In this document: positions 1 to 29,351 of the stretch, one piece after another
Numbering within the stretch: the first letter of the stretch is position 1
How the letters are laid out: every line of letters begins with the position of its first letter
UHGV virus genome: UHGV-0299584
Reading direction: 5' to 3' (one strand)
From: a virus
DNA: 29,351 bases
Program-made: the position numbers and the translations under genes
Notes under the pieces: model-generated
Told to the model about the DNA's origin: nothing
What the model saw: the letters and a program-made list of their open reading frames with translations, nothing else
Databases searched by the model: none

Positions 1-59
1 AAGGTCTCATGACTCGTCGTGAGATTGAGCGTGAAATCTGTTTGTGGGGTCAGCAATGA
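1..59 (+). CDS. Endolysin, 3' end only (partial; reading frame begins at nt 3)
   Basis: Open frame entering the window translates ...[18 protein letters not shown] and stops at TGA 57-59, overlapping the Rz ATG (ATGA). Assignment rests on position immediately upstream of Rz/Rz1. Confidence 0.45.
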
Positions 60-523
60 ACAGAGTAACCGCGATTATCTCCGCTCTGGTTATCTGCATC
101 ATCGTCTGCCTGTCATGGGCTGTTAATCATTACCGTGATAATGCAATCGCCTACAAAGAACAGCGCGATAACAAGGCCAGTGAACTGGAGAAGGCGAACG
201 CCACCATTACTGACATGCAGCAGCGCCAGCGTGATGCTGATGCACTCGATGATAAATACACGAAGGAGTTAGCTGATGCGAAAGCTGAAAATGATGCTCT
301 TCGGCGCAAGCTTGATAATGGTGGTCGGGTGCTCGTCAAAGGAAAATGCCCTGTGCCATCCTCAGCCGAAACCTCCAGCGCCTCCGGCATGGGCAATGAT
401 GCCACCGTCGAACTCTCTCCAGTTGCTGGACGAAACGTTCTCGGTATCCGGGACGGAATTATCCGCGACCAAACAGCATTGAGAACGCTTCAGGAATACA
501 TCAGGACGCAATGCCTTCGATGA
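56..523 (+). CDS. Rz: Rz-type i-spanin (inner-membrane spanin)
   Basis: Protein [31 protein letters not shown]... has an N-terminal transmembrane segment then a coiled-coil periplasmic domain, closely resembling lambda Rz as recalled. ATG at 56 preferred over the GTG at 44 used by the ORF track. Rz1 is embedded in the +1 frame. Confidence 0.85.
276..482 (+). CDS. Rz1: Rz1-type o-spanin (outer-membrane lipoprotein), embedded in Rz
   Basis: +1-frame ORF wholly inside Rz. Product [21 protein letters not shown]... has a signal peptide with lipobox (VVGC) followed by a proline-rich segment ([11 protein letters not shown]), as in lambda Rz1. Confidence 0.75.
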
Positions 524-698
524 TAGCGATAATTTTACTCATCATCCTTCACATCTAGCTCTGTAGACAGGGTGATGATCACTTCTGGAGTGAATCCAGA
601 TTAAACATCTCATTGCTGATGCTTGATATTGAGCATCTGGCGCGCGGTAAGGGGGCTGCGTTGAGATAAGAGCCAGTCATTACAAATACCAGGATTTA

Positions 699-722
699 GC
701 CTCGCATTTGCGGGGCTTTTTT
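699..722 (+). terminator. Putative intrinsic terminator downstream of lysis genes
   Basis: GCCTCG-catttg-CGGGGC stem (6 bp including one G.U) followed by TTTTTT at 717-722. Confidence 0.45.
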
Positions 723-870
723 ACATCTGCAGTAAACCGCGCATCGCAGCGCGTAACAATCCCGAGTCTTTCAGAAAGCTGAGCCTGAGAATTGCCGTAT
801 ATGGTGGCGACCATCTCGGGGACGGCTTTTCTGTGCGAACAGGCTCATCTTTCTAAAAGGTAAAGACGCA

Positions 871-1413
871 ATGAACTACCCAACCGTTGTTAACGATATA
901 GATTTCAGAGACCTAATTTTTGTAGCAAACAACGATCCGGTTACAGATTCTTTTATGGTGGCAAAAGCATTTGGAAAGCTGCCGAAGAACGTAGTCCGTG
1001 ACATTGAGCGAACCATAGAAGCTTGCCCTCCTGAGTTTGATACAAAGCTCAACTTTGAGCTTTGCTATAAAAACAATGAGTTACAGAATGGTAAGCCGCA
1101 AAAATTCTACCGTCTCCGCAAGGATGGGTTGATGCTTTTGGTTATGTCCTACACCAAAAAAGAAGCAATGCGTATCAAAATTGCTTACATCAACGCATTT
1201 AACTGGATGTACGCCATGCTTCAGGTTGGTCATCGTCAATTTGAAGAAGAGAGAAATGCCGTAATGCTGGAGTACATGAAAGAGAAGGATGTTGCCAGCA
1301 TGTCAGGCCGCCTGCTTAATCGCTGGGGAAAAATTAAGAAGCCTCAGCTACTGGCGAGAATTGAACGCCTTGAACAGCACGGGCAAACCGTAATCCCCGG
1401 ACTCACCAATTAA
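871..1413 (+). CDS. rha: Rha-family phage regulatory protein
   Basis: 180-aa ORF with RBS AAAGG at 856-860. Product matches my recollection of the Rha family, and the position between lysis cassette and terminase is where rha sits in P22-like phages. Confidence 0.65.
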   Translation: MNYPTVVNDIDFRDLIFVANNDPVTDSFMVAKAFGKLPKNVVRDIERTIEACPPEFDTKLNFELCYKNNELQNGKPQKFYRLRKDGLMLLVMSYTKKEAMRIKIAYINAFNWMYAMLQVGHRQFEEERNAVMLEYMKEKDVASMSGRLLNRWGKIKKPQLLARIERLEQHGQTVIPGLTN

Positions 1414-1632
1414 CGGCAGTACAGCGAAACAACCCAAGCCAGAAAGTGGGGAAATAACACTGGCAGCCACTGAAAGATGAACCTCCTGCCTTATGGCAAA
1501 AAAGATTCTTTGTGGTGGCGGACTGATGGAAAGACATCGGATAGAATAAAACAGTGGCTAGGGTAGCTCCCGAAAAGCGGAATCGTCACCGCCAGCCACT
1601 GAATCTATGACGAACAACTAGACGAGGTTGTG

Positions 1633-1848
1633 ATGGATGATAACGGAAACCAATGGATCAATGTTGAACACCGGCTACCAGAAAGCAAAGAAGGGATGTG
1701 GTCTAAAGAGGTTATAGCTCTTACTGATACTGGTGACGTGTTCAAACTATCATGTATGGGCTCTTACTGGCAGAGAACCAAGGCATTCATCGATTCAGGA
1801 GCAAGCAAGGTTACACACTGGATGCCGCTTAATTACCCAGATGATTAA
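1633..1848 (+). CDS. Small DUF551-like protein
   Basis: GAGG RBS 6 nt upstream of ATG 1633. Motifs WINVEHRLPE and VTHWMPLNYP are shared with the C-terminal domain of the 336-aa early-left protein (WISCSERMPD, VTHWREMPAAP). Confidence 0.55.
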   Translation: MDDNGNQWINVEHRLPESKEGMWSKEVIALTDTGDVFKLSCMGSYWQRTKAFIDSGASKVTHWMPLNYPDD

Positions 1849-1866
1849 AACGGATGAAAAATGAAA

Positions 1867-1888
1867 GGTCGCTCAGGCGGCCTTTTTT
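1867..1888 (+). terminator. Intrinsic terminator
   Basis: GGTCGC-tcag-GCGGCC hairpin (6 bp, one G.U) followed by TTTTTT. Confidence 0.55.
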
Positions 1889-1995
1889 ATTGCCATCACA
1901 AAAGCCATTCCCTACAGAGTGGCTTTGATAATGGCTTATACCCTACACGGGATAACTTAACTGATATCCCTTTTAACGGATAAACGGAGCCAACA

Positions 1996-2238
1996 ATGGC
2001 AGAGATTATTCCCATGACTGAAGAACAGAAATTCCAGTTAGAGATTTACAAGCTGGTCATGAACCAGAACGCAGCCGCAGAAGAAGCATTTCAATTCATT
2101 GGCACTGACGAACTGAAGCTTGAGCTATTCAAAATTCACTTCCAGTCAGGTGGCGCTAATTCAGATATCACGACCCGCACTATCGAAGCGGTGCGTAAAT
2201 CGAAGGAAGCGTTAGACCTGTTCACTACCGGAGCATGA
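1996..2238 (+). CDS. Hypothetical small protein (80 aa) upstream of terminase
   Basis: ATG with GGAG RBS at 1986-1989; no recognisable motif. Confidence 0.5.
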   Translation: MAEIIPMTEEQKFQLEIYKLVMNQNAAAEEAFQFIGTDELKLELFKIHFQSGGANSDITTRTIEAVRKSKEALDLFTTGA

Positions 2239-2239
2239 T

Positions 2240-2431
2240 GTGAGCCGCGTAATCAATTTGGGTAAGGAGAAGAAATTCCCAATTACTCAAGAGCTATACG
2301 AGCGGCTGGAAAGCGTCATCCATGATTATGGTGAAATCAGTGTATGTGAGGCGATTGGCACACTCGAATTGCTGAAGCAGTCATTGATTGAAAGCATGAA
2401 GAGCCAACGACCAGAAATGACAACTAAGTGA
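2240..2431 (+). CDS. Hypothetical small protein (63 aa), coupled to the preceding ORF and to terS
   Basis: GTG start 2 nt after the previous stop, GGAG 8 nt upstream; its stop lies 1 nt before the terS ATG. Confidence 0.45.
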
Positions 2432-2432
2432 G

Positions 2433-2927
2433 ATGAATATGGCAGCACCAAAGGGCAACCGATTTTGGGAGGCCCGCAGTAGTCATGGGCGAAATCCTAA
2501 ATTCGAATCGCCTGAGGCGCTGTGGGCTGCTTGTTGTGAATACTTCGAGTGGGCTGATGATAACCCGCTATGGGAGGGTAAGGTATTTTCATATCAGGGA
2601 GAAATAATTAAGGCTAATGTCCCTAAGATGCGAGCCATGACTATTTCAGGATTGTGTACCTTCCTTGATATCACCAGGCAAACATGGGGAACCTTCCGGT
2701 CAATGGAAGGTTTTTCTGACGTCACATCACGAGCGGAAGACATCATCTACGACCAGAAATTCTCTGGTGCAGCCGCTGACCTTCTCAACGCTAACATCAT
2801 CGCCCGTGATTTGGGCCTCAAAGAGCAGTCGCAAGTTGAAGACGTGACACCTGATAAGGGAGATCGCGATAAGCGACGCTCTCGTATCAAGGAGCTATTC
2901 AACCGTGGAACTGGACGCGATTCTTGA
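2433..2927 (+). CDS. terS: Terminase small subunit (P22 gp3-like)
   Basis: 164-aa product [40 protein letters not shown]... closely matches P22 gp3 as recalled; overlaps the terL start by 23 nt. Confidence 0.85.
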
Positions 2928-4404
2928 TAACCTGAGCGACGAAGAGCAAATCGAATTGCTCGAGCTACTCGAAGAAGAAGAAAACTACCGGAACACACAC
3001 CTGCTATATGAATTTACGCCATACAGCAAACAGCGTGAGTTCATCGACGCCGGACATGACTATCCAGAGCGATGTTTTATGGCTGGTAACCAGCTTGGTA
3101 AGTCATTTACTGGTGCTGCTGAAGTCGCGTTTCACCTTACAGGGCGTTATCCGGGCACAAAAGGCTATCCTGCTGATGGTAAATATGGTGGGGAGTGGAA
3201 AGGTAAGCGTTTCTATGAGCCTGTTGTCTTCTGGATTGGTGGCGAGACAAACGAGACGGTAACCAAAACGACTCAACGCATCCTGTGCGGTCGTATCGAA
3301 GAGAATGATGAGCCAGGCTACGGTTCCATACCTAAAGAAGACATCATTAGCTGGAAGAAGTCTCCTTTCTTTCCGAACCTTGTTGATCATCTTCTGGTTA
3401 AGCATCACACGGCTGATGGCGTTGAAGATGGCATTTCAATCTGCTACTTCAAACCATACTCGCAAGGCCGCGCTCGCTGGCAGGGTGACACAATCCACGG
3501 CGTGTGGTTTGACGAAGAGCCACCATACAGCATTTATGGCGAAGGTCTTACCCGTACCAACAAATACGGGCAATTCTCAATTCTGACGTTTACCCCGCTG
3601 ATGGGGATGTCTGACGTTGTTACCAAGTTCCTGAAGAATCCAAGCAAGTCGCAGAAAGTGGTCAACATGACCATCTATGACGCTGAGCACTACACCGACG
3701 AGCAGAAAGAGCAAATCATCGCATCCTATCCTGAGCATGAGAGAGAGGCGCGTGCTCGCGGTATTCCTACGATGGGTAGTGGTCGAATCTTCCAGATACC
3801 GGAAGAGACGATTAAGTGTCAGCCGTTCGAGTGTCCTGATCACTTCTACGTAATTGGCGGGATGGATTTCGGATGGGATCACCCGCAGGCGCAGGTTCAG
3901 CTTTGGTGGGATAAGGACGCAGACACAATCTACGTTTCACGCGTGTGGAAGGCGAAAGAAAAAACAGCGGTTCAGGCATGGGGAGCTGTTAAATCATGGG
4001 CGCATAAAGTGCCAACCGCATGGCCTCATGACGGAAACCAGCATGAGAAGGGCGGCGGTGAGCAGCTCAAAGGGCAGTATGCAGACGCTGGATTTATGAT
4101 GTTACAGGAGCATGCGACATGGCCTGATGGCGGTAATGCTGTTGAGCCTGGCATCACTGAATTGCGCGACATGATGCTCGATGGTCGCTTCAAAGTATTC
4201 AACACCTGTGAGCCATTCTTTGAGGAGTTCCGCCTCTATCACCGTGATGAAAACGGGAAAATCGTCAAGCTTAACGACGACGTTCTCTCAGCCGTTCGCT
4301 ATGCATACATGATGCGCCGCTTTGCCAAAATGATGCGCGATATCAAAAAACCAAAAGAGAAAAAGATACCAGCCCCAATCAGGCCCATCGCACGGAGAAC
4401 TTAA
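2905..4404 (+). CDS. terL: Terminase large subunit (P22 gp2-like)
   Basis: 499 aa, the same length as P22 gp2 and near-identical by recollection; GTG start. Confidence 0.93.
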
Positions 4405-6570
4405 ATGGCCGACGAAAACAGACTCAATTCCATTCTGTGCAAGTTTGACGCGGACTGGATGGCGAGCGATGAAGCCAGAACCGAGGCGACAAATGACCTG
4501 TATTTTAGCCGAGTGTCGCAATGGGATGACTGGCTATCAAACTACACCACCCTGCAATATCGCGGACAATTCGATGTTGTTCGCCCGGTGGTCAGGAAAC
4601 TGGTCGCAGAGATGCGTCGGAACCCTATCGACGTTCTATTCAGACCCAAAGACGGCGCTAATCCTGATGCAGCCGATGTGTTGATGGGGATGTATCGTAC
4701 TGATATGCGCCATAACACGGCAAAGATTGCCGTTAACGTTGGCGTTCGTGAGCAGATAGAGTCCGGCGTTGGTGCATGGCGTCTGGTCACACAGTACGAA
4801 GACAACGACCCAACAAGCAACAATCAGGTAATCCGACGCCTTCCAATCCATGAAGCCTGCTCACACGTCATATGGGACGCAAACAGCAAGCAGATGGATA
4901 AGAGCGACGCTAAGCACTGCACGGTGATTAACGCCTTGTCGCGCAATGGCTGGAAAGAGTTCGCAGAGGATTACGGTATTGATCCTGACACCCTGCCATC
5001 TTTCCAGAATCCGAACGACACATGGCTGTTTCCGTGGGTATCGAATGATGTCGTCTACGTCGCTGAGTATTACGAGGTAGAAGAGAAGAAGGAGAAAGTC
5101 TTCATCTACCGCGACCCGTTGACAGGTGAGCCAGTCAGCTATTACCAGCAGGATATTAAAGACGTTATCGACGACCTGGCTAATCGTGGATTCATTAAGG
5201 TAGCAGAGCGCAAGGTGAAGCGTCGTCGTGTGTATAAGTCGATCATCACCTGCACGCAGATACTGAAAGACCGAGAAAAGATAGCCGGAGAGCATATCCC
5301 AATCGTTCCAGTGTATGGAGAATGGTCATTCGCTGGTGACAAGGAGTGCTACGAGGGAGTGGTAAGGCTGACGAAAGACGGTCAACGCCTTCGTAACATG
5401 ATCATGTCGTTCAACGCCGATATTGTTGCTCGTTCACCGAAGAAGAAACCGACCTTCTTCCCTGAGCAAATCGAAGGCTACGAATACATGTACGGTGGAA
5501 ATGATGACTATCCGTACTATCTGCAGAACAGGACCGATGAAAACGGTAACGACCTGCCGATTGGTCCAATCTCCTACATGGAAAACCCTGAAGTGCCGCA
5601 AGCCAACGCTTACATGCTTGAGGCTGCCACCAACGCAGTGAAAGAGGTGGCTAGTCTTGGCGTGGATGCGCAGGCAGCAAACTCTCAGGTCGCTTTCGAT
5701 ACTGTCAATCAACTGAACATGCGAGCAGACCTTGAGACATATGTGTTTCAGGATAACCTGGCTACCGCAATGCGACGTGATGGCGAGATTTATGCCTCAA
5801 TGGTCAACGATATTTATGACGTTCCTCGTCATGTAACGCTGACACTTGAAGATGGTAGCGAGAAAGACGTTCAACTATACGCGCAAGTTGTAGATTACCA
5901 GTCCGGTAATGTGGTCACGCTCAACGACATTCGCGGTCGCTATGAGTGCTATACAGACGTTGGACCATCCTTCCAGAGTATGAAGGAACAGAACCGCGCA
6001 GAGATTCAGGAGTTGCTCACCAAGGTTCCGCAAGGTACTCCAGAGTTCCAGATGCTGATGCTGCAATACTTCACGCTGCTTGACGGTAAAGGCGTCGAGA
6101 TGATGCGAGAGTACGCGAACAAGCAACTGGTGATGATGGGGCTGAAGAAACCAGAAACACCTGAAGAGATGGAGATGGTACAGCAGGCTCAACAGCAGCC
6201 GCAGCAGCCATCAGCAGAGCAAATTCAGGCGCAGGGTATCCTTCTGCAAGGTCAGGCTGAATTGCTCAAGGCAGAGAACCAACAGGCGCAGATTCAGGTT
6301 GAAGCCGCCAAGGTTGAAGCCCAAAACCAACTCAACGCCGCGAAGATTGCGGAAATCTTCAACAATATGGACCTCGACAAACAGGCAGAACTGCGTGAGT
6401 ACCTCAAGCTCGTAGGTCAATTCCAGCAACAGCGCAGCAAAGATGCTCGTGCTAACGCTGAGCTGCTTCTTAAAGATGCAGACCAGACTCATTCACAACG
6501 CATGGATTTCGCGAATCTTATGCGTCAAGTTCAAATCCCCTCCGGCGGAGTAGCCGAGACACCTCAATAA
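4405..6570 (+). CDS. Portal protein (P22 gp1-like)
   Basis: 721 aa; N-terminus [18 protein letters not shown]... and Q/A-rich C-terminal barrel region match the P22 portal as recalled. GGAG RBS; ATG abuts the terL stop. Confidence 0.95.
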
Positions 6571-6583
6571 GAGAGAGTTAACC

Positions 6584-7495
6584 ATGGACCAAACCACCGA
6601 CATTCAGGCTTCTGAAGAATTAACCCTGCCCGGCAATCATGCAGCGGCATCTGCTGATGGCTTAGTTGTCGATAATGCCAACGACATCGCAGGTCAGGAA
6701 GAAGGCTTCGAGATTGTCCTGAAAGACGATGAGAAACCAAAACAAGACCCGGCAACTAATGCTGAATTTGCCCGTCGCCGCATCGAACGCAAACGCCAGC
6801 GTGAGCTTGAGCAGCAGATGGAAGCGGTTAAGCGTGGAGAGTTGCCGGAGCACCTGCGGGTGAACCCTGAGTTACCAAAACAACCAGACCCTAACGATTA
6901 TCTTTCCGAAGATGCACTGGCTAAGTACGACTATGACCAGAGCCGCGCACTGGCTGCCTTCCAGCAGGCAAACAGTGAATGGCAGATCAAGGCTATGGAC
7001 GCACGAAGCCAGGCTGTCGCCGAGCAGGGTCGCAAAACTCAGGAGTTCACCCAGCAATCAGCGCAATACGTCGAGGCAGCCCGTAAGCACTACGACGCAG
7101 CGGAAAAGCTCAATATCCCTGACTATCAGGAGAAAGAGGATGCATTCATGCAACTGGTGCCGCCAACAGTCGGTGCCGATATCATGCGCCTCTTCCCGGA
7201 GAAATCCGCTGCTCTCATGTATCACCTTGGTGCTAATCCTGAGAAAACACGCCAGTTGCTGGCGATGGACGGGCAATCCGCGCTGATTGAACTCACTCGA
7301 CTGTCAGAACGTTTAACTCTCAAGCCTCGAGCCAAGCCTGTTTCAGAAGCCCCGTTACCTGATGAACCCATTCAGGGACATGCTGTTGCTGCAAATATCT
7401 CTGCGATTGAAAAGCAGATGGAGGCGGCAGCAAACAAAGGGGATGTAGAGACGTACCGCAAGCTCAAGGCGCAACTGAATAAAGGAATTCGATAA
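6584..7495 (+). CDS. Scaffolding protein (P22 gp8-like)
   Basis: 303 aa, same length as P22 gp8, with conserved C-terminal coat-binding helix-turn-helix region (...[18 protein letters not shown]). Confidence 0.92.
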
Positions 7496-8017
7496 TTATT
7501 TCGATATCGTGATGTTGTTTTCCTCGTCAAACTTTCTGATTACTTCTTTCGCCTCTTCGAATGAAGAACATACTTTTTGCACTCTTGCATTAAGCAGTCG
7601 CTTATGAGCGATCCATCTTTTCCGCGTGTTGCAAAAGTAAACTCCAGATATTCCGCTGGAGTTATTTTTAGATAGTTTGATTCTATTCCTTTGGTTTGCT
7701 GATTTTTTCACAAGACGAAGATTTTCAATTCTGTTGTCGTGGCGAATCCCATTTATATGGTCAATTTCCATGCCTTCTGGAATATCTCCGTTAAACATTA
7801 CCCATACGATGCGGTGTGCTAGCCACTTAATGCCGTTAATTCTTATGCGGATATATCCATTGCTTTCTAAAAGACCAGCAACTTTTCCAGCGTGTTTTGC
7901 ATTCCAAACGTTGTGATAGTTGCGATTCTTTTTGTTGTTGAAAAATTCAGAGCTTCTGGCTTTCCAAACCAAAGAACCATCGCGGTATTCGAAGTATTCA
8001 TTCAGTTCCATGCTCAT
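7496..8017 (-). CDS. Free-standing HNH homing endonuclease
   Basis: 173-aa product contains the HNH core EIDHINGIRHDNRIENLRLV plus a C-terminal basic region (GISGVYFCNTRKRWIAHK) resembling the DNA-binding modules of phage homing endonucleases. Antisense to the late operon, AT-rich by eye; its stop abuts the scaffold stop. Confidence 0.8.
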   Translation of the reverse strand: MSMELNEYFEYRDGSLVWKARSSEFFNNKKNRNYHNVWNAKHAGKVAGLLESNGYIRIRINGIKWLAHRIVWVMFNGDIPEGMEIDHINGIRHDNRIENLRLVKKSANQRNRIKLSKNNSSGISGVYFCNTRKRWIAHKRLLNARVQKVCSSFEEAKEVIRKFDEENNITISK

Positions 8018-8084
8018 AACCCTAATGCGCTATATGTTGATATAACAATAGTATAGCACATAAAGAAAGTAAGGTATTCAATAT

Positions 8085-9380
8085 ATGACTCTCAAAGAAG
8101 GGCAGTTAGTTACTTACGCTATCGATGAAATCATCGAAACCGTCCAGAACCTGACGCCAATGGCGTCCAAAGTGACAAAATACACCCCTCCGGCAGAATC
8201 CATGCAACGTTCAAGCAACACCGTGTGGATGCCTGTTGAGCAGGAAGCGCCAACTCAGACTGGCTGGGATTTAACTGGCAACGCAACCGGGATTCTGGAA
8301 CTCTCCGTGAAGTGCAACATGGGCGATCCGGATAACGATTTCTTCGAGCTTCGTGCAGATGACCTGCGTGATGAGCGTTCTTACCGTCGCCGCATCCAGG
8401 CATCCGCCAAAAAACTGGCGAATAACATTGAGTCAGCAATTGCCAAACAGGCAACCGAAATGGGCTCACTTGTTGTTCACGATACCAGCGCAATTGGTCC
8501 ATCTACTGGCCTGTCTGGCTGGGATTTTGTGTCTGATGCAGAGCGACTGATGTTCTCCCGCGAACTCAACCGCGACATGGGTATCAGTTACTTCCTGAAC
8601 CCTGACGATTACCGCAAAGCAGGCCGCAATCTTGTAGATGGTGACATCTTCGGGCGCGTTCCTGAAGATACGTATCGCAACGGTACTATTCAGCGTCAGA
8701 TTGCTGGCTTTGATGAAATTCTTCGCTCACCGAAACTTCCGGCAGTTACCAAGTCAACCGCTACTGGTGTAACTGTTTCTGGCGCGCAGAAGTTTAAGCC
8801 GCAGGCATACACCCTTGATACCGATGGTAACAAAGAGAACGTCGACAACCGTGTTGCAACGGTGACCGTATCCTCCACCACCGGATTTAAGCGCGGCGAC
8901 AAAATCAGTTTCACTGGTGTGAAATTCCTGTCTCAGATGGCGAAGAACGTGCTGACTGATGATGCAACTTTCTCAATCACCCGTGTGATCGATAGTACTC
9001 ACATCGAAATCACGCCGAAGCCGATTGCACTGGATGACGCGTCACTGACAAAAGAAGAGAAGGCTTACGCTAACGTAAACACCTCTCTTGCTGATACCAC
9101 TCCGGTAAACGTTCTGAACGTGGCAACAACCACCGCTAACGTGTTCTGGGCTGATGACTCAATCCGCCTTCTGTCTCAGCCGATCCCGGTAACCCATGAA
9201 CTGTTTGCTGGCATGAAAACGTCTTCCTTCAGCATTCCTGGTATTGGTGTTAACGGCATCTTCGCAACGCAGGGTGATATCAACACTCTGTCTGGTAAGT
9301 GCCGTATTGCTGTGTGGTATTCAGCATGTGCTGTACGACCAGAAGCAATTGGTGTTGGTCTGCCTAATCAGACCGCGTGA
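8085..9380 (+). CDS. Major coat protein (P22 gp5-like)
   Basis: 431 aa; sequence tracks the P22 coat protein along its length by recollection (e.g. ...[12 protein letters not shown]..., ...[11 protein letters not shown]..., C-terminal [14 protein letters not shown]). Confidence 0.95.
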
Positions 9381-9387
9381 TAACCAG

Positions 9388-9409
9388 AGGGAGCTTCGGC
9401 TCTCTTTTT
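9388..9409 (+). terminator. Hairpin with C(UUCG)G tetraloop plus U-run just after the coat stop (terminator or attenuator)
   Basis: AGGGAGC-ttcg-GCTCTCT stem with TTTTT at 9405-9409, 8 nt after the coat TGA. Confidence 0.5.
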
Positions 9410-9423
9410 ATCTGGAGACAAGC

Positions 9424-9696
9424 ATGACACACATGATCTTTCGTCATGGCGACATGAAGAAATGGAAAGGCGTTGGATACGACTTTGAAATCGTGAAAGC
9501 CGAAGAGCTTCAGGAATATCTGGATGCTGGCTGGTTTGCACATCCTGATGATCTTCTGAAGGATGTTGCAGAGCCAGAGCCAGAGCCAGAGCCAGAGCCA
9601 GAACCAGAGCCAGAGCCAGAGCCAGAAGAAAAACAGCGTAAAAAGCCTGGTCGAAAACCTAAGGCGGCAGCAGATGAACCTGACAACGAAGGGTGA
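9424..9696 (+). CDS. Small acidic protein with (Glu-Pro)n linker repeat
   Basis: ATG 9424 with GGAGA RBS. Product [38 protein letters not shown]... then an EP dipeptide run, then the basic tail [11 protein letters not shown]. Overlaps the gp4 start. Confidence 0.6.
9571..9624 (+). repeat. Tandem hexanucleotide repeat (GAGCCA)x9, one unit GAACCA
   Basis: Nine contiguous 6-nt units read directly from the sequence, in frame as Glu-Pro. Confidence 0.95.
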
Positions 9697-10174
9697 TTTA
9701 GTTCTTGCGGCATTACGTAAGCTCGGTGTGGCATCAAATGCCACGTTAACCGATGTCGAACCGCAGTCTATGGAAGACGGCGTCAACGACCTTGAAATGA
9801 TGATGGCTGAATGGCTTGGCGGTGATGCGTCACCTGGTATCAACGTTGGCTACATTTTTGCTGATGCAGATGTCGCTCCGGATCAGGGCGATGAGCACGG
9901 TTTATCAAATAACGCCATCAATGCCGTCATTTTCAACCTTGCCTGCCGCATTGCTCCGGATTATGCGCTGGAAGCGCCAGCAAAACTTATAACCACTGCC
10001 AGATACGGGAAAGAGCGACTCGTCAAACTGTCTGCAATGGACAGAGCAAAAGCCGCTAAATGTAAGTCCGGTTATCCAAACCGTATGCCTGTTGGTAGCG
10101 GTAACCAGTTGGCGAAGTGGAATGGTTGGAATTACTTCCACCGGAAGGAACCTTGCGATAACGGGGGCGAATAA
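9674..10174 (+). CDS. Head completion / portal-binding protein (P22 gp4-like)
   Basis: 166 aa from ATG 9674 ([21 protein letters not shown]...), same length as P22 gp4. The ORF-track extension from 9563 (MLQSQSQ...) is a frame artefact of the hexamer repeat. Confidence 0.85.
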
Positions 10175-11593
10175 ATGCCGATTCAGCAACTTCCGCTTAT
10201 GAAAGGTGTCGGCAAAGACTTTCGAAACGCCGACTATATCGACTATCTGCCAGTGAATATGCTGGCTACACCCAAAGAAATCCTGAACAGCAGCGGATAT
10301 CTTCGCTCATTCCCTGGCATTGCCAAACGCTCTGATGTGAACGGTGTATCTCGCGGCGTCGAGTACAACATGGCGCAGAATGCTGTTTATCGCGTGTGTG
10401 GTGGCAAACTGTACAAAGGAGAAAGCGAAGTCGGTGACGTCGCCGGAAGTGGTCGCGTATCAATGGCGCATGGTCGAACATCACAGGCGGTAGGTGTTAA
10501 TGGTCAACTGGTCGAGTATCGCTATGATGGCACGGTTAAAACAGTCTCAAACTGGCCTACAGACAGCGGATTCACTCAGTATGAGTTAGGTTCGGTTCGC
10601 GACATTACGCGTTTACGTGGGCGTTATGCGTGGTCAAAAGACGGAACTGATTCATGGTTTATCACTGACCTTGAAGACGAATCACATCCTGACCGTTACA
10701 GCGCACAATATCGCGCAGAATCGCAGCCTGACGGCATCATTGGCATCGGAACATGGCGAGACTTCATCGTCTGTTTTGGTTCATCGACGATTGAGTATTT
10801 TTCCCTGACTGGTGCAACTACCGTTGGTGCCGCTTTGTATGTTGCACAACCATCGCTGATGGTGCAGAAAGGTATTGCCGGGACTTACTGCAAAACGCCG
10901 TTTGCTGATTCGTATGCGTTCATCAGCAATCCGGCAACGGGTGCGCCGTCTGTATACATCATCGGATCAGGTCAGGTATCACCAATCGCCAGCGCGAGCA
11001 TTGAGAAAATCCTCCGCTCCTACACTGCTGATGAACTGGCTGATGGCGTGATGGAATCTCTGCGATTTGATGCGCATGAGCTTCTGATTATCCATCTTCC
11101 GCGCCATGTTCTGGTGTACGACGCATCTTCAAGCGCCAATGGTCCGCAATGGTGTGTGTTGAAAACTGGCTTGTATGACGATGTGTACCGCGCTATCGAC
11201 TTCATTTACGAAGGCAATCAGATAACGTGCGGCGATAAGCTGGAATCTGTTACCGGGAAACTGCAATTCGACATCAGCAGCCAGTACGACAAGCAACAGG
11301 AACACCTGCTGTTTACTCCGTTGTTCAAAGCGGATAACGCCAGAGTTTTCGACCTTGAAGTTGAATCGTCAACTGGCGTTGCGCAGTACGCCGACCGCCT
11401 TTTTCTCTCTGCAACCACTGACGGCATCAATTACGGACGTGAGCAGATGATTGAGCAGAATGAACCGTTCGTTTACGACAAACGCGTTTTGTGGAAGCGA
11501 GTTGGGCGCATCAGGAAAAATGTCGGCTTCAAATTGCGTGTTATCACTAAGTCACCTGTCACTCTGTCAGGCTGCCAGATAAGGATCGAGTAA
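10175..11593 (+). CDS. Tail accessory / head completion protein (P22 gp10-like)
   Basis: 472 aa, same length as P22 gp10; conserved order after gp4. Confidence 0.88.
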
Positions 11594-12546
11594 TGGCTGA
11601 TTCGAATCTCAATGAGCCGGTAATCATTCAGGCTACACGACTCGACACATCAGTCCTTCCACGCAATATCTTCTCGCAGTCGTATCTGCTTTACGTTATC
11701 GCACAGGGCACTGATGTTGGTAACGTGGCTAACAAGGCCAACGAAGCAGGGAAGGGGGCTTATGATGCACAGGTGAAGAATGATGAGCAGGATGTCATCC
11801 TTGATGACCATGAATCCAGAATTGAAGCTGCTGAAGCAACTCTCATCAATCATGAACATAGAATTGCAGCAGCGGAAAGCACTCTTGCAGATCATGAAAC
11901 AAGGATTACGGCTGCCGAAACAGAGCTGGCTGATCACGAGACGCGAATTGCTGCCAATGAATCTGAGTTAGCAAACCATGATGCGCGAATAACTCAGAAT
12001 ACAGCCGATATCGGCGCACTTGATACCAGGCTCACAGCGGCAGAGGGAAGTATTTCGACGCTACAAAGCACAGTTGGTGATCACTCAACAAGAATATCTG
12101 CGCTTGAGTATGCCACCACGCGCAAGAAATCAGAGGTTGTTTACTCAGGACTATCGGTAACCATCCCGACAGCGCCGACCAACCTTGTTAGCCTGCTGAA
12201 AACGCTCACGCCGTCATCCGGCACGTTGGCACCATTCTTCGACACCGTTAACAACAAGATGGTTGTGTTCAACGAGAACAAAACCCTGTTCTTCAAGCTG
12301 TCGATTGTCGGGACGTGGCCCAGCGGAACCGCCAACAGGTCAATGCAGCTAACCTTTTCCGGCTCTGTTCCTGACACACTTGTGAGCAGTCGTAATGCGG
12401 CGACAACAACCGACAACATCCTGTTAGCTACGTTCTTCAGCGTGGATAAAGACGGCTTTCTTGCCACAAATGGCAGCACGTTAACCATTCAGTCGAATGG
12501 TGCGGCGTTTACTGCTACAACCATCAAAATCATTGCGGAGCAGTGA
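11593..12546 (+). CDS. Tail needle (P22 gp26-like) with extended coiled coil and C-terminal knob
   Basis: N-terminal ~60 aa ([27 protein letters not shown]...[13 protein letters not shown]) resemble the gp10-binding tip of P22 gp26. Followed by 11-residue-periodic DHExRIxAAE repeats and a ~140-aa beta-rich C-terminal domain, as in Sf6-type needles. Confidence 0.8.
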
Positions 12547-13025
12547 TGGAAATAAAGCTCATCGATAATCCGGTGAAGCTTGCAGAATTCCTCAACAACC
12601 CGGCAAACACGGGAAATATCGTAGACAGTGGAGATAAATACTACATCAAGCCTGATGCGGTATATCTCGGCATCTACGAAGGATTAGTGCTGGCTGGGGT
12701 TCATGAAGTGCGTAACTTCTGGCATAGCGTTGTTGAATGCCATGCTGTGTACGACCCCGGATTCCGTGGCGAATATGCACTGCAAGGGCATCGATTATTC
12801 TGCAAATGGCTTCTCGAAAACTCACCATTCCTTAACAGCATCACCATGGTTCCTGACACCACCAAATACGGACGGGCAATTATCCGTTTGCTTGGCGCTA
12901 CCCGTGTTGGTCACCTTGATGATGCTTATACCAGCAATGGAAAGCCTGTAGGCATCACGATTTATCAGTTACCGCGCTCAAAATACGAGGAGCTAAAGAA
13001 TGTTAATTTTCCAGATTGCCAATAA
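12546..13025 (+). CDS. Putative gp14-like ejection/assembly-associated protein (position-based)
   Basis: 160-aa ORF in the gp14 position; ATG overlaps the needle stop (TGATG). Confidence 0.5.
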   Translation: MEIKLIDNPVKLAEFLNNPANTGNIVDSGDKYYIKPDAVYLGIYEGLVLAGVHEVRNFWHSVVECHAVYDPGFRGEYALQGHRLFCKWLLENSPFLNSITMVPDTTKYGRAIIRLLGATRVGHLDDAYTSNGKPVGITIYQLPRSKYEELKNVNFPDCQ

Positions 13026-13653
13026 GCACCTCAGCAAAGCTGTTTACTGCAAAGGCGGCAGTGATGGCGGTTCAAAAGCCCAGGCACGCGCAACTGAAAA
13101 GGGTATCGAATTGCAGCGTGAAATGTGGCAAACGAACATGCAAAACCTCGCACCGTTCACGCCACTCGCTCAACAGTACGTATCAGAGTTGCAGAATCTT
13201 TCCTCTCTTCAGGGGCAAGGTCAGGCGCTTAACCAGTATTACAACTCCCAGCAGTACAAAGACCTTGCTGGTCAGGCGCGTTACCAGAGTCTGGCAGCAG
13301 CAGAGGCAACTGGTGGATTAGGCTCTACAGCAACAGGAAACCAGTTAGCATCAATCGCACCTACACTCGGTCAAAACTGGCTGTCAGGTCAGATGAACAA
13401 CTACAACAATCTGGCAAATATCGGCCTTGGTGCTCTTACAGGTCAGGCAAACGCCGGACAGAACTACGCTAACAACGTCAGCCAATTGTATCAACAGCAG
13501 GCGGCAGCATCTGCGGCTAATGCGAATAAACCATCAGGATTTCAGAGCGCCTTGAGTGGAGCGGCAGCAGGTGCAGCTGCAGGTACTGCAATCATGCCTG
13601 GTTGGGGTACAGCAATTGGTGCTGGCGTCGGTCTTCTTGGTTCACTTTTTTAA
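13000..13653 (+). CDS. Ejection protein (P22 gp7-like)
   Basis: 217 aa, Q/N/A-rich with a Gly/Ala-rich hydrophobic C-terminus (AAGAAAGTAIMPGWGTAIGAGVGLLGSLF); GAGG RBS. Confidence 0.7.
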   Translation: MLIFQIANKHLSKAVYCKGGSDGGSKAQARATEKGIELQREMWQTNMQNLAPFTPLAQQYVSELQNLSSLQGQGQALNQYYNSQQYKDLAGQARYQSLAAAEATGGLGSTATGNQLASIAPTLGQNWLSGQMNNYNNLANIGLGALTGQANAGQNYANNVSQLYQQQAAASAANANKPSGFQSALSGAAAGAAAGTAIMPGWGTAIGAGVGLLGSLF

Positions 13654-13665
13654 TGGAGGTGTCTC

Positions 13666-14967
13666 TTGGCTACATGGCAACAGGCTGGTAATTCAGGCGC
13701 GCTTCTTGCCGGGTTAGGCGGCATGAACTCCAACGCTCCAAGAGCAAGTGATGCAGACGCCACACTTGCATACATTCGACAGAATAACGAGATGGAGCGT
13801 TCAGGACGTAATAACGTTGGCTTGCAGGCTTTGCAGGGCATTTCATCTGTCATGGATATGTATAAGCAGATGGATCAGCAGAAGCGGCAGCAAGAGTTTC
13901 AGCAGGCTTATGCTGATGCATATACATCTGGTGACCGCGATGCAATGCGAAAACTGGCATCACAGTATCCTGAGCAGTTTGACGCTGTAAGAAACGGCAT
14001 GAAATTTGTCGATGAAGACCAGCGTTCCACTGTCGGTACACTGGCAGCAAGTGCCAGACTCGCAGCTTCATCTCCAGAAGCCATGATGTCATGGTTGCAG
14101 AACAACTCATCTGAGCTTACTCGTGCCGGAGTAGACCCTCTGGATGTGGCGAAAATGTATCAGCAAAATCCACAAGGTTTCACAGAGTTTGTTGATCACC
14201 TTGGAATGGCTGCACTTGGTCCGATTGATTACTTCAATGTTCAGGACAAGATGGCTGGTCGTGAGATTGACCGAGGTAGGCTGGCAGAGACAATCCGCAG
14301 CAATCAGGCTGGCGAGGCACTAACAGCACGAGGTCAGGACATCCAGATACGTGGCCAGAACATCAGCGTACAGAATGCTGCTCTTTCCCGCAAAATACAA
14401 AGAGCAGAATTACAAGAAAAGGCTCTGGACAGACAGATAGCCAGAGAAAGCAATCAGTTAAAGCTTGAAGAGCTAAAGCAGAAACAGGCAGATGTTCGGC
14501 AAAAGGCTGAAATAGCTCGTGCTGACAGACAGGCCGCCGCTCAGGGCGCTGTTGATACGTTCAGCACTGCGCTTGATTCTCTCAACGAGATAGAGCAAAG
14601 CCCTGGACTTTCAAAAGCAGTTGGTATTCGCTCAGCGTTTCCGACAGTTCCTGGATCTGATGCGGCTAACTTTGAAGCAAGACTCGACACCTTTAAAGCT
14701 CAAACTTTCCTCCCTATGGTGCAGTCCCTGAAGGGGATGGGGGCTCTTTCAGATGCTGAGGGTAAAAAATTATCCGATGCGGTTGGTGCTCTAAGTCCCA
14801 AAATGAGTGAAAAGGCTTTTCGTGACTCTATCGGAAAGATTCGAAATCAGCTTGAAAGCAAGTTGAGCACTGTTAAAAAACAGTTTGATTACCAGGAGCC
14901 GGTGCAGAATACGCCAGGACAACAATCTCCTGCTGGCAGTAATTTTTCTTCACTATGGGGTGATTAA
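13666..14967 (+). CDS. Ejection protein (P22 gp20-like)
   Basis: 433 aa; TTG start preceded by a strong GGAGG RBS; stop overlaps the next ATG (TAATG). Confidence 0.75.
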   Translation: MATWQQAGNSGALLAGLGGMNSNAPRASDADATLAYIRQNNEMERSGRNNVGLQALQGISSVMDMYKQMDQQKRQQEFQQAYADAYTSGDRDAMRKLASQYPEQFDAVRNGMKFVDEDQRSTVGTLAASARLAASSPEAMMSWLQNNSSELTRAGVDPLDVAKMYQQNPQGFTEFVDHLGMAALGPIDYFNVQDKMAGREIDRGRLAETIRSNQAGEALTARGQDIQIRGQNISVQNAALSRKIQRAELQEKALDRQIARESNQLKLEELKQKQADVRQKAEIARADRQAAAQGAVDTFSTALDSLNEIEQSPGLSKAVGIRSAFPTVPGSDAANFEARLDTFKAQTFLPMVQSLKGMGALSDAEGKKLSDAVGALSPKMSEKAFRDSIGKIRNQLESKLSTVKKQFDYQEPVQNTPGQQSPAGSNFSSLWGD

Positions 14968-16964
14968 TGGCTAAAGCATGGAAAGATGTTATCGCCTCTC
15001 CACAGTATCAGGCGTTAGCACCAGAACAAAAAGCGCAGGCTCAGGAGCAATACTTCAATGAAGTCGTGGCCCCGCAAGCCGGAGAAAATGCAGAGCAGGC
15101 TAAGCAAGCTTTCTATGCTGCCTATCCATTGCCATCTGTGCAGCAAGTGGAGACACAGCAACCAGTAGCACAGCAACAACCACAGCAAAGTGGATTTATG
15201 TCTGATCTTGGCGAAGCAGTAAAAGAGACTGGTCGCGGACTGGTGCAGGCTGGCGTGAACGTGGCAAACATACCTGCATCAGTTGCCGATGCTGTAACAA
15301 GTGCGGCTGCATGGGCTGGCGGTAAACTCGGCATTGGCGATGGTACATATCAACCAGCGCCACGAGTAACAACGCAGGGATTAGAGCAGGACTTTGGCCT
15401 TCAGCAAGGCGCGCTGACTCCACAAACGACAGAGGGCAGGGTGTTTGCTGAAGCATTGCCTTACCTCACTCCTGCTGGCGTTGAGAGAGCGGCAACACTG
15501 GCACCAACACTTGCTGGTCGAATTGCTCAGGGGGCAACTCGCCTTCTCGCAGAAAACGCAGTTGGATCACTTGCTGCAAACAGTGCGAAAGATGATGCGG
15601 AAGCACTCGCCACCGATTTAGGCGTTGGTGTGCTGGCTGGCGGTGCTATTAACGCTGCCGGACGTGGATTAGGTGCTGCTTATCGTGGTGTTCGTGGTTC
15701 GATAGCACCAGAAGCGCAACAGGCTATCAGATTTGCAGAGCGTGAAGGAGTTCCTCTGCACACCACAGACCTGTTACAACCAACTTCCCGCGTCGGAAAA
15801 ATGGCGCAGACTACAGCAGAAAATATCCCTCTGGCTGGCACAAGCGGAATGAGAGCAACGCAACAGGAAGCGAGAAGCCAGTTGGTGCAGAGATTTGCTG
15901 ATAAATTCGGCGAGTACGATCCGGCAGTTGTTATTGACAGCCTTAAAGCGAAAACATCAGGAATTCGTCGTGCTGCTGGGAACCGTCTTGAGCAGGTACA
16001 GAATGCAATGGCAGGAATCAACATTCAACCTGCCAGAGCAATTCAGCAGATAGATACTGAGATATCTAACCTGCAGAAGCTTGGTAAGGTCGCTGATAAC
16101 GAGACGATTTCAAAACTTCAATCCTATCGTGATGAGCTTGTTCGCAATGCTGGCCCTGATGGTCCGGTAAATCTGGATTTGAAGCAATTAAGCGACCTGC
16201 GCAGTCAGTTCAGAATGGACGTGAAGGGTGAGCGACCAGTGTTACCAAACCGTTCCGATGCCGCCATTCAGCGCGTTTACAAGGCGATGACCGACGATAT
16301 CAATGGTGCCATTGGTCAGAATCTTGGCAACGATACTCTCCGTAAATATCAGCAGGCCAATGCCGTCTACGCTGACGAAGCGGCGAAACTCAAGAATACC
16401 AGGCTGAAGAATGTTCTCATGAAAGGCGATCTGACGCCGGAAGTTGTCAACAACATGCTATTCAGCAAGAACAAATCGGAAATTAAGACGCTGTATAACT
16501 CAGTTGGTCGTGTTGGCAGGACGCAAATGCGCAATGGCATCATTGGAAAGGCGATGGAGAAATCTGGCGGATCCCCTGACCAGTTCCTTCGGCAGCTTAA
16601 CATCCTGCAAAACCAGACTGGCATCACATTTAAGGGGCAGGACGCTGCTTATCTGAAGGGATTAAAAAACTACCTGCAATCCACGCAGCAGGCTGCAAAA
16701 GCGGCAGTAACAACCCCCACAGGGCAGCAAACCATCCCGTTCATTATCGGGTATGGGACGGCAATGAACCCGGCGACAACTGGCGCAGCAGTAAGCTACG
16801 GACTTCTTACTCGCGCCTATGAGAGCGAGCCATTCAGAAATGCAATGCTCCGAATGGCAAACACCCCACGCGGATCAACAGCGTTTGAGAAAGCCATGCA
16901 GCAGGTACAAAAGGCAATTAACGCCCTGACTCAGGGAGCTAAGTCTGATGCGTTGTCAGAATAG
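14967..16964 (+). CDS. Ejection protein (P22 gp16-like)
   Basis: 665 aa, last of the four-gene ejection block before the tailspike; Ala/Gly/Gln-rich. Confidence 0.8.
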   Translation: MAKAWKDVIASPQYQALAPEQKAQAQEQYFNEVVAPQAGENAEQAKQAFYAAYPLPSVQQVETQQPVAQQQPQQSGFMSDLGEAVKETGRGLVQAGVNVANIPASVADAVTSAAAWAGGKLGIGDGTYQPAPRVTTQGLEQDFGLQQGALTPQTTEGRVFAEALPYLTPAGVERAATLAPTLAGRIAQGATRLLAENAVGSLAANSAKDDAEALATDLGVGVLAGGAINAAGRGLGAAYRGVRGSIAPEAQQAIRFAEREGVPLHTTDLLQPTSRVGKMAQTTAENIPLAGTSGMRATQQEARSQLVQRFADKFGEYDPAVVIDSLKAKTSGIRRAAGNRLEQVQNAMAGINIQPARAIQQIDTEISNLQKLGKVADNETISKLQSYRDELVRNAGPDGPVNLDLKQLSDLRSQFRMDVKGERPVLPNRSDAAIQRVYKAMTDDINGAIGQNLGNDTLRKYQQANAVYADEAAKLKNTRLKNVLMKGDLTPEVVNNMLFSKNKSEIKTLYNSVGRVGRTQMRNGIIGKAMEKSGGSPDQFLRQLNILQNQTGITFKGQDAAYLKGLKNYLQSTQQAAKAAVTTPTGQQTIPFIIGYGTAMNPATTGAAVSYGLLTRAYESEPFRNAMLRMANTPRGSTAFEKAMQQVQKAINALTQGAKSDALSE

Positions 16965-17128
16965 CGTTGCAAACACCAGGAACGTGCAAAAACCAAATAT
17001 GTAGAACGCAATATTCAACAGATCTTTTTGCATAGACTCATCTCATAGTTAACAAATCATAACTTACATTAAGGCAATGCCGGGCAAGTTGCATCTTGTT
17101 CCGCATTGCTACGTCTGGAGAAAATTAA

Positions 17129-18790
17129 ATGACAGACATTACAGCCAATGTTGTAGTGAGTATGCCTTCGCAACTCTTCACTATGGCGCGTTCTTTTAAA
17201 GCGGTTGCCAATGGCAAAATTTATATCGGTAAAATTGACGCTGACCCGGTAAATCCTGAAAACCAGATTCAGGTTTATTTAGAGAACGAAGACGGCTCTC
17301 ACGTTCCTGTATCGCAACCAATCATCATTAACGCTGCTGGTTACCCGGTATATAACGGACAGATCGCCAAATTCGTTACTGTACATGGCCATTCTATGGC
17401 TGTTTATGATGCGTACGGTGCTCAGCAGTTCTATTTTCCTAATGTGCTGAAGTACGATCCCGATCAGCTTAGATCACAGATAGAATACGGGCAGTATATT
17501 CACATTCCTGATGGTTATTCACATTATGATGAGTTTGATAATATTCCTCTGAATATATTGGGTGTGGATTATAGTCCTGTTAATGTATATGATGTTTCTT
17601 ATGATGTGTTGACTGGTATATTTAAAGTTTCTGTTCAGAATGCAGATAATTTTCATGTTGGTAAATATTGTATACTTTCTGGCAGGAGAGACATTTCATG
17701 TGGAGCGATGATAATTTCCAAGGATGGAAATGTTTTAACATTGGATATGAGTCACAATGGTATAATTTCAGGCCCGGTTAACGGGGTTGTGGCAAAACCA
17801 ATAAATTCCATAATAAAAACAACAAAAGGAATACAATTTAGATCAAATATATACAGCATAAAAAATGTTGCTATTGAAACAGATGGTGATTACGGACTCA
17901 TTATCGGAGGTGGATACTACCCTGATTCACAATGTGGTAGTTGCGTAGTTTGGGATGCAAACAATTTAATTGTAAATGGAGGCTCTGTTTGTGGAGTTCT
18001 TGTTTCTGGCTCTGGATCTCAGTTTTGTATCAATGAAGTTCATATTACTAACGCAAATATTTCGCTGGAATGTATTTACGCAGCTAGCGTGAAAGGTTTT
18101 TCATTTTCATCATACAATTCAAATGAAGACTCAATTAAGGTTGAGCATGCTTCATCTTGCTATATAAAAGAATTGTCAATTATAAAACCGAAAACTCAGT
18201 CTTGCGTAGCGGCTCGTTATTCATCATCTGTAGAGATATCTGATTGTTATATGGTTGGAAGTGAAGGTTCAGCATTTGCTACCAGCCAATTTTCCTCATA
18301 TTTATCATTAAGAAATATTGTTATGCTAGGGAGCGCAAAATATGCGATAAACTGCGTCGATGGTGCTGTTGTCGCAATAAATAATATCGACGCCTCTTTA
18401 GCTAAAGTGGATTATGGGGTAAGGGTTGAAAAACACTCAGTTTTAAGACAGGTAGGTATAAATAGCAATTTTTCAGGTTCTATTGCCGATTCGCTAATAA
18501 ATAACTCTCATGTTGATTTCAATGATATCGTGTTTTCTGGGAAAAAAATTAAATCAACAATTAATGTTGGTTCAATTAATCCAAACTCTAGATTTTCAAT
18601 TCAGAGGGTAGCTACTGGATATAAAATAGAAAATGAACTTCCAATCAATATGACGGTGTTAGGAGATCTGCCAATAGGGGTTATAACTGATGTATTGGCA
18701 ATATCAGACGACATGATTCGTGTTACATTCCAAAACACTAGCTCATCACCTGTTGATGTTGGCAGTGTTGATGTCATTATAGGATGGTAA
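17129..18790 (+). CDS. Tailspike: conserved head-binding domain fused to a divergent beta-helix receptor-binding domain
   Basis: First ~115 aa ([34 protein letters not shown]...VLKYDPDQ) match the P22/Sf6/HK620 head-binding domain as recalled. The remainder is AT-rich, Ser/Asn/Ile/Gly-rich and shows no recognisable similarity to P22 gp9. GGAG RBS. Confidence 0.85.
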
Positions 18791-18840
18791 TAATACTAAA
18801 AAGTAGATTTATTTTGTAAGTTTTTTATTATTGTTTATAA

Positions 18841-18859
18841 GGCCAAAAAACTTTTGGCC
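18841..18859. terminator. Palindromic hairpin between convergent tailspike and acetyltransferase genes (putative bidirectional terminator)
   Basis: GGCCAAAA-aac-TTTTGGCC, an 8-bp perfect stem in an AT-rich context between two convergent stop codons. Confidence 0.45.
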
Positions 18860-18875
18860 TTATGCTAAATGAGAT

Positions 18876-19469
18876 TTATAGTAATCGCCTATCCCATTTC
18901 ACACCTGTTTTGATTATTTTTGCTGGAGTACCAGCAATAATAATATTGCTTTCAGAAAATTTACCAGTTACAGTTGCCCTTGCGCCAACAATAGTTTCAT
19001 CTGGAATAAAGGCACCTTTCATGATGAGCGCATCAAGACCAATCCAGCACTTATCTCCTATTGATATGTTTTTTGCTGGATTTATCCTGTTTCCATCCAT
19101 ATCTGTTATTGAATGTGAGTCTGTTGTTCTTATTTGAACGCCTGACGCAAACATGCAATTAACACCAATTGAAACACTAGTCCCCTCTTGAATGTTTATA
19201 TTGGTGTTCTGAAAGCTTGTAAGGCTTGATATCACGAGACAGTTCCCATCGCCTCTCATATTTACAGAGCCAACTATAGAACACCTCTCACCGATATTAA
19301 TAGTATTATTATCACCATTTATCAAAATGGATAAATTATGTATTTTTGCATGCTTTTCTATATTTATATGATTGTTCTTTCCATTAATGCGAATAGATAT
19401 TTTTTTTATGTCAGCATCAACATGATTTATAGAGTTATTTTCTCCGGAAATCTGTTTTATTATATCCAT
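18876..19469 (-). CDS. Hexapeptide-repeat (left-handed beta-helix) acetyl/acyltransferase, moron
   Basis: Product shows periodic [LIV]-G-x4 hexads (INIGERCSIVGSVNMRGDGNCLVISS..., ISIGDKCWIGLDALIMKGAFIPDETIVGARATVTG) typical of the LacA/WcaF/CysE-type family. AT-rich; sits between tailspike and int. ATG 19469 preferred over TTG 19481. Confidence 0.7.
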   Translation of the reverse strand: MDIIKQISGENNSINHVDADIKKISIRINGKNNHINIEKHAKIHNLSILINGDNNTINIGERCSIVGSVNMRGDGNCLVISSLTSFQNTNINIQEGTSVSIGVNCMFASGVQIRTTDSHSITDMDGNRINPAKNISIGDKCWIGLDALIMKGAFIPDETIVGARATVTGKFSESNIIIAGTPAKIIKTGVKWDRRLL

Positions 19470-19783
19470 CACTATACTCAATTATTTTGATTGATTTATT
19501 TACAACTTATTAATGTATATGTCATAAATTATATCATAATTTTAATAAAAATCAATATACGAGGTTTTGCATGTATATATTGTAATTTATTGCATATGTT
19601 GATAATAAATTTTATTTGATGCTTAACATAATTATCATGAAATTAGTTATTCAATAACTCTTGTTTTTTAATGTGACAATCACGTTGCTTATATTTAATA
19701 ATGAAACTATATGGTTTTATTATTAAATTTGTGTTTACCTAGATGAATTAATTGTTTTATTTATGATTTTTATCATGGAATCA

Positions 19784-20941
19784 TTAATCCACCTTTTCAT
19801 CAACCCAATCCGCCCACCACTGCATCATTTCTCTGCGCTTATCGAGATACTGAGCATGGTTGTAAATCCCGCGCACAGATCCGCCGTTGGCATGTGCCAG
19901 TTGCGCTTCAATAGCATCAGCAGGCCATTCGTGCTCGTTCATAATCGTGCTGAATTCATGCCTGAATCCGTGACCGCTTTCCAGACCCTCATAGCCGATT
20001 TGTTTGATCACAAGTAGCACCGCGTTCTCGCAGATTGGCTTTTTCTTATCGTTGCGCCCGGCAAAAACAAACTCTGATACTGGTTTGGTGATTGAACTTA
20101 GCGTAGTGAGAAGTTCAACTACCTGGTCTGACATAGGAACCACATGAATTTTGCGTCCCTTCATCACACTGGCGTCGATGGTGATAATCCTGTTTTCAAA
20201 ATCGACGTTCTTCCATAGCATGGAACGAAGCTCTTTCGTTCTTAGGGCTGTGTAGCGTAAAACTTTGGTCGCAATGAGCGATACGATACTTCCTGAAAAT
20301 GTTGCCAGTGCTTTGTTGAATGCCGGGATCTGGTCTGCAGGAAGAAACGGGAAGTTCTTCTTGCGGTATCCCTTCATGGCGTCAGCAAGGTCAGGTGCCG
20401 GGTTATATTTAGCCCTACCAGTGACAATAGCGTAACGGAAAACCTCGCCGCATCTTCTGCGGGCTTTGTTGGCTCGCTCCATTGCACCGCGATCTTCAAA
20501 TCTGCGGATTACTTCCAGTAGTTGCATCGGCTCAATATCCTGAATTTCAAGACCGCCGATGATGGGTAAAATGTCGTCATCAAACATTTTTGCAAGTTCA
20601 TTTGCATAGCCTACTGACCAGACTTGCTTCTTGTGCTCGTACCATTCCTTGTAAATGGCGCTAAAGGAATTGTTGTTAGACGAAGCCTTTTTCGCCTTTA
20701 CCGGATCGATGCCAACCGAGATGTCTTTCCTCGCAGTCCATGCTTTATCCCTTGCCTCTTGCAAAGTCATAAGCGGATATTTTCCGACGGTCAGTATTTT
20801 CTCCTTACCGTCAATCTTGTAGCGAAGCTGCCATACCTTTTTCCCTGACACAGGGACATAAAGGTACAGGCCATTACCATCGAGTAGGCGGTATGGTTTT
20901 TCTTTCGGTTTTGCTGCTTCAATCTGCTTAACGGTGAGCAT
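19784..20941 (-). CDS. int: Tyrosine integrase (P4-like family)
   Basis: Product has the typical N-terminal arm (LTVKQIEAAKPKEKPYRLLDGNGLYLYV) and C-terminal catalytic region (...HGFRHEFSTIM..., ...RGIYNHAQYLDKRREMMQWWADW). Start ATG 20941, or GTG 20977 as in the ORF track. Confidence 0.9.
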   Translation of the reverse strand: MLTVKQIEAAKPKEKPYRLLDGNGLYLYVPVSGKKVWQLRYKIDGKEKILTVGKYPLMTLQEARDKAWTARKDISVGIDPVKAKKASSNNNSFSAIYKEWYEHKKQVWSVGYANELAKMFDDDILPIIGGLEIQDIEPMQLLEVIRRFEDRGAMERANKARRRCGEVFRYAIVTGRAKYNPAPDLADAMKGYRKKNFPFLPADQIPAFNKALATFSGSIVSLIATKVLRYTALRTKELRSMLWKNVDFENRIITIDASVMKGRKIHVVPMSDQVVELLTTLSSITKPVSEFVFAGRNDKKKPICENAVLLVIKQIGYEGLESGHGFRHEFSTIMNEHEWPADAIEAQLAHANGGSVRGIYNHAQYLDKRREMMQWWADWVDEKVD

Positions 20942-20986
20942 GGGTAAAAATCCGGTGGGTAAAATTATTTTATCCACTTTTTACCC
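20942..20986. repeat. Cluster of TTTTACCC / GGGTAAAA octamers (putative arm-type Int-binding sites)
   Basis: GGGTAAAA at 20942-20949 and 20957-20964; TTTTACCC at 20979-20986, read directly. Confidence 0.4.
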
Positions 20987-21102
20987 GTCATGTAGTGCGG
21001 CTGTCAACGATCTGACGCGAACCATGACGAACTGTAAATCTACGGAAGGCTTGATATTCAGGGGATTTTGCGGACTGGTACGGATGGGAGCGAACTGATA
21101 AA

Positions 21103-21117
21103 TGGTGTCCCCTGCAG
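21103..21117 (-). other. attP core: 15-nt identity to the 3' end of tRNA-Arg (argW), flanked by an 8-bp inverted repeat
   Basis: The - strand reads CTGCAGGGGACACCA, matching the acceptor-stem/CCA end of E. coli argW from memory. TCCCCTGC (21108-21115) and GCAGGGGA (21134-21141) form a perfect inverted repeat; phage genes lie on both sides. Confidence 0.6.
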
Positions 21118-21176
21118 ACATCTACTTGAGGCGGCAGGGGATTGATTGGAATGGTGTTTTTTAGATGTGAAAAATA

Positions 21177-21196
21177 TTTTACCCGCTATTTTACCC
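21177..21196. repeat. Two further TTTTACCC octamers on the other side of the attP core
   Basis: TTTTACCCG at 21177-21185 and TTTTACCCA at 21189-21197, same motif as flanks the int start. Confidence 0.4.
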
Positions 21197-21391
21197 ATTG
21201 GCGCGGCTTAAGAGCTTATTTTTGAATTCACAATGGTCACGATATAACCATCTTGCTCGCCCGTGGATAACTTTGGCTTTAGGTAGGTCTCCGGACTTAA
21301 TCCGGTCATAGATGAAGGTCTTACCGAAGCCAGTATCGGCCATGATGAATTTCAAATCAACCAGGGAATCAGGCTGTAGTTCGTGTTGCAT
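21191..21391 (-). CDS. AlpA-family DNA-binding protein / putative excisionase
   Basis: 66-aa product with a helix-turn-helix (FIMADTGFGKTFIYDRIKSGDLPKAKVIHGRARWLYRD) resembling AlpA/Xis proteins that partner P4-like integrases; adjacent to attP. Confidence 0.65.
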   Translation of the reverse strand: MQHELQPDSLVDLKFIMADTGFGKTFIYDRIKSGDLPKAKVIHGRARWLYRDHCEFKNKLLSRANG

Positions 21392-21436
21392 GAGTGCTAT
21401 CTCCGAATAGGGAATCGAATCTGCAAATCAGGTAAT

Positions 21437-21457
21437 AAAAAACCGCCATCAGGCGGC
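21437..21457 (-). terminator. Intrinsic terminator on the - strand between the early-left operon and xis
   Basis: - strand reads CCGCC-tgat-GGCGG followed by TTTTTT. Confidence 0.5.
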
Positions 21458-21616
21458 TTGGTGTTCTTTCAGTTCTTCAATTCGAATATTGGTTACGTCT
21501 GCATGCGCTATCTGCGCCCATATCATCCAGTGGTTATGGCAGTCGTTGATGTCCTCTGCTTCGATAACCCTGTCGAATGGCTCTCCATTCCATTCACCTG
21601 TGACTCGGAAGTGCAT
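21449..21616 (-). CDS. Small ORF (55 aa) missing from the ORF track
   Basis: ATG at 21616 preceded by GGAGA. Product MHFRVTGEWNGEPFDRVIEAEDINDCHNHWMIWAQIAHADVTNIRIEELKEHQAA; its stop lies in the terminator hairpin. Confidence 0.45.
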   Translation of the reverse strand: MHFRVTGEWNGEPFDRVIEAEDINDCHNHWMIWAQIAHADVTNIRIEELKEHQAA

Positions 21617-21723
21617 TTATCATCTCCATAAAACAAAACCCGCCGTAGCGAGTTCAGATAAAATAAATCCCCGCGAGTGCGAGGATTGTTATTCACATTT
21701 GACGGCAAGTTGCAGGTTAGCCA

Positions 21724-21981
21724 TTACCGCACCTCCAGTCTCCATACCGCCTGACCAATCCGGCTGGCATATGTATCTTTGGATACTGCTCCGTCTTTAG
21801 CCAGCTCCATAAGAATTTTGCGCAAATCTGCCGAACGCCATTCTTCATCAGGAAATTCCTTCTCCATTGCCAACCGCAAATTCCAGGTTGCCATCCTGAA
21901 TGGATATTCCCCGCCGAGAGCTTTATCTTGCAGGGCAGCCCGGGAACGCATCACCTGCAAAACCTTCTCTTTTACATCCAT
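21724..21981 (-). CDS. Hypothetical early-left protein (85 aa)
   Basis: ATG overlaps the upstream stop (TGATG); last gene of the coupled chain. Confidence 0.6.
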   Translation of the reverse strand: MDVKEKVLQVMRSRAALQDKALGGEYPFRMATWNLRLAMEKEFPDEEWRSADLRKILMELAKDGAVSKDTYASRIGQAVWRLEVR

Positions 21982-22991
21982 CACTTCACCTCCTGCTGTG
22001 GTGCTGCTGGCATTTCACGCCAGTGCGTAACTGAGTGCGGATCCGGATATTCGGTGCCATCATCCCAGCGATTGCCATTCCACATTGCAGACCACATCTC
22101 ACCGTCTTCATACATGACCATTACCGGAATTAACTTATCCGGCATTCGCTCACTACAGCTTATCCAACCATCCGGAGTCACCGGAAGCGAGAACGGCAGC
22201 ACATCTCTGTGAACAAGTTTTTGCTGTGACAGGTTATCCAGAACTTTCTGTACTGCTGCATCACCGAATACACCAAGCGCATCTGCCATAACTCCTACAA
22301 CCTGATAAGCCTCAGCGCATACCGTGGATAAACCATCCGGAATTACCGGAGAGTTGCCGGGTTCTTTAATGTGCAAGCGAGGCTCACCATCTTTTGGTTC
22401 AGGCCACTGGCGCTCCATGTTGATCTTCAATTTATCTTCCATAGCAGCGGTAATTTCAGCATCGCTGATGCCAGCACGGCGCTGTGCATCCCACAACAGG
22501 AAATGCATATCAGCCCACTCGCTGAGATCGTCTGGTTCGGCTGCGGCTTCCAGAGCCTCTTTTGAGAGGTGTTTCAGTGGACCAATGGGGCCAACGCAGC
22601 CAAATGTGGAGTCAGACCATTTGGCATGCTCGTGGCGAATCAGTTCGCGTTCCAGTGATGCCAGTGCAATTCGTGCCAGTTCTTCCGCTTCTTCTGCTGG
22701 CAGTACAACGTTGCTACCAGGTCCGTATGTTTCGCGCCACCGCTTGATTGTCAGCAGTCGCTCTTTGGTAATAGTGCTCATGGGTTTTCCCTCCGCCATC
22801 TCTTCATCGGTTTCCCATAAAACTCGCGCCTGCCCCTCACAGACTTGAATGACTCCGCCACGACCGCAGGAGTTGCACTTAACGGCATCGTCATCCCACA
22901 AGGCGGTTTCATTTCCGCGAGCTGTTTTGACCGTGTGTGATTTATTCCCGCAGCGGCATTTGTTGAGCCAGTCAATAGTGAAAGTTTTCAT
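21981..22991 (-). CDS. EaA-like multidomain early protein (Cys cluster, DUF550-like, DUF551-like)
   Basis: N-terminal CxC...CxxC cluster (CRCGNKSH...CNSCGRGG); a central region resembling the dATP/dGTP pyrophosphohydrolase-like DUF550; a C-terminal domain sharing motifs with the 71-aa protein at 1633-1848. ATGA overlap with the upstream gene. Confidence 0.7.
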   Translation of the reverse strand: MKTFTIDWLNKCRCGNKSHTVKTARGNETALWDDDAVKCNSCGRGGVIQVCEGQARVLWETDEEMAEGKPMSTITKERLLTIKRWRETYGPGSNVVLPAEEAEELARIALASLERELIRHEHAKWSDSTFGCVGPIGPLKHLSKEALEAAAEPDDLSEWADMHFLLWDAQRRAGISDAEITAAMEDKLKINMERQWPEPKDGEPRLHIKEPGNSPVIPDGLSTVCAEAYQVVGVMADALGVFGDAAVQKVLDNLSQQKLVHRDVLPFSLPVTPDGWISCSERMPDKLIPVMVMYEDGEMWSAMWNGNRWDDGTEYPDPHSVTHWREMPAAPQQEVK

Positions 22992-23215
22992 GATGCCTCT
23001 CCTTTACTCGCTGCTTTCGCCTGCTCTTTAGCAAGTCGCTCCGCTTCTCTGAAATCCCAGTCAACTCGACGTGCTATATCAATTGCAGAACGCACGGTCC
23101 GTTCAATTAGCGCATCCAGATTATCGATTGTCATTGCCATATCTGGATTGCGAGATAAAATCTCCGCCCTCTGAATCTGCCAGTTGTTGCAGGTTTCAAG
23201 TAATGAGTTAGCCAT
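22988..23215 (-). CDS. Hypothetical small protein (75 aa)
   Basis: ATG 23215 with strong AGGAGAG RBS, 1 nt after the upstream stop; the longer ORF-track version lacks an RBS. Confidence 0.5.
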   Translation of the reverse strand: MANSLLETCNNWQIQRAEILSRNPDMAMTIDNLDALIERTVRSAIDIARRVDWDFREAERLAKEQAKAASKGEAS

Positions 23216-23216
23216 A

Positions 23217-23705
23217 TCACTCTCCTTTGATGCGAATGCCAGCGGCGCGCGGCACATTAACTTCCACAATGCGCACAGTTGGTTTGTACATCTCAATTGC
23301 TGTCAGCCAGTCAGCGCCAGTCATGCGCTTTTCTGCATCGCCAGTAGTCCACTTAACCGGTACACCAATAGCCTTCATCGCGATTTCTATTTCCCCGGCA
23401 ATGGCGCTTTTCCCGCAACCAGTAAAACCAGATACAACGACAAGAACTTCGCCTTTGGCTGGTTTTATTTCCCGCGCTTCCAGTTCTGCTATGCGCTTCT
23501 CTGCGGCTTCCAGCTCAACACGCAGCTTCCCTACCGTTAGCGCAATATCCTCGTTCTCCTGGTCGCGGCGTTTTATGTATTGCTGGTTTCTTTCCAGTTC
23601 ATCCAGTAGTGCGTTAGCTTCATCCTCTCTCAACACCACTGTGTCGAAGCTTTCGGCCTGCTTTTTGATTTTTGCAATCAGCGCCTGTTTGTTGATGTTG
23701 CTCAT
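23217..23705 (-). CDS. Hypothetical protein with coiled coil (Ea22-like?)
   Basis: ATG 23705 overlaps the upstream stop (ATGA). Coiled-coil segment (LRVELEAAEKRIAELEAREIKPAKGE); family assignment tentative. Confidence 0.55.
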   Translation of the reverse strand: MSNINKQALIAKIKKQAESFDTVVLREDEANALLDELERNQQYIKRRDQENEDIALTVGKLRVELEAAEKRIAELEAREIKPAKGEVLVVVSGFTGCGKSAIAGEIEIAMKAIGVPVKWTTGDAEKRMTGADWLTAIEMYKPTVRIVEVNVPRAAGIRIKGE

Positions 23706-24019
23706 TGGGCGGACTCCTGTGCTCCAAGTTTTGCCCATACTTCAAGGCTGTTATGCGAAATCAGCGCTTCGCGAACGCATGGCCTGTAGTAGTGATGGAA
23801 AGCGAAGGTCAGGCCGAGTTTTGTCGGGCGATCGTGTTTGCCAAGCAATCCCAGGCGAATACAGATAGTCGTTGCCGTGTAGCCAGAGTGATAGCCAGCA
23901 GCACGCTTCATGACTGTTTCTGCCAGAATGGTGCGGAAATCAGTTCGCCCGAAATTGGTACCTTCGAAAGCGGCGTTAACCACTTCGTCTGTAAGATGTG
24001 AATCATCAACTATGCTCAT
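23702..24019 (-). CDS. Hypothetical protein (105 aa)
   Basis: ATGA overlap with the upstream gene; no recognisable motif. Confidence 0.55.
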   Translation of the reverse strand: MSIVDDSHLTDEVVNAAFEGTNFGRTDFRTILAETVMKRAAGYHSGYTATTICIRLGLLGKHDRPTKLGLTFAFHHYYRPCVREALISHNSLEVWAKLGAQESAQ

Positions 24020-24561
24020 ACCGCTTCCCCCTTACGAAGCTGGGCAGCGAACTCGTCGCATACGTGCGTTAAAGAGCAAATCTGGATAGCAGGATGCTCG
24101 CGCAACAATTCCACCCCCTGCGCCAGCACTTCATCCAGGAAGGCGTCCGTAGCTGGGGTTTTGATGTCGTTGAGAGCATCGGTAAACCCGCCTCGATCCA
24201 TACCAAGCTCAGCCTCGTAATCAGCATCGAATGCTGCGTCTTTGCAGAACTTCTTCAGCCCCGCATTCTCCGCTGCCAGCGCTGAAAACTTCTCGTGTGC
24301 CAACTTAACGGCTGCATCTGCCTGCCTCATTGCCTCCATTGCTTTCTTGTTATCAGCAGCCAGCGCCGCGCACTTGGCCTCAAGGTTATCAATCGTGATT
24401 CCAGCAGAACGACACTCCCGCAACGCCGTTTCCAGTTTTGATTCAAGTTCACCGAACTTACGGACAAGATATTCAGCGTTTGTTTCGTTAACCTTTAAAT
24501 CTCGTGGGATGCATTTACCTTTCAGAAAACCATCCATCTCAATTAGTGACATTTGTTTCAT
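24016..24561 (-). CDS. Ead/Ea22-like protein
   Basis: Coiled-coil-rich product ([45 protein letters not shown]) resembling Ead/Ea22-family early proteins. ATG 24561 chosen for its ATGA overlap with the upstream stop; GTG 24579 is an alternative. Confidence 0.6.
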
Positions 24562-24722
24562 TTCTTCCCACTCCGCCACATCGCATTCAGATATTTGTTT
24601 TGATTTACTGACGGAAAAGAATTTCTCTTAAGCAATTCCTCTCTCGATGGCATTGGCTTTACGCGTTGGCGAATAATCATTTCTGCCGGAAGAATGCCGG
24701 GATTGTATGCAAGTCCTCTCAT
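24558..24722 (-). CDS. Hypothetical small protein (54 aa)
   Basis: ATG 24722 preceded by GAGGAA; the longer ORF-track version would overlap the upstream gene. Confidence 0.4.
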
Positions 24723-24732
24723 GGTAAATTCC

Positions 24733-25026
24733 TCAGTCATTACTGATAGCGCCGTAACGTGAGCGGTAATTACGCAGGCGCGGGTCAATTTCAGGGAAGT
24801 GGGTATATGTGGCTTTGCGGAATGGTCGGATTGATGTCTGGTAAATTCGCTCGCGTTCTTCTTTCTCTGCAAGCCATATACAATGGCGAAATTCCTTTTC
24901 CTCTTTCGTTTCCTGCGGTAGCGACATTATCCGGTCGTAGTTTTTTCTGAATTTATCCAGCACCTCCGATACGGAATTGCCGGAACAGCGGCGCGGGTCA
25001 TCCGCACCATACAGAGGCGCTGGCAT
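24733..25026 (-). CDS. Hypothetical protein (97 aa); possibly an Abc-type anti-RecBCD protein by position
   Basis: Sits just distal to ssb-erf, where P22 carries abc1/abc2; size is compatible but sequence identity is not verified. Confidence 0.5.
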
Positions 25027-25049
25027 AATGGAATCCTTATTTTTCTAAA

Positions 25050-25433
25050 TCAGAATGGGATGGAATCGTCGTATACAGGAGTGTTCTGCTGGTTACTACT
25101 TTGCTGCTGCGGGCTGTTTCCTGAAGTTGCAAATCCAATCTTTGCATTCAGTAATTCAAGAGTGATTGATTGACCATTTTGCCCCTGATAAACATCAACC
25201 CTGATGTTTTCTCCGGTAATTTCCACAATTCCACCTTCAACAAGAACACTACGGTAGTAATCCGCTTGCGCTCCCGGCTTGGCAAATACAACGGCGCTGT
25301 AGTTTGCCCATTCTTTCTTTTTTGTCTGGCGATCGTAATACTGAACGCCAGCACGGATGTTGAATCCGATATTTTCCCCGGCCTGAAACTCTCTTGCGGG
25401 CTTGTTTAGTCTTACAGTAATCGAATGTGCCAT
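25050..25433 (-). CDS. ssb: Single-stranded DNA-binding protein (phage SSB)
   Basis: 127-aa product from ATG 25433 (MAHSITVRLNKPAREFQ...) with a Gln-rich linker and the acidic SSB tail ...YDDSIPF (compare E. coli SSB DDDIPF). Start overlaps the erf stop (TAATG). Confidence 0.7.
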   Translation of the reverse strand: MAHSITVRLNKPAREFQAGENIGFNIRAGVQYYDRQTKKKEWANYSAVVFAKPGAQADYYRSVLVEGGIVEITGENIRVDVYQGQNGQSITLELLNAKIGFATSGNSPQQQSSNQQNTPVYDDSIPF

Positions 25434-26038
25434 TAAGCAGCCGCTCCTTCTAATTCGTCTCGTCTGATGTTGTAAACGTCCTGCGCTTTGTGCTGCTCCG
25501 GTGTGCCTTCGAGCATCTTCCACGCTTTGGCGAACGCCTGTTTAAGCTCTTCCACGGTGTTTTTCTGCATTGCTGCGTCAGTGAATGCTTTTAGAACCTG
25601 TTCAGGTGTAGGTGATGGGTTTGATTGCTTTGCTGCTGCGTTCTGCTGATGTTTATGCTCGTCTGTATCTGCATCTTTCGCATCATCAATGCCGAATAAA
25701 CCATTGAGGCAATACTTGCGTGCATAAGAGCTTGTAGCTCCCGTAACTTGTGCAGAATCCATTCCTTTCTTGCTTTCTTCCTCTCGTGCAAGAGCGGTTG
25801 CCGTATGACTGTTTTCGCCATCGGTAATAGTTGCCGTGGCTTTCACGTAATACCGATCACCAATCAACACAACTTCATCGCTGATTGATAAAAACAGGCC
25901 ATTCAGTAACGGCTTAACACCCTCAAGAATGTCTTCGCAGCTTCTGTATTTATATTTGCCGAATGAGTTGTATTGATTCTTTGGCGCGTTCAGATTCTCC
26001 TGAATAGCTGCCAGTCTTGCGTAAAATTCTTTGCTCAT
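25433..26038 (-). CDS. erf: Erf-family single-strand annealing recombinase
   Basis: Product from ATG 26038 (MSKEFYARLAAIQENLNAPKNQYNSFGKYKYRSCEDILEGVKPLLNGLFLSISDEVVLIGDRYYVKATATITDGENSH...) matches P22 Erf as recalled. Confidence 0.85.
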   Translation of the reverse strand: MSKEFYARLAAIQENLNAPKNQYNSFGKYKYRSCEDILEGVKPLLNGLFLSISDEVVLIGDRYYVKATATITDGENSHTATALAREEESKKGMDSAQVTGATSSYARKYCLNGLFGIDDAKDADTDEHKHQQNAAAKQSNPSPTPEQVLKAFTDAAMQKNTVEELKQAFAKAWKMLEGTPEQHKAQDVYNIRRDELEGAAA

Positions 26039-26139
26039 ATGATTGTTCTCAGAATGGACATGGACCAAGGAAATAACGCTGATTTAATACTTCTACTCGG
26101 GACAAATTAAGGCATACCCGCATTCCTTCGCGGTCGCCA

Positions 26140-26298
26140 TTATGGCGATACCAGAGAGCTTTCTGCGTGTACATGCGTCTCTGTAACTTGCTCTCCTTCA
26201 CTGTGGTTGCAAGTGACATGAATATCTCCTTCGTTACCGATTAATTCTTTCATCTGACGAATGAATTCTTCGTCTGACCAGTTATCCGTAAAACTCAT
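26140..26298 (-). CDS. Hypothetical small acidic protein (52 aa) in the kil-equivalent position
   Basis: ATG 26298 overlaps the cIII-like stop (ATGA); product MSFTDNWSDEEFIRQMKELIGNEGDIHVTCNHSEGEQ... Confidence 0.45.
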   Translation of the reverse strand: MSFTDNWSDEEFIRQMKELIGNEGDIHVTCNHSEGEQVTETHVHAESSLVSP

Positions 26299-26465
26299 GG
26301 ACGGCCTTGTTGTTTCAAAATATCCCAAAGCTTTTCGAGCAAACTTTTCATTCTTGGTTGTTTAAAGTCTGCTCCGGTTAAAATATTTTTTCGTGAATGC
26401 TGTACCGATAAAATCGGGTTGAAAGGGCGAACCGATGCCGCCCCTGCAATAGCGAACTGTTGCAT
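26295..26465 (-). CDS. cIII: cIII-like small regulator (putative FtsH inhibitor)
   Basis: 56-aa product from ATG 26465 (AGGAG RBS) begins MQQFAIAG, like lambda CIII MQYAIAG, and lies between N and the recombination genes. Confidence 0.6.
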   Translation of the reverse strand: MQQFAIAGAASVRPFNPILSVQHSRKNILTGADFKQPRMKSLLEKLWDILKQQGRP

Positions 26466-26617
26466 AGGATGCTCCTTCTGTTTGATTGCATAACGAAAAC
26501 GCCTCGAGTGAAGCGTTATTGGTATGCATATAAAAAAGCCCCCACACTGGAGGGCAAAGAAGATTTCCAATAATCAGAACAAGTCGGCTCCTGTTTAGTT
26601 ACGAGCGACATTGCTCC

Positions 26618-26645
26618 GTGTATTCACTCGTTGGAATGAATACAC
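26618..26645. repeat. Perfect 9-bp inverted repeat GTGTATTCA / TGAATACAC with 10-nt spacer
   Basis: Read directly; intergenic, between the 207-aa gene and cIII. Confidence 0.8.
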
Positions 26646-26673
26646 AGTGCTATGTTTATTCTGTTGTTTATGC

Positions 26674-26699
26674 CAAAAATAAAGGCCGACTATGCGGCC
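26674..26699 (-). terminator. Putative intrinsic terminator after the 207-aa gene
   Basis: - strand reads GGCCG-catagt-CGGCC followed by TTTATTTTTGG; the gene's stop codon lies in the loop. Confidence 0.45.
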
Positions 26700-27313
26700 T
26701 CGGAAGGAAGTCCAATCATCTTATTCAAATCTTCTACCCGTAAAGCAGGAAGTGCTGTACTTGCTTTATCTGCTTCTTTTGGTAGCAACTCTTTGCTTTC
26801 AGGCCAAACTTCAATAAGTCGCTTAACTGTTGTGACTGAGTTCAAAGCAGCCCATACATTTGATTCGATATCCTTTTTCTTGGCTTCAAGTTTTTGTTGC
26901 AATGCGCAGATTTCATCAAACCTTTTTGTTATTTCGTGTTCTGCGTCAAACATGCATTTATCTTTTTCTGGGGTGGGGAGCAATATATCTTCACCGTTGC
27001 CGTCTTTTCCGTATGAATGCCAGCCAACTCTTCTGCCAGATACAGTCAGATAAATTGAAGCAAAACGAACATCGCATGAGTAAAATGAACATCCCAGTTT
27101 TTCAAGTTCTTCACTTATAGCTACTAACTTGGATGATAACTGATCCACTTCCTCAGTTTTCTTTTTACCGCCAAACGCAATAACTCTGGCGTCAAGTGCA
27201 AGCTGGTTCTTTAACTTTATTACTTCTTCAAGTTCAGTGAAAACCCCAGACTTAATTAAAGCGTTACGAGCGATTTCCTCTTTCATTCTCGTAGTTAAGC
27301 GGATTGATGACAT
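26690..27313 (-). CDS. Unrecognised 207-aa protein, AT-rich, between N and cIII
   Basis: ATG 27313 with GAGAGGAA RBS, 11 nt after the N stop. No transmembrane segment or motif I recognise. Visibly lower GC than flanking genes (not computed). Confidence 0.6.
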   Translation of the reverse strand: MSSIRLTTRMKEEIARNALIKSGVFTELEEVIKLKNQLALDARVIAFGGKKKTEEVDQLSSKLVAISEELEKLGCSFYSCDVRFASIYLTVSGRRVGWHSYGKDGNGEDILLPTPEKDKCMFDAEHEITKRFDEICALQQKLEAKKKDIESNVWAALNSVTTVKRLIEVWPESKELLPKEADKASTALPALRVEDLNKMIGLPSEAA

Positions 27314-27324
27314 ATTAATTCCTC

Positions 27325-27624
27325 TCAAATAAGTGGTTTGCTGCCTAATTTCATTTTCTGGCGACCAACACAAGTCACACCTATTTCACTGCGTGGCTTG
27401 CTGTAGTAAATACGGTTCTGTTTACGCTCGACTTCTTCTGCCTTCTTGCAGCGAAGGCTTCCGAGTGATGCTGCTTTATCTGCTCTGACGCAACCAGAGA
27501 GCTTTAGCGAAATTTTTCGCGCCAGTCGCTGCTCTTGCATTGCCTGTTCACGTTGAGCCTGTCTGCGTGCTCTGCGGCGATTTCTGGCGTTATCGTCAGC
27601 CAGATATGTAATGACTACTGTCAT
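27325..27624 (-). CDS. N: N-family transcription antiterminator
   Basis: 99-aa product with an N-terminal arginine-rich motif (NARNRRRARRQAQREQ). C-terminus NRIYYSKPRSEIGVTCVGRQKMKLGSKPLI matches lambda N (RTWYSKPGERGITCSGRQKIKGKSIPLI) as recalled. GGAGG RBS. Confidence 0.8.
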   Translation of the reverse strand: MTVVITYLADDNARNRRRARRQAQREQAMQEQRLARKISLKLSGCVRADKAASLGSLRCKKAEEVERKQNRIYYSKPRSEIGVTCVGRQKMKLGSKPLI

Positions 27625-27937
27625 GTTGACCTCCGATGAAACAACTTTGGAATTTTTTTATTACAAAGTGGTTTCCTTCCCCGCCAATTAGACGGGGATG
27701 GAAGAGCATTTATGAGCCTTCATGGACTCTGCTCGATCAGTTCTATTTAATTAATCTCTCAATTGAATGTAAGTATTCACATAAATCCTCCTACCTCTTG
27801 TGCAGCTTTCTTGAATATGGTGGCGGCTGCATAACGCCTATGGAATTGACTTTGGCGGTGACGCGCCGGGTGCTTATCTTCCGGTTGCCGTCGTGCAGCT
27901 GCACTTCACGTCACCCCAAAGCCAACTACTCTTTGGT

Positions 27938-27978
27938 TCCCGCATTTCGGCGGGACAATCCCATCAATGTTAAAGAGC
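27938..27978 (-). promoter_or_regulatory. nutL: boxA (GCTCTTTAACA) plus boxB hairpin (TCCCGCCGAAATGCGGGA) on the pL transcript
   Basis: - strand reads GGCTCTTTAACA, 12-nt spacer, TCCCGCCGAAATGCGGGA; the same 18-nt boxB recurs in nutR at 29094-29111. Confidence 0.65.
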
Positions 27979-28025
27979 CTGCCAATCTGTTCCGTTTGGC
28001 TACCAGCGTCCTGCTGATGGCTTAA

Positions 28026-28110
28026 ATTTAAGATCTCTTTAATTAATGGTCAAGGGGATTTTTGAAGAAAACTTAAATTTTCTTTCGTAACTTAAGTTTA
28101 GCTTTGATTT
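28026..28110 (-). promoter_or_regulatory. OL / pL operator-promoter region
   Basis: ATTTAAGATCTCTTTAAT at 28026-28043 has the same ATTTAAG-N4-CTTTAAT architecture as OR1; further ACTTAA-containing repeats follow. Confidence 0.5.
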
Positions 28111-28121
28111 TTAAAGGAAAT

Positions 28122-28142
28122 AAAAAAAGGGGCGAATGCCCC
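28122..28142 (-). terminator. Intrinsic terminator immediately downstream of cI
   Basis: - strand reads GGGGC-attc-GCCCC followed by TTTTTTT, 2 nt past the cI stop. Confidence 0.6.
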
Positions 28143-28144
28143 CC

Positions 28145-28795
28145 TTATGGAAGGTTTGCTAGTTTTGCATCGACAACTACGCCGATGATTTTGCAGTTTC
28201 CGTTGATCTCGATCATCGGATATTGTGGGTTAAGTGGTTTTAGAAACTTCCTGCCTGCATCAATAACTAACTTCTTGAAAGTTGCCTCGTTTTCTCCTTC
28301 GAGCTTTGCAACTACAAGTTTCCCGTTACGCGGCTCTACTTCAGGATCGACGAGTATTATCATTCCTTCAGGGATACTGAGACCGGCCGGAGCCGTCATT
28401 GAGTCTCCCTTCACGTCCAACCAAAACGAATCTTCTGAACAGTCTACGGTTGTATCGTACCAGTTATCTATTGCACGCTTATGATATGGTTCTACAGCTT
28501 CCATCCAGCATCCTGCGCTCACCCAGCTAATCAGAGGGTATGACCCTCTTGGATCATGCCTACTGTGATAGGCAATGTTTGAAAGACTTTCCTCTCCTTT
28601 CATCAGATAGTCAGGGGAACACTTCAACGCATTAGCCAGGGCGAGAAGATTCTCTCCATTTGGCTCTGTCTCAGAGCGTTCCCACTGAGATATGGCAACA
28701 TTAGACACGCCGACCATCTTTCCAAGTGCGGCCTGCCTGATCTTGAGTTCTTTTCTCCGAGCGCGAATGCGCTCTCCCATCAATTGAGTTTTCAT
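28145..28795 (-). CDS. cI: CI-type repressor (P22 c2-like), LexA-like S24 autocleavage domain
   Basis: 216-aa product MKTQLMGERIRARRKELKIRQAALGKMVGVSNVAISQWERSE... matches the P22 c2 repressor as recalled; has the helix-turn-helix, the Ser (GDSM) and the Lys (NGKLVVAKL) of the S24 dyad. Confidence 0.93.
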   Translation of the reverse strand: MKTQLMGERIRARRKELKIRQAALGKMVGVSNVAISQWERSETEPNGENLLALANALKCSPDYLMKGEESLSNIAYHSRHDPRGSYPLISWVSAGCWMEAVEPYHKRAIDNWYDTTVDCSEDSFWLDVKGDSMTAPAGLSIPEGMIILVDPEVEPRNGKLVVAKLEGENEATFKKLVIDAGRKFLKPLNPQYPMIEINGNCKIIGVVVDAKLANLP

Positions 28796-28797
28796 AG

Positions 28798-28861
28798 TTA
28801 AGACATCTTAAATAAACTTGACTTAAGATTCCTTTAGTGGATAATTTAAGTGTTCTTTAAT
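28798..28861. promoter_or_regulatory. OR operator region (three P22-type operators) with divergent pRM/pR
   Basis: TTAAGACATCTTAA at 28798-28811; ACTTAAGATTCCTTTAGT around 28821-28838; ATTTAAGTGTTCTTTAAT at 28844-28861. Lies between the divergent cI and cro starts. Confidence 0.7.
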
Positions 28862-28875
28862 TTCGGAGCGAGTCT

Positions 28876-29061
28876 ATGTACAAGAAAGATGTTATCGACC
28901 ACTTCGGAACCCAGCGTGCTGTAGCTAAAGCGTTAGGCATTAGCGACGCAGCAGTCTCTCAGTGGAAGGAAGTCATCCCAGAGAAAGACGCCTATCGACT
29001 GGAAGTCGTTACAGCTGGCGCCCTGAAGTATCAAGAAAGCGCTTACCGCAAAGCGGCATAA
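28876..29061 (+). CDS. cro: Cro repressor (P22 Cro-like)
   Basis: 61-aa product MYKKDVIDHFGTQRAVAKALGISDAAVSQWKEVIPEKDAYRLEVVTAGALKYQESAYRKAA matches P22 Cro as recalled; GGAG RBS. Confidence 0.9.
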   Translation: MYKKDVIDHFGTQRAVAKALGISDAAVSQWKEVIPEKDAYRLEVVTAGALKYQESAYRKAA

Positions 29062-29067
29062 GCAAAT

Positions 29068-29111
29068 TGCTCTTTAACAGTCATGGTCCTCATTCCCGCC
29101 GAAATGCGGGA
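29068..29111 (+). promoter_or_regulatory. nutR: boxA (TGCTCTTTAACA) plus boxB hairpin
   Basis: boxA at 29068-29079 and boxB TCCCGCCGAAATGCGGGA at 29094-29111, identical to the nutL boxB. Confidence 0.65.
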
Positions 29112-29169
29112 ATACAACGCGCATAAGTTGATGCGCATAACTTCTTATTTGTTAAGGAAATACTTACAT

Positions 29170-29351
29170 ATGGTTCGTGCAAACAAACGCAACGAGGCTC
29201 TACGAATCGAGAGTGCGTTGCTTAACAAAATCGCAATGCTTGGAACTGAGAAGACAGCGGAAGCTGTGGGCGTTGATAAGTCGCAGATCAGCAGGTGGAA
29301 GAGGGACTGGATTCCAAAGTTCTCAATGCTGCTTGCTGTTCTTGAATGGGG
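29170..29351 (+). CDS. cII: CII-type transcriptional activator, 5' part (runs off the window end)
   Basis: ATG 29170 with AAGGA RBS; translation MVRANKRNEALRIESALLNKIAMLGTEKTAEAVGVDKSQISRWKRDWIPKFSMLLAVLEW matches lambda CII as recalled. Absent from the ORF track because no stop falls within the window. Confidence 0.8.
   Translation, partial: MVRANKRNEALRIESALLNKIAMLGTEKTAEAVGVDKSQISRWKRDWIPKFSMLLAVLEW

Follow-up and report, generated by a model that had tools for sequence, protein, structure and literature searches.

Two coupled small genes ahead of terS in a P22-like phage genome are homologues of P22 orf80 and orf59c

Directly upstream of the small terminase gene (terS) in the virus genome UHGV-0299584 lie two small open reading frames of 80 and 63 aa, and this arrangement raises the question of whether they form a functional unit, such as a toxin-antitoxin (TA) pair or packaging accessory proteins, both of which had been proposed in a preliminary description of this DNA, or genes of another kind. 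We analyzed the segment from 1996 to 2431 in the context of the window, i.e., the whole 29,351-nt stretch of UHGV-0299584, and the two ORFs, referred to below as ORF1 and ORF2, were found exactly at the coordinates and with the lengths first described.

Gene layout and homologues of ORF1 and ORF2

As summarized in Table 1, the first 6.5 kb of the window reads, at the sequence level, like a late region from a P22-like phage (Lederbergvirus), and a mosaic junction with upstream sequence of the P22/ST64T type lies at ~1982.

Table 1. Features around the ORF1-ORF2 segment of the window
Feature	Position	Strand	Remarks
Rz with embedded Rz1	44-523		
Rha-like gene	871-1413		
DUF551 gene	1630-1848		
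Intrinsic-terminator-like hairpin	1863-1888	+	AAAGGTCGC-TCAG-GCGGCCTTT followed by a T run; 10-bp stem; directly after the DUF551 gene
Hairpin A	1892-1935	+	Core stem 1901-1910/1917-1926 (AAAGCCATTC/GAGTGGCTTT), loop 1911-1916
Hairpin B	1949-1974	+	GGGATA 1949-1954/TATCCC 1965-1970, 10-nt loop, then TTTT 1971-1974
Shine-Dalgarno GGAG of ORF1	1986-1989	+	6 nt before ATG 1996
ORF1, 80 aa	1996-2238	+	ATG 1996, TGA 2236-2238; DUF2560, phrog_571
Shine-Dalgarno GGAG of ORF2	2230-2233	+	Within the last codons of ORF1, 6 nt before GTG 2240
ORF2, 63 aa	2240-2431	+	GTG 2240, TGA 2429-2431; phrog_3546
terS, P22 gp3 type, GP3_package, 162 aa	2439-2927	+	N-terminus MAAPKG, the annotated P22/ST64T gp3 start
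terL	2905-4404		
Portal gene	4405-6570		

The single nucleotide reported between ORF1 and ORF2 was confirmed, and this junction is kept in P22, HK620, Sf6, and Gally as well as in all 15 viral contigs in which ORF2 immediately follows ORF1. The reported spacing of 1 nt between ORF2 and terS is obtained if the first in-frame ATG (2433) is taken as the start, but not for the start of P22 gp3 (2439), which is preceded by GAG 6 nt upstream and leaves a gap of 7 nt. The corresponding gap is 23 nt in P22 and HK620, both of which have an ORF2 allele of 59 aa whose tail differs. A tight ORF2-terS coupling is therefore not conserved, and from the three-gene coupling originally suggested, the ORF1-ORF2 geometry stands as conserved, whereas the spacing between ORF2 and terS varies.

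ORF1 matched the Pfam family DUF2560 (PF10834) over the entire profile (positions 1 to 72 of 72; E = 1.1e-43), and its score of 147.7 bits is far above the curated gathering threshold of 25 bits; it also matched phrog_571 (E = 2.3e-41). ORF2 matched phrog_3546 (E = 1.7e-38; profile positions 1 to 58 of 59), while no Pfam family was found for ORF2 or for 73 of its relatives. The amino acid identity to the counterparts in P22, Sf6, and HK620 was 98.8 to 100% for ORF1 and 91 to 97% for ORF2, and the DNA of the two genes together was 94 to 98% identical to Sf6 67/68, HK620 hkbM/hkbN, and P22 orf80/orf59c. By these similarities, ORF1 is evidently the homologue of P22 Orf80, Sf6 gp67, and HK620 HkbM, and ORF2 that of P22 Orf59c, Sf6 gp68, and HK620 HkbN. 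The "ORF80" of the Stx phage Sp5 was rejected as a homologue, being an unrelated protein of 2,793 aa.

These profile searches, which had been suggested as a check, together with the gene order shared with P22, Sf6, and HK620 (ORF2 being optional elsewhere), bore out the fallback proposal of the preliminary description, namely, that the pair are conserved P22-like ORFs of unknown role. They are thus already known and ordinary genes of the P22 family, catalogued as orf80/orf59c, 67/68, and hkbM/hkbN, with functions uncharacterized in the literature searched, which yielded no functional study of DUF2560, orf59c, or hkbM/hkbN. DUF2560 is a family of Enterobacterales phages and prophages for which we found no assigned function or solved structure, and ORF1 shows no feature that sets it apart from this family.

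Comparison of ORF1 with six to eight relatives gave 3 to 8 synonymous versus 0 to 2 nonsynonymous differences (pN/pS, 0 to 0.07), and the pN/pS values of ORF2 versus its relatives were 0.13 to 0.54. These values and the strong family matches of both ORFs indicated that they are genuine coding genes under purifying selection. ORF1 encodes an acidic protein (pI 4.7) predicted to form a four-helix bundle (pLDDT, 83.7), and DUF2560 relatives with 36 to 44% identity retain its length and predicted helices. An acidic four-helix bundle of this kind, devoid of DNA-binding character, would most likely work through protein binding.

Predicted fold of ORF2 and the relation between the two genes

The single-chain model of ORF2 consists of one or more beta-strands and two helices and resembles ribbon-helix-helix (RHH) proteins. 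A strand leads directly into the two helices, the model is similar to solved RHH structures, and many RHH antitoxins, such as TacA, ParD, CopA, KacA, and MazE, are found among its best structural hits. The G-x-S/T/N turn that starts helix 2 in RHH proteins has a counterpart in the window's ORF2 (G31-E-I-S34), and the consensus of the family, EYxGxxSL, is compatible with the G-x-S/T turn of RHH proteins. The net charge of residues 1 to 16 is +3, and the remainder of the protein is acidic. No link to RHH proteins was detected at the level of sequences or profiles in Pfam, no PDB sequence matched the ORF2 profile, and hhalign comparisons with Arc and CopG gave probabilities of 3.9% and 0.1%, respectively; the window itself holds no Arc- or Mnt-like gene for comparison. 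An invariant Glu10 and a Pro14 occupy outward-facing (putative DNA-facing) positions of the strand, which counts against a canonical RHH protein, and the domain is C-terminal in multidomain relatives (including a 158-aa variant encoded between DUF2560 and terS), a position unusual for RHH domains. Taken together, ORF2 probably adopts an RHH-like fold, as judged from one monomer model of moderate confidence, and DNA binding, as suggested by this predicted fold, is a tentative proposition to which we assign somewhat less than even odds.

ORF2 belongs to a large family, since profile searching revealed at least 165 clusters (50% identity) of relatives, most of which are free-standing proteins of 53 to 67 aa. 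All 74 relatives sampled matched phrog_3546; a 2,149-aa repeat protein among the matches (P0163) was discounted as repeat driven. When distant relatives were searched against cultured phages by tblastn, only the P22-like set was returned. Elsewhere, a Providencia phage encodes a distant relative between the gene for the replication helicase and Q, and others lie directly after NinG, in an ea/int region, and among the early genes of other phages. One of them lies in a nin-like stretch, immediately ahead of a methyltransferase gene and three genes downstream of the gene for a Gad2-like protein (anti-Gabija family). No DUF2560 gene was a neighbor of those distant relatives whose context was seen.

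ORF1 and ORF2 are likewise unequally distributed among phages, as 178 phage records had a tblastn match to ORF1 and 44 had one to ORF2. We then gathered 120 viral contigs through a conserved motif upstream of ORF1, and 65 of these contained full-length ORF1. ORF1 was followed straight by terS in ~37 of the 65, and ORF2 was present in 19, the others having unrelated small genes; ORF1 thus occurs without ORF2 in most phages, even at 100% amino acid identity. Examples of such alternative arrangements are g341c and ST64T, where ORF1 precedes orf129 and orf134 (gp3 comes next in ST64T, and the g341c record stops there), and a Klebsiella phage in which ORF1 is followed by genes for a DUF551 protein and an HNH endonuclease. 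The space between ORF1 and terS, occupied by ORF2, by unrelated small genes, or by nothing, is therefore a variable accessory slot.

The terS gene itself belonged to one of three unrelated types, i.e., GP3_package, Sf6_terminase, and a 146-aa helix-turn-helix (HTH) type, the last of which directly follows ORF1 in vB_EcoP-683R2, where it is misannotated as HNH. ORF2 was both present and absent with the P22-type and with the Sf6-type terS. Five contigs had terS of the window's type directly after ORF1, and in one of these (L025), a terS identical to that of the window was found with ORF2 cleanly absent, ~25 nt of the ORF2 3′ end being left. ORF1 heads the packaging modules of P22-like phages of Salmonella, Escherichia coli, Shigella, Klebsiella, and Proteus, and whatever the terS type that follows, it forms the conserved left edge of the module in P22-like phages. 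By their occurrence in the genomes compared, ORF1 and ORF2 appear as separate, independent accessory genes and not as one unit.

These data bear directly on the proposed TA pair. If this were a type II system, ORF2 would be the RHH antitoxin and ORF1 the toxin, a reading suggested by two small, translationally coupled genes and by a predicted ORF2 fold that many antitoxins use. However, ORF1 is an acidic helical bundle matching no toxin family, and neither ORF had a match to a toxin, antitoxin, or defense family in Pfam, NCBIfam, or PADLOC. Only 5 to 13 residues extend beyond helix 2 of ORF2, too few for a toxin-binding tail; ORF1 mostly occurs without ORF2, as do the relatives of ORF2 without ORF1; no autonomous promoter or conserved operator was found; and the search for ORF2 relatives retrieved no plasmid copies. 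We rejected the TA proposal for want of a toxin family, of joint inheritance, and of a promoter or operator, and we consider its probability negligible.

The other proposal, packaging accessory proteins, fared no better in its strict form. Covariation with the terS type, by which a terminase accessory would be recognized, was shown by neither ORF, ORF1 preceding three unrelated types and ORF2 being optional beside an identical terS. Nor are the genes required for packaging or plaque formation, since natural genomes lack ORF2 and, according to the literature, P22 from which orf25 to orf80 had been removed gave viable phage (PMC11016777), ORF1 being dispensable in P22. A deletion of orf59c itself was not found in the literature searched. 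These results indicated that the pair are neither a TA system nor obligatory cofactors of TerS.

It is conceivable that ORF1 and/or ORF2 bind TerS or pac-region DNA as nonessential modulators, tuning the initiation of headful packaging with respect to efficiency, pac choice, or transduction. P22-type small terminases have weak sequence specificity in vitro, and this was counted in favor of such modulators, along with the position of the genes next to and upstream of terS, in the same operon and closely spaced, the marked sequence conservation of ORF1 together with its constant position at the head of packaging modules, and a predicted ORF2 fold of a DNA-binding type. Against this stand the three unrelated terS families behind ORF1, the optional occurrence of ORF2 beside the same terS, even one identical to that of the window, the location of ORF2 relatives far from terminase genes in other phages, the viability of orf80 deletions, and the varying spacing between ORF2 and terS. 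We therefore regard packaging modulation as quite unlikely.

The hairpin element upstream of ORF1

The sequence from 1850 to 2000 is predicted to fold into an unusually stable RNA (z = −4.5) with three structures (Table 1), the first of which, the terminator-like hairpin, was not listed by a simple terminator scan. Hairpin A, which has an optional outer stem (GCCAT/ATGGC), was compared among 48 distinct versions from viral contigs and was found to occur with three stem alleles, AAAGCCAYTC/GAGTGGCTTT, GAGRCCATTC/GAGTGGTCTC, and AAGYCYATC/GGTGGGCTT, in all of which pairing is kept. Among 20 representatives, 99% of the cells were paired, compared with 43 to 49% when the partner was slid, and 4 of the 10 pairs had changed on both sides in a compensatory manner. 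U-G wobbles in the stem place the structure on the plus-strand RNA. Hairpin B was invariant in the sampled loci, an observation that is silent on covariation since the search pattern included its left arm, and the T run behind it is replaced in a few loci. Hairpin B could act as a weak terminator or form a 5′ structure in the mRNA of the packaging genes.

Two repeats in this region had been put forward as marks of a promoter or operator. Both are present, the 8-bp inverted repeat at 1902-1909/1930-1937 and the direct repeat CCCTACA at 1910-1916/1941-1947, but neither is conserved in relatives. The AAGCCATT arm of the inverted repeat is replaced in two of the three hairpin A alleles; the first CCCTACA copy is the variable loop of hairpin A, and two copies per window are at chance level, being reached in 48 of 100 shuffles. 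Furthermore, no sigma-70-like promoter was found in 1850-1995, and the conserved part of the region is a hairpin of the RNA type. The promoter or operator assignment was accordingly dropped.

The intergenic element is widespread. It was present in at least 106 phage records, including HK97, HK022, Stx2 phages, CUS-3, and epsilon34, and 54 of the 120 contigs had it in front of other genes, e.g., a P27-like terS or a lambda-type Nu1/A lying ~1.3 kb away. Part of a 591-nt query was matched by 2,563 of 5,426 complete E. coli genomes (~47%), only 140 of which matched at least 80% of it; most matched only ~1879-1984 of the window. Matches in Stx2 phages were rejected as homologues of the ORFs, as they come from the intergenic element, and its occurrence in many phages devoid of both ORFs shows that the element is not tied to ORF1 or ORF2. 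Its terminal GGAG serves as the ribosome-binding site (RBS) of whichever gene comes first, including terS in loci lacking ORF1. Rfam contained no family for the element, the only match being a chance miRNA hit (E = 0.98).

The stretch 1892-1989, comprising hairpin A, hairpin B, and the RBS, may be a conserved cis-acting RNA that heads lambdoid packaging modules, and it might act on the terminase message, controlling how it is processed or translated or how stable it is. As a candidate alternative, the element would delimit the moron region that precedes it, and hairpin B would then serve as a weak terminator. We think it rather improbable that the locus holds two undescribed entities, a cis-acting RNA at 1892-1989 and, in phrog_3546, a divergent RHH-like family of phage regulators or counter-defense proteins.

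The position of the RBS within this element also suggests a different role for the ORFs, in which they would serve as leader ORFs. Ribosomes loaded at 1986-1996 would be passed on by coupling, setting the level of TerS and protecting the mRNA, and the peptides would be secondary. Consistent with this, a widespread element that serves the first gene of the packaging module includes the RBS and start region, the ORF1-ORF2 coupling geometry is conserved, and in HK022-like phages the initial 82 nt of ORF1 are retained as a 45-codon ORF (phrog_23132) overlapping the start of an HNH gene. However, the strong amino acid conservation of ORF1 (0 to 2 nonsynonymous versus 3 to 8 synonymous differences) and the retention of length and predicted helices in relatives at 36 to 44% identity argue for a functional protein, and many phages begin terS at this RBS without any leader ORF. 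A leader function is therefore very unlikely.

Likely roles and known systems

The observations are best explained, with a probability of roughly 0.6, by two separate, nonessential accessory genes located where the lysis/moron region meets the packaging genes, expressed late and coupled, with an RHH-like ORF2 and a protein-binding ORF1. Neither gene would have a promoter of its own, and both would be transcribed late within the single late operon. P22-like late operons have been described to possess a single promoter and intra-operon terminators (bioRxiv 10.1101/2020.10.05.325894), which, together with the absence of a sigma-70-like site upstream, makes late expression most likely. Antiterminated polymerase would read through the hairpins at 1863-1888 and 1949-1974, and ORF2 would be translated by coupling to ORF1, given its Shine-Dalgarno sequence inside ORF1 and the succession of stop codon, 1 nt, and GTG. 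The ORF2 product is most likely a small RHH-like dimer whose basic N-terminal strand region would interact with nucleic acid or perhaps with a partner protein, and it would act as a regulator or modulator and not as a part of the terminase.

Next in likelihood, though itself unlikely, comes a counter-defense or host-modulating reading, in which one or both proteins neutralize a host function, for instance, immunity that senses or blocks the terminase or packaging, and are needed in particular natural hosts only. Such a role would reconcile dispensability in the laboratory with strong purifying selection, as orf80 is dispensable in P22 and yet has a pN/pS of ~0. It is also in line with the location of the genes in a variable accessory slot, with the small and acidic nature of both proteins, and with the distant ORF2 relatives in accessory-rich nin-like and early regions, one of them near the Gad2-like gene. 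On the other hand, neither protein is homologous to any characterized anti-defense protein, and late expression would be an odd timing unless the target acts on packaging. The absence of a PADLOC match is uninformative here, as PADLOC holds models of defense and not of anti-defense.

For annotation, the practical gain is that the two genes can be labeled as homologues of orf80 and orf59c rather than as a TA module or a terminase subunit. The new annotations are modest and consist of an RHH-like fold for the Orf59c family and a covarying hairpin element upstream. If the fold prediction is true, the widespread and unnamed phrog_3546 would acquire a fold, together with an activity that can be tested in a model phage with easy genetics. 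The hairpin element marks where lambdoid phages swap packaging modules and supplies the RBS of the first gene, and it could thus bear on mosaic recombination and on the control of terminase expression.

Among known systems, P22 orf80/orf59c, Sf6 67/68, and HK620 hkbM/hkbN are the same genes in the same order, with the same 1-nt junction and the same location between the lysis/moron region and gene 3. The window differs from P22 in having the 63-aa ORF2 allele of Sf6, with a different C-terminal tail and one Asp fewer, and combines this allele with a P22-type terS; its sequence upstream of ORF1 is likewise of the Sf6/Gally type and not of the P22 type.

With regard to RHH proteins (the CopG/Arc/MetJ group, P22 Arc and Mnt, TacA/ParD/CopA, and plasmid omega and ParG), ORF2 shares no sequence or profile similarity with them. 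It differs further in an extra N-terminal strand in the prediction, in the Glu and Pro of the putative DNA-facing strand, in the C-terminal position of the domain in fused relatives, and in that no promoter or operator of its own was found.

The closest parallel to the slot is provided by the morons and variable slots of lambdoid late operons, such as the "ant moron" and P22 pid, the latter between orf25 and orf80, which likewise have variable content between conserved neighbors and which, like ORF1 and ORF2, are dispensable and play no role in lysis or morphogenesis (PMC2629481; PMC3573128). A classical moron, however, has a promoter and a terminator of its own and is often expressed in the prophage state, whereas ORF1 and ORF2, for which no promoter was found, are coupled into the late operon.

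Intergenic element and mosaic junction

The packaging genes of the window are preceded by an unannotated intergenic element (see the table), which is common to P22-like, HK97/HK022-like and Stx2 phages, is found in roughly half of the complete E. coli genomes, and in every case lies ahead of the packaging region. Hairpin A of this element, its upstream stem-loop, displays compensatory changes, and the element matched no family in Rfam. Comparison of the window (1917-2077) with HK022 (1422-1582) revealed 161 nt at 95.7% identity, also present in HK022-like siphophages, which consists of the intergenic element and the first 82 nt of ORF1, the DUF2560 gene. Since the sequences diverge beyond these 82 nt, the truncated start of ORF1 in HK022-like siphophages forms a 45-codon ORF (phrog_23132), which overlaps the start of an HNH endonuclease gene. 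Thus, a mosaic junction is located inside ORF1, where the window and HK022-like sequences part.

Features in the window and in related loci (L-numbers)
Feature	Location	Remarks
Rz1 o-spanin lipoprotein ORF	window 276-482	typical; embedded, +1 frame inside Rz (44-523)
Rha-like regulator	window 871-1413	Phage_pRha + ORF11CD3
DUF551 protein	window 1630-1848	
Intergenic element	window 1892-1989	hairpin A, hairpin B, RBS
Further copies of the element	L005 (HK022) 1422-1500; L019-L138	
ST64T orf-129	L002 2747-3136	HExxH motif; follows DUF2560, ORF2 absent
Proteus phage Brookers gp77	L007 2786-3145	HExxH motif; follows DUF2560, ORF2 absent
Gene annotated 'HNH homing endonuclease'	L003 (vB_EcoP-683R2) 2746-3186	directly upstream of terL
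Gad2-like (anti-Gabija family) and ParB_N/N6_N4 methyltransferase gene neighbourhood	L139 3053-3637 and 4285-5517	

Variable space between ORF1 and the terminase genes

The genes occupying this space in ST64T and Brookers had no match in Pfam, and their HExxH motifs (LVHECAHV and VSHESVHA, respectively) suggest a small metallopeptidase-like protein. Other contigs without ORF2 (L024, L034 and similar ones) carry an ORF1-terS spacer of 79 nt, which holds a 23-codon mini-ORF (MATQGFDNPSKFRDEWDKQAEGK) common to contigs with different terS types. As for the vB_EcoP-683R2 gene annotated as a homing endonuclease, it occupies the terS position and its product gave a weak Terminase_5 match; it more likely encodes a small terminase of the HTH type (146 aa), a type that comes after ORF1 in 15 viral contigs.

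Partners and neighbours of ORF2

Where ORF2 is present, it can be accompanied by an unrelated 95-aa ORF, either separate or fused (L017 4001-4477, encoding P0303; L045; P0024). The separate form precedes ORF2 by 9 nt in some contigs, and the fused form is a 158-aa protein found in five protein clusters. One Logan contig encodes a 140-aa ORF1-ORF2 fusion, which looks like the result of a 1-nt deletion. At locus L139, a distant ORF2 relative was found three genes downstream of the Gad2-like gene; this relative is followed immediately by the methyltransferase gene and is placed ahead of terL. Such surroundings possibly hint at an anti-defence neighbourhood.

Rha-like and DUF551 genes

In a Klebsiella phage (L004), a DUF551 gene is situated between the DUF2560 and HNH genes. 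The place filled in the window by the Rha-like and DUF551 genes is taken in P22 by rha, orf25 and the pid locus.

Follow-up and report, generated by a model that had tools for sequence, protein, structure and literature searches.

An antisense HNH endonuclease gene between the scaffold and coat genes of a P22-like phage genome

The viral genome UHGV-0299584 carries an endonuclease gene on the minus strand between the genes for scaffold and coat, and the question is what this gene is, how it came to occupy the junction of two capsid genes and what keeps it there. A preliminary description of the window (the whole stretch of 29,351 nucleotides that was analysed) took it for a recent insertion of a selfish HNH gene. 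We found no paper in the literature on an HNH gene between the scaffold and coat of P22-like phages, and the GenBank records give only the label 'HNH endonuclease'. The insert belongs to a known kind of mobile gene, of which it is a clear but unremarkable case. Free-standing homing endonucleases are familiar from virulent phages, and little work has been done on them in temperate lambdoid/P22-like phages. This locus offers a ready-made natural experiment, with carrier alleles, empty alleles and a third class in which the site is empty but the tract is rewritten. Laboratory phages grown on E. coli K-12 already cover the carrier state (Louie, Dewey) and the empty state (CurroJimenez Bas106), and this classical model system lends itself to direct tests of homing, of marker exclusion and of whether the gene is expressed in the prophage. 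As argued below, we consider it probable, judging from sequence comparisons, that positions 7496-8123 form a free-standing ('intronless') homing endonuclease cassette.

The nuclease gene and its protein

The ORF list and the sequence agree with the coordinates of the preliminary description to the nucleotide (Table 1). The stop codon of the 173-aa ORF (TTA on the plus strand, 7496-7498) directly abuts the scaffold TAA at 7493-7495, which is the left border of the insert, and its ATG (8017-8015) lies 67 nt before the coat ATG, with Met3 at 8011 as a start codon that may be the true one instead. The flanking genes are scaffold and coat, as had been said, and their reading frames are intact on either side of the intergenic nuclease gene, which is the sole ORF inside the insert. 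The AT-richness that had been noticed holds relative to these neighbors (GC 0.375 for the insert against 0.51-0.53 in the scaffold and coat genes), yet the insert is no outlier against the window as a whole, where the mean GC is 0.47 (sd 0.053) and 8% of all 589-nt windows are as low or lower.

Table 1. Features in and around the scaffold/coat junction, with positions in the window
Feature	Position	Strand	Basis
Scaffolding protein gene, P22 gp8 type	6584..7495	+	Pfam PF09306, E=3e-178
Free-standing HNH endonuclease gene, 173 aa	7496..8017	-	ORF, HNH_3 E=3.9e-22, PHROG 99
C-terminal AP2-like DNA-binding domain, predicted, residues ~121-166, three strands and a helix	7520..7657	-	AlphaFold, Foldseek
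HNH_3 catalytic core, residues 66-110 (D86-H87, N95, N99, N108)	7688..7822	-	Pfam match, I-HmuI alignment
Bidirectional spacer, 67 nt	8018..8084	.	Absent from empty-site relatives; compared across four lineages
Predicted extended -10 promoter element for the nuclease, TGCTATACT	8050..8058	-	Read from sequence
Shine-Dalgarno-like TAAGG for coat	8070..8074	+	Sequence; conserved in carrier lineages
Rewritten coat 5' end, codons 1-13	8085..8123	+	14 substitutions vs empty alleles, inherited with the nuclease gene
Coat (major capsid) gene, P22 gp5 type	8085..9380	+	Pfam PF11651, E=1.6e-162

That the insert holds a genuine HNH endonuclease gene and not a chance ORF is borne out by a match to the Pfam family HNH_3 (PF13392; 78 bits against a cut-off of 24.8, profile positions 2-46 of 46) and by one to PHROG 99, 'HNH endonuclease' (E=1.3e-50); NCBIfam contained no model matching the nuclease. 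In phages Louie and Dewey the gene is likewise annotated 'HNH endonuclease'. The catalytic His and Asn residues are in place: D86-H87, N95/N99 and N108 align with the D-H...N...N of I-HmuI, and H68, D86, H87, D94, N95, R96, N99, L100 and N108 are invariant across 89 homologues. A high-confidence AlphaFold model (pLDDT 90.3) shows the protein as a single chain in which an I-HmuI-like HNH nuclease is followed by an AP2-like domain at the C terminus. The top Foldseek match in the PDB is I-HmuI (1u3e_M; probability 1.00, 73 columns, rmsd 3.0, E=3.4e-3), covering the nuclease half only, and I-HmuI is the best solved relative by sequence as well (E=8e-4). The C-terminal part matched AP2 domains in Foldseek (9hqv_Yn, 3igm, 6sy0 and 7wq5) with probabilities of 0.4-1.0 and weak E-values. 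The Pfam AP2 profile stayed below threshold on this fragment (17.9 bits against a cut-off of 33.3, E=0.0038), and the homologues P0009, P0012 and P0018, which carry PF00847, align across the C-terminal region.

I-HmuI of Bacillus phage SPO1 (PDB 1U3E) resembles the protein in its single HNH ββα-metal motif, in the N-terminal beta-sheet region before this motif and in size (174 aa against 173 aa here). It differs in its helical/helix-turn-helix C-terminal modules, which are AP2-like here, and the identity of about 30% is confined to 73 aligned columns. I-HmuI is a nicking enzyme that cuts one strand. Its gene is encoded in a group I intron, whereas the gene described here is free-standing and intergenic; a group I intron or another structured RNA was rejected, as there is no Rfam family match or intron-like RNA in 7200-8400. 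A transposable element was also rejected, as the ends of the insert show no terminal inverted or direct repeats and the insert codes for no protein other than the HNH nuclease; by eye, there is a weak resemblance between the 3' end of the scaffold gene and the right end of the spacer. The nearest homologues outside the clade found at this site are HNH-AP2 endonucleases of T1-like and other enterobacterial siphophages (37-49% identity). They have the same domain order, and several of them pass the Pfam AP2 threshold, but they occupy other genomic sites: none of the 221 loci of more distant homologues that were checked (0/141 in the collection scans and 0/80 in the species-representative set) lies between a P22-type scaffold and coat gene or beside either of them. 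The P22-site clade is set apart from these sequences by an N-terminal insertion of its own (about residues 22-40) and by an AP2 motif that has diverged, C-N-[ST]-R...W-[IMV]-A.

Empty sites and the borders of the mobile unit

Alignment with P22-like relatives revealed a precise empty site, and the gene is absent from about 90% of them. The closest relatives lack exactly 7496-8084 (589 nt). Among phages there are two carriers, Louie and Dewey, and four unique empty genomes, IME10 (present as three records and counted once), APC_JM3.2, CurroJimenez Bas106 and HZ41, with flanks that are about 97% identical; the last 55 nt of the scaffold gene match those of the empty-site relatives except for two single-base variants in IME10. 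Of the E. coli prophages with the same capsid module, 20 out of 218 (about 9%) carry the insert, always as a single copy and always at the scaffold/coat junction, and about 198 are empty. IMG/VR contains 11-12 carriers against at least 120 empty sites, and the species-representative genomes added neither close relatives nor other cases at the junction. All 12 full nuclease copies that were checked are intact, near-identical copies differ at five synonymous and three nonsynonymous sites and contain no stop codons, and phages that differ mosaically have the same cassette, with no more than 5 differences in 589 nt. A 102-aa fragment (P0005) was rejected as evidence of decay, as the same assembly has a 1-nt deletion in the coat gene and the truncation is probably a sequencing error.

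A new finding relative to the preliminary description is that the mobile unit spans 7496-8123 and thus reaches 39 nt into the coat gene. When 600 polymorphic sites in 3.3 kb of flanking sequence were compared across 91 genomes, 14 were linked to the gene, and all of these fall at 8088-8123, in coat codons 2-13. At these sites r2 is 0.63-1.0, and it drops to background right outside the cassette (at most 0.11 everywhere else, the last 200 nt of the scaffold gene included). Similarly, 13 of the 14 fixed differences between carriers and empty alleles in 5.8 kb are located in 8085-8123. Compared with empty alleles of the same lineage, the tract differs at 14 of its 39 positions (36%) and the next 300 nt at 1%; compared with the L024 lineage, the tract differs at 6 of 39 positions and the next 300 nt at 19%. 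Such a reversal is the pattern that would be expected from co-conversion of a donor flank. The changes in codons 2-13 are almost all synonymous.

The nucleotide sequence of the empty junction varies little from one lineage to another (ATG GCT YTW AAY GAA GGT CAA), and codons 6-7, which read GGT-CAA in empty alleles, are GGG-CAG here. GGR-CAG is present at these codons in all 29 carrier loci (6 tract haplotypes, 5 nuclease lineages) and in 1 of 36 empty haplotypes, an association that is phylogenetically non-independent because the tract travels with the gene, which weakens it as an argument for homing. Our candidate for the target, and for what confers immunity, is GGT-CAA versus GGR-CAG at codons 6-7. 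The cassette borders are resolved to a few bases, and the predicted target is coat nt ~1-39, especially this pair of codons.

Several observations at the borders count against a homing cassette. On the left side there is no co-conversion tract, and among the 91 genomes no scaffold polymorphism is linked to the insert. The tract is not exclusive to carriers: a rare empty allele with rewritten codons 4-13 is present in 8 E. coli genomes and 3 IMG/VR contigs, and the gene could have inserted into an allele that already had the tract. In other lineages, replicate pairs of carrier and empty loci (L020 versus L414; L392 versus L391, L393 and L394) point in the same direction as the main comparison, but with a tract enrichment of only about 2-fold, because the coat genes in these pairs differ by 9-12% overall.

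Spacer signals and age of the site association

The 67-nt spacer arrives with the insert. Its minus strand provides the start signals of the nuclease gene, and its plus strand gives coat a new ribosome-binding site. The -10 element is kept as TGCTATACT in L020, as TGCTATAAT in L024 and as TATAAT in L025, and the spacer around it diverges. It was seen by eye only, as a scan for two-hexamer -35/-10 promoters called none on the minus strand, which also counts against a homing cassette. The nuclease is probably transcribed from this extended -10 promoter of its own, opposite to the late operon. The preliminary description had proposed antisense transcription across the coat leader. With a promoter located within the spacer and firing away from coat, the antisense RNA would likely cover the nuclease ORF but not the coat ribosome-binding site, so the antisense part of the proposal is retained and the part concerning the coat leader is not. 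Unless terminated, this RNA would also cover the 3' end of the scaffold gene. The only candidate for a minus-strand terminator after the nuclease stop codon (7264-7250) is scaffold coding sequence and was rejected; we treat it as incidental because it is also present in the ~99%-identical scaffold gene of empty-site genomes. A plus-strand hairpin with a T-run (7640-7663) was likewise rejected as a terminator of the late operon. It sits in the codons of the conserved NSSGISGVY motif, and its structure and stability are not kept (-12.9 kcal/mol here versus -8.2, -7.8 and -4.3 kcal/mol in three other lineages).

In the empty genomes, the scaffold stop and the coat start overlap by 1 nt (TAATG). 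The insert abolishes this translational coupling of coat to scaffold, and that is why it brings its own coat ribosome-binding site, TAAGG or TAGGA, about 9 nt upstream of the coat ATG in all carrier lineages. The case shows a selfish insert replacing the translational coupling of two stoichiometrically matched capsid genes, and the phage survives.

How long the gene has been at this junction can be judged from its homologues. In other P22-like lineages, homologues with 82, 74, 59 and 43% identity lie at this junction and are oriented as the gene is here (the 82% homologue is that of L024 and the 59% one that of L025, both between scaffold and coat). All 19 loci with at least 74% protein identity in two collection scans lie between a P22-type scaffold and coat gene. 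Because such diverged homologues occupy the same site in the same orientation, the site association is old and not the result of a single recent event. The nuclease has diverged between lineages about as much as the flanking genes, with protein identities for scaffold, nuclease and coat in three other lineages of 76/82/88%, 74/74/72% and 51/61/68%. This parallel divergence argues against frequent jumps between capsid lineages; it also fits long vertical residence with occasional loss and in this respect weighs against homing. The dN values are 0.10-0.31 with saturated dS, and the one pair with a defined dS gives a dN/dS of 0.05, comparable to that of the coat gene, which points to strong purifying selection on the nuclease lineages at this site. 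On the other hand, the polymorphism for presence or absence of the gene is young, as can be told from flanks that show about 96-99% identity and no linkage to the gene. The 'recent mobile insertion' of the preliminary description is therefore correct for the polymorphism but not for the gene lineage, which has long been at the junction of capsid lineages that are 51-88% identical in protein, the nuclease being about as diverged as these.

Homing and the alternative explanations

The course of events that we favor would begin in a cell that also contains a second P22-like genome with an empty site. The enzyme would recognize the conserved scaffold-stop/coat-start junction (...AAAGGAATTCGATAATGGCATTAAATGAAGGTCAA...) and nick or cut within the first ~40 nt of the coat gene. 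A cut at about nt 9-21 would fit the point at which the tract begins on the left in the rare empty alleles, and this is the weakest step. The break would then be repaired by recombination against the carrier genome with the phage recombination functions Erf and Abc2, both of which are encoded in the same genome, and the repair would copy both the 589-nt insert and 39 nt from the start of the donor coat gene. The carrier allele would be immune, the junction being split by the insert and coat codons 2-13 being rewritten. We infer cleavage, its position, the choice between a nick and a double-strand break, the promoter and immunity from the sequence. Marker exclusion against relatives, also raised in the preliminary description, is plausible. 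A further point against homing is that free recombination of P22-like phages could by itself place a fixed cassette on shuffled backgrounds.

Intronless homing and localized marker exclusion are documented for the free-standing T4 endonucleases SegF, SegG and MobE (PMC2988022, PMC2790892). As in our case, these are intergenic nuclease genes beside essential genes and patchy among relatives, the adjacent flank is co-transferred, and carrier alleles differ at the presumed target (PMC2988022, PMC2790892). T4 is a virulent phage in which the activity was demonstrated experimentally, whereas the gene described here belongs to a temperate P22-like phage or prophage and was read from sequence. The free-standing nuclease genes of T4 are generally co-oriented with their neighbors. 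Compared with them, the present gene runs antisense within a late operon, where it interrupts a stop/start coupling and provides a ribosome-binding site in its place, and its linked flank is very short (39 nt) and one-sided. A second parallel is provided by the I-HmuI-like nucleases of lactococcal Skunavirus phages, which cluster by insertion site (PMC12724721). They are also free-standing, with a conserved N-terminal HNH part and a variable C-terminal DNA-binding part, and their number and positions vary between genomes; the phage group and the insertion site are different, and exclusion has been shown in vivo for some of them, as opposed to the sequence data available here (PMC12724721).

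Exclusion may also be what maintains the gene. We regard it as unlikely, but worth weighing, that the gene is kept mainly as a weapon of the phage in competition, with homing as a side effect. A sigma-70-type promoter would then be active in the lysogen, in which the late operon is silent, and the enzyme would cut superinfecting or co-resident P22-like genomes with an empty junction. The biochemistry is the same as for homing, and the difference lies in what maintains the gene. An antisense orientation and a conserved -10 element within an operon that is off in lysogens would suit this role, and so would the long-term purifying selection seen between lineages, since an element that is purely selfish would normally be expected to decay. 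The frequency of about 9% appears stable and low, but it would be unexpected if the advantage were strong. The empty alleles with a rewritten tract could be survivors that became resistant by repair without gaining the gene. Expressed I-HmuI-like nucleases lower the plating of Skunavirus phage sk1, which is without those nuclease genes (PMC12724721), again in line with use as a weapon. There are weak matches to the PADLOC 'HEase' models, but these are generic homing-endonuclease models, and no defense-system partner genes are located nearby. In one metagenome contig (L317), a real-looking 20-nt deletion removes the catalytic Asp-His, as would be expected for a decaying selfish gene; this is a single case, too few for a decay cycle. 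In its full form, to which we likewise give little credence, this explanation would make the clade at the scaffold/coat site a long-lived weapon expressed by the prophage, with an antisense promoter active while the late operon is silent, that strikes the head operon of P22-like phages, either incoming or co-induced, where the nucleotide sequence of that operon is most conserved, so that attacked genomes become carriers or resistant 'scar' alleles (empty site, rewritten codons 4-13). If this is true, the three allele classes in E. coli prophages would be the record of a continuing arms race over the start of a capsid gene, and the antisense orientation would be a timing device switched off by late transcription.

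More doubtful still is the possibility that the gene dates from a single ancient insertion and has ceased to promote its own transfer. Its patchiness would then result from vertical descent combined with replacement by empty alleles through homologous recombination among P22-like phages, and the 39-nt tract would be an island of old divergence too near the insert to be separated from it. The divergence of the nuclease, which tracks that of scaffold and coat in the three other lineages, fits this explanation, as do the left flank without linked markers and the divergence of the tract from empty alleles, which is at the between-lineage level. However, a nonfunctional nuclease would not keep its catalytic residues invariant and a dN/dS of about 0.05 (with dS saturated). 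The shared cassettes in mosaically different phages are also difficult to explain in this way, and GGR-CAG has been kept in every carrier lineage while neighboring synonymous sites turned over. This retention suggests continuing selection against GGT-CAA beside the gene, expected only if the enzyme still cuts. Finally, a packaging-associated function (of the HK97 gp74 kind, assisting terminase) or another essential morphogenetic role, which the position within the head-assembly block a few kb from the terminase and portal genes might suggest, is effectively refuted by the ~90% of close relatives that are viable and assemble capsids without the gene, and it is further contradicted by the opposite strand relative to the head genes, by the portal and scaffold genes that separate the gene from terminase, by an HNH_3/I-HmuI type with an AP2-like domain and not the terminase-associated type, and by the headful packaging of P22-like phages from a pac site. 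The HNH fusion described in the epsilon34 paper is a different one and is located in the early-left operon.

Gene order and the HNH nuclease

The window covers most of a P22-like (Lederbergvirus) genome, whose genes are listed in the table together with the loci used for comparison. The insert is the 589 nt (7496-8084) between the scaffold and coat genes. The nuclease stop codon directly touches the scaffold stop, and the nuclease start lies 67 nt from the coat ATG. The G+C content of the insert is 37.5%, compared to 51-53% in scaffold and coat, and 8% of the 589-nt stretches across the whole window are equally AT-rich. The ORF, its strand, the abutting stops, the 67-nt gap, and the AT-richness had all been reported in the preliminary description and are found at the coordinates it assigned to them.

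Positions of the window's genes and of comparison loci (window coordinates unless a locus is named)
Feature	Position	Strand	Remarks
Rz lysis protein, Rha-like regulator, small terminase, large terminase			left part of the window, in this order
Portal	4405-6570		after the large terminase
Scaffold	6584-7495		after the portal
HNH nuclease ORF, 173 aa	7496-8017	minus	between scaffold and coat
Coat	8085-9380		followed by gp4, gp10, and the ejection proteins
Tailspike	17129-18790		after the ejection proteins
Integrase	19784-20977	minus	after the tailspike
Early-left genes, including Abc2, Erf, and C2-type repressor			beyond the integrase
HNH gene of locus L392	1392-1928 (locus)	minus	43% identity, antisense, just upstream of coat
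HNH gene of locus L405	1438-1950 (locus)		36% identity, antisense, just upstream of coat
Third allele: L016 (AVS0578), L017 (ECONIH6), L018 (TO6); L146-L148 (IMG/VR)	2992-3030 (locus, L016-L018)		equivalent to window 8085-8123

The claimed HNH identity is borne out by matches to Pfam HNH_3 (78 bits against a cut-off of 24.8, E=3.9e-22) and PHROG 99, "HNH endonuclease" (E=1.3e-50). Among proteins of solved structure, the closest in sequence is the homing endonuclease I-HmuI (1U3E; E=8e-4), and the catalytic residues are in place: Asp86-His87, Asn95/Asn99, and Asn108 pair with the Asp-His...Asn...Asn of I-HmuI in the alignment and are unchanged across 89 homologues. An AlphaFold model built from that alignment (mean pLDDT of 90.3) again has I-HmuI as the best PDB match of its nuclease half, and residues ~121-166, three strands and a helix, best match AP2 DNA-binding domains. 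For this protein Pfam AP2 stays below threshold (E=0.0038), but several homologues aligning over the same residues do receive an AP2 call. PADLOC returned generic "homing endonuclease" models only. A search for structured RNA families at the nuclease locus was negative, and thus no group I intron was detected; transposon-like terminal repeats were sought at the insert and not found.

Empty sites, the mobile unit, and its rewritten tract

The insert is shared by phages Louie and Dewey (98.4-98.6% identity across scaffold, insert, and coat), whose annotations name the gene "HNH endonuclease"; their genome announcement does not discuss it. Exactly these 589 nt are missing from IME10, APC_JM3.2, CurroJimenez Bas106, and HZ41, whose scaffold and coat genes are ~97% identical and where the scaffold TAA overlaps the coat ATG as TAATG. 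Because these empty-site phages share it with Salmonella phage ST64T, this overlap is the ancestral state. In a survey of 5,426 complete E. coli genomes, the capsid module was present in 218, and 20 of these carry the insert, always as a single chromosomal copy at the scaffold/coat site; 19 of the 20 copies reach 99% identity or more. The remaining genomes with the module gave a two-piece match that covers 799 nt rather than 1,389, as an empty site does. In IMG/VR there were 11 or 12 carriers and at least 120 empty junctions among the matches listed. The comparison with relatives thus yielded a precise absence in close phages and in most E. coli prophage modules.

When three carriers were compared with two empty genomes over 5.8 kb, 13 of 14 fixed differences fell at 8088-8123, in coat codons 2-13. 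A larger set of 91 genomes, each complete in both flanks (10 carriers, 77 ordinary empty genomes, and 4 empty genomes of a third class), has 600 polymorphic sites over 2,000 nt leftward and the whole coat gene rightward. Presence of the gene is linked only to 14 sites at 8088-8123 (r2 = 1.0 at four and 0.63-0.68 at ten); r2 is at most 0.11 everywhere else, including the last 200 nt of scaffold and coat from 8125 on. Therefore, the unit that travels is 7496-8123: it begins exactly where scaffold stops, ends 39 nt into coat, and has flanks that are fully shuffled relative to it. Phages with high identity over only about half of their genomes have this cassette in common (no more than 5 differences per 589 nt). 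The earlier interpretation as a mobile insertion is supported, with refinements.

Compared with same-lineage empty alleles, the linked coat tract (8085-8123) has 14 substitutions in 39 positions (36%), and the next 300 nt differ by 1%; compared with the L024 lineage, a related carrier, the tract differs by 15% and the next 300 nt by 19%. Because of this reversal, the tract looks like coat sequence of a donor lineage brought in along with the gene. Its changes are mostly synonymous, nine of this type in codons 3-11 in addition to A2T, N4K, and L13I, and the coat N-terminus that it encodes is also found in an empty-site phage of an L024-like lineage.

A third allele, present in 8 of the ~198 E. 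coli genomes without the insert and also in 3 IMG/VR contigs, combines an empty site with TAATG overlap and ordinary coat codons 2-3 (GCA TTA) with codons 4-13 identical to the carrier tract. It could be the original recipient allele that the gene entered, or a carrier that lost the gene through a crossover between coat nt 9 and 12. Alternatively, it could be a scar of break repair in which only the right side of the donor was copied, leaving a resistant site without the gene; the break would then lie at about coat nt 9-12.

Age of the association, spacer signals, and predicted target

The nearest protein homologues are antisense at the same junction of P22-type scaffold and coat genes, with identities of 82% (L024), 74% (L019-L023 and L316), and 59-61% (L025). 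They lie stop to stop with scaffold, except for an 11-nt gap in L025, and leave a spacer of 60-67 nt ahead of the coat ATG. Other coat lineages have further HNH genes there (L392 and L405). L392 keeps TAATG after scaffold, followed by a short gap containing a hairpin; L405 keeps GGT-CAA and has no coat Ala2 codon. Site specificity is sharp: in two collection scans, all 19 loci with homologues at least 74% identical were at the scaffold/coat junction, and a P22-type scaffold or coat neighbour was found at none of 141 weaker matches in these viral and metagenome scans and none of 80 matches in species-representative genomes. The nuclease tracks its neighbours, with scaffold/nuclease/coat protein identities of 76/82/88%, 74/74/72-74%, and 51/61/68%.

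Between lineages, dS of the nuclease is saturated and dN is 0.10-0.31; dN/dS is 0.05 in the sole pair with a defined dS, similar to that of coat (0.07-0.14). Near-identical copies vary at five synonymous and three non-synonymous sites. All full-length copies checked are intact, and the only clearly degenerate one among ~45 is on metagenome contig OHBN01012218.1 (L317), where a 20-nt deletion equivalent to window 7747-7766 removes the catalytic Asp-His codons and shifts the frame. Another copy, in E. coli, is truncated, probably through misassembly, as coat is also frameshifted in that assembly. The diverged homologues at one junction and the constrained dN/dS therefore indicate that the tie between this nuclease clade and the scaffold/coat junction is old, with the protein under selection throughout. 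The insertion had been called recent, which holds for the young presence/absence polymorphism within the E. coli lineage but not for the clade.

Spacers of four lineages share a minus-strand -10 element (TGCTATACT in the window and L020, TGCTATAAT in L024, and TATAAT with TTGCAT at 17-nt spacing in L025), followed by diverged sequence and a Shine-Dalgarno motif ahead of the nuclease ATG; a comparable element, TGATAAAAT, can be read in L392. As a two-hexamer promoter scan called nothing, we infer a nuclease promoter from conservation only. If it is real, transcription would start near 8043 and run away from coat, so that antisense transcription, as proposed earlier, would stand but its passage across the coat leader would not. 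A perfect 8-bp hairpin followed by a T-run inside the nuclease ORF (7640-7663, plus strand) resembles an intrinsic terminator for late-operon transcription and was rejected because the three other lineages do not conserve it. Plus-strand TAAGG or TAGGA is kept by all lineages ~9 nt before the coat ATG and replaces the stop/start coupling that coat has lost. The right end of the insert (8066-8084, AAGTAAGGTATTCAATAT followed by ATG) resembles the scaffold 3' end (7478-7495, ATAAAGGAATTCGATA followed by ATG), normally the source of the coat ribosome-binding site, and all four carrier lineages have an AAGGnAT(T/G)(C/G)AAT-like stretch before the coat ATG. This likeness, which was not picked up by a repeat finder, could reflect either convergence on a ribosome-binding site or a duplication that arose at the original insertion and has since decayed.

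Over ~70 further P22-like loci whose coat proteins match that of L020 at 70-100% identity, empty junctions conserve their nucleotide sequence even at synonymous positions: AAAGGAATnAAATA ATG GCT YTW AAY GAA GGT CAA. In L391-L461 (position ~1985-2021, equivalent to window 8085-8105), this covers the scaffold end and first seven coat codons and persists among lineages with only ~70% identical coat proteins. Such conservation suggests an mRNA constraint, through translational coupling or initiation, independent of the nuclease. Across 227 pooled non-redundant loci, coat codons 6-7 are GGG-CAG or GGA-CAG in 29 of 29 carriers (six tract haplotypes, five nuclease lineages) and GGT-CAA in 182 of 198 empty loci (36 haplotypes, just one with GGG-CAG). 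The chance of this split is ~1e-6 at the haplotype level, although carriers, which inherit the tract along with the gene, are not independent of one another. Synonymous positions nearby vary between carrier lineages while GGR-CAG stays, which suggests selection against the conserved GGT-CAA beside an active nuclease. From the retention of GGR-CAG in carriers, we predict a site of recognition or cleavage within the first ~20-40 nt of coat.

Possible mode of spread and other features of the window

In the best-supported reading, which we consider likely, the gene encodes a free-standing homing endonuclease and invades empty junctions through break-induced recombination. The nuclease would break the empty junction, and recombination repair, for which the phage's own Erf/Abc2 system is at hand, would install the cassette; the split junction and rewritten tract would make carriers immune. 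Here we infer cleavage, its position, its form (a nick, as made by I-HmuI, or a double-strand cut), and use of the promoter. The same enzyme might instead be kept mainly as a competition weapon expressed from the prophage; homing could still occur, and we consider this unlikely as the main selective force. Slightly less likely again is a passive, old resident moved by general recombination only, a reading at odds with both the GGR-CAG rule and the strong purifying selection. A role in packaging or morphogenesis is excluded by the many viable relatives without the gene, and we give it hardly any credence.

The locus shows every feature of a free-standing homing endonuclease gene that can be checked on sequence. 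In its proposed mode it resembles the intronless homing of T4 SegF, SegG, and MobE (PMC2988022, PMC2790892). Another parallel is with the I-HmuI-like nucleases of Skunavirus: their phylogeny follows the insertion site, and some exclude sk1, a phage without these genes (PMC12724721). Nuclease genes beside essential genes are a general theme (PMC10055350). We found no publication describing an HNH gene between scaffold and coat of P22-like phages. Particular to this case are the temperate P22-like host, the antisense position within the late operon, the replaced scaffold-coat translational coupling, the very short, one-sided linked tract, and the population structure of three alleles. The locus is valuable mainly as a clean, immediately testable system.

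Elsewhere in the window, a small ORF between coat and gp4 (9424-9696) contains a tandem hexanucleotide repeat, (CAGAGC) x 9.7 at 9569-9626, encoding a Glu-Pro dipeptide run followed by a basic tail; in relatives, this gap is variable in length and annotated with differing small hypothetical genes. The lowest G+C of the window (0.24 over 589 nt) is at 19191-19780, between tailspike and integrase, overlapping a 201-aa minus-strand ORF (18876-19481); a moron or the attachment-site region may lie here. On the minus strand, 21981-22991 encodes a dATP/dGTP pyrophosphohydrolase domain fused to DUF551, and 26690-27373, in the early-left operon adjoining Erf, encodes an Nmad5 domain ("nucleotide modification associated domain 5," E=1.5e-69).

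Follow-up and report, generated by a model that had tools for sequence, protein, structure and literature searches.

A Conserved Stem-Loop with a UUCG Tetraloop Behind the Coat Gene in the Late Operon of a P22-Like Phage

Introduction

The coat gene in the viral genome UHGV-0299584 is followed by an RNA stem-loop of the intrinsic-terminator type, which lies on the sense strand of a single late operon. Judged by sequence comparison across the whole 29,351-nt stretch of DNA that was analysed (hereafter the window) and its relatives, this hairpin is the orthologue of an element annotated in the phages P22, L and g341c, and hence a real, conserved and already known one. The pattern of substitutions among relatives indicates that it is under purifying selection as an RNA structure. 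With regard to its function, the reading that we favour, and to which we give about even confidence, is that, in an antiterminated late operon, the hairpin mainly delimits and shields the 3' end of the scaffold-coat mRNA, and that partial termination contributes to a lesser degree. The role originally predicted from the sequence alone is the same hypothesis that has already been published for the orthologous element (BK000583, AY795968, FJ000341; PMC8022706). Tailed phages with a single late promoter need hundreds of coat subunits per dozen or fewer minor proteins, and hairpins behind major capsid or major tail genes are a candidate lever for the ratio of coat to minor proteins. The window offers another clean instance of such a hairpin, and the comparison adds evidence for selection on its structure; it brings no new concept.

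Genomic Setting of the Hairpin

The window covers the late region of an E. coli phage or prophage of the P22-like type (Lederbergvirus). Among phage records, APC_JM3.2, IME10, Louie and Dewey come nearest, with 94–97% DNA identity over positions 8900–9900. The genes around the hairpin and the parts of the hairpin itself are collected in Table 1, and the order of coat gene, hairpin, small ORF and gp4 is the same in P22 and L. The small ORF contains a hexanucleotide repeat of 9.7 copies (9569–9626) that encodes (PE)n, and the length of this repeat appears to differ between relatives. Its N-terminal ~45 amino acids (M..M.F..G...K.WG...GW..HPDD) are common to the ORFs at the same position in many relatives, which are of the phage L orf186-like kind.

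Table 1. Genes of the late region and elements of the post-coat hairpin, in window coordinates.
Feature	Position	Strand	Basis or remark
Rz	44–523		Pfam
Rha-type gene	871–1413		Pfam
gp3, small terminase	2433–2927		Pfam
Scaffolding protein	6584–7495		Pfam
HNH endonuclease	7496–8017	minus	Pfam
Coat (major capsid) protein, homologue of P22 gp5	8085–9380	plus	PF11651 P22_CoatProtein, E 1.6e-162; 72% identical to P22 gp5
Tandem in-frame stop codons TGA TAA	9378–9383	plus	Sequence; identical in close relatives
Hairpin 5' arm, AGAGGGAGC	9386–9394	plus	Minimum-energy fold, pair probabilities
UUCG tetraloop, closing pair C9394–G9399	9395–9398	plus	Sequence
Hairpin 3' arm, GCUCUCUUU	9399–9407	plus	Fold, pair probabilities, sequences of relatives
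U-tract, five T, partly shared with the stem base	9405–9409	plus	Sequence
Shine-Dalgarno GGAGA (9414–9418) and ATG of the next gene (9424–9426)	9414–9426	plus	Directly after the U-tract; same layout in relatives
Small 90-aa ORF with (PE)n repeat, first gene past the hairpin	9424–9696	plus	Position of P22 orf69 / phage L orf186
gp4	9674–10174		PF11650
gp10	10175–11593		Pfam
Tail needle	11593–12546		Pfam

Structure and Stability of the Hairpin

Read directly from the sequence, the coat ORF ends with TGA at 9378–9380 and is followed at once by an in-frame TAA at 9381–9383. A spacer of 43 nt, inside which the hairpin AGAGGGAGC-UUCG-GCUCUCUUU is found, separates the coat stop from the ATG at 9424. 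The whole hairpin (9386–9407) consists of nine contiguous pairs, namely four G-C or C-G, three A-U and two G.U, and its loop is of the C(UUCG)G type, with CTTCGG at 9394–9399. The original prediction had described a UUCG hairpin with a T run directly after the coat gene, and the anatomy is as described there, with the hairpin at 9386–9407 and the T run at 9405–9409. Its stem of 7–8 bp is the same stem without the weak base, the full count being nine pairs, and its offset of 8 nt from the coat stop agrees with the start of the GC core, while the full stem begins after only 5 nt. An intrinsic terminator calls for a GC-rich stem of 5 bp or more, a loop of 3–8 nt and a U-tract directly after the stem; here the stem has 9 bp and the loop 4 nt, UUUUU stands at 9405–9409, and six T are found in the 8 nt past the GC core. 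Three of the five T are able to pair with AGA at the base of the stem, and the U-tract is short and weak, because only UUAUCU remains past the full 9-bp stem.

Energy calculations bear out the predicted stability. The minimum free energy is −11.9 kcal/mol for the 27 nt from 9384 to 9410 (about −11.4 to −11.9 kcal/mol overall), which corresponds to a z-score of −2.9 against shuffled sequences, 3 out of 200 shuffles folding equally well. The minimum-energy and centroid folds of both 81 nt and 141 nt retain the hairpin, and with flanks of 30–300 nt the probabilities of the core pairs are 0.78–1.0 in most contexts. The exception is a fragment ending at about 9505–9509, where CUUCGG pairs over a long range with CCGAAG (9500–9505) and wins; this competing pairing vanishes with longer flanks and was regarded as a boundary artefact of global folding. 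An alternative outer helix, CCAGA/UCUGG, which touches the Shine-Dalgarno sequence, reaches a probability of only ~0.2. The minus strand folds less well (−8.7 kcal/mol, z −0.66), and a function on that strand was rejected in view of the weaker fold, the absence of a T run after it and the conversion of the G.U pairs to A.C mismatches.

The window's copy of the hairpin differs from all others at one position. The T at 9403, which gives rise to a G.U pair, is private to the window, every one of the 82 close relatives having C, and owing to this change (C9403T) the copy is ~3 kcal/mol weaker than that of every relative. An exact search of IMG/VR for the T-9403 variant gave no match, and among 5,426 complete E. 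coli genomes none matched 9330–9470 at 100%, the best having 1 mismatch in 141 nt. The change could be a recent mutation or a sequencing error.

Within the window, sites of this kind are few. A strict scan, which demanded a hairpin of −9 kcal/mol or lower plus at least four T within the next 8 nt, found seven plus-strand sites in 29 kb as compared to 1.6 in block shuffles. Across the structural genes (2433–19137), only two sites were recovered, the post-coat hairpin and one inside the inserted HNH gene. A loose promoter/terminator consensus scan was unenriched overall (20 sites found, 18.5 expected from shuffles); it resolved the post-coat hairpin badly, giving it 6 pairs and a loop of 8, and was superseded by the energy-filtered scan. 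Rfam at gathering thresholds gave no match at the post-coat hairpin, and hence no membership of a curated family. The 3' segment of CrcZ, brought up there by a permissive local Rfam search, was rejected as being at chance level (9.7 bits versus a gathering score of 95, E 0.98).

Conservation and Covariation Among Relatives

Conservation across many relatives is, on the alignments described here, the strongest argument against a chance hairpin. A sensitive DNA search with positions 9300–9480 matched 104 phage records. The conservation in related phages by which the original prediction was to be judged holds throughout the close relatives examined, all 82 of which have the hairpin, and GGGAGC-UUCG-GCUCCC followed by 4–7 T is found in 80 out of 80 IMG/VR contigs with a coat protein 98–100% identical. 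A profile scan of one genome per bacterial species yielded 31 prophage copies from ~20 genera, with coat identities of 31–97%. Prophages with 65–97% coat identity come from Shigella, Buttiauxella, Kluyvera, Citrobacter, Tatumella, Yersinia, Symbiopectobacterium, Rahnella, Pantoea, Xenorhabdus, Rosenbergiella, Erwinia, Pseudescherichia, Providencia, Proteus and Morganella, and the distant coat relatives of the same scan (31–34% identity) from Sansalvadorimonas and Methylophaga. Nearly all of these prophages have a hairpin with a T-rich tail after the coat stop; the spacer between stop and stem ranges from 2 to 21 nt and varies in sequence, too. The weakest cases are two Symbiopectobacterium copies, in which the closing pair is broken, and two Sansalvadorimonas copies with only a weak hairpin and a T-poor tail. 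Of 128 related sources, 103 have UUCG as their loop, and UGCG, UUAG, GAAA and GCAA are among the others. The locus is also present in 215 of the 5,426 complete E. coli genomes, in which automated annotation (PGAP) leaves the element unmarked.

Covariation was assessed in a loop-anchored, gap-free alignment of 33 distinct variants, P22 and L included. Columns G6, G7, G9, C16 and C18 are invariant. Standard pairs make up 91.3% of the cells versus 84.1% in column shuffles, none of the 500 shuffles reaching the observed value, and pairing amounts to at most 69% when the partner is slid. At pair 8–17, 18 variants have G-C, 14 have A-U and 1 has G.U, none being unpaired; pair 10–15 is C-G in 31 variants and U-A in 1 (Xenorhabdus anantnagensis); and pair 5–20 switches among G-C, A-U and U-A. 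Compensatory changes, including G-C to A-U and C-G to U-A, are found at three pairs, and the covarying pairs probably reflect only few independent events. G.U intermediates occur in Providencia huashanensis and, through C9403T, in the window. Since G.U pairs work only in the plus-sense RNA, and since the minus strand is the weaker one, these changes argue for selection on plus-sense RNA pairing.

The sequence after the stem is less uniform. At least five T lie in the 8 nt past the GC core in 30 of the 33 variants, though the exact tails differ, and Pantoea sp. and Erwinia have kept a longer hairpin with a T-poor tail, the U-tract being lost. In almost every variant, a Shine-Dalgarno sequence comes within 3–8 nt after the U-tract. 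A sharp mosaic junction is seen at ~9410, right after the hairpin, in comparisons with three relatives (loci L011, L029 and L077); identity to L011-type relatives is 98.7% over the last 300 nt of the coat gene versus 67% over the next 150 nt.

The Element in P22, L and Other Phages

The P22-like element carries several labels in the databases. The reference record of P22 (BK000583 / NC_002371) has a stem_loop at 6102–6119, termed "putative", and likens its location to that of the HK97 and lambda stem-loops. The label is 'RNA stem-loop' in P22-pbi (AF527608), 'terminator' in phage L (AY795968, 7326–7345) and 'Rho-independent terminator' in g341c (FJ000341, 6367–6390). The hairpin of the window agrees with these post-coat stem-loops in position (coat end at 9380, small ORF at 9424, gp4 at 9674, sense strand) as well as in sequence and structure (GGG(A)GC, tetraloop, GC(U)CCC, T-rich tail). 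The corresponding sequences are AGGGGC-UGCG-GCCCCU-UUCUUUAU in P22 and AGGGGC-UUCG-GCCCCU-UUCUUAUU in phage L. The P22 and window elements align as homologues, both being placed 5 nt past the coat stop and upstream of the small ORF and gene 4, and both being composed of a GC-rich stem, a C-G-closed tetraloop and a U-rich tail, followed by a Shine-Dalgarno sequence. They differ in that P22 combines the stem (A)GGGGC/GCCCC(U) and a UGCG loop, whereas the stem of the window is GGGAGC/GCUCUC with a UUCG loop and has one extra A-U pair as well as the private G.U pair; the two coat proteins are 72% identical. Phages L, ST64T, g341c and Emek have the orthologous element with the same C(UUCG)G loop, but with a stem of 5–6 bp (GGGGC/GCCCC) and, downstream, an orf186 that is a different allele.

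Comparable hairpins occur behind capsid genes of other types. Sf101 and CUS-3, which are Sf6-type phages with a coat protein 24% identical, have GGUGGGGC-UUCG-GCCCCA-UUUUUAUU after the coat gene. The E–FI junction of lambda has AUGGCCC-UUCG-GGGCCAU-UGUUUCUCU and then a Shine-Dalgarno sequence, and the RefSeq record of HK97 (NC_002167) lists a 'terminator, putative' after gp5 (5192–5213) and on both sides of the major tail gene. The lambda and HK97 hairpins resemble that of the window in standing right after the most abundant structural gene of a Q-antiterminated lambdoid late operon, and lambda also in its C(UUCG)G loop and its U-rich tail with the Shine-Dalgarno sequence following. The genes that flank them, however, are without detectable sequence homology to those of the window, and HK97 differs further in its GAAA loop, its 11-bp stem and the additional sites around the major tail gene. 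Longer post-coat hairpins with long T runs were found in Sortsne and in a Vibrio phage, and no post-coat hairpin was found in the Ralstonia phage Hennie. Hairpins of the C(UUCG)G type in phage intercistronic regions were reportedly described by Tuerk et al. in 1988 (PNAS); they share the extra-stable tetraloop and the location in intercistronic phage mRNA, but constitute a structural motif class and not a functional family. In T7, the terminator T-phi is situated directly after the major capsid gene, and the abundance of downstream transcripts drops there (PMC6938266). It is likewise a terminator-type hairpin adjoining the gene for the major capsid protein (gene 10), but it acts on T7 RNA polymerase and not on a Q-modified host polymerase, it is not homologous, and T7 has many promoters whereas P22-like phages have one late promoter.

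In the Proteus phage Brookers (L084, 1579–1640), an annotated ORF begins with a TTG 7 nt past the coat stop and spans a GGGAGC-UUCG-GCUCCC hairpin. The start of this ORF has probably been called too far upstream, because the ORF runs across the conserved hairpin.

Possible Functions in the Late Operon

The association with the most abundant structural gene, which by analogy extends to unrelated head modules, points to a dosage role. The original prediction had proposed such a role, namely that a partial terminator or an mRNA-stabilising hairpin raises the expression of the coat protein over that of the minor proteins; the proposal is plausible and gains support from the conservation, although sequence alone cannot show function. 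No direct experiment on the P22 post-coat hairpin was found in the literature. Zaworski et al. (2021) describe the function of terminators of this kind within an operon as 'not known', and give as options partial termination or insulation against non-antiterminated transcription (PMC8022706).

In the closest complete relative, a gene for an antitermination protein is found upstream of those for holin, lysozyme, Rz, Rha and terminase. Q-type antiterminators of lambdoid phages make the polymerase ignore terminators, and the late RNA polymerase of the window's phage would likewise carry such a factor and read through terminators. The same operon contains two terminator-like hairpins at least as strong as the post-coat one (698–717 and 1863–1886), and because they precede the terminase genes, which are essential, late transcripts have to extend past both. 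In addition, the promoter scan found no promoter-like site downstream of the post-coat hairpin before 10501. On account of the antitermination protein, the two upstream hairpins and the lack of a promoter-like site before 10501, we infer that the late polymerase mostly passes the post-coat site, which favours a role at the level of RNA.

Under the favoured reading, the hairpin would act mainly on RNA, forming the 3' boundary of an abundant scaffold-coat mRNA species. After cleavage downstream, it would block 3'-to-5' exonucleases (PNPase, RNase II), and the coat message would outlast that of gp4, gp10 and gp26, which are minor proteins. Some polymerases, a minority, and all of the unmodified ones, would probably terminate at the U-tract and leave the same protected 3' end, so that the net effect would be an increase in coat mRNA relative to the downstream genes. 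Of what a stabiliser would call for, folding and alignment show a stable and conserved hairpin, which has been kept without a U-tract in two lineages (Pantoea sp. and Erwinia). An exonuclease barrier, however, needs no U-tract, and its retention in 30 of 33 variants fits real termination better; alternatively, the retention could reflect the needs of the adjacent ribosome-binding site. The ratios of lambda late-gene products are reportedly set mainly by translation initiation, with mRNA levels roughly uniform (Sampson et al., PNAS, 1988), and if this is so, the analogous hairpin of lambda would contribute little. Two further points weigh against the favoured reading, namely that the window's own copy is the weaker one by ~3 kcal/mol and that the covariation probably stems from few independent events.

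The U-tract also bears on the alternative in which a sizeable fraction of the late polymerases stops there, and termination, rather than stability, is the main effect. We regard this as rather unlikely, even though the full anatomy of GC core, tetraloop and U-tract is present, the tract persists in those 30 variants despite their differing sequence, and the orthologues in phage L and g341c are annotated as rho-independent terminators. A Q-modified polymerase is known to be built to ignore such hairpins, and does so, on the above reasoning, at two sites of at least equal strength before the terminase genes of the same operon. Furthermore, the tract is short, with five U of which three are pairable, the stop codon is only 5–8 nt from the stem, where a terminating ribosome may interfere, and two lineages keep the hairpin without the tract. 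Leaky termination is nevertheless one of the options of Zaworski et al. (PMC8022706), and T-phi of T7 works in this manner (PMC6938266).

The other option in the literature, an insulator against non-antiterminated polymerases coming from internal or spurious promoters in the head genes, in the lysogen or in early infection, and with little role in the late phase, seems improbable. It was put forward by Zaworski et al. (PMC8022706), an unmodified polymerase should terminate at the hairpin, and in the P22-like prophage BTP1, dRNA-seq has placed four transcription start sites on the coding strand of the capsid gene cluster (PMC7067206). Such an insulator, however, leaves unexplained why the hairpins are sited behind the most abundant structural genes of unrelated head modules (E of lambda, gp5 and the major tail gene of HK97, gene 10 of T7), and the promoter scan of the window found no well-scoring promoter-like site just upstream of the hairpin.

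Going beyond an ordinary terminator or stabiliser, the hairpin might be an RNA signal that is recognised specifically and retained with its C(UUCG)G loop behind unrelated capsid genes (P22-type, Sf6-type and lambda E), and it may double as a recombination joint of the head module. Such a signal could be, for example, the mRNA target of free P22 scaffolding protein in the post-transcriptional regulation of scaffold and coat, or the site of a host RNA-binding factor; we think this very unlikely. There is equally little probability that the element serves the downstream gene, the hairpin being a protective 5' stem-loop on read-through or processed RNA and the U-rich tract an unstructured platform for S1, by which the ribosome-binding site of the small ORF and gp4 would stay accessible and independent of coat translation. 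The close spacing of U-tract and Shine-Dalgarno sequence in almost every variant, as well as the contact of the outer helix CCAGA/UCUGG with the latter at its low probability, would suit a downstream role. The downstream ORF is variable, however, and partly deleted in P22, where the hairpin stays; at the mosaic junction, the hairpin goes together with the coat gene; and the analogous hairpins of HK97 flank differing kinds of downstream genes.

The smallest chance of being right attaches to a linker at a module boundary, in which the near-invariant core of 14–16 nt is mainly microhomology for recombination between mosaic phages, for although the core GGGGCTTCGGCCCC is common to genomes whose coat proteins are only 65–75% identical and the coat 3' end is 98.7% identical to L011-type relatives as against 67% just past the hairpin, the compensatory changes together with the G.U pairs speak for selection on RNA pairing and not on DNA identity, selection for function would by itself lead one to expect junctions at gene boundaries, and in lambda, HK97 and Sortsne the position is taken by hairpins that are not homologous.

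The Scaffold-Coat Junction and Other Features of the Window

A further part of the original prediction, that a comparable element had been displaced from the scaffold-coat junction by the HNH insertion, is contradicted by the relatives that lack the insertion. In these genomes, 71 of the 82 close relatives, the TAA of the scaffold gene overlaps the ATG of the coat gene (TAATG, gap −1 nt), and the junction has neither intergenic space nor a hairpin. Because the scaffold stop overlaps the coat start where the HNH gene is missing, there was no element to be displaced. The insertion itself measures 589 bp (7496–8084), fills precisely the interval from the scaffold stop to the start of the coat gene, contains an HNH_3 endonuclease gene on the minus strand (7496–8017) and is present in the remaining 11 of the 82 relatives. 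In the insertion-bearing genomes, the coat gene has its own ribosome-binding site in place of the TAATG overlap, and in the window and those 11 relatives the coat protein starts with MTLKEGQL versus MALNEGQL. The insertion looks like a free-standing homing endonuclease with co-converted flanks. At 7640–7663, the HNH gene contains an inverted repeat of 8 bp, accompanied by T runs on either strand, which on the plus strand makes a terminator-like site upstream of the coat gene.

The strong terminator-like hairpins at 698–717 and 1863–1886 flank the Rha-type gene (871–1413) between Rz and the small terminase gene, and the gene together with its two hairpins resembles a moron-like arrangement. Between the Rha-type gene and the second of these hairpins, at 1551–1613, int-alpA RNA (RF02996) was recognised above its gathering threshold, with 42 bits and an E-value of 1.2e-05.

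Follow-up and report, generated by a model that had tools for sequence, protein, structure and literature searches.

A 16-heptad tail needle with an Sf6-type knob, of the known HS1 subtype, in a P22-like Escherichia coli phage genome

The gene at 11593..12546 on the plus strand of UHGV virus genome UHGV-0299584 (the window, i.e. the whole stretch of 29,351 nucleotides analysed) almost certainly encodes a tail needle, presumably trimeric like its homologues, and belongs to a P22-like (Lederbergvirus) E. coli phage. This needle is of the HS1 subtype, which has already been described, and nothing in the sequence speaks against this reading. The open reading frame is intact and codes for 317 amino acids. 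As judged from sequence comparisons, the gene is the orthologue of P22 gene 26, Sf6 gene 9 and EcHS_A0316 of prophage HS1. The protein and the HS1 needle of E. coli HS (EcHS_A0316/WP_000785558.1, 317 aa, at 35116-36069 of the HS1 prophage locus) are identical at 307 of 317 residues (97%) and align with no gaps. They share the length, the 16-heptad shaft, the repeat layout, the knob and the flanking gene order, as well as the glutamate-site residues, A305 and S169. The ten substitutions (window residue first) are E8V, K54Q, K62R, I69T, D71A, D100E, A107D, G141D, L187V and A269S, and only those at residues 187 and 269 fall in the knob. In contrast, the phage around the needle is a different mosaic from HS1, with a tailspike of 553 aa in the window and of 636 aa in HS1.

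The HS1 needle was described by Leavitt et al. (2013; PMC3741392) as a protein of 317 aa with 16 shaft heptads, compared with 11 in Sf6 and P22, and with a helical core predicted to be 210 Å long. Compared with Sf6, the N-terminal domain shows 98% and the knob 99% identity. The HS1 knob was solved at 1.1 Å (PDB 4K6B); the structure has three L-glutamates bound where the subunits meet, and a phosphate on its tip (PMC3741392). The exact protein sequence of the window is present in NCBI as "tail needle knob protein" on 37 contigs, and its 90%-identity cluster has 1430 members, the HS1 protein ABV04705.1 among them. At the DNA level, the needle gene is 98.6% identical to that of phage vB_EcoP-720R6 over its full length. 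Full-length DNA matches were also found in phages JEP4 and Gally, and among 5426 complete E. coli genomes 164 gave such a match; homologues of the needle occur in roughly 950 E. coli genomes. The needle of the window is already known, as the HS1 type has been published and many database entries exist for the identical protein. The published 317-aa, 16-heptad form, part of which is structurally solved, went unrecognized in the first-pass annotation of this DNA.

The genes around the needle are arranged as follows:

10175..11593, plus strand: tail hub gene of the P22 gp10/Sf6 gp8 family (PF11134, E=1.8e-301)
11593..12546, plus strand: tail needle gene (317 codons and TGA, from the list of open reading frames)
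12543 (start of the open reading frame) to about 13025, plus strand: gp14-like DUF2824 gene (Pfam PF11039)
13000-13653, plus strand: gp7-like ejection-protein gene (Pfam PF25688)
13666-14967, plus strand: gp20-like ejection-protein gene (Pfam PF16928)
14967-16964, plus strand: gene in the gp16 position, assigned by position only
17129..18790, plus strand: tailspike gene, 553 aa (P22-type head-binding domain PF09008 at residues 1-113, E=3.1e-66)

This order (gp10, needle, gp14, gp7, gp20, gp16, tailspike) is canonical, and the same order surrounds the needle in Sf6, 720R6 and HS1. The start codon of the needle gene overlaps the stop codon of the tail hub gene (TAATG), and at the other end its own stop codon shares bases with the start of the next gene (TGATG); the true start of the DUF2824 gene is likely the ATG at 12546. 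The Pfam search with the 14967-16964 open reading frame gave no match. The E. coli phage records nearest to the window, among them Louie, IME10, Dewey and vB_EcoP-720R6, match 34-58% of its first 24 kb at about 95-97% identity. The DNA of the window is that of a P22-like (Lederbergvirus) E. coli phage with an intact DNA-delivery module, as the needle gene, a complete example of a well-studied virion part, confirms. A defective or pseudogenized needle gene was considered and rejected because the open reading frame is intact, has the HS1 length and encodes a protein found in identical form on 37 contigs.

Within the needle gene, the following parts were delimited:

11593..11772, plus strand: N-terminal domain, about residues 1-60 (boundary approximate), from similarity to Sf6 gp9, HK620 gp26 and P22 gp26 structures
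11773..12108, plus strand: coiled-coil shaft, residues 61-172, 16 heptads, from the heptad register and the AF2 helix; presumably trimeric, as in homologues
11806..12015, plus strand: five tandem 14-residue (42-nt) units, from repeat spacing and autocorrelation
12016-12057, plus strand: degenerate sixth 14-residue unit
12112..12543, plus strand: knob, residues 174-317, a TNF-like jellyroll, from PF16532, similarity to 4k6b/3rwn and Foldseek; presumably a trimer, as in homologues

Several searches agree on the C-terminal knob. Residues 136-317 matched Pfam PF16532 (Phage_tail_NK, "Sf6-type phage tail needle knob") with E=2.7e-107 and 356 bits against a cut-off of 27. In the PDB sequence search, residues 165-317 showed about 98% identity to two knobs of known structure, 4k6b (HS1) and 3rwn (Sf6 gp9), with E~1e-89. 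The AF2 model contains a beta domain with strands over residues 179-316, whose best Foldseek matches were again 4k6b and 3rwn (TM 0.86-0.87); the more distant Foldseek matches of the knob were TNF/C1q-like trimers such as BclA, EDA-A1 and PRD1 P5. The first-pass annotation had proposed an Sf6-type needle with a distal knob, formed by a beta-rich C-terminal domain of about 140 aa. The domain family, the similarity to 4k6b and 3rwn and the longer coiled-coil shaft bear this out: the C-terminus is a folded knob of about 145 aa, neither disordered nor helical, which the structure prediction places next to the Sf6 knob. The residues that contact L-glutamate in the solved knob (E181, K235, S283, D285, L290 and K312; residue list from PMC3741392) are all present, as are the S266-R267-N268 phosphate triad, A305 and S169 named in the same paper. 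The knob is predicted to bind L-glutamate at the subunit interfaces.

The way in which such a needle works can be proposed from work on P22, Sf6 and HS1 (PMC3741392, PMC9728967), by analogy with which the protein would be a homotrimer in the virion, would plug the tail channel and would be released at infection. The geometry of the needle plug in the tail hub is taken from the cryo-EM structure of Sf6 (PMC9728967). According to that structure, the three chains would form a quasi-sixfold plug of N-terminal helical hairpins in the channel of the hexameric hub, and the coiled-coil shaft would project the knob beyond the tailspikes. Upon adsorption, after processing of the O-antigen by the tailspikes, the needle would be released, and the ejection proteins encoded just downstream would then follow together with the DNA. 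The knob would tune the rate of DNA delivery rather than the choice of host.

The opposite view of the knob, that it is a receptor-binding domain which decides the host species and that the longer shaft serves to reach the receptor, must be weighed against this. A TNF/C1q-like fold is common to receptor-binding proteins such as PRD1 P5 and to lectins, and all knob-type needles known in 2013 came from phages of Escherichia and Shigella, with none among 48 Salmonella P22-like phages (PMC3741392). However, P22 chimeras carrying the HS1 or the Sf6 knob infect Salmonella at normal efficiency, and a needle tipped with a foldon still gives viable phage, whereas changes of the needle tip alter the kinetics of K+ release (PMC3741392). 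The authors of that study thought it unlikely that the tip contributes to host specificity and regarded a part in delivery kinetics as supported. Needles of 282 and 317 aa, moreover, each pair with dozens of unrelated tailspike types (see below). A receptor-binding knob is consequently very unlikely in our view, and the suggestion in the first-pass annotation that the needle may bear on host specificity runs against the published infections with swapped knobs (PMC3741392). The kinetic role of the knob, as proposed from its homologues, is the reading that we retain.

The shaft was found to be built of double heptads. Five similar 11-mers lie at residues 72-82, 86-96, 100-110, 114-124 and 128-138 (nt 11806-12006), with a spacer of 3 residues after each of them (TLI, TLA, ELA, ELA and DIG, respectively), so that the repeat unit is 14 aa or 42 nt, that is, two heptads. 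A further DHSTRI motif is found at residues 163-168, one extra heptad downstream of the units. The nucleotide autocorrelation over 11780-12020 peaked at lag 42 with 0.568, followed by lag 84 with 0.510 and lag 21 with 0.432; in codon-shuffled controls it was 0.310±0.033, which places lag 42 about 8 SD above them. The repeat search returned start-to-start spacings of 42, 42 and 42. Tandem Repeats Finder run on the open reading frame with a minimum score of 30 reported nothing, because DNA identity between the units amounts to only 50-64%. In protein, the first four units are 57-79% identical.

The heptad register was carried on from the NxxQD motif of P22 gp26, in which N occupies an a and Q a d position (PMC13580157) and which corresponds to N63, Q66 and D67 of the window needle. 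In this register, the a positions are N63, L70, I77, L84, I91, L98, I105, L112, I119, L126, I133, I140, L147, I154, V161 and I168, and the d positions are Q66, H73, A80, H87, A94, H101, A108, H115, N122, H129, N136, L143, A150, L157, H164 and L171. In 15 of the 17 heptads between residues 58 and 176, one and the same heptad position holds an aliphatic residue. The 14-residue unit is a double heptad with the core L(a)-H(d)-I(a)-A(d), and there are six layers with histidine at position d. The AF2 model, a monomer built from a 15-sequence alignment and of low confidence at residues 1-40, shows one continuous helix over residues 42-175. The PDB search results contained no full-length structure of a 16-heptad needle, and the geometry of the shaft, including that of the six histidine layers, is given here as a prediction for that reason: the 16 heptads would form a parallel three-stranded coiled coil about 200 Å long.

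An 11-residue/33-nt repeat would imply a hendecad coiled coil and a differently supercoiled fibre, for which the existence of five similar 11-residue strings could be taken to speak. This can practically be dismissed: the strings are spaced 14 residues apart (42 nt in the DNA), the autocorrelation at lag 33 in 11780-12020 is at background (0.284 against 0.309±0.032 in the shuffled controls) when that at lag 42 is 0.568, the protein autocorrelation is 0.10 at lag 11 and 0.39 at lag 14, and the aliphatic core residues recur every 7 residues. The pattern is that of a canonical heptad coiled coil with a 14-residue super-repeat. All five 11-mers quoted in the first-pass annotation are thus present, but they are not consecutive, and the 33-nt periodicity read from them gives way to a peak at lag 42. 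The corrected description, a 14-residue double heptad with alternating His and Ala d layers, is a useful point of this analysis.

In the N-terminal part of the protein, residues 1-68 are nearly invariant in the alignment with Sf6 gp9 and HK620 gp26, so the conserved N-terminal tip was correctly noticed in the first pass. Residues 1-142 matched P22 gp26 structures at E~1e-41 in the PDB sequence search (2poh, 3c9i, 4zkp and 8eap, the match to 8eap covering residues 1-62). By analogy, the N-terminal domain would plug the channel of the hexameric tail hub. The needles of P22 and HK620 (233 aa; PDB 2POH, 3C9I and 5BU5) share this plug and the proximal coiled coil with the window needle, together with the polar core motif NxxQD and the DHExRI motifs, but they are devoid of the knob and shorter, as had been anticipated (317 aa against 233 aa for PDB 2poh and HK620 gene 26). 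The C-terminal tip of P22 gp26 (2POH) is a triple beta-helix followed by a short inverted coiled coil. No homology to this tip (P22 residues 141-233) was found at the C-terminus of the window protein, where HK620 gp26 gave no meaningful alignment. That the protein is a P22-type needle with such a tip, merely extended by repeats and lacking a globular knob, might be suggested by the match of residues 1-142, but the probability is negligible, since the PDB matches to the P22 and HK620 needles cover only residues 1-142 and end within the shaft, the overall identity of 46% with HK620 gp26 stems from the N-terminal part alone, and the C-terminus is a PF16532 domain about 98% identical to solved knobs.

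The difference in length from other knobbed needles lies in the shaft. Bhardwaj and co-workers reportedly determined the structure of the Sf6 gp9 knob (PDB 3RWN) in 2011. Sf6 gp9, from a Shigella phage, has 282 aa, a nearly identical N-terminal plug and a nearly identical knob of the same fold; the alignment with the window needle showed 90% identity over the aligned columns and was interrupted only in the shaft, by one gap of 28 residues and one of 7. The window needle has 16 heptads where Sf6 has 11, the 28 + 7 residues making up five heptads, which at ~1.5 Å per residue for 35 residues would add about 50 Å of shaft. Among the best 120 homologues, the common lengths were 254, 268, 282, 289, 296, 303, 310, 317, 331, 338 and 345 aa, which correspond to 7 to 20 shaft heptads (254-345 aa) when scaled to 11 heptads for Sf6 (282 aa). 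Of the 108 sequences in which both motifs were found, all but four have a distance from the NDEQD motif to YATTRK at the knob start that equals 5 modulo 7. In the alignment of representatives, the length variants differed by clean blocks of 7, 14, 28 or 49 residues gained or lost, such as a 28-residue duplication in the 345-aa homologue P0001 and two extra 28-residue units in the 338-aa homologue P0052. The range quoted in 2013 was 11-16 shaft heptads (PMC3741392). A span of 7 to 20 widens it modestly and is not a new kind of feature.

Needle length was compared with the tailspike in 100 non-redundant needle/tailspike pairs, nearly all of them drawn from loci in IMG/VR, a set which is dominated by needles of 282 and 317 aa and carries no phylogenetic correction. 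Tailspikes paired with needles of 282 aa (n=53) had a median length of 664 aa, and those paired with needles of 317 aa (n=44) one of 690 aa (Mann-Whitney p=0.17). The receptor-binding parts of the tailspikes fell into 73 clusters, several of which pair with both needle lengths. The idea that the length of the needle follows the length or type of the tailspike was rejected at this resolution (282 against 317 aa in 100 pairs), given the p value and the mixed clusters. The needle is another mosaic module, with no detectable coupling of the 282- and 317-aa forms to the tailspike. The IMG/VR scans made with the 254-aa and 303-aa variants yielded almost only genes for 282- and 317-aa needles and a single 254-aa gene, and a scan of genome contigs with two N-terminal patterns yielded 5 loci.

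The number of heptads in knobbed needles might be a fast-changing trait under selection rather than the outcome of neutral drift of repeats. It would then set how far the knob projects beyond the tailspikes and be tuned to a property of the envelope, such as the depth of the O-antigen or capsule, or to delivery kinetics, and the six layers with histidine at d might act as a pH or metal switch for release. We regard this as unlikely, the idea being weakened by the fact that 282- and 317-aa needles show no link to tailspike length or type.

The effect of the shaft on the kinetics of DNA delivery was left open by Leavitt et al. (2013; PMC3741392), and the quantized natural series of 7 to 20 heptads is a ready set of variants for relating length to these kinetics. 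An elongated needle has also been engineered: the P22 gp26 fibre of PDB 4LIN (300-aa chain) was likewise lengthened, by duplicating part of the helical core, and the phmmer alignment of the 4lin chain shows this repetition, with DDHESRITANTKAITALNVRVTTAEGEIASLQTNVSALDGRVTTAEN in both matched stretches. The 4LIN fibre is artificial and ends in the P22 tip, whereas the window needle combines a natural lengthening of the shaft with a knob.

The knobbed needles related to that of the window come in quantised lengths. Among its 120 best homologues (P0001-P0120), the shortest has 254 aa and the longest 345 aa, with lengths that differ by whole heptads (7 to 20 heptads), and a comparison of these homologues showed that the length variants arose by clean duplication or deletion of repeat blocks of 7, 14 or 28 residues. 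This range exceeds the 11-16 heptads given for knobbed-needle shafts in 2013 (Leavitt et al. 2013; PMC3741392). At that time, knob-type needles were known only from Escherichia and Shigella phages (PMC3741392). Five of the homologues (P0063, P0066, P0067, P0070 and P0099), which are knob-type needles of 316-317 aa with 72-78% identity to the window needle, carry the source names Klebsiella aerogenes, Serratia marcescens and Serratia fonticola. A match also occurs in the record of Klebsiella phage phiKp_30.

According to the heptad register, the needle shaft (window 11773-12108, residues 61-172) has histidine at core position d in six layers (H73, H87, H101, H115, H129 and H164), and in the first four 14-residue units histidine at d alternates with alanine at d. 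In the aligned sequences, the corresponding shaft stretch contains the motif DH[ED]xRI once in the P22-type needle HK620 gp26 and four times in the knobbed Sf6 gp9. No discussion of such histidine layers was found in the cited tail-needle literature; a pH- or metal-dependent role is speculative.

At both of its junctions, the needle gene shares stop and start codon bases with its neighbour (TAATG and TGATG), a pattern typical of translational coupling. The ORF call of the gp14-like DUF2824 gene begins at GTG 12543; the annotated start of its orthologues in phage vB_EcoP-720R6, Sf6 and the HS1 prophage overlaps the stop codon of the needle gene by one base, the equivalent in the window being ATG 12546 (TGATG).

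In the head-gene module, a gap of ~590 bp, with the scaffold gene (6584-7495) on one side and the coat gene (8085-9380) on the other, holds the following ORF on the opposite strand:

7496-8017, minus strand, 172-aa ORF, HNH_3 endonuclease domain (E=3.9e-22)

A search of 50,697 phage records found the same insert only in Escherichia phages Dewey and Louie (99.5-99.8% identity), where it is annotated as an HNH endonuclease. The ORF looks like a free-standing homing endonuclease which invaded the head-gene module in a few P22-like phages.

The tailspike gene is directly followed by a 200-aa ORF and then by the integrase gene:

17129-18790, tailspike gene
18876-19481, minus strand, 200-aa ORF without a Pfam match
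19784-20977, minus strand, integrase gene

The window contains neither a bacterial flank nor a tRNA. The layout suggests that the sequence has the unintegrated permutation of a phage genome and is not an integrated prophage.

In the early-left region, an ORF with a nucleotide modification associated domain 5 (Nmad5) adjoins the ERF recombinase gene:

25433-26068, ERF recombinase gene
26690-27373, minus strand, Nmad5 ORF (domain match E=1.5e-69)

Follow-up and report, generated by a model that had tools for sequence, protein, structure and literature searches.

The tailspike gene analysed here joins a conserved head-binding domain to a foreign, AT-rich receptor-binding module. To judge from the limits of homology, it is not the receptor-binding domain alone that was exchanged, but a whole 2.3-kb cassette in which an acetyltransferase gene is included. 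On balance, we read this cassette as a CUS-3-like combination of a capsule depolymerase and a capsule-acetylation enzyme, with a rare E. coli capsule as its likely target. All positions refer to the window, the whole stretch of 29,351 nt that was analysed (Table 1).

Table 1. Features of the tailspike region and their positions in the window
Feature	Position	Strand	Basis
Intergenic region between gp16-like ejection gene and tailspike gene, 164 bp	16965..17128	+	ORF list; same length in Sf6
Tailspike CDS, 553 aa	17129..18790	+	ORF list and public records of the exact protein
Head-binding (virion adaptor) domain, aa 1-113	17129..17467	+	PF09008, PDB matches, nt identity
Low-GC host-range/conversion cassette, 2,320 bp, GC 0.320	17468..19787		Homology limits and GC
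Receptor-binding module, aa 114-553	17468..18787	+	DSSP periodicity on the predicted model for subdomains
Second recombination breakpoint, within the predicted beta-helix	18020..18030	+	Identity drop against P0002-type gene (L003)
Perfect 10-bp inverted repeat, AAGGCCAAAA-AAC-TTTTGGCCTT	18841..18863		Read from the sequence, between the convergent genes
Soluble left-handed beta-helix (hexapeptide) O-acetyltransferase, NeuO/OatWY kind	18876..19481	-	PDB sequence matches
AT-rich spacer 5' of the acetyltransferase gene, GC 0.185	19482..19783	-	Sequence composition
IntS-type integrase, right-hand cassette anchor	19784..20977	-	Pfam domains; 97-98% nt identity to Sf6/CUS-3 int
attP core TGGTGTCCCCTGCAG, same sequence as the tRNA-Arg (argW) 3' end	21103..21117		End of homology to E. 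coli 1190

Tailspike gene and exchanged cassette

The tailspike gene starts with an ATG preceded by GGAG and follows three ejection-protein genes of a P22-type virion module, the last of which (14967..16964) encodes a 665-aa gp16 homologue. The exact protein was found in 86 blocks of public assemblies, and its RefSeq name in E. coli 1190 is 'phage head-binding domain-containing protein'. The gene is predicted to encode an intact, functional spike of an Sf6-like (Lederbergvirus, P22-type) temperate phage. An abrupt change in GC could by itself suggest that the composition break is an artefact, in a chimeric assembly or in the remnant of a prophage in decay. We regard this as extremely improbable: the ORF and all neighbouring virion genes are intact, the assemblies holding the exact protein are independent, and the same junctions recur in metagenomes and IMG/VR contigs as well as in one complete chromosome. 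Independent recurrence refutes this reading.

Pfam Head_binding (PF09008) covers aa 1-113 over its entire profile (positions 1-113 of 113; E 3.1e-66), and aa 1-117 match the solved N-termini of the Sf6 and P22 tailspikes (7sg7, E 3.8e-63; 8tvr, 2xc1 and 1lkt). A megablast search of 50,697 phage records revealed 83-94% nucleotide identity to 28 of them, including HK620, CUS-3, Sf6 and epsilon34; all 28 matches fall within nt 1 to ~357 of the gene. At this level of identity, the head-binding DNA was also found in 1,116 of 5,426 E. coli genomes. The domain would act as a conserved trimeric adaptor plugging the spike into the tail hub.

In blastn comparisons, Sf6, HK620 and CUS-3 all cease to match after nt 17467, which places the break at codon 113/114. 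GC is 0.438 in the head-binding part versus 0.349 in the rest of the gene, and GC3 is 0.43 versus 0.24. Outside the cassette, none of 2,441 windows of 1,317 nt has a GC below 0.410 (mean 0.484, sd 0.026), so that the receptor-binding part lies at z = -5.1 relative to the remainder of the window. The composition of aa 116-553 is dominated by Ser (13.2%), Ile (11.6%), Val (10.5%), Gly (8.7%) and Asn (7.8%). A preliminary description of this DNA had assigned the first ~115 residues to a P22/Sf6/HK620-type head-binding domain, joined at a host-range recombination junction to an unrecognised beta-helix receptor-binding domain that is AT-rich at the DNA level and rich in Ser, Asn, Ile and Gly. The domain matches, the residue counts, the homology stop and the GC drop bear this out; the junction is sharp and the module behind it foreign. 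A known tailspike that resembles the gene evenly over its entire length was looked for and not seen. The AT-rich part had been placed from about nt 17500 on; the composition break is real, and its exact place is slightly further left, at nt 17467. Exchange of tailspike receptor domains between phages is textbook biology, and the mosaic itself is therefore ordinary.

The AT-rich tract runs past the end of the tailspike ORF up to nt 19787. After the stop at 17467, homology resumes at 19791 for Sf6 and at 19788 for CUS-3, so the cassette reaches from the end of the head-binding domain to the stop codon of the integrase gene. Relative to Sf6, it exactly replaces the endorhamnosidase gene and oac. 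It was swapped in by recombination between conserved anchors on either side: on the left the head-binding domain, on the right the final part of int. Copies of the cassette with 98.7-100% identity sit on three or more phage backbones and were found at two integration sites (argW and dacD-side); in eight of the eight places listed, on several capsid/ejection backbones and at both integration sites, the acetyltransferase gene lies behind the tailspike gene. The dacD-type copies retain 60 nt of the intS 3' end. Homology of the window to the E. coli 1190 chromosome ends at the attP core, within an annotated tRNA-Arg. A literature search retrieved no prior description of the cassette.

The receptor-binding module

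Searches with aa 116-553 revealed no match in Pfam, PHROGs, NCBIfam, the PDB (single sequence and profile) or, by tblastn, among 50,697 phages. The lack of recognisable similarity to P22 gp9 noted in the preliminary description extends to every solved or annotated tailspike beyond residue ~117. No Pfam Beta_helix or Pect-lyase match to the tailspike was obtained at E <= 1; the distant relative P0008 has a Beta_helix match of 25.3 bits, just under the cut-off of 25.9. The module family is rare and without annotation in Pfam, PHROGs or PDB: it comprises 7 representative clusters among 1.84 billion proteins, a scan of 185,579 species-representative genomes found no relative, and a metagenome scan detected one further identical copy only. 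In P0003 a homologous module follows a Tail_spike_N (PF18668) adaptor; in P0004-P0008 it is preceded by other N-termini, in one case within a siphovirus-like tail gene cluster. Judged by these sequences, the receptor-binding module is a shuffled unit that occurs behind several adaptors.

The module contains a second breakpoint, which follows the motif VSGSGSQF at aa ~299/300 (about nt 18025). Nucleotide identity to the P0002-type gene is 98-100% over 17459-17998 and ~55-70% from 18059 on; at the protein level, aa 116-297 are 99% identical to P0002 and aa 298-553 62%. By this comparison the receptor-binding domain is itself mosaic.

The preliminary description had proposed structure prediction for a pectate-lyase-like beta-helix. 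An AF2 monomer model calculated with 8 homologues reached a pLDDT of 87.4; a model from 3 sequences (pLDDT 50.5) was unusable. The predicted structure is a right-handed beta-helix with a fold-level match to pectate-lyase-like beta-helices. DSSP on the model delineated an N-terminal beta subdomain (~aa 116-215), the right-handed beta-helix core of about 9-10 rungs (~aa 220-465) and a C-terminal beta-sandwich (~aa 470-553). The best Foldseek matches of the model were the Klebsiella K1 capsule lyase, LKA1 gp49 and AP22 gp54, and the best BFVD match was a coliphage tail fibre (TMq 0.59). The Klebsiella K1 lyase (7w1c), CBA120 TSP2, AS12 gp42, Andhra gp15 and the K5 lyase are fold neighbours, but their sequence identity to the module is 6-14% and they have no family model in common with it.

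Among module homologues that share only 30% identity, 11 polar residues are invariant, and several of these are spaced ~24 residues apart, on successive rungs of the model. The invariant acidic, basic and aromatic residues D334, K337, E339, R363/Y364, E369, Q387, R395 and D411 form a row across successive rungs of the predicted structure, which is the probable substrate groove. We take aa 114-553 for a right-handed beta-helix module that binds polysaccharide and most likely depolymerises it. Alternatively, the module might only bind, and not cleave, a glycan or protein of the cell surface, or target another exopolysaccharide (colanic acid, ECA or similar), the acetyltransferase being an unrelated moron. 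Pfam and profile searches showed none of the catalytic motifs of known glycosidase or lyase families in the module, and beta-helices also occur in the adhesins Vag8, pertactin and PfbA. However, active tailspikes and depolymerases dominate the top structural neighbours, the invariant polar residues with their regular spacing on the rungs are typical of a catalytic groove, and the strict linkage of acetyltransferase and spike on different backbones argues for a common target; we therefore consider this alternative improbable. As a putative depolymerase family, the module is new and well modelled and has almost no relatives, and its clear boundaries make it usable for engineering spikes or typing reagents.

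The linked acetyltransferase and the host polysaccharides

The acetyltransferase comprises 201 aa from a TTG start, or 197 aa from the ATG at 19469 (RefSeq, P0009). It matches OatWY (2wlc, E 6e-31; residues 12-200 against 9-199) and NeuO (3jqy, E 2e-20) over the full length and is 33% identical to CUS-3 NeuO. Five of the six common active-site residues are kept: H123 and W146 align to the catalytic His121 and Trp145 of OatWY, and M110, W196 and R198 are equivalent to its Met108, Trp195 and Arg197. At the sixth site, OatWY Arg148, which forms an intersubunit salt bridge, is replaced by Leu149. Close homologues are also present in Firmicutes and Bacteroidota, so that a preference of the enzyme for ulosonic acids is not established.

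The inverted repeat between the convergent genes is likely a transcript-end hairpin for both the tailspike and the acetyltransferase gene; a simple terminator scan did not pick it because it has no T-run. The spacer contains the region's best sigma-70-like site (TTGATT-16-TATAAT with TG, 19555->19528, minus strand), a weak promoter call given that the promoter and terminator scans performed at chance level (16 promoter sites versus 15.5 expected). No tandem repeats, and thus no NeuO-like phase-variable heptanucleotide repeats, were detected in 16900-20000.

The sole lysogen with a complete genome, E. coli 1190, is of type O166 and carries a rare group-2 type K locus, region 2 of which was found in 4 of 5,426 complete genomes. 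Three of these four strains, E. coli 1190 and NA3664 among them, are O166; M22546 has the lysogen-type K locus and is not O166. O166 itself was assigned to 18 of the 5,426 E. coli genomes: the 17 other complete O166 genomes lack the cassette, and 15 O166 genomes lack this K locus. With one typed lysogen, in which a rare K and a rare O type occur together, association cannot separate capsule from O antigen. The preliminary description had stated that the receptor cannot be read from the sequence, which holds for the tailspike alone; the genomic context leaves two candidates and favours the capsule.

By annotation, region 2 of the lysogen's K locus encodes a KpsC/S-like (Kdo-transferase-type) enzyme, and the locus carries no acetyltransferase of its own. 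The closest non-phage homologues of the acetyltransferase (52-70% identity) adjoin Capsule_synth (KpsC/S-family) genes, a GT1 gene and a KdsA-like gene. In two of these loci (L020/L021), the homologue is located between two ORFs that match the lysogen's region-2 transferase over residues 139-375 (44%, E 5e-66) and 368-739 (35%, E 2e-62). When L020 was compared by blastn with the 5,426 E. coli genomes, the only matches were the phage acetyltransferase and the lysogen's K locus.

In other bacteria, capsule loci related to this one include a homologous acetyltransferase gene of their own. The O166 cluster and the kps region 2 of the lysogen contain no neu genes. With no sialic-acid synthesis genes in either polysaccharide locus, sialic acid is unsupported as acceptor and, on gene content, probably not the sugar that is acetylated. 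The K14 capsule consists of GalNAc and Kdo. K14 was rejected as the capsule of the lysogen, since it is among the commonest K types (PMC13171606) and the lysogen's region 2 occurs in only the four complete genomes counted above.

Most characterised P22-like tailspikes target O antigens, and hexapeptide acetyltransferases such as WbbJ act on O-unit intermediates too. The module could thus be an endoglycosidase for the O antigen O166 or a related O unit, with the acetyltransferase seroconverting the O unit at the cytoplasmic face. The O type of the only complete-genome lysogen fits this, but the cassette is missing from all other complete O166 genomes. The gene layout is identical to that of Sf6, whose spike and oac act on O antigen; known phage O-antigen acetylases such as Sf6 Oac are, however, membrane acyltransferase-3 proteins, whereas the window enzyme is soluble. 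Its best NCBIfam match is indeed WbbJ (E 1e-15), yet at 57.7 bits against a cut-off of 243 this match is far weaker than those to the capsule enzymes OatWY and NeuO, and on chromosomes its nearest homologues belong to capsule loci of the ABC-transporter type that are homologous to the lysogen's K locus, not to wzx/wzy clusters. O-antigen specificity is usual in P22-like spikes; in E. coli O104:H4, the tailspike of a P22-like prophage is specific for the polysaccharide of its own lysogen (PMC3303846), a precedent for either target. Taken together, we consider an O-antigen target the main rival reading, yet rather unlikely.

In the capsule-directed reading, which we prefer, the spike would recognise and cleave the ABC-transporter-type (group 2) capsule of the host, in the typed lysogen the rare K type with the KpsC/S-like region-2 enzyme. 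After lysogeny, the acetyltransferase would O-acetylate the same capsule polymer in the cytoplasm and thereby alter the K antigen. Related phages would then probably be kept off the lysogen, the role that NeuO plays on the P22-like K1 prophage CUS-3. We infer the cleavage activity, the capsule as target and the exclusion role from the evidence above. A soluble, cytoplasmic acetyltransferase suits a polymer made in the cytoplasm, as is established for NeuO and K1 (PMC3046976). Through the breakpoint at aa ~300, the acetyltransferase would be tied to the C-terminal half of the beta-helix, in which the residues are conserved, and this half may tune the tolerance of acetylation. A more specific reading, which we put forward tentatively, is that of a second independent case of the CUS-3 strategy in P22-like phages. 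It would be directed at a rare Kdo-transferase-type group 2 capsule of E. coli, with a new beta-helix depolymerase family hard-wired to a cytoplasmic acetyltransferase of the prophage that converts the K antigen in trans. The swap at aa ~300 would exchange the catalytic half of the helix jointly with the acetyltransferase and so match the spike to the acetylation state.

If true, CUS-3 is not the only temperate P22-like phage that attacks a group 2 capsule and later acetylates it. Differences in K serotype that kps-locus typing leaves unexplained could stem from capsule acetyltransferases encoded by prophages. K18 and K22 differ only in acetylation and have identical kps loci (PMC13171606), and the cassette, if read correctly, would offer a general explanation for such pairs.

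Comparison with Sf6, HK620, P22 and CUS-3

As far as sequence comparison goes, the architecture of the region is specifically that of Sf6. A continuous match of 88% nucleotide identity extends over 13138-17467 and includes gp20, the 665-aa gp16, the 164-bp gap and the head-binding domain; the int genes are 97% identical, and attP lies in argW in both. Tailspike, convergent acetyltransferase and int (IntS) genes have the same order and orientation, and Sf6 has an annotated terminator and an annotated oac promoter at places equivalent to the putative hairpin and the spacer site. In contrast, the Sf6 endorhamnosidase shows no sequence similarity to the receptor-binding domain of the window, and Sf6 Oac is a 333-aa membrane protein, whereas the window encodes a soluble hexapeptide protein of 197-201 aa.

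The 164-bp gap behind the last ejection gene and the absence of the immI block had been described beforehand, and the ORF list confirms a gap free of immI genes. The comparison then drawn with Sf6/HK620-type genomes can be narrowed to Sf6: HK620 carries hkc genes (~1.1 kb) and immI remnants upstream of its tailspike gene. P22 gp9 (667 aa) and HK620 gp9 (gene of 2,133 nt) are longer than the window tailspike and show no similarity to it after residue ~117.

CUS-3 shares 91% nucleotide identity in the head-binding domain and 98% in the integrase with the window, and in both phages the slot between these two holds a receptor module and a NeuO-family acetyltransferase. The CUS-3 spike is a 981-aa endosialidase, whereas the window tailspike has 553 aa. 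CUS-3 neuO lies on the same strand as the spike gene and has phase-variable AAGACTC repeats, in contrast to the window gene, which is on the opposite strand and has no tandem repeats; this orientation, that of Sf6 oac and not of CUS-3 neuO, is at odds with a capsule reading. CUS-3 and the phages with the 77% variant retain mnt/arc/ant, whereas the window lacks the immI genes. By analogy, we propose CUS-3 as the functional counterpart of the phage described here, combining a capsule depolymerase with O-acetylation of the capsule.

Domain structure of the tailspike and its first junction

The spike gene starts after a 164-bp gap behind a 665-aa gp16-type ejection gene, a distance already given in the preliminary description and found again in the ORF list. 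Residues 1-113 of the spike cover the Pfam Head_binding family end to end (E 3.1e-66), and a PDB search matched the N-terminus to the solved tailspike N-termini of Sf6 (7sg7, E 3.8e-63) and P22, in agreement with the head-binding domain first recognised in the ~115 N-terminal residues. A trimer of this domain attaches the spike to the P22/Sf6 tail. DNA matches of 28 phage records, including HK620, CUS-3, Sf6 and epsilon34, were limited to the start of the gene, its first ~340-357 nt (83-94% identity), and the same head-binding stretch was matched by 1,116 of 5,426 complete E. coli genomes.

For Sf6, HK620 and CUS-3 the blastn homology ended at nt 17467, at codon 113/114 right after ...YDPDQL. 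Across this junction GC falls from 0.438 to 0.349 and GC3 from 0.43 to 0.24; elsewhere in the 29-kb window every 1,317-nt window has a GC of at least 0.410 (mean 0.484, sd 0.026; z = -5.1). The AT-rich foreign part noticed earlier is confirmed by this drop at the end of homology, which lies far beyond chance, and the Ser/Asn/Ile/Gly-rich character ascribed to it agrees with the abundance of Ser, Ile, Val, Gly and Asn in residues 116-553. The spike is modular, with a standard adaptor joined to a foreign beta-helix.

A nearly orphan receptor-binding domain with a nested breakpoint

The last 440 spike residues, described beforehand as lacking recognisable similarity, indeed gave no match in Pfam, PHROGs, NCBIfam or PDB (as a single sequence and as an eight-sequence profile), nor in 50,697 phage genomes searched with tblastn. 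Three clusters (100%, 77% and 60% identity) came from 5.8 billion proteins searched by word index, and seven proteins (77-30% identity) from scanning 1.84 billion representatives exhaustively with HMMER; no relatives were detected among 185,579 species-representative genomes. The exact spike protein is recorded in 86 blocks of public assemblies, in IMG/VR and in metagenome contigs; strain 1190 is its sole carrier among the complete E. coli genomes (n=5,426). Recurrence excludes an artefact.

AlphaFold modelling depended on input depth: three sequences yielded an unusable model (pLDDT 50.5), eight a confident monomer (pLDDT 87.4, pTM 0.78), which supports the beta-helix proposed before, and Foldseek concurs. 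It matched the model to a Klebsiella K1 capsule lyase (7w1c, E 5e-11), with Sf6 and HK620 among the matches; the closest viral model was the tail fibre of coliphage IMM-002 (TMq 0.59). The DSSP pattern of the model suggests three parts, namely an N-terminal beta subdomain, a stack of ~9-10 rungs that repeat every ~24 residues, and a beta-sandwich at the C-terminus. Eleven polar residues of the helix (D334, K337, E339, Y345, R363, Y364, E369, Q387, Y391, R395 and D411) are identical in all eight homologues; several recur with the rung period, and in the monomer model they may line a putative substrate groove. Adaptor, gene position and fold place the protein in the P22-like tailspike family; its receptor domain falls outside the receptor-domain sequence families of P22, Sf6 and HK620 and is a nearly orphan putative depolymerase family.

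In the more distant homologue P0003 the receptor-binding domain follows a Tail_spike_N (PF18668) adaptor in place of the P22 head-binding domain, and similarity begins at the same 'LR' as in the window protein, which shows that the module was exchanged between unrelated tail architectures. The P0003 adaptor is of the CBA120 TSP1/Gp66 type, and the receptor-binding module of this protein (encoded at L002 749-2461) is 60% identical to that of the window. Homologues P0004-P0008 carry the domain behind other, unannotated N-termini. One of them, P0006, is encoded within a siphovirus-like tail gene cluster with a GC of 0.62, so the family extends to long-tailed phages of an unrelated high-GC host; its gene (L008 5792-7672, 30% identity) is preceded by genes for a tape measure and Phage-tail_3 and followed by an Amidase_2-LysM lysin.

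The 77% variant, P0002, is found in P22-like phages that retain sieA/mnt/arc/ant. Compared with its gene, nt 17459-17998 of the window are 98-100% identical and the sequence from 18059 on just ~55-70%; at the protein level, aa 116-297 are 99% and aa 298-553 62% identical. This drop places a second recombination junction within the beta-helix at ~nt 18025, after VSGSGSQF. In its C-terminal half P0002 resembles P0003 (76%) more closely than it does the window protein, and every invariant polar residue is located downstream of the breakpoint.

The cassette and its acetyltransferase

Sf6 aligns to the window with unbroken 88% identity over 13138-17467 (gp20, gp16, an equal-length 164-bp gap and the head-binding domain) and again with 97% from 19791 onward (IntS), and CUS-3 homology (blastn) stops at 17467 and restarts at 19788. 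The intervening cassette, 2,320 bp with a GC of 0.320, is flanked by these two conserved anchors. Its hairpin is without a T-tract, which is why a consensus terminator scan missed it; the terminator call is weak.

Features of the tailspike gene and the low-GC cassette (window nt)
Feature	Position	Strand	Remarks
Tailspike ORF	17129..18790	+	553 aa
Receptor-binding module	left part of 2,320-bp cassette		
Perfect hairpin	18841-18863		10-bp stem, 3-nt loop; between convergent spike and acetyltransferase genes
Acyltransferase gene	18876-19469/19481	-	convergent to spike
Spacer in cassette			302 bp; GC 0.185; promoter call weak

In all eight places shown for the exact spike protein a 197-aa acetyltransferase gene lies behind it. 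These places differ in scaffold, capsid, needle and ejection genes, and integration is at argW, with IntS, in some and next to dacD, with another integrase, in others. The dacD-type copies still have the 3'-terminal 60 nt of intS (homology up to 19844), a relic which points to an argW-type phage origin. They belong to P22-like prophages by dacD/sbmC (L009-L011 and L028, ~12342-13300 in locus coordinates), an insertion ~20 kb away from the O-antigen/his region. P0002-type phages are without the acetyltransferase, their spike being followed by a 98-aa ORF and a P22-type int, which indicates that the window-type C-terminal helix half and the acetyltransferase travel together. The 98-aa ORF (L015 7308-7604) is hydrophobic, overlaps the stop codon of the variant spike and may be another conversion or exclusion gene.

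The last ejection protein is mosaic among cassette carriers (window 14967-16964 versus 17443-19836 in the E. coli 1190 prophage locus): it has 665 aa in the window, as in Sf6, but in E. coli 1190 it is 797 aa long and annotated as a lytic transglycosylase, and the two genes are homologous only from window 15183 on. The attP core TGGTGTCCCCTGCAG (21103-21117, region 20978-21190) equals the 3' end of tRNA-Arg (argW) and is the exact homology end for the E. coli 1190 chromosome and for metagenome contig L019, so the window is in excised/vegetative and not in prophage order: tailspike, acetyltransferase, int, attP, xis-like ORF, early genes.

Among solved structures the acetyltransferase is closest to two capsule O-acetyltransferases, OatWY (2wlc, full length, E 6e-31) and CUS-3 NeuO (3jqy, 33% identity, E 2e-20); the matches to maltose and galactoside acetyltransferases are much weaker (E 1e-13 or worse). 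Of six active-site residues common to NeuO and OatWY (PMC3046976), five are kept (M110, H123, W146, W196 and R198, corresponding to Met108, His121, Trp145, Trp195 and Arg197), and a Leu occupies the position of salt-bridge Arg148. The closest non-phage homologues, P0010 and P0011 (52%) and P0012 (70% over a partial match), are all three encoded within capsule-synthesis loci. The gene order is Capsule_synth (KpsC/S family), acetyltransferase and a 529-aa TPR protein in L020 and L021, and Capsule_synth, GT1, acetyltransferase and a KdsA-like DAHP_synth_1 gene in L022. From these sequence relationships, the linked enzyme points to a capsule.

Capsule and O antigen of the lysogen, and comparison with Sf6 and CUS-3

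The cassette is present in E. coli 1190 (canine, Edinburgh) at 99.9-100% identity. At pheV this strain has a kps locus of group 2; region 2 carries galE and the genes for a 781-aa 'beta-Kdo transferase' and for a GT1 enzyme of 655 aa, and contains no acetyltransferase. The K locus (L007 20391-25767; record 860390-865766; region 2 GC 0.307) is common to NA3664, OY754421 and M22546. The 781-aa protein, a bifunctional transferase, has a Capsule_synth and a weak GT29-like domain; a repeat unit with Kdo correlates with GT99/GT107-like domains in region 2 (PMC13171606). In L020, the ORF that precedes the acetyltransferase homologue matches residues 139-375 of the 781-aa protein (44% identity, E 5e-66) and the ORF that follows matches residues 368-739 (35%, E 2e-62); L021 matches it with 48%. 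By this two-ORF match, the acetyltransferase in L020/L021 sits mid-way in a split version of the lysogen's capsule transferase; in these loci from uncultured sources (L020 1-3028, L021 1-1764), either an insertion split the transferase gene or the single E. coli gene is a fusion. With blastn, the sole matches of L020 in 5,426 E. coli genomes were the K-locus gene and the phage acetyltransferase. The phage enzyme is of the NeuO/OatWY type and has its homologues in capsule loci that are related to the K locus of the lysogen.

Group 2 capsule polymers are assembled in the cytoplasm, within reach of a soluble acetyltransferase. In hosts like strain 1190 the spike would depolymerise the group 2 capsule, which the prophage would afterwards O-acetylate; we lean towards this combination. 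The main rival, O166 specificity of the spike with acetylation of the O unit, appears rather unlikely. The O-antigen cluster of E. coli 1190 is annotated as O166 with a wzx/wzy pathway and holds no sialic-acid genes. Its K locus occurs in 4 and O166 in 18 of 5,426 genomes, and O166 is shared by three of the four K-locus carriers; with both types rare and overlapping to this extent, the association cannot separate K from O type. O/K typing of cassette carriers covers one strain, E. coli 1190, the other contigs having been read within 10 kb of the gene. K14 was rejected as the lysogen's capsule, being common, whereas this K locus occurs in those four genomes only. A spike that only binds, or one that acts on another glycan, is improbable.

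Conversion genes beside P22-like tailspikes alter the polysaccharide that the spike recognises, as with Sf6 oac and CUS-3 neuO (PMC3046976). The locus layout of Sf6 is the same as that of the window, its endorhamnosidase, terminator, oac and oac promoter filling exactly this place and orientation. The preliminary description had compared the absence of the immI block with Sf6/HK620-type genomes, which holds for Sf6; in HK620, hkc genes and remnants of immI occupy ~1.1 kb upstream of the spike. CUS-3 retains mnt/ant, unlike the window, and its neuO has phase-variable repeats and the other orientation, whereas the window gene shows neither that orientation nor NeuO-type heptanucleotide repeats. 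The proposed likeness to CUS-3 would be functional, by analogy of a capsule cassette. Tentatively, the window may represent a second capsule-targeting and capsule-acetylating P22-like phage, in which spike half and acetyltransferase are co-inherited.

Follow-up and report, generated by a model that had tools for sequence, protein, structure and literature searches.

What kind of element occupies the short non-coding stretch between the integrase gene and the small gene to its right in the UHGV virus genome UHGV-0299584, and how would such a phage enter and leave the host chromosome? The window analysed here is the whole 29,351-nt stretch of this genome, and a sequence-only reading had placed a phage attachment site with an argW-like core at positions 20942-21197. 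Based on our own comparisons, 20942-21197 is, at a probability of about 0.95, the attP of a P22-like (Lederbergvirus) temperate phage carrying the IntS/TorI module of Sf6, HK620, CUS-3, Kapi1 and KplE1, and none of the results contradicts this reading. The identities, junctions, attB, motif conservation and co-variation were computed here, and protein binding and regulation are taken from the KplE1 and HK620 publications.

Gene neighbourhood and source phage

The window is a mosaic P22-like (Lederbergvirus-type) temperate coliphage that targets argW and is presented in the non-integrated gene order. Its first part encodes an Rz spanin, a Rha-like regulator, terminase, portal, coat, tail and injection genes and a tailspike with a P22 head-binding domain, and these are followed by a small acetyltransferase gene, int, the attP region, torI, early-left genes and, at the right end, a cI-like repressor with cro. 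No tRNA genes were found in the window. For the whole window the closest phage was Louie (95.6% identity), and its match spans just 57% of the first 25 kb; taken as one genome, the phage is thus a new mosaic. Over int-attP-torI alone, identity to Sf6, HK620, IME10, N7, HK633 and others was 96-98%.

The integrase gene int (intS; 19784-20941, minus strand) encodes a P4-type heterobivalent tyrosine integrase of 385 aa, which is 97-99% identical to the integrases of HK620, Sf6 and HK633 and carries the Pfam domains Arm-DNA-bind_3 (PF13356, 2.1e-25), Phage_int_M (PF22022, 4.5e-28) and Phage_integrase (PF00589, 3.1e-39). On the other side of the site, torI (hkaC, Sf6 gene 18; 21191-21391, minus strand) encodes the recombination directionality factor (RDF), identical to K-12 TorI at 66 of 66 residues and matching PDB 1Z4H with an E value of 6.6e-43. 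An AlpA-like gene had been proposed at this place; the gene is there, and its identity is TorI. The 66-aa protein had no match to Pfam AlpA or any other Pfam family at E<=0.001.

Several other features of the mosaic were observed. The 201-aa acetyltransferase gene (18876-19481, minus strand), located between tailspike and int, is of the hexapeptide-repeat type (WbbJ or maltose-acetyltransferase-like) and sits in an AT-rich island at about 17500-19900, in which the GC content falls to 0.21-0.35. It is probably a lysogenic-conversion moron, because it occupies the oac/gtr conversion-gene slot of Sf6, although its enzyme family differs. NeuO-like heptanucleotide repeats were looked for near this gene and none were found. 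The tailspike (17129-18790, plus strand, 553 aa) matches known tailspikes mainly through the N-terminal P22 head-binding domain (residues 1-113), and its receptor-binding part matches a PHROG annotated with colanic-acid-degrading activity. A small ORF at 9425-9696 (plus strand), between the coat gene and the gp4-like head-tail adaptor, contains about ten tandem GAGCCA copies (9569-9626) that encode a (Glu-Pro)n tract, and the gene for the adaptor probably starts at 9674, not at 9563.

The core and its identity with argW

The complete attP (20942-21197) is composed of a P' arm on the int side, the core and a P arm on the torI side, and it is ~97% identical to the attP regions of Sf6 and HK620. 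The core, that is, the attP/attB identity block, lies at 21102-21117 on the minus strand and reads CTGCAGGGGACACCAT in tRNA orientation (16 nt). Within this block, positions 21103-21117 (TGGTGTCCCCTGCAG on the plus strand, reverse complement CTGCAGGGGACACCA) agree at every base with the 3'-terminal 15 nt, CCA included, of a tRNA-Arg(CCT) gene that ARAGORN predicts in E. coli 90-1, in which the matching 15 nt are locus positions 1704-1718 of the tRNA at 1704-1778, and the identity with the window ends exactly there. The argW (tRNA-Arg(CCU)) 3' end, which had been assigned to 21103-21117, was confirmed by this identity to a called gene; as for the length of the core, the 15-nt argW match holds, and attP and attB share one nucleotide more, 16 in total (17 in some hosts).

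Published annotation agrees with these positions. The 'attP core' features in the GenBank records of HK620 and Sf6 fall on window positions 21102-21117, and the 'attP' repeat features of HK620 map to 20941-20987 and 21175-21197. The KplE1 core is the identical 16 nt CTGCAGGGGACACCAT (PMC2951348), and for Kapi1 a 17-nt duplication has been reported, 1 nt longer than the 16-nt block (PMC8787464).

The Klebsiella phages vB_Kpn_Chronis and RCIP0114 have attP cores reading AAGTGTCCCCTGCAT, with only 12 nt (GTGTCCCCTGCA) in common with argW. Since these cores lack the CCA end, integration at argW would leave the tRNA gene without an encoded CCA, or another site is used. Two exact-pattern scans of genome contigs for attL junctions of these Klebsiella relatives (core GTGTCCCCTGCA), meant to delimit the crossover more closely, found none.

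Junctions and the empty site in host genomes

The attP region was matched in 1901 of the 5426 complete E. coli genomes, the number of matching genomes being 1901 in the attL-side search and 1555 in the attR-side search. Among the partial matches listed, those of attL end at 21117, beside intS and the tRNA-Arg gene, with two exceptions that run to 21122, and those of attR begin at 21101-21103, beside torI and dsdC; the attR sequence of K-12 reads dsdC...caagg-ATGGTGTCCCCTGCAG-acatc.... The 16-nt block at 21102-21117 is common to attP, attL and attR, because the attL identity ends at 21117 and that of attR begins at 21102. An attB was rebuilt by joining the dsdC flank of attR and the argW side of attL at the core, and this 238-nt sequence exists at 100% identity, the empty attB being found in 912 of the 5426 E. 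coli genomes. Host junctions had been named as a check on the mapping, and both outcomes bear it out: the breaks fall at the core block and the rebuilt attB occurs verbatim.

The mapping predicts intS at the attL-argW end and torI at the attR-dsdC end of the prophage, and in the prophage examples intS indeed lies at attL beside argW and torI at attR beside dsdC. In E. coli 1190, a tailspike-acyltransferase-intS block 99.1% identical to that of the window is integrated beside argW-yfdC, so the expected position of int at the tailspike end of the prophage was seen in a real argW prophage.

Putative arm-type sites

Five copies of one octamer lie within the attP. In the P' arm, TTTTACCC is found on the plus strand at 20979-20986 (probably P'1), where it overlaps the int promoter -10 and is invariant at 8/8 positions, and the minus-strand copies, which read GGGTAAAA on the plus strand, are located at 20957-20964 (probably P'2; 7/8 invariant, one of the enriched octamers) and at 20942-20949 (probably P'3; 8/8 invariant), the latter abutting the int start codon. 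The P arm carries two plus-strand copies of TTTTACCC, at 21177-21184 and 21189-21196, spaced 12 bp and each invariant at 7/8 positions. The names P'1-P'3, and I1-I5 below, were assigned from the text descriptions in PMC2951348, where every P' arm site of KplE1 contains TAAA and P'1 overlaps the -10 box of the int promoter.

Counted over the whole window on both strands, the octamer occurs 7 times where 0.66 copies would be expected, and none of 100 shuffles contained as many, which establishes the enrichment and the five attP copies that had been described; the distance given for them, ~120 bp on either side, was too short for the left-hand copies, which lie 116-160 bp from the core. The remaining two copies are at 20564 (within int) and 14760. 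Conservation was analysed in an alignment of seven phages, including two Klebsiella and two Erwinia phages at ~75% identity, in which the five octamers are invariant at 7-8 of 8 positions and the surrounding sequence drifts. Over the non-coding stretch of this alignment, 78 of 89 named-feature positions are invariant versus 51 of 160 elsewhere (Fisher p 2e-18).

The repeats also change together with the integrase. In Salmonella g341c, the Int of which is 61% identical, the core is still argW, and repeats at the same positions and spacing read TTATGCCC/GGGCATAA, with TTATGCCC at the places of both P-arm octamers. Over the 86-aa arm domain of Int, identity is 74-77/86 where GGGTAAAA is kept, 49/86 in g341c (GGGCATAA) and 39/86 in P4, the arm repeat of which is GCCCCC-rich, so that the arm repeat changes in step with the divergence of the integrase arm domain. 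Enrichment, conservation, co-variation with the arm domain and the Arm-DNA-bind_3 domain of Int all bear on the proposal that the octamers are arm-type Int sites and uphold it, and the five copies fit putative arm-type IntS sites.

A sixth copy inside int (20564-20571) was considered as a functional site and rejected: it encodes a conserved Ile-Leu-Pro, and it is lost through synonymous changes in the Klebsiella and Erwinia phages and in HK620. It is best read as chance. The position of this copy is annotated as an attP repeat by HK620, and P4 has an analogous one.

Predicted TorI sites and int promoter

The P' arm also contains five predicted TorI sites, which together with an int promoter inside the attP were absent from the earlier description. 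Three of them, I5, I4 and I3, occupy 21008-21032 on the minus strand (GATCG at 21008-21012, GTTCG at 21018-21022 and GTTCG at 21028-21032) with a 10-bp period, and I4 and I3 are 5/5 invariant in the seven-phage alignment. The other two, I2 and I1, occupy 21071-21095 on the minus strand (GTCCG at 21071-21075 and GTTCG at 21091-21095), 20 bp apart. In KplE1, three TorI sites are 2 nt apart and adjacent to the -35, and the other pair is described as 'separated by 12 nt' (PMC2951348); the pentamers and spacings found here equal this published arrangement, and the I1-to-I3 offset of 63 nt equals that of the published KplE1 coordinates (2464409 versus 2464472). Across the seven phages, four of the five TorI sites are fully or nearly invariant.

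The predicted int promoter, PintS (20979-21007, minus strand), is composed of a -35 TTGACA at 21002-21007, a 17-nt spacer and a -10 GTAAAA at 20979-20984. By sequence match, the -35 abuts the GATCG of I5 (21008-21012) and the -10 lies inside the octamer at 20979-20986, as in the published KplE1 layout, in which the -35 is beside I5 and the -10 within P'1. The -35 (TGTCAA on the plus strand) is 6/6 invariant in the seven-phage alignment, and the 'prophage excision' promoter of HK620 maps to window positions 20958-21007. A generic sigma-70 scan missed the published promoter, because its -10 is poor, and proposed ATGACG-16-AATAAT instead; the placement given here follows the published description and not the generic scan.

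The inverted repeat

In the window TCCCCTGC occurs once (21108-21115), within the core, and its partner GCAGGGGA occurs once, at 21134-21141 on the plus strand. The two arms form a perfect 8-bp inverted repeat as had been reported, and of 50000 shuffles, 635 (~1.3%) produced an equally long perfect repeat linking the core to a flank no more than 70 nt away. The repeat was said to flank the core, which it does not, because its first arm lies inside the core, the other arm being 18 nt to the right. In the seven-phage alignment the distal arm is invariant at 7/8 positions versus 6/18 in the 18-nt spacer, and g341c retains it at a spacing of 24 nt. On the minus strand, in the direction from torI to int, the repeat would form an RNA hairpin of -16.5 kcal/mol (z -3.15) with no U-tract after it. 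The distal arm overlaps a weak IHF-like match, AATCAATCCCCTG (21135-21147, minus strand, read by eye). A third copy of CAGGGGAT was seen in the P' arm at 21058-21065, in the same orientation as that in the distal arm (21135-21142), and of this copy only GGG is invariant in relatives.

Whether the conserved distal inverted copy of core sequence, GCAGGGGA, kept in Klebsiella, Erwinia and Salmonella attPs, is a functional element that the papers examined leave undescribed is doubtful, and we raise it only tentatively. Were it functional, it could be an extra IntS core-type site or a host-factor site required only in attP and attR, or it could form the stem of a hairpin in transcripts reading from torI across the site into int. 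If the hairpin reading is true, int would be expressed differently from a joined and from a split site, an arrangement comparable to lambda sib.

Alternative readings of the motifs and of the window

Each group of motifs admits another reading. Instead of recombination sites, the octamers might be plain promoter or operator elements, or they might reflect a coding sequence such as the hkaB or gene 17 ORF. Indeed, one octamer overlaps the int promoter -10 and IntS is published to repress int via that site, and the hkaB-like ORF (21058-21198) begins with MGK, which is encoded by an octamer. But two octamers lie beyond the core, on the side away from the int promoter, in g341c the whole set of five has changed along with the arm-binding domain of Int, and operator and arm-site roles are compatible, the published model having both. 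As for coding, two stops interrupt the hkaB frame in Erwinia phage 49, the residues conserved in this frame fall on DNA motifs, and the sole octamer in true coding sequence (20564) is the one lost by synonymous changes in relatives, HK620 included. We therefore give the promoter or coding reading almost no weight against arm-type IntS sites. The hkaB or Sf6 gene 17-like ORF, which spans the P arm and core on the minus strand, was rejected as a gene in view of the stops in Erwinia phage 49; its conservation tracks the DNA motifs (MGK equals the octamer and CLQGT the core), and it is probably an annotation artefact. The inverted repeat, in turn, could represent the core-type Int sites C and C', with TCCCCTGC and GCAGGGGA bracketing the crossover, and its perfection, chance level of ~1.3% and conserved distal arm in diverged attPs speak for this. 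The overlap regions of tyrosine recombinases are 6-8 bp, and the spacer of 18 nt (24 in g341c) is far beyond this length, shows little conservation (6/18) and is not part of the attP/attB identity, one arm falls within that identity block, attB has no partner arm, and the attP of P4 has no equivalent of the repeat. A C/C' pair is ruled out by this geometry, and we consider it very improbable. A different, imperfect dyad would suit a crossover within the core: GGTGTC (21104-21109) and GACATC (21117-21122) bracket CCCTGCA at 21110-21116, from which we infer a 7-bp strand-exchange (overlap) region with the arrangement GGTGTC|CCCTGCA|GACATC over 21104-21122. Within the identity block CCCTGCA takes the position closest to the tRNA 5' end, inside the 12 nt that all relatives keep unchanged, and the dyad matches at 5/6 positions here, at 6/6 in Erwinia phage 49 and g341c and at 3-4/6 in three other phages (n=8).

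A further alternative concerns the origin of the DNA. The attP is uninterrupted, with phage genes on both sides and no host DNA in the window, so the window is not a single integrated prophage, and it likely derives from packaged, circular or excised DNA. The claim of a phage and not a prophage configuration holds to that extent, and it was too strong in one respect: an intact attP also occurs between tandem prophages in chromosomes, so that free phage DNA is the likely source and not a proven one. A chromosome with two or more tandem argW prophages, the intact attP lying between the copies, would look the same over this site, and an uninterrupted attP was found in 17 of the 5426 complete E. 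coli assemblies, some of them 39-kb separate replicon-like records and several of them chromosomes. E. coli no107 shows, at intervals of 38.6 kb, the succession attR(torI), prophage, int-attP-torI, prophage and intS-attL-argW-yfdC. Such arrays are nevertheless rare: split sites occur in ~1900 genomes, tandem arrays in at most 17. Neither a bacterial gene nor a tRNA nor a second att site is present in the 29 kb of the window, and from lysis genes to cI/cro its genes follow the vegetative P22-type map. In the no107 assembly many genes are frameshifted, so the tandem seen there may be an artefact of assembly. A tandem origin is accordingly unlikely, and free phage DNA is preferred as the source of the window. 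In no107 itself (NZ_CP075374.1, 1520-1599 kb), attR-torI is at 1520.9 kb, attP at 1559.4 kb and intS-attL-argW at 1598.1 kb, which amounts to two tandem copies of a related prophage at argW, real or an assembly artefact.

Proposed mechanism

The argW attP would work as follows. The N-terminal arm-binding domain of IntS may bind the five TTTTACCC arm-type sites and its catalytic half the core, and IntS would exchange strands with the 3' end of argW tRNA-Arg(CCU) inside the 16-nt block at 21102-21117. At attL, the 15 terminal nucleotides carried by the phage would restore argW, and the identity beyond the 7-bp overlap would serve to rebuild the tRNA 3' end. After integration, int would be at the attL end with the conversion gene and tailspike beside it, and torI at the attR end beside dsdC. 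For excision, TorI is expected to bind the five GTTCG-type sites in the P' arm; IHF aids KplE1 excision in vitro. The promoter lies in the P' arm, where an arm site holds the -10 and a TorI site adjoins the -35, so that both IntS and TorI would repress int, as the same promoter arrangement makes them do in KplE1. In this way the mapping explains why int carries a promoter of its own that is autoregulated. Assays of recombination and protein binding have been published for KplE1 and HK620 substrates, and the sequence described here is ~3% different from the sites studied.

Comparison with known systems

The argW attP described here is already known, because the module is annotated in HK620 and Sf6 and has been biochemically dissected in KplE1 and HK620. 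A later review counts the IntS/TorI module among the few fully characterised heterobivalent recombination sites, and the window adds nothing new on site-specific recombination, since the site organisation of the module was already characterised experimentally. What the case does illustrate is that an attP can be mapped correctly from sequence alone. All the sequence features of the module that were compared are present: the 16-nt argW core, the attP between int and the RDF gene, an IntS-type Int and a TorI-type RDF, five TorI sites (GTTCG, GATCG, GTCCG) in two int-side blocks, a promoter overlapping the P' arm and, in E. coli genomes, argW junctions with an empty attB.

As compared to HK620 (AF335538) and Sf6 (AF547987), nucleotide identity is ~97% over int-attP-torI, and the 16-bp core, arm repeats, int promoter and gene order are alike. 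The few point differences fall outside the octamers, the core and the TorI pentamers, and HK620 lacks the octamer copy inside int; the surrounding phage is a different mosaic with a different conversion gene and tailspike. KplE1 (CPS-53) of E. coli K-12 shares the core CTGCAGGGGACACCAT, an identical TorI and five TorI sites in two blocks of equal spacing, and is also alike in the TAAA of the P' arm sites and in the int promoter within attL (Panis et al.; PMC2951348, PMC3509656). KplE1, however, is a 10-kb defective prophage with split attL and attR, whereas the window holds the joined attP in an apparently complete phage.

The satellite P4 (X51522) has an integrase of the same family, with the Arm-DNA-bind_3 N-domain, 34.6% identity and an autoregulated int, and its attP layout is similar, with two arm repeats, a core from a tRNA 3' end, and three arm repeats reaching the int start codon. 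The features of P4-type integrases were found here, namely arm-binding and catalytic domains and an arm motif that is repeated left and right of the core and changes with integrase specificity. P4 differs in its leuX target and 20-bp core, in a 12-mer arm repeat rich in GCCCCC, in having no inverted core copy, and in encoding its excisionase Vis elsewhere. The attP of lambda resembles this one in having arm-type sites on either arm and excisionase sites on one of them, a heterobivalent integrase and help from IHF. Unlike in lambda, the target here is the asymmetric 3' end of a tRNA gene and not an intergenic site, the int promoter is autoregulated and inside the site, and the attP lies between int and the excisionase gene, so that integration separates these two genes and int has its own promoter in the site.

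Follow-up and report, generated by a model that had tools for sequence, protein, structure and literature searches.

The window analyzed here (the whole stretch of 29,351 nucleotides of virus genome UHGV-0299584) derives from a P22/HK620-like temperate phage of E. coli, with Louie and IME10 as its nearest relatives. Its minus strand carries a 55-codon open reading frame at positions 21449–21616 (ATG at 21616–21614, TGA at 21451–21449), preceded at a distance of 6 nt by a GGAGA Shine-Dalgarno sequence (21623–21627, minus strand) that was identified both by reading of the sequence and by script. The two elements had already been described in a first-pass annotation made from the sequence alone, and the coordinates match. 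Its description of the frame as unannotated applies to the open reading frame track with a 60-aa cut-off, but not elsewhere, as the gene is annotated in lambda, HK022, HK140, Louie, and E. coli RefSeq genomes. Likewise, the product that it called unknown is not novel, being that of lambda orf55 (phrog_676).

The window ORF matched the profile of phrog_676, a family of unknown function, over its entire length (residues 1–55 of 55, E = 2e-38), and its product shares 93% amino acid identity with that of lambda-derived contigs. The lambda homolog is lambdap35 (orf55, NP_597778; NC_001416 positions 29118–29285), which is situated directly upstream of lambda xis. The HK140 record carries the note "similar to lambdap35" on the same ORF, HK022_33 is described in the HK022 genome as an "undocumented homolog present in lambda", and 317 phage records were matched by the region (megablast). 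In the literature, the gene is named orf55 and stands last among the ORFs of the non-essential exo-xis region (PMC3824215). Two further papers use "ORF55" for unrelated proteins, namely a phage T5 ssDNA-binding protein and the DruSM1 ligase. Based on sequence comparison, the window ORF is the homolog of lambda orf55, long known and already publicly annotated, and nothing about it is categorically new.

Copies were compared using a set of 67 distinct cassettes from IMG/VR and phage records, 66 of which contain no alignment gap in the ORF. At the Shine-Dalgarno site, the string TTATGGAGATGATAAATG is identical in 66 of the 67 copies, and GGAGA is also retained in a divergent copy (L110). Both HK022 records (L001 and L193) lack one A after ATGC, which brings an upstream ATG (ATGGAGATGATAAATGCC) into frame; the resulting 59-aa product (MEMINAFRVTG...) may be a genuine variant or stem from a sequencing error that was carried over.

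Hairpins around orf55

The frame is enclosed by hairpins on its own (minus) strand. Hairpin H3 (21434–21459) consists of AAGCCGCC-TGAT-GGCGGTTT at 21459–21440 followed by TTTTTTATT; its U run, TTTTTT at 21442–21437, is succeeded by ATT. Its 5′ arm is formed by the last two Ala codons of orf55, and the TGA lies within the 4-nt loop with six Ts behind it, which bears out the earlier claim that the stop codon sits inside a CCGCC/GGCGG hairpin followed by a U run. Two further hairpins are located upstream of the ORF: H1 (21656–21687, minus strand), with the stem-loop AATCCTCGC-ACTC-GCGGGGATT at 21687–21666 and the U-rich tail TATTTTATCT, and H2 (21626–21655, minus strand), with the stem-loop GAACTCGC-TACG-GCGGGTTT at 21655–21636 and the tail TGTTTTATGG, which runs into the Shine-Dalgarno sequence. 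Both fall inside the coordinates of the first-pass annotation but are absent from its description.

Predicted folding energies were −13.1 kcal/mol for H1 (z −5.7), −11.0 kcal/mol for H2 (z −5.1), and −13.0 kcal/mol for H3 (z −4.0; 0 of 200 shuffles folded as well). At all three sites, the scan found a G+C-rich stem-loop directly before a U-rich tract on the transcribed strand. The scan is weakly specific (11 sites versus 5.0 ± 2.4 expected in 5 kb), and the terminator call finds its real support in the presence, on one strand and within 250 nt, of three sites combining a hairpin with a U tract, and in their conservation in relatives. The H1 sequence is annotated as "tL4 terminator" in HK022 record X51962, and the HK140 record places a "rho-independent terminator" over the stop codon, after HK140_031, corresponding to H3. 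In the open literature on tL4 and tL3, we found tL3 in cloning vectors only, and no paper measuring H1–H3.

Conservation differs among the three hairpins. H2 is present in all 67 distinct copies, with a G/A polymorphism that converts a U·G pair to U-A. H1 is absent or replaced in approximately one eighth of copies, which have another hairpin or no convincing one together with the same T tract, which means that two barriers upstream of the ORF are not a requirement. For H1 and H2, 98% of alignment cells were paired and one compensatory pair was detected, with 72 of 500 shuffles scoring as high; covariation did not exceed that of the shuffles because the copies are 94%–98% identical. The stop-in-loop arrangement of H3 is kept in 12 more distant homologs (11 at 50%–60% amino acid identity, and L110 at 82%), and a U run stands behind the stop-overlapping hairpin in 11 of these. 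The 12 homologs end in Ala-Ala-stop or similar, these codons forming the 5′ arm, and differing stems occur among them (GGCUGCC/GGCGGCC, GGUCGC/GCGGCC, GGCUGC/GCGGCC, and GCCGC/GCGGC), which were compared by eye and without a pair count, as the MAFFT alignment was out of structural register. A clade at approximately 37%–50% amino acid identity is without a stop-overlapping terminator. Conservation of the stop-in-terminator design across distant homologs seems a modest point worth keeping.

At four distant loci (L194, L196, L198, and L200), the gene border upstream of the homolog also bears a near copy of the terminator, with a stop codon in the loop. The homolog in L200 is flanked by direct repeats of the terminator, and a linker (GGGTAACTACAGAGGGTAAGG) recurs before start codons in the clade at 50%–60% identity.

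The leftward early operon and the mosaic cassette

On the minus strand, a cI-like repressor gene (28795–28145) and then Cro precede a pL-like promoter detected by promoter scan (TTGACC-17-TAAATT, 28053–28025). Downstream of this promoter are a boxA-like sequence (GCTCTTTAAC) and a CCCGCC/GCGGG boxB-like hairpin, the fold of which is not significant, and an arginine-rich N-like protein is encoded, whose match to Pfam N_peptide (E = 0.0034) is below the cut-off. The leader from the pL-like promoter to the N-like gene (27625–28025), which holds GCTCTTTAAC and the hairpin, is unusually long (~400 nt) and is overlapped by a 129-aa ORF on the opposite strand. Three terminator-like hairpins are clustered at 26701–26498 (minus strand), after a gene with an Nmad5 domain, and resemble a tL1/tL2-type cluster. 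The order of the operon on the minus strand is repressor, Cro, pL, boxA, N-like gene, the terminators at 26701–26498, recombination and ea-type genes (including Erf, Abc2, and Ea22-like), H1-H2-orf55-H3, xis, attP, and int. As first proposed, orf55 closes the leftward early operon ahead of xis, and its end coincides with a hairpin of the terminator type. A simple scan for sigma-70-like sequences, with weak or non-sigma-70 promoters outside its reach, gave no promoter on the minus strand between the pL-like one (28053–28025) and an int-proximal site at 20991–20964. Also on the minus strand, positions 21981–22991 encode a 336-aa protein with a dATP/dGTP pyrophosphohydrolase domain, DUF551, and a Cys-rich N terminus, the Louie counterpart of which is annotated as a Lar-like restriction alleviation protein.

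Downstream of orf55, alignment to HK620 identified TTACCTGATTTGC (21423–21435, minus strand) as the counterpart of an annotated cII-binding site (TTGCCTGATTTGC), which in the HK620 record belongs to a "phage integration" promoter and directly follows H3. The window site has A for G in the first half-site (TTAC versus TTGC); many relatives have TTGC, and a minority share the A. This change may weaken a cII-dependent promoter, if the promoter is real. The next gene, xis (21191–21391, minus strand), encodes a TorI/AlpA-like excisionase of 66 aa recognized by its match to phrog_66 ("excisionase and transcriptional regulator"). Its HK620 homolog hkaC is annotated as TorI, and a match of the window protein to Pfam HTH_17 is below threshold. 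The attP core (21102–21117, minus strand) was placed between xis and int, in agreement with the earlier assignment, by homology to HK620: the attP region is 95% identical, and the attP core annotated in the HK620 record aligns there. Since attP intervenes between xis and int, transcription from pL cannot reach int in the prophage. The suggestion that both xis and int are served by pL does not hold for int in that state, and int is reachable only on the circular genome.

Alignment to relatives delimits a conserved orf55 cassette (21434–21697, minus strand) composed of H1, H2, the Shine-Dalgarno sequence, orf55, and H3. The cassette is ~260 bp long and 94%–98% identical to lambda, HK022, HK140, and Louie, with unrelated flanks. 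As a 271-bp module, it occurs in 2,570 of 5,426 complete E. coli genomes (~47%), in up to 8 places per genome. Homology breakpoints cluster at module positions q1–10 or q30–37 on the left, immediately ahead of H1 or at the T tract that follows it, and at q264–271 on the right, directly behind the T run of H3. H1 belongs to the upstream side of the cassette. The hairpin is part of a mobile cassette common to lambda itself and is not peculiar to this phage. Relatives of P0108 were sought in viral contigs, and none was found there. Matches to genome contigs were rejected as evidence of host range, as they are mostly lambda DNA contaminating assemblies of unrelated bacteria; lambda DNA was present in one-genome-per-species assemblies of Shewanella, Pseudomonas, Kitasatospora, Oceanobacillus, and others (L005–L026), and several of these contigs are ~48.5 kb in length, which points to contamination with lambda control DNA.

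Among 100 loci, the next gene downstream encoded lambda Xis in 41, a TorI/AlpA-like Xis as in the window in 26, the 114-aa ORF of HK022 in 16, the AlpA-like protein of HK140 in 9, and a 71-aa ORF in 5, while a DUF1233 excisionase gene is next in L110. An excisionase-type gene is next in 76 of the 98 scored relatives, and the excisionases are of several types unrelated to one another. Since the next gene is not an excisionase in homologs at 50%–60% amino acid identity, nor in more distant groups, orf55 and xis are linked by position, and only within the E. coli lambdoid group. Upstream neighbors belong to at least 14 families. Parts of the cassette also occur separately: H1 and H2 are found alone, without orf55, in Salmonella P22-like phages (e.g., BTP1), and the last 45 nt of orf55 together with H3 are found alone, after eaG, in P22 and HK620. 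Stx phages of the Min27/933W type have another ORF, rich in Cys, between H1-H2-GGAGATGAT and the orf55 tail (the last ~50 nt in Min27) with H3. The shell in Min27 (L192 positions 1201–1646, and the same in 933W-type Stx2 phages) encloses the Cys-rich 103-aa ORF03. The arrangement looks like a cargo swap inside a terminator-bounded slot before xis, and reuse of the cassette shell around other cargo genes seems, again, a modest point worth keeping.

Proposed working of the cassette and nature of the Orf55 protein

We propose, with a probability of roughly three in four, that the lambdoid orf55 cassette is the last unit of the pL operon before xis, that it is gated by N, and that its hairpin-bearing ends act as crossover points. 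Because no sigma-70-like promoter was detected within the cassette, orf55 and then xis would be transcribed solely by terminator-ignoring polymerases arriving from upstream, which under the lambda paradigm would have started at pL and been modified by N. Transcription that is stray or lacks this modification would halt, mainly at H1 and H2, leaving Xis off in the lysogen, and H3 would terminate only when no ribosome finishes orf55. In recombination between phages, the hairpin-bearing ends would serve as points of crossover, which could account for the very wide spread of the cassette and for the recurrence of its ends on either side of other genes. H1 and H2 are better placed as a barrier than H3 and, since they lie upstream of the ORF, orf55 itself is also behind that barrier. 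Overall, the observation made in the first-pass annotation was confirmed and its interpretation supported in part, N-dependent read-through gating xis being plausible by analogy with lambda.

We consider it possible, though somewhat improbable, that the hairpins are mainly recombination linkers at gene borders whose activity as terminators is without regulatory consequence for xis. Such a role would fit the clustering of breakpoints at H1 and directly behind the T run of H3, the occurrence of the ends without the ORF (P22, HK620, and BTP1) or around a different one (Min27), the near-identical terminators on both sides of the L200 homolog, and the many unrelated neighbors. However, distant homologs keep a stop-overlapping hairpin and U run despite having other stem sequences, and retention of the structure with different stems suggests selection on structure rather than on a fixed recombination sequence. 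Linkers and an N-gated last unit of the pL operon are compatible, and both can hold.

For the N-gated cassette, the location of the stop codon within H3 may be consequential. When a stop codon was moved from 28 to 5 bp before a terminator, termination dropped from ~90% to <10%, because the ribosome masks the hairpin (PMC4824070). Given this form of ribosome repression, and since the stop codon of orf55 is inside the hairpin, H3 may be a weak barrier whenever orf55 is translated. An unlikely extension is that orf55 translation masks H3 and couples xis transcription to it, beside N, with Orf55, which has invariant W9, E19, and D22 residues and an acidic EAEDE patch, perhaps acting as a small inhibitor of a host factor timed to excision.

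The HK97/HK022 and HK620 genome papers reportedly describe morons and linker sequences in the mosaicism of lambdoid phages, and the orf55 cassette is similar to these: its accessory gene is small and accompanied by a terminator, homology breaks off sharply at its borders, and the cargo between its conserved ends can be exchanged. A promoter of its own is among the defining features of a moron. We regard it as very unlikely that orf55 is such a gene, expressed from the repressed prophage in the service of host or lysogen. Consistent with this role are the terminator downstream (H3), the dispensability of the gene within the non-essential exo-xis region (PMC3824215), and its extremely wide distribution in E. 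coli genomes next to varied neighbors. In contrast to morons, no promoter of its own was detected for the cassette, the simple sigma-70-type scan yielding no site in or near 21617–21760 (minus strand), and H1/H2 end 8 nt before the Shine-Dalgarno sequence, which leaves no space for a promoter between these hairpins and orf55.

We assessed whether orf55 evolves as a protein-coding gene, for which the first-pass annotation had suggested reading-frame conservation in relatives and codon-level dN/dS as checks. The 55-codon frame and the same stop position are intact in all 66 gap-free distinct copies, so the frame is kept. Across these copies, variable sites are distributed over codon positions 1, 2, and 3 in a ratio of 13:2:21, with mostly conservative amino acid changes, and the pN/pS of the orf55 frame (0.21) is the lowest among the six frames. 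Compared with L110 (76% DNA identity), pS is 0.70, which is near saturation, and pN is 0.145, giving a dN/dS of ~0.08. On account of the intact frames, the codon-position pattern, pN/pS, dN/dS, and the existence of distant relatives, orf55 is judged to be a real protein gene under strong purifying selection.

Two antisense ORFs on the plus strand, 21383–21631 (82 aa) and 21489–21800 (103 aa), were rejected as genes; both are open across orf55 in most copies, but they either have pN/pS values of 0.6 to 1.1 or mirror the sense frame, a substitution pattern unlike that of coding sequence. A candidate RNA element in codons 43–52, where close copies have few synonymous changes, was dropped given the many synonymous changes there relative to L110.

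Orf55 is acidic (pI 4.9, net charge of about −7), and its AlphaFold2 model (pLDDT 90.6) has a beta-beta-alpha-beta arrangement and a flexible tail at the C terminus. When 1.8 billion representatives were searched with a profile, relatives down to ~37% identity were recovered, which have in common W9, E19, D22, and the motif WNGExF..RVIEAEDE. In one distant clade (L271–L275), the Orf55-like domain is N-terminal in a protein of 124–180 aa and is fused to a longer C-terminal region. Searches of Pfam and NCBIfam returned no family for the orf55 product, and a PDB sequence search returned no match at E ≤ 1. Our guess is that Orf55 is a small acidic protein of a binding or inhibitor type. A genome-wide CRISPRi screen left orf55 out, as it has no PAM site (PMC10695390).

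A modeling study speculated that Orf55 modulates RNA polymerase like T7 Gp2, and proposed N43 and R45 as counterparts of the critical Gp2 arginines (PMC8614690). Orf55 does resemble T7 Gp2, RNA polymerase epsilon, and phi29-type p56 in combining a small beta-beta-alpha-beta fold with acidic character. However, alignment of the Orf55 profile with that of T7 Gp2 (hhalign; Gp2 sequence verified against PDB) gave a probability of 1.5%, and N43 and R45, proposed to correspond to the two arginines with which Gp2 contacts the beta′ jaw, are variable in the family at large. Because of this low profile probability and the lack of conservation at N43/R45, the analogy is one of fold resemblance only; a Gp2-like role as inhibitor or modulator of host RNA polymerase is not supported, and we hold it to be highly doubtful. 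It is barely credible that orf55 is a leader-type or chance frame in which conservation resides in RNA, be it the hairpins or an sRNA, with the peptide functionless: the very high DNA conservation, the few synonymous changes in codons 43–52 among close copies, and the persistence of the 3′ 45 nt and H3 without the remaining ORF in P22 and HK620 would suit such a frame, but it is already contradicted by the substitution pattern (the low dN/dS, with synonymous sites saturated versus L110, codons 43–52 included), as well as by the retention of WNGExF..RVIEAEDE in homologs down to 37% identity, the confident structure model, and an Rfam scan of window positions 19000–24000 that returned no match at E ≤ 1 and so no known sRNA, put RNA, or riboswitch.

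Significance and comparison with known systems

The finding is an ordinary one, as public annotation of lambda, HK022, and HK140 already includes the gene and its terminators, to which the window adds a further copy. Residual interest lies in Orf55 being among the few lambda genes without a known function, and in its combination of strong purifying selection with presence in ~47% of complete E. coli genomes. In addition, orf55 always marks the place where the early operon gives way to the excision module (with an excisionase next in 76 of 98 scored relatives), and the placement of its stop codon in a terminator bears on the interplay of translation and termination before xis.

Among annotated counterparts, the HK022 tL4 (H1) and the HK140 terminator (H3) are homologous to the window hairpins and occupy the same place in the cassette, and are known as annotations only. 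HK620 has attP between xis and int, as in the window. The most extensive comparison is with lambda, in which N antitermination carries transcription from pL through tL1, tL2, and tL3 and on to xis-int. The elements of the lambda pL operon that also occur in the window are a leftward promoter beside the repressor gene, a boxA-like sequence, an N-like protein, and several terminator-like sites before xis. When lambda was scanned, a hairpin just past exo, which is presumably the place of tL3, was recovered together with H1–H3. At the cassette itself, lambda is the same as the window in the 55-aa protein, the Shine-Dalgarno sequence, H1, H2, H3, and the position of the gene as the last before xis. 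Immediately behind H3 in lambda comes a TTGC-N6-TTGC repeat, which we take to be the cII recognition motif (pI site); the window has the TTAC form in its place. The neighbors also differ: in lambda, the cassette lies between ea8.5 upstream and lambda-type xis-int downstream, whereas in the window it lies between a gene for an 86-aa phrog_2814 protein upstream and a TorI-like xis, attP, and a P4-type int downstream.

Follow-up and report, generated by a model that had tools for sequence, protein, structure and literature searches.

An eaA gene from a temperate, P22-like coliphage combining a predicted MazZ-type pyrophosphohydrolase core with exchangeable modules

Background

The closest described counterpart of the gene considered here is eaA of Salmonella phage P22, whose product (gp27, NP_059588.1, 317 aa) is encoded in the early-left region between the Ead/Ea22-type genes and xis-int, and joins a PF04447 domain (formerly DUF550) to a C-terminal PF04448 domain (DUF551). 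The EaA family is common and already annotated; we found no functional study of EaA in the literature searched, which covered eaA, eaC, eaD and the exo-xis region.

The PF04447 domain can be compared with MazZ of cyanophage S-2L (PDB 7ODY), a (d)GTP-specific MazG-like pyrophosphohydrolase of the same Pfam family that converts (d)GTP to (d)GMP and is encoded in a datZ-mazZ-purZ cluster, where it supplies dGMP for 2-aminoadenine synthesis (PMC8342488). MazZ is a single-domain protein of 111 residues, whereas the EaA described below has four extra modules. A protein of Acinetobacter phage SH-Ab 15497 resembles EaA in having DUF550 fused to another module, and belongs to the Z-genome pathway; it has been measured to hydrolyze dATP and dGTP to the dNMP and pyrophosphate (PMC12884076). 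The likeness is one of description, the partner there being DUF5664, itself a dNTP pyrophosphohydrolase, while the partners in EaA are a zinc ribbon and DUF551. The activity behind the present name of PF04447 came from that two-domain DUF5664-DUF550 protein, and DUF5664 alone hydrolyzes dATP, dGTP and dUTP (PMC12884076). A third phage enzyme, Atd1 of Pectobacterium phage PcCB7V, is a MazG-like nucleotide pyrophosphatase for which an effect against host defence has been demonstrated (bioRxiv 10.1101/2022.06.09.495361); it can be likened to EaA as MazG-like by description, but has a single catalytic domain, acts on (p)ppGpp and is inactive on rNTPs.

DUF551 is also a portable domain. It is found in YfdS of the E. 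coli prophage CPS-53, where the H2O2 sensitivity of a yfdS mutant is the only phenotype reported for these DUF551 proteins (PMC4776307), and as the C-terminal part of another mosaic lambdoid early protein, variant V2 of Ea22 in Stx phages (PMC10834534), whose N-terminal partner, unlike that of EaA, is the coiled-coil Ead/Ea22 region.

Identity and operon setting of the gene

The window analyzed is a stretch of 29,351 nucleotides from the viral genome UHGV-0299584, and all coordinates refer to it. The gene and its ribosome-binding site lie as follows.

21981..22991, (-) strand: eaA-family gene, 336 codons plus a TGA stop at 21981-21983 (ORF list, tblastn and synteny)
22996..23005, (-) strand: AAAGGAGAGG, the Shine-Dalgarno of the ATG at 22991, as seen in the sequence

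The 336-aa reading frame of the original prediction is present in the ORF list, and its product is 46.7% identical to P22 EaA over residues 118-331 (tblastn), rising to 79% within the DUF550 core. Its placement in the early-left operon also held up. The gene is syntenic with P22 eaA, has the Ead/Ea22-like gene, erf and abc2 on its own strand and, as in P22, precedes xis and int; on one side are small ea-region ORFs, the Ead/Ea22-like gene, abc2, ssb and erf, and on the other xis and int. The strong Shine-Dalgarno AAAGGAGAGG (23005-22996) stands 4 nt upstream of the ATG, which shares an ATGA with the stop codon of ORF 22988-23296 just upstream, and the stop codon of eaA in turn overlaps the start of the next ORF, as read from the sequence. 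On this strand there is no promoter-like site of eaA's own; the gene is internal to the pL operon, and its translation is coupled.

The stretch 21981-22991 is eaA, here carried by a temperate coliphage of the P22 type as an accessory gene in the early-left (pL) operon; to judge from its operon position and its DUF550 plus DUF551 architecture its product belongs to the P22 EaA orthologue group. The two proteins differ in that P22 EaA has no zinc-ribbon head, and in that the N-terminal leader, the segment between the domains and the DUF551 variant are all different. In the 336-aa protein known modules are recombined in a new way, and this new combination is all that the locus adds. The earlier sequence-only reading did not identify it as eaA, a gene that has a name of its own and is very common in the lambdoid/P22 group.

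A MazZ-like catalytic core

Five modules can be told apart along the protein, all encoded on the (-) strand.

22782..22991, residues 1-70: module A, a four-Cys zinc ribbon (C12-x-C14 ... C39-x-x-C42-G-x-x-G), from conservation and PHROG 4446
22647..22781, residues 71-115: module B, a helical leader, from alignment, sequence and PHROGs 3323 and 660
22353..22646, residues 116-213: module C, the DUF550 (PF04447) MazZ-like all-alpha NTP pyrophosphohydrolase domain, from Pfam, profile and residue map
22176..22352, residues 214-272: module D, an optional helical linker, from alignment and PHROG 28884
21984..22175, residues 273-336: module E, DUF551 (PF04448), modelled as a small beta-barrel, in which the flanks are conserved (PDGWISCSERMP ... 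THW.MP) and the core is hypervariable

The region that the original prediction described as DUF550-like is assigned to PF04447, now called dATP-dGTP_PPHyd, over residues 118-213 with 140.8 bits (E=1.8e-41; gathering cut-off 23 bits), covering profile positions 1-96 of 97. The S-2L MazZ fragment scores 40.4 bits on the same model (cut-off 23), and a profile built from seven diverse DUF550 proteins finds MazZ (PDB 7ODY) with E=1.1e-7. This link is seen by profiles only, since BLASTP of the DUF550 core against the MazZ fragment gives no alignment and single-sequence phmmer against the PDB returns only chance matches.

The correspondence extends to individual residues. By hmmalign, E145, E148, E158 and D161 of EaA fall on the MazZ metal ligands E35, E38, E50 and D53, R194 falls on the transition-state R83, and K187, N191, W196 and H207 on the pocket residues K76, N80, W85 and H95; D168 aligns with MazZ D60, which lies 3.0 Å from the guanine 2-NH2 (PMC8342488). 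The four predicted metal ligands and R194 are invariant across seven diverse phage homologues, and most of the MazZ-matching residues show no variation in phages from five bacterial phyla (Enterobacteria, Mycobacterium, Microcystis, Flavobacterium and Pseudomonas phages). Homology shows residues 116-213 to be a MazZ/MazG-type all-alpha nucleoside-triphosphate pyrophosphohydrolase; the MazG fold is predicted from sequence alone, the full-length AlphaFold2 model (38 close homologues, an alignment too shallow outside DUF551) having a pLDDT of 42, too low for use, with helices predicted over 99-195. Hydrolysis of purine (d)NTPs by the core is a prediction well supported by the same homology, and the residue-level match to the crystallized MazZ makes hydrolysis of dGTP or dATP a concrete and cheaply testable one. 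The nucleotide specificity of EaA is not fully predictable from MazZ because N20, which makes the O6 contact there, is unique to S-2L (PMC8342488).

A role in a Z genome was considered for EaA and rejected, there being no purZ or datZ among its neighbours. No candidate for a PurZ-sized ORF was seen in the window, outside which lie some 10 kb of a P22-sized genome, and in tblastn against phage records the other ORFs of the window resemble P22-like structural, integration and early genes only.

A typical role in the all-alpha NTP pyrophosphohydrolase superfamily is house-cleaning, and EaA might simply remove non-canonical purine dNTPs (dITP, dXTP, 8-oxo-dGTP) from phage DNA synthesis, as cellular enzymes of the MazG/RS21-C6 type do, with no role in conflict with the host. 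The match to MazZ does place the core in this group (MazZ itself also weakly matches PF12643, MazG-like), and DUF550 has a wide distribution, in lytic as well as temperate phages and across many hosts. We nevertheless think this distinctly unlikely, as the characterized members of this Pfam family have canonical dGTP and dATP as substrates, and the attached binding modules and their turnover would be left unaccounted for.

The zinc-ribbon head and the start of translation

The Cys cluster noticed in the original prediction does have the conservation of a zinc ribbon: none of W8, C12, C14, C39, C42 and G46 varies among 75 fused homologues or among 31 sequences that are nearly all free-standing proteins of 60-77 aa. 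PHROG 4446 matches the head with E=1.1e-9. In Pfam no family reaches its cut-off on this segment (the best, PF05207, scores 18.8 bits against 29.2), NCBIfam yields nothing significant, and a profile search of the PDB gives matches only at the level of the CxxCxGxG motif, such as Anti-TRAP (E=0.007). Assignments to the Pfam families Zn_ribbon_CSL and TBPIP/Hop2 were rejected, their scores being under their own cut-offs.

Only 7 of the 120 closest EaA homologues carry the ribbon, which elsewhere is joined to dozens of unrelated tails. Those without it start at the equivalent of M71, the first residue of module B, and the M71 ATG of the present gene has its own GGAGGG Shine-Dalgarno 7 nt upstream. 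The main product might on this account begin at M71, with the ribbon in effect a separate small upstream gene that has lost its stop codon, and the 336-aa fusion a minor or non-functional product. The use of this start by 113 of the 120 homologues speaks for such an arrangement, as do the free-standing members of the ribbon family and the RefSeq annotation of a head-carrying relative, which calls M71 and leaves the head unannotated. Against it, the frame runs from the head to M71 without a stop codon, the first ATG comes with its strong Shine-Dalgarno and ATGA overlap, and the uninterrupted fusion recurs at no less than 89% identity in 42 protein clusters with different tails and with both variants of module B; both products could, moreover, be made. 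We regard the shorter product as an improbable choice for the main one. The recurrence of the fusion in so many clusters and with different tails also led us to reject a sequencing or assembly error as its source.

The DUF551 tail and a second DUF551 gene

The C-terminal DUF551 assignment of the original prediction was recovered by PF04448, which matches residues 275-332 with 65.3 bits (E=9.2e-18; gathering cut-off 22 bits). The domain is C-terminal in 272 of the 274 proteins of the set examined. Its model (pLDDT 86.3) agrees with BFVD models of DUF551 proteins at TM 0.7-0.84 (probability 1.00) and resembles the SH3, Tudor and Sm binding folds, these fold matches being weak: Foldseek of the model against the PDB gives no match with E below 0.6, and a PDB profile search with DUF551 gives nothing.

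A second copy had been proposed near the other end of the window, next to rha.

1633..1848, (+) strand: free-standing DUF551 gene, 71 aa plus stop, between the rha-like and small terminase genes (Pfam and hhalign)

Its product scores 39.6 bits on PF04448 (E=9.8e-10), and the gene lies about 220 nt downstream of the Rha-family gene at 871-1413 (PF09669), so that both the domain and the neighbour were correctly called. The ATG start gives 71 aa, and a mechanical ORF finder extends the frame to a GTG at 1630. An identical protein is encoded in about 1000 public contigs.

The relationship proposed between the two copies is real but distant. Direct alignment gives 23% identity over 56 aa with a marginal E=0.029, while a profile of EaA tails aligns with one of the 72-aa family at an hhalign probability of 98.6% (E=1.2e-15), and the signature W-I-x6-P ... 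T-H-W-M-P is found in both. By these sequence comparisons the two are old paralogues from different subfamilies; a recent duplication was rejected at 23% identity.

Mosaicism of EaA

Across the 120 closest homologues, identity lies at 91-100% in the DUF550 core; in the DUF551 tail the median is 37%, and 105 of the homologues fall below 50%. Module D, on which no Pfam family scores above cut-off, is 97-100% identical in 105 of the 120 and cleanly missing from the others. Judged by such sequence comparisons, modular shuffling between genomes is strongly supported, the core being nearly constant while the tail varies and the ribbon comes and goes; the part of the original prediction that saw shuffling in the presence of DUF551 at two loci of one genome did not survive, the two copies being so far apart and of different subfamilies. 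A nearly frozen enzyme core beside exchangeable binding modules suggests where the specificity of these proteins resides.

The same contrast, of a hypervariable DUF551 core with an enzyme core at least 91% identical, would be expected if EaA were a counter-defence enzyme whose MazZ-like domain removes an alarmone such as (p)ppGpp, or a chain-terminating or signalling NTP, rather than bulk dNTPs, with DUF551 tracking a fast-evolving host target. Atd1 provides a precedent, since it depletes (p)ppGpp and restores T5 plating 10-fold on a retron-TIR strain (bioRxiv 10.1101/2022.06.09.495361); eaA lies among host-takeover genes such as the anti-RecBCD gene abc2, and DUF550 adjoins DNA methyltransferases and nucleases in other phages. 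On the other side, the pocket residues of EaA match those of the dGTP-binding MazZ, Atd1 has been described only as MazG-like, and tail variability may reflect nothing other than relaxed constraint and recombination among old cassettes. PADLOC likewise provides no link, having no match at E <=0.01 for either the eaA product or the free-standing DUF551 protein. We consider this reading unlikely.

A more elaborate version would make the EaA proteins targeted arms-race effectors, in which a near-invariant MazZ-like enzyme is brought to different host or defence components by DUF551 cassettes swapped through their conserved flanks. The zinc-ribbon head added in this lineage would act likewise, and would also provide dozens of unrelated tails with a shared N-terminal handle. 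On that view the free-standing late DUF551 protein would count as another binder of this class. We give little credence to this idea.

Proposed function and spread

The explanation that we favour, and think reasonably probable, is that eaA is an early accessory gene for a MazZ-type purine (d)NTP pyrophosphohydrolase built of exchangeable modules, which reshapes the nucleotide pool. The core would dimerize or tetramerize like MazZ and bind Mg2+ or Mn2+ through E145, E148, E158 and D161, with R194 stabilizing the transition state, and would cleave a purine (d)NTP to the monophosphate and pyrophosphate, dGTP or GTP being the most likely substrate and dATP a possible one. The zinc ribbon and the DUF551 beta-barrel would be non-catalytic binding modules, tethering or targeting the enzyme to nucleic acid or to a host protein; since DUF550 occurs alone in other phages, they should be dispensable for catalysis. 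Made early in infection or induction, such an enzyme would shift the guanine and adenine nucleotide pool in favour of the phage, and its present combination of modules would have arisen by recombination at conserved module junctions. The biological role of EaA may be nucleotide-pool conditioning or counter-defence; what a phage with ordinary DNA would gain is left unexplained by our main explanation.

EaA-type genes are very common, and DUF550 is found in hundreds of phage records. It occurs alone or with other partners in mycobacteriophages and in Microcystis, Flavobacterium and Pseudomonas phages, and 365 Klebsiella phage records have it, including that of the Drexlerviridae (T1-like) phage KP36. 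Of 5426 complete E. coli genomes, 2629 contain matches to segments of the eaA gene, at up to nine places in a genome. This spread in E. coli, together with predicted dNTP hydrolysis on a temperate phage, could be read as prophage defence, the enzyme depleting dNTPs to exclude superinfecting phages in the manner of the dGTPase and dCTP-deaminase defence genes. The pL operon is repressed in lysogens of P22 and lambda. Within it eaA is translationally coupled and lacks a promoter-like site of its own on its strand; DUF550 is abundant well beyond lambdoid and P22-like phages, and the PADLOC search brought no match, all of which make this reading very improbable indeed. About 900 E. coli genomes have only the module B segment, of some 100 nt, in common with the eaA gene.

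Gene identity and genomic setting

The window covers about 29 kb from a P22-like (Lederbergvirus-type) coliphage, with the genes in vegetative order, and is most closely matched at the DNA level by Escherichia phages Louie, IME10, CurroJimenez and Dewey and Shigella phage Sf6, at 91-97% identity but with query coverage of only 35-57%. It runs through Rz, rha, a small DUF551 gene, DUF2560, the small and large terminase genes, the structural genes and int; past a putative xis lies a leftward operon with repressor-proximal genes, an Nmad5 protein, erf, ssb, abc2, DUF2737, several unknown ORFs, an Ead/Ea22-like protein and the eaA-family gene of interest here.

1633-1848, plus strand: small DUF551 ORF (PF04448, 39.6 bits, cut-off 22), next to a rha-family gene (PF09669)
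19784-20977, minus strand: int
21191-21391: putative xis, from position only (Pfam gives no match)
21981-22991, minus strand: eaA-family gene, 336 aa (ORF list)

The 336-aa protein had been predicted to combine DUF550 with a C-terminal DUF551, and Pfam finds both above cut-off: PF04447 at residues 118-213 (140.8 bits, cut-off 23, E=1.8e-41) and PF04448 at residues 275-332 (65.3 bits, cut-off 22). It is a homologue of P22 EaA (46.7% identity over residues 118-331, tblastn against phage records), which has the same PF04447 plus PF04448 architecture, and it occupies the place equivalent to that of P22 eaA, which in P22 has eaD/eaI on one side and eaG, eaC, xis and int on the other. Homologues are publicly named 'EaA protein', 'Eaa prophage protein', 'DUF550 domain-containing protein' or 'dATP/dGTP pyrophosphohydrolase domain-containing protein'.

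A predicted pyrophosphohydrolase core

PF04447 is named after the DUF5664-DUF550 protein of Acinetobacter phage SH-Ab 15497, which converts dATP and dGTP to dNMP and pyrophosphate in the 2-aminoadenine (Z-genome) pathway (PMC12884076, PMC8342488). Because this eponymous activity came from a two-domain protein, whose DUF5664 partner is itself a dNTP pyrophosphohydrolase (PMC12884076), the cleanest biochemical anchor is the (d)GTP-specific MazZ of cyanophage S-2L (PMC8342488). A DUF550 profile built from seven proteins (EaA, P22 EaA and those of Klebsiella phage KP36, Mycobacterium phage Bask21, a Microcystis phage, Flavobacterium phage Fpv5 and Pseudomonas phage phi297) had a single significant match among solved structures, S-2L MazZ (7ODY, E=1.1e-7), and the aligned MazZ fragment alone scores 40.4 bits on PF04447, above the cut-off.

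With both proteins aligned to this profile and roles taken from the MazZ paper, the Mn2+ ligands of MazZ (E35, E38, E50 and D53) are matched in EaA by E145, E148, E158 and D161, and its pocket residues K76, N80, W85 and H95 by K187, N191, W196 and H207. EaA R194 falls on R83, 2.8 Å away from the β-phosphate, and D168 on D60, 3.0 Å from the guanine 2-amino group (PMC8342488). Invariant in all seven phage homologues are F130, G131, H141, E145, E148, E158, D161, K187, N191, R194 and W196. A full-length AlphaFold2 model from a shallow alignment reached a pLDDT of 42, too low to confirm the fold. Homology shows this early-operon accessory protein to hold a predicted MazZ-type catalytic centre, and the DUF550 domain very likely has metal-dependent purine (d)NTP pyrophosphohydrolase activity.

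The domain would presumably oligomerise as in MazZ and hydrolyse dGTP/GTP, possibly also dATP, to monophosphate and pyrophosphate early in infection, with the zinc ribbon and the DUF551 barrel perhaps acting as binding or targeting modules. Since DUF550 occurs in many phages alone or with other partners, these extra modules appear to be accessories. A Z-genome role is ruled out by gene context within the window. For a phage with ordinary DNA, one candidate benefit is conditioning of the nucleotide pool; another may be removal of an alarmone or immune nucleotide, by analogy with the viral MazG-like Atd1 (bioRxiv 10.1101/2022.06.09.495361). House-cleaning of non-canonical nucleotides is a third candidate. 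The pL operon is repressed in lysogens of P22 and lambda, and this location, together with the abundance of DUF550 beyond lambdoid and P22-like phages and the lack of any PADLOC match, makes a role in prophage defence unlikely.

A mosaic of five modules

Aligned with its closest homologues, the protein resolves into five modules.

Modules of the 336-aa protein, with tallies over its 120 closest homologues
A, residues 1-70: zinc ribbon; in 7/120
B, residues 71-115: helical leader, two variants; 115/120, median identity 54%
C, residues 116-213: DUF550; 120/120, 91-100% identical
D, residues 214-272: helical linker; 105/120 at 97-100% identity, cleanly absent in the rest
E, residues 273-336: DUF551; 120/120, median identity 37%, 105 under 50%

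At least 80% of the gene in one piece was found neither in phage records nor in 5426 complete E. coli genomes; the best matches extend over the final 702 nt (modules C to E), at 99.6% identity. The nearest full-length protein (P0001 in our set of database proteins, 345 aa, 85% identical) shares modules A to D and differs in E, and the exact 336-aa sequence has a single record, an ENA contig 33,898 nt long. As the combination is unmatched in one piece while its parts are found elsewhere, the protein is a new recombinant assembled from known parts. Neither the family, nor its two Pfam domains, nor the mosaic character of this genome region is new; modestly new are this module combination, a promiscuously fused zinc-ribbon head without a Pfam or NCBIfam model, and the contrast, now quantified, between a near-invariant enzyme core and an exchangeable DUF551 cassette.

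The exchangeable DUF551 domain

The original observation holds in every particular, including the second, free-standing DUF551 and its rha neighbour. Though the two copies are only 23% identical (BLASTP, E=0.029), a profile of 16 EaA tail variants aligns with one of 26 members of the 72-aa family at 98.6% probability (hhalign, E=1.2e-15), and both copies carry the signature W-I-x6-P ... T-H-W-M-P. The exact 71-aa protein is present on ~1000 contigs. Some of its variants, such as P0144 (73 aa, 281 contigs), terminate in '...ARLHTGCRLITQMIKTDEK', an ending that the +1 frame ORF at 1733-1864 (plus strand) of the window encodes, so a frameshifted form of the small gene circulates.

Modelled with 23 diverse sequences, residues 273-336 form three main strands and two short bridges (AlphaFold2, pLDDT 86.3, pTM 0.69). 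Foldseek gave no significant match to this model in the PDB; among predicted viral structures it found DUF551 proteins from many phage types (TM 0.7-0.84). The 274 domains collected, C-terminal in all but two (272/274), form 33 clusters at 70% identity with representatives of 58 to 90 aa, and conservation is mostly limited to two flanks, PDGWISCSERMP and THWMPLPEPPQEVK. DUF551 has been described as a portable domain, found in CPS-53 YfdS (PMC4776307) and a Stx-phage Ea22 variant (PMC10834534).

The zinc-ribbon head and a possible internal start

An exhaustive HMMER search with residues 1-70 yielded 127 cluster representatives, 42 of which carry a head at least 89% identical on proteins of 116-393 aa from separate 50%-identity clusters. 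The tails of 75 head-bearing proteins include DUF551 (10), DUF550 (2) and DUF3850 and ASCH (2 each), the majority being without a Pfam domain. The head (22782-22991, minus strand; database proteins P0149-P0210) is a shared N-terminal handle for differing tails of up to ~320 aa. At 32-57% identity, more remote relatives stand alone as proteins of 60-77 aa, in phages of Acinetobacter, Vibrio, Klebsiella and others. W8, C12, C14, C39, C42 and G46 are invariant throughout, the second knuckle having the form CxxCGxxG, and no curated family was found in Pfam, NCBIfam or a PDB profile search. Among complete E. coli genomes the head occurs in 6/5426 and the adjoining module B in ~900. M71 retains its own Shine-Dalgarno sequence (GGAGGG, within the codons for E-G-K-P ahead of it) and RefSeq starts one head-bearing relative there, so a shorter product from this internal start is possible.

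Expression signals

The eaA ATG is preceded at 4 nt by a strong Shine-Dalgarno sequence, AAAGGAGAGG. It shares an ATGA with the stop of the preceding ORF, and the eaA stop in turn overlaps the GTG/ATG start of the ORF that follows (21724-21984), in GTGATG, which places the gene within a translationally coupled operon. The final codons (CAG GAG GTG AAG TGA, Q-E-V-K; CAGGAGGTGAAGTGA, window 21979-21996, minus strand) include the AGGAGG Shine-Dalgarno of the next gene. Most DUF551 tails end in a conserved 'PPQEVK', which therefore doubles as a gene junction, whose conservation the AGGAGG may help explain. No promoter-like sites were found near the ORF on its strand, and terminator-like hairpins on that strand lie only further downstream, three of them, with T-runs, 3' of the ORF following eaA and ahead of the putative xis:

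21687-21666, minus strand: terminator-like hairpin
21655-21636, minus strand: terminator-like hairpin
21459-21440, minus strand: terminator-like hairpin

The whole scanned region holds 8 terminator-like sites, against 3.2 ± 1.9 in shuffled sequence.

Other genes of the leftward operon

The Nmad5 ORF (26690-27373, minus strand, 227 aa) gives a full-length match to PF18757, 'nucleotide modification associated domain 5' (E=1.5e-69), and sits between erf and an ORF (27325-27624) that is putatively antiterminator-like, by position only. Its homologues are common 'hypothetical proteins' of lambdoid and Stx phages, and distant ones overlap or adjoin annotated thymidylate synthase genes in two ~70-kb Salmonella phages. 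The Ead/Ea22-like protein (23217-23738, minus strand, 173 aa) has a Walker-A-like motif (VLVVVSGFTGCGKS) in a short C-terminal module after a coiled-coil part; at ~75 aa, this module seems too small to be a complete P-loop NTPase.

Follow-up and report, generated by a model that had tools for sequence, protein, structure and literature searches.

P22-like and lambda-like phages ordinarily have a tightly packed set of non-essential early genes that separates their recombination genes from those for excision and integration. In phage P22, the ea region lies between erf and xis-int and carries the genes abc2, orf56, eaE, orf45, eaF, eaD, eaI, eaA, eaG and eaC, which we used as reference; the ea genes of P22 are dispensable. 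P22 Abc2 binds RecC and modifies the activity of RecBCD (PMC9836394). HK446 gp27 (Oad2) was shown experimentally to inhibit an OLD defence nuclease, for which Gp33 is the trigger; the Oad2 homologue of HK75 did not inhibit P2 OLD, and the 2026 preprint reporting these results named the HK446/HK75 recombination locus an anti-defence hotspot (bioRxiv 10.64898/2026.07.10.737580). The anti-defence idea for such regions is already published (bioRxiv 10.1101/2023.04.06.535777; bioRxiv 10.64898/2026.07.10.737580), and a published accessory-region table lists comparable prophage regions with Abc2-DUF2737 and Ead_Ea22/DUF551 genes. Ea22 of lambda and Stx phages favours lysogeny, and its variable C-terminal domains, including DUF551, get swapped (PMC10834534).

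We analysed positions 21724-25026, on the minus strand, of the 29,351-nt virus genome UHGV-0299584 (the whole stretch is called the window here). Very probably, this block is an "ea" accessory segment, not essential to the phage, within the pL operon of a temperate phage of the P22 type whose sequence comes from a metagenome assembly; the gene models are demonstrated below, as are family membership, synteny and mosaic make-up. It contains eight ORFs, all on the minus strand and at the coordinates proposed in the sequence-only reading. The features are as follows, with the evidence in brackets.

25050..25433, minus strand: ssb-like gene, 127 aa, product ending in DDSIPF, in place of P22 abc1
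24733..25026, minus strand: g1, abc2, anti-RecBCD protein 2, 97 aa (Pfam, PHROG, PDB, identity to P22)
24558..24722, minus strand: g2, DUF2737/P22 orf56 homologue, 54 aa (Pfam, identity to P22 and HK446)
24016..24561, minus strand: g3, EaE/Oad2-family protein, 181 aa (BLASTP, alignment, tblastn)
23702..24019, minus strand: g4, unnamed domain of about 75 aa in a 105-aa protein (phrog_18088)
23217..23705, minus strand: g5, EaD/Ea22-like protein, 162 aa (Pfam PF13935, P22 EaD)
22988..23215, minus strand: g6, rare 75-aa protein (phrog_10585)
21981..22991, minus strand: g7, EaA homologue, 336 aa (PF04447 and PF04448, P22 EaA)
21724..21981 (ATG start, 85 aa) or 21724..21984 (GTG start, 86 aa), minus strand: g8, predicted winged-helix protein (phrog_2814, AlphaFold2/Foldseek)
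21687-21666 and 21655-21636, minus strand: two terminator-like hairpins (consensus scan)

An N-like antiterminator, cIII, erf and the ssb-like gene lie upstream of the block on the same strand and xis-int lies downstream, which bears out the early-left placement proposed from sequence: the block is the distal portion of the leftward early (pL) operon. The ssb-like product matched phrog_44 ("single strand DNA binding protein", E 3e-27) and was 97% identical to HK446 gp31, and its gene overlaps erf by 1 nt (TAATG). Also upstream in the operon is a Gp33 homologue, 88% identical to HK446 Gp33. A consensus scan of the minus strand detected no promoter-like site private to the block, and the terminator-like hairpins, the first of which (21687-21666) has 9 bp, 5 GC and a T-run, were found 37 nt past the g8 stop codon, at the end of the tightly packed block.

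All eight products gave full-length PHROG matches (E <= 1e-38), and the eight minus-strand genes are thus confirmed as real. An independent gene caller returned matching lengths for g3 to g8 (181, 105, 162, 75, 336 and 85 aa) on the source contig and a related NCBI assembly, and the PGAP annotation of a related prophage has a DUF2737 protein of 54 aa where g2 lies here. A Shine-Dalgarno match of 4-8 nt was present 5-10 nt upstream of all eight starts, compared to 28% of 104 regional minus-strand ATGs. No such motif preceded the longer in-frame starts of g2, g3, g5 and g6; g2, for which longer TTG and ATG starts exist, has GAGGA 8 nt upstream of the chosen start, and g6 has AAGGAG 6 nt upstream. 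Together with the independent gene calls, these motifs support the earlier trimming of starts to codons with a ribosome-binding site.

It had also been claimed that consecutive genes overlap or abut by at most 4 nt. This was the case for six of the seven junctions, which fall within -4 to +1 nt: g2-g3, g3-g4, g4-g5 and g6-g7 overlap by 4 nt each (ATGA), g5 and g6 are 1 nt apart, and g7 and g8 overlap by 1 nt (TGATG), or by 4 nt (GTGA) if GTG 21984 is the start of g8. The exception is a 10-nt spacer between abc2 and g2. The packing is far from random yet not special to this block, because the P22 ea genes are packed likewise and the overlap of erf and the ssb-like gene lies outside it. Solely from this geometry, which is of a kind that usually brings about coupling, the genes may be translationally coupled, and ribosomes would pass from gene to gene by means of the ATGA/TGATG stop/start overlaps and each gene's own Shine-Dalgarno motif.

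The 97-aa gene had been singled out since it lies where P22 encodes Abc proteins. The correspondence is more than positional, and by sequence g1 is Abc2 itself: it matched Pfam PF11043 over residues 1-97 of 97 (212.7 bits versus a cut-off of 25, E 6e-64), phrog_656 ("abc2 anti-RecBCD") and PDB 8B1T chain A (E 2e-58), and it is 94% identical to P22 Abc2 and 98% identical to HK446 Abc2. Given the 94% identity to the P22 protein, g1 would be expected to bind RecC and modify RecBCD. The product of g2 matched PF10930 (DUF2737, E 3e-31) and is 75% identical to P22 orf56 and 96% identical to HK446 gp28. The description of the block as eight small unknown genes was too strong, since five of these genes belong to named families (Abc2, DUF2737/orf56, EaE, EaD/Ea22 and EaA). 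PADLOC and NCBIfam searches with all eight genes returned nothing meaningful.

Gene g3 directly follows the DUF2737 gene, which is the position of Oad2 in HK446, and its sequence places it in the EaE/Oad2 family. By BLASTP, it was 51% identical to HK446 gp27 over residues 1-178 (E 2e-53) and about 97% identical across the first 65 residues. HK446_027 and HK75_28 are 54% identical, the same figure as the preprint gives for Oad2 and its HK75 homologue, and HK446_027 was thus identified as Oad2. The g3 protein could be aligned end to end with HK75 gp28, P22 EaE and HF4s EaE, with the common motifs TPATDAFL and QLRKG, and its tblastn matches carry the annotation EaE/Eae; the match to P22 EaE was weak (E 2e-4), and g3 did not match PF13935 (Ead/Ea22). 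A conserved N-terminus is followed by a coiled coil and a divergent C-terminal half, of which residues 95-180 are 55% identical to gp73 of Klebsiella phage 6991. The HK75 Oad2 homologue shows the same pattern, with an identical N-terminus and a divergent C-terminal half. Since this homologue of like divergence is inactive on P2 OLD, g3 may not inhibit P2 OLD.

The neighbouring g4 matched phrog_18088 (E 9e-58) and had no match in Pfam, NCBIfam or PDB. Its family, with a domain of about 75 aa marked by the motif F.GTNFG...GYH.G.T, comprises 311 representative clusters among 1.84 billion proteins, and the domain is in rare cases fused to DUF551, FtsK_gamma or Lar. The protein is 83% identical to gp74 of Klebsiella phage 6991, which overlaps the g3-like gene of that phage by 4 nt, as g4 does here. 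Pairs of g3 and g4 with the identical 4-nt overlap are present in distant Klebsiella phages. We tentatively propose, while thinking it rather unlikely, that g3 and g4 act as a pair in counter-defence. In such a two-gene module, an Oad2-type N-terminus, a different C-terminal "specificity" half and the co-inherited GTNFG-domain protein could neutralise an immune nuclease other than P2 OLD that guards RecBCD, whether of the OLD family or another. If this is true, the Oad2 family would be a platform of modular inhibitors whose target-recognition halves can be exchanged.

The block is mosaic. Among 50,697 phage records and 5,426 E. coli genomes, none covered at least 80% of a 4.2-kb query, the best reaching 46-52%. 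Homology breakpoints lie inside g3 and inside g7, in a PV(I/T)PDG linker (22331), and g4 and g6 are missing in nearly all related phages. Both represent rare unnamed families; g6 matched phrog_10585 (E 1e-41), and its only relatives among the 50,697 phage records were in HK140 and Erwinia phage vB_EhrS_49. At the corresponding place, a related prophage has a restriction-alleviation gene of the Lar family. Gene and domain boundaries would serve as recombination joints, making the block a set of shuffled, interchangeable cassettes.

For coupling, timing and all functions except that of the Abc2 family, we infer the following scheme. The block would be transcribed early, from pL and under N-type antitermination, as part of a unit that includes erf and the ssb-like gene. 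Abc2 would bind RecC and redirect RecBCD, as established for P22 Abc2. Its homology to Oad2 makes it most likely that g3 binds an OLD-type nuclease of the host or of a prophage, one fired by RecBCD tampering, and keeps it silent. It would therefore shield the phage against what its own Abc2 and Gp33-like genes set off; because its C-terminal half is different, its target specificity is probably different as well. The other genes would be further host-takeover or counter-defence cargo. The earlier view of the block as a pool of anti-defence candidates is reasonable and is carried by family membership for two of the eight genes (Abc2 and the Oad2 homologue g3), but the related Ea22 of lambda is documented as pro-lysogenic (PMC10834534).

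It is possible, if somewhat unlikely, that the function of the whole block, or of most genes after abc2, is to adjust prophage induction and the choice between lysis and lysogeny, as in the exo-xis region of lambda and Stx phages, and not to counter host immunity. The proteins that bear on this are g5 and g8. The g5 protein is 56% identical to the N-terminus of P22 EaD and consists of a variable N-terminus, a coiled coil and a 78-aa C-terminal domain. Its Pfam match to Ead/Ea22 proteins was confined to the coiled coil: PF13935 scored 47.2 bits (gathering cut-off 27), over residues 29-75. The C-terminal domain is nearly invariant across 21 homologues and contains an invariant Walker-A-like GFTGCGKS that fits GxxxxGK[ST]. 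In isolation it had no match in Pfam, and it matched nothing in the PDB by sequence or profile, including the solved C-terminal domain of lambda Ea22; a lambda-like C-terminal domain was thus rejected.

The product of g8 matched phrog_2814 (E 2e-51), and its family comprises 103 clusters, from Enterobacteriaceae in every named case. Sources name it "eaa protein". Its AlphaFold2 model (pLDDT 94.4) has the topology H-b-H-H-b-b, and the top Foldseek matches in the PDB were nearly all winged-helix domains (TM 0.5-0.7, probability ~1, E of at least 0.02), with RosR, BlaI/MecI, Fur N-terminal domains, PapI, STIV F93 and ORC winged-helix domains among them; the very best, such as RosR, BlaI/MecI, PapI and STIV F93, were without exception winged-helix DNA binders (TM 0.6-0.7). 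The best viral structural match had a TM of 0.84. The model predicts a winged helix-turn-helix fold, and DNA binding is putative. A role in lysogeny would fit this small protein with a fold typical of regulators, the Ead_Ea22 coiled-coil signature of g5, the location of the block just upstream of xis-int, and the pro-lysogenic Ea22 of lambda and Stx phages with its C-terminal domain swaps like those seen here (PMC10834534). However, the coiled coil alone is common to g5 and lambda Ea22, whose C-terminal domains are unrelated, and Abc2 and the Oad2 relative belong to counter-defence and host-takeover families. Lysogeny and counter-defence roles are not mutually exclusive.

We consider it quite improbable that the genes, following erf, ssb and abc2 within one operon, are DNA-metabolism helpers (recombination, nucleotide pools) acting with Erf, SSB and Abc2 and not immune antagonists. 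Part of the case for it comes from g7, which contains a zinc ribbon (residues 1-70, CxCG...CxxCG), a DUF550/MazZ-like domain (118-213) and DUF551 (275-332). PF04447 (DUF550) matched over its full length (140.8 bits versus a cut-off of 23, E 2e-41) and PF04448 (DUF551) with 65.3 bits (cut-off 22, E 9e-18), and residues 71-331 are 42% identical to P22 EaA; by this domain order, both above cut-off, g7 is assigned to EaA. Residues E145, E148, E158 and D161, which may be the metal-binding MazG-type motif (ExxE...ExxD) of an all-alpha NTP pyrophosphatase, are invariant in 31 homologues; the AlphaFold2 model (pLDDT 42) is too poor for geometry. DUF550 proteins hydrolyse dATP/dGTP to dNMP and PPi, an activity documented for a DUF5664-DUF550 fusion. 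This enzymology comes from 2-aminoadenine (Z-genome) phages, whose DUF550 proteins form their own clade, and no sign of a 2-aminoadenine pathway (PurZ/DatZ context) was found in the 29,351-nt window.

EaA-family proteins usually start at the equivalent of g7 M71, and the zinc-ribbon fusion was found only in P0001, P0007 and L004. A Lar/Ral-type restriction-alleviation role was rejected for the zinc ribbon: there was no Lar match in Pfam (PF14354) or NCBIfam, and BLASTP gave E 0.57 with a Lar-family protein from E. coli LR-24; the sole match was a sub-threshold CSL zinc finger (18.8 bits versus 29.2). Removal of dGTP/dATP or of a nucleotide immune signal by the zinc-ribbon-MazZ-like-DUF551 protein is a possibility that we likewise think rather unlikely. 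The Walker-A-like motif of g5 would also suit a metabolic role, but its P-loop assignment is sub-threshold (FtsY and ArsA, E 0.2-0.3; NCBIfam, E 0.002-0.006). Moreover, the block is hypervariable and mosaic, unlike core metabolic functions, with g4 and g6 missing from nearly all related phages, and the P22 ea genes are dispensable.

It is very improbable that the block includes morons, genes for defence or superinfection exclusion that the prophage would express to protect the lysogen. Such genes are frequent in prophage accessory regions, and g5 gave faint PADLOC matches to Avs2, HEC-07 and JetC (E 0.002-0.008), but these lie in coiled-coil/Walker-A stretches and are far below significance, and the genes are embedded via overlaps in a repressor-controlled early operon with no promoter-like minus-strand site of their own. 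Long antisense plus-strand ORFs exist, one of which (23227-23868) even matches phrog_13760, but the probability that the ORFs or their trimmed starts arose by chance or through annotation errors is practically nil, this reading being effectively refuted already by the PHROG matches and Shine-Dalgarno motifs, by equal-length homologues in many genomes, by the confidently predicted fold of g8 (pLDDT 94) and by the other plus-strand ORFs having no matches.

As an accessory segment of the pL operon, the block introduces no new principle and is a new mosaic version of a known accessory block. Lambdoid and P22-like phages have a recombination-linked accessory hotspot that is now yielding anti-RecBCD genes and inhibitors of systems guarding RecBCD, and the block illustrates it cleanly and compactly. 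It offers as candidates g3 (an Oad2 relative whose C-terminal half is swapped) and its co-travelling partner g4, the zinc-ribbon EaA g7, the Ea22-like g5 with its Walker-A-type C-terminal domain, and the rare small proteins of g6 and g8. Should one of these be an inhibitor, it would help to map which defences sense RecBCD interference.

Compared with known systems, g7 shares a full-length PF04447 match and the invariant acidic residues with the MazZ/DUF550 (d)ATP/(d)GTP pyrophosphohydrolases of Z-genome phages; in contrast to these, its DUF550 lies between a zinc ribbon and DUF551, and no PurZ/DatZ context is evident around it in the window. With Ea22 of the lambda/Stx-phage exo-xis region, g5 shares the coiled-coil signature and a three-part layout with a swappable C-terminal domain, while its GFTGCGKS-containing domain has no relation to the C-terminal domain solved for lambda Ea22; DUF551, a swappable domain of Ea22, sits in g7 here (PMC10834534). 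HK446 is close in Erf (99.5% identical), Gp31 (97%), Abc2 (98%), Gp28 (96%) and Gp33 (88%). It differs in that the last 115 or so residues of g3 belong to a different type, which most resembles the Klebsiella phage protein, gp29 is missing here, and the five extra genes g4 to g8 stand where HK446 runs straight to xis. Compared to P22, the ssb-like gene replaces abc1, g4, g6 and g8 have no counterpart, eaC, eaF, eaG and eaI are absent, and EaA has an additional N-terminal zinc ribbon. P22 nevertheless has the same overlapping stop/start packing (ea spacings -4, -4, -4, -13, -26 and -1) and the same +10 spacer between abc2 and orf56, and identity to its products reaches 94% for Abc2, 75% for orf56, 56% for the EaD N-terminus and 42% for EaA; the block occupies the same position, on the same strand and in the same order, as the P22 ea region erf-abc2-orf56-eaE...eaD...eaA...xis-int.

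The window represents a P22-like temperate phage: it holds int, xis, a cI-type repressor and a leftward early operon, as well as injection and tailspike genes of the P22 type. Positions 13217-29293 match a metagenome contig (ENA ERZ27308837, k141_27851) at 100% identity. Between the tailspike gene (17129-18790, plus) and int we observed a 197-aa ORF (18876-19469, minus; GC about 0.33) belonging to phrog_30105, with weak hexapeptide-repeat matches (E 0.001-0.005); it may be a seroconversion gene for an O-antigen acetyltransferase. Between ORFs near the left window end, remote from the integrase, 1551-1613 (plus) matches the Rfam int-alpA RNA motif with 42 bits (gathering score 35.8). In order of descending coordinates, the early operon (minus strand) is laid out as follows.

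27325-27624, minus: N-like antiterminator
26690-27313, minus: Nmad5-domain protein, 207 aa
26295-26465, minus: cIII-like gene
26140-26298 and 26049-26219, minus: two overlapping small ORFs upstream of erf
25433-26038, minus: erf
25050-25433, minus: ssb-like gene, 127 aa
24733-25026, minus: g1, abc2
24558-24722, minus: g2, DUF2737/P22 orf56
24016-24561, minus: g3, EaE/Oad2 family
23702-24019, minus: g4
23217-23705, minus: g5, EaD/Ea22-like
22988-23215, minus: g6
21981-22991, minus: g7, EaA
21724-21981 (or 21984), minus: g8, followed by two terminator-like hairpins
21449-21616, minus: 55-aa gene, followed by a third terminator, xis and int

Several genes flanking g1-g8 deserve mention. The 207-aa product is a full-length match to Pfam Nmad5 (nucleotide modification associated domain 5; E 1e-69). 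The two small ORFs use different frames, share 80 nt and give full-length matches to phrog_2123 and phrog_1723, respectively, both labelled 'recombinase'; the product of 26140-26298 is 88% identical to HK446/HK75 Gp33, the reported trigger of the OLD defence nuclease. The ssb-like gene stands where P22 has abc1 and shares 1 nt with erf (TAATG). Its product ends in DDSIPF, is 97% identical to HK446 gp31 and has no Pfam match, phrog_44 being its sole match. The 55-aa gene (phrog_676) lies between terminator-like hairpins, the third of which is at 21440-21459, and is conserved beside xis in HF4s and in an E. coli prophage; its 3' end and the hairpin after it (21434-21496, 63 nt) are 100% identical to P22 at the annotated aI-RNA terminator.

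A sequence-only reading had described g1-g8 as a translationally coupled operon of eight small unknown genes and a pool of anti-defence candidates; the observation was confirmed, and the anti-defence interpretation was partly supported. All eight ORFs are present at the coordinates assigned to them, and the products of all eight match PHROG families (E <= 1e-38). From g1 to g8 the junctions measure +10, -4, -4, -4, +1, -4 and -1 nt, so that the proposed overlap or abutment within 4 nt holds everywhere except between abc2 and g2, which are separated by a 10-nt spacer. The spacer between P22 abc2 and orf56 is also 10 nt, and the P22 ea genes overlap too (by 4, 4, 4, 13 and 26 nt); the tight packing is real yet normal for such operons.

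The trimmed starts were likewise borne out. A Shine-Dalgarno match lies 5-10 nt upstream of every chosen start, compared with just 28% of the region's ATGs overall, and none precedes the longer in-frame raw-ORF-track starts of g2, g3, g5 and g6. On the source contig an independent gene caller predicted g3-g8 at these same lengths, as it did g3-g6 on a related NCBI assembly (L004) that is 99.95% identical to window 22331-26200, and in a related prophage PGAP calls the DUF2737 gene at 54 aa. For g8, a GTG start one codon upstream (21984; GTGA overlap) is as good as the ATG; it yields the 86-aa form found in public records and corresponds to the first residue of Klebsiella homologues. Plus-strand ORFs had no PHROG match except for one 213-aa ORF antisense to g5 (23227-23868, plus; phrog_13760, E 6e-17), which lies exactly opposite the conserved Ea22 coiled coil. 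Most likely phrog_13760 is a family of mis-called antisense ORFs, and this ORF is probably no real gene.

The leftward early operon of lambda and P22 is an established model. A promoter scan of the minus strand within the block found no promoter-like site, and Rfam and tRNA scans found nothing within g1-g8. Given this model, the position and strand of the genes and the lack of internal minus-strand promoter-like sites, we infer that g1-g8 and the recombination genes would share an early transcript from pL. Overlapping stop and start signals, together with internal Shine-Dalgarno motifs, would allow their translation to be coupled.

The sequence-only reading had placed a 97-aa protein where P22 encodes its Abc proteins, and g1 proved to be Abc2 itself. 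The Pfam PF11043 match spans the entire protein (E 6e-64), identity to P22 Abc2 stands at 94%, and PDB entry 8B1T, the solved protein bound to RecBCD, is matched as well. P22 Abc2 redirects RecBCD, and g1 would be expected to act likewise. The DUF2737 protein g2 is a homologue of P22 orf56 (75% identical).

We found no Pfam match for g3; its tblastn matches carry EaE annotation, and it can be aligned end to end with P22 EaE, HF4s EaE, HK75 gp28 and HK446 gp27. A PDB profile search with the EaE profile gave no real match, a match to ZapB reflecting the coiled coil. HK446 gp27 (Oad2), which is kin to P22 EaE, was reported to bind and inhibit the P2 OLD abortive-infection nuclease, which is triggered by Gp33 of HK75 and HK446, and the recombination-linked locus was described as an anti-defence hotspot (preprint of July 2026, bioRxiv 10.64898/2026.07.10.737580). 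The identity of HK446_027 as Oad2 was confirmed by its 54% identity to HK75_28, the same figure as the preprint gives for Oad2 and its HK75 homologue. The window encodes close homologues of HK446 Gp33 (88%), Erf, Gp31, Abc2 and Gp28. Plausibly, g3 may shield the phage against an immune nuclease that senses interference with RecBCD. Against Oad2, g3 shows 51% identity (E 2e-53); the first 65 residues are nearly the same (about 97%), and the C-terminal half diverges. Since the HK75 homologue, with a divergence similar to that of g3, did not inhibit P2 OLD (same preprint), membership in the EaE/Oad2 family does not imply a shared target.

Over residues 95-180, g3 shares 55% identity with Klebsiella phage 6991 gp73; in that phage a g4 homologue (83% identical) comes next after gp73 and overlaps it by 4 nt. 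This shared pairing indicates that the C-terminal half of g3 and g4 move together. No relative of g4 was found in Pfam, NCBIfam or PDB; an exhaustive HMMER search placed its core of about 75 aa in 311 representative clusters, either by itself or at one or the other terminus of a longer protein, with rare fusions to DUF551, FtsK-gamma or Lar domains.

Genes other than abc2 and g3 would be cargo. The g5 product has the Ead_Ea22 coiled-coil signature and an N-terminus 56% identical to P22 EaD; its C-terminal domain (78 aa) is nearly invariant among homologues, contains GFTGCGKS and has sub-threshold P-loop fold matches. The g8 product (85/86 aa) is confined to Enterobacteriaceae where a taxon is named and is modelled very confidently as a winged helix (pLDDT 94.4); a 'TPR' match in PDB had no passing stretch. 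A role in the lysis-lysogeny decision, possible for g5 or g8, is the main alternative; it is documented for Ea22 of lambda and Stx phages (PMC10834534) and is compatible with the anti-defence reading. The 75-aa g6 is rare: a search of 50,697 records turned it up in two distinct phages.

A role of g7 in DNA metabolism is possible. This EaA protein has DUF550 and DUF551 domains; DUF550 proteins hydrolyse dATP/dGTP, and the g7 acidic residues are invariant among the homologues compared, but the enzymology is known from phages with 2-aminoadenine genomes (PMC12884076). From residue 71 on, g7 is 42% identical to P22 EaA, and the usual form among its roughly 8,000 relatives begins at the M71 equivalent. 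The preceding 70-residue zinc ribbon was found on EaA elsewhere only in two database proteins and in L004; stand-alone ribbon relatives (35-44% identical) occur in Acinetobacter, Vibrio, Klebsiella and large E. coli phages. The M71 ATG has kept its own GGAGGG motif 7 nt upstream (22770-22790, minus), so that an internal start is possible and both a 336-aa fusion and a 266-aa EaA could be made. A Lar-type restriction-alleviation domain was ruled out for the ribbon by searches of NCBIfam and Pfam and by BLASTP with the LR-24 Lar-family protein, none of which gave a significant match. The AlphaFold2 model of g7 (31 close homologues) had a mean pLDDT of 42, DUF551 alone being moderately confident, and the Foldseek search with it was uninformative, giving weak Tudor/Sm-like matches (probability <= 0.3).

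PADLOC and NCBIfam scans of all products returned only noise, PDB sequence and profile searches with g3, g4, g5, g7 and g8 gave no real match, and peptide strings of g2-g8 were not found in the searched supplementary text of Silas et al. 2025, whose accessory-region table holds comparable Salmonella and E. coli prophage regions. There is published precedent for regarding hypervariable regions by abc2 as a source of counter-defence candidates (bioRxiv 10.1101/2023.04.06.535777). A Lar-family restriction-alleviation gene occupies the equivalent place in the ea block of the related E. coli LR-24 prophage (L002, 3822-4055), indicating that known anti-restriction genes cycle through the ea region.

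Neither phage records nor complete E. coli genomes covered as much as 80% of the 4.2-kb region; the best reached 46-52%. Homology to L004 ends at 22331, inside g7 between DUF550 and DUF551, at a repeated linker, PV(I/T)PDG(W/L), that is a point of domain exchange in relatives too. Only the particular combination and a few variants are new, namely g3 as a chimera with g4 as its partner, the fusion of a zinc ribbon to EaA, and g6, which is rare. The kind of region is well known from P22 (ea region), lambda (exo-xis/Ea22 region) and HK446 (recombination-locus hotspot).
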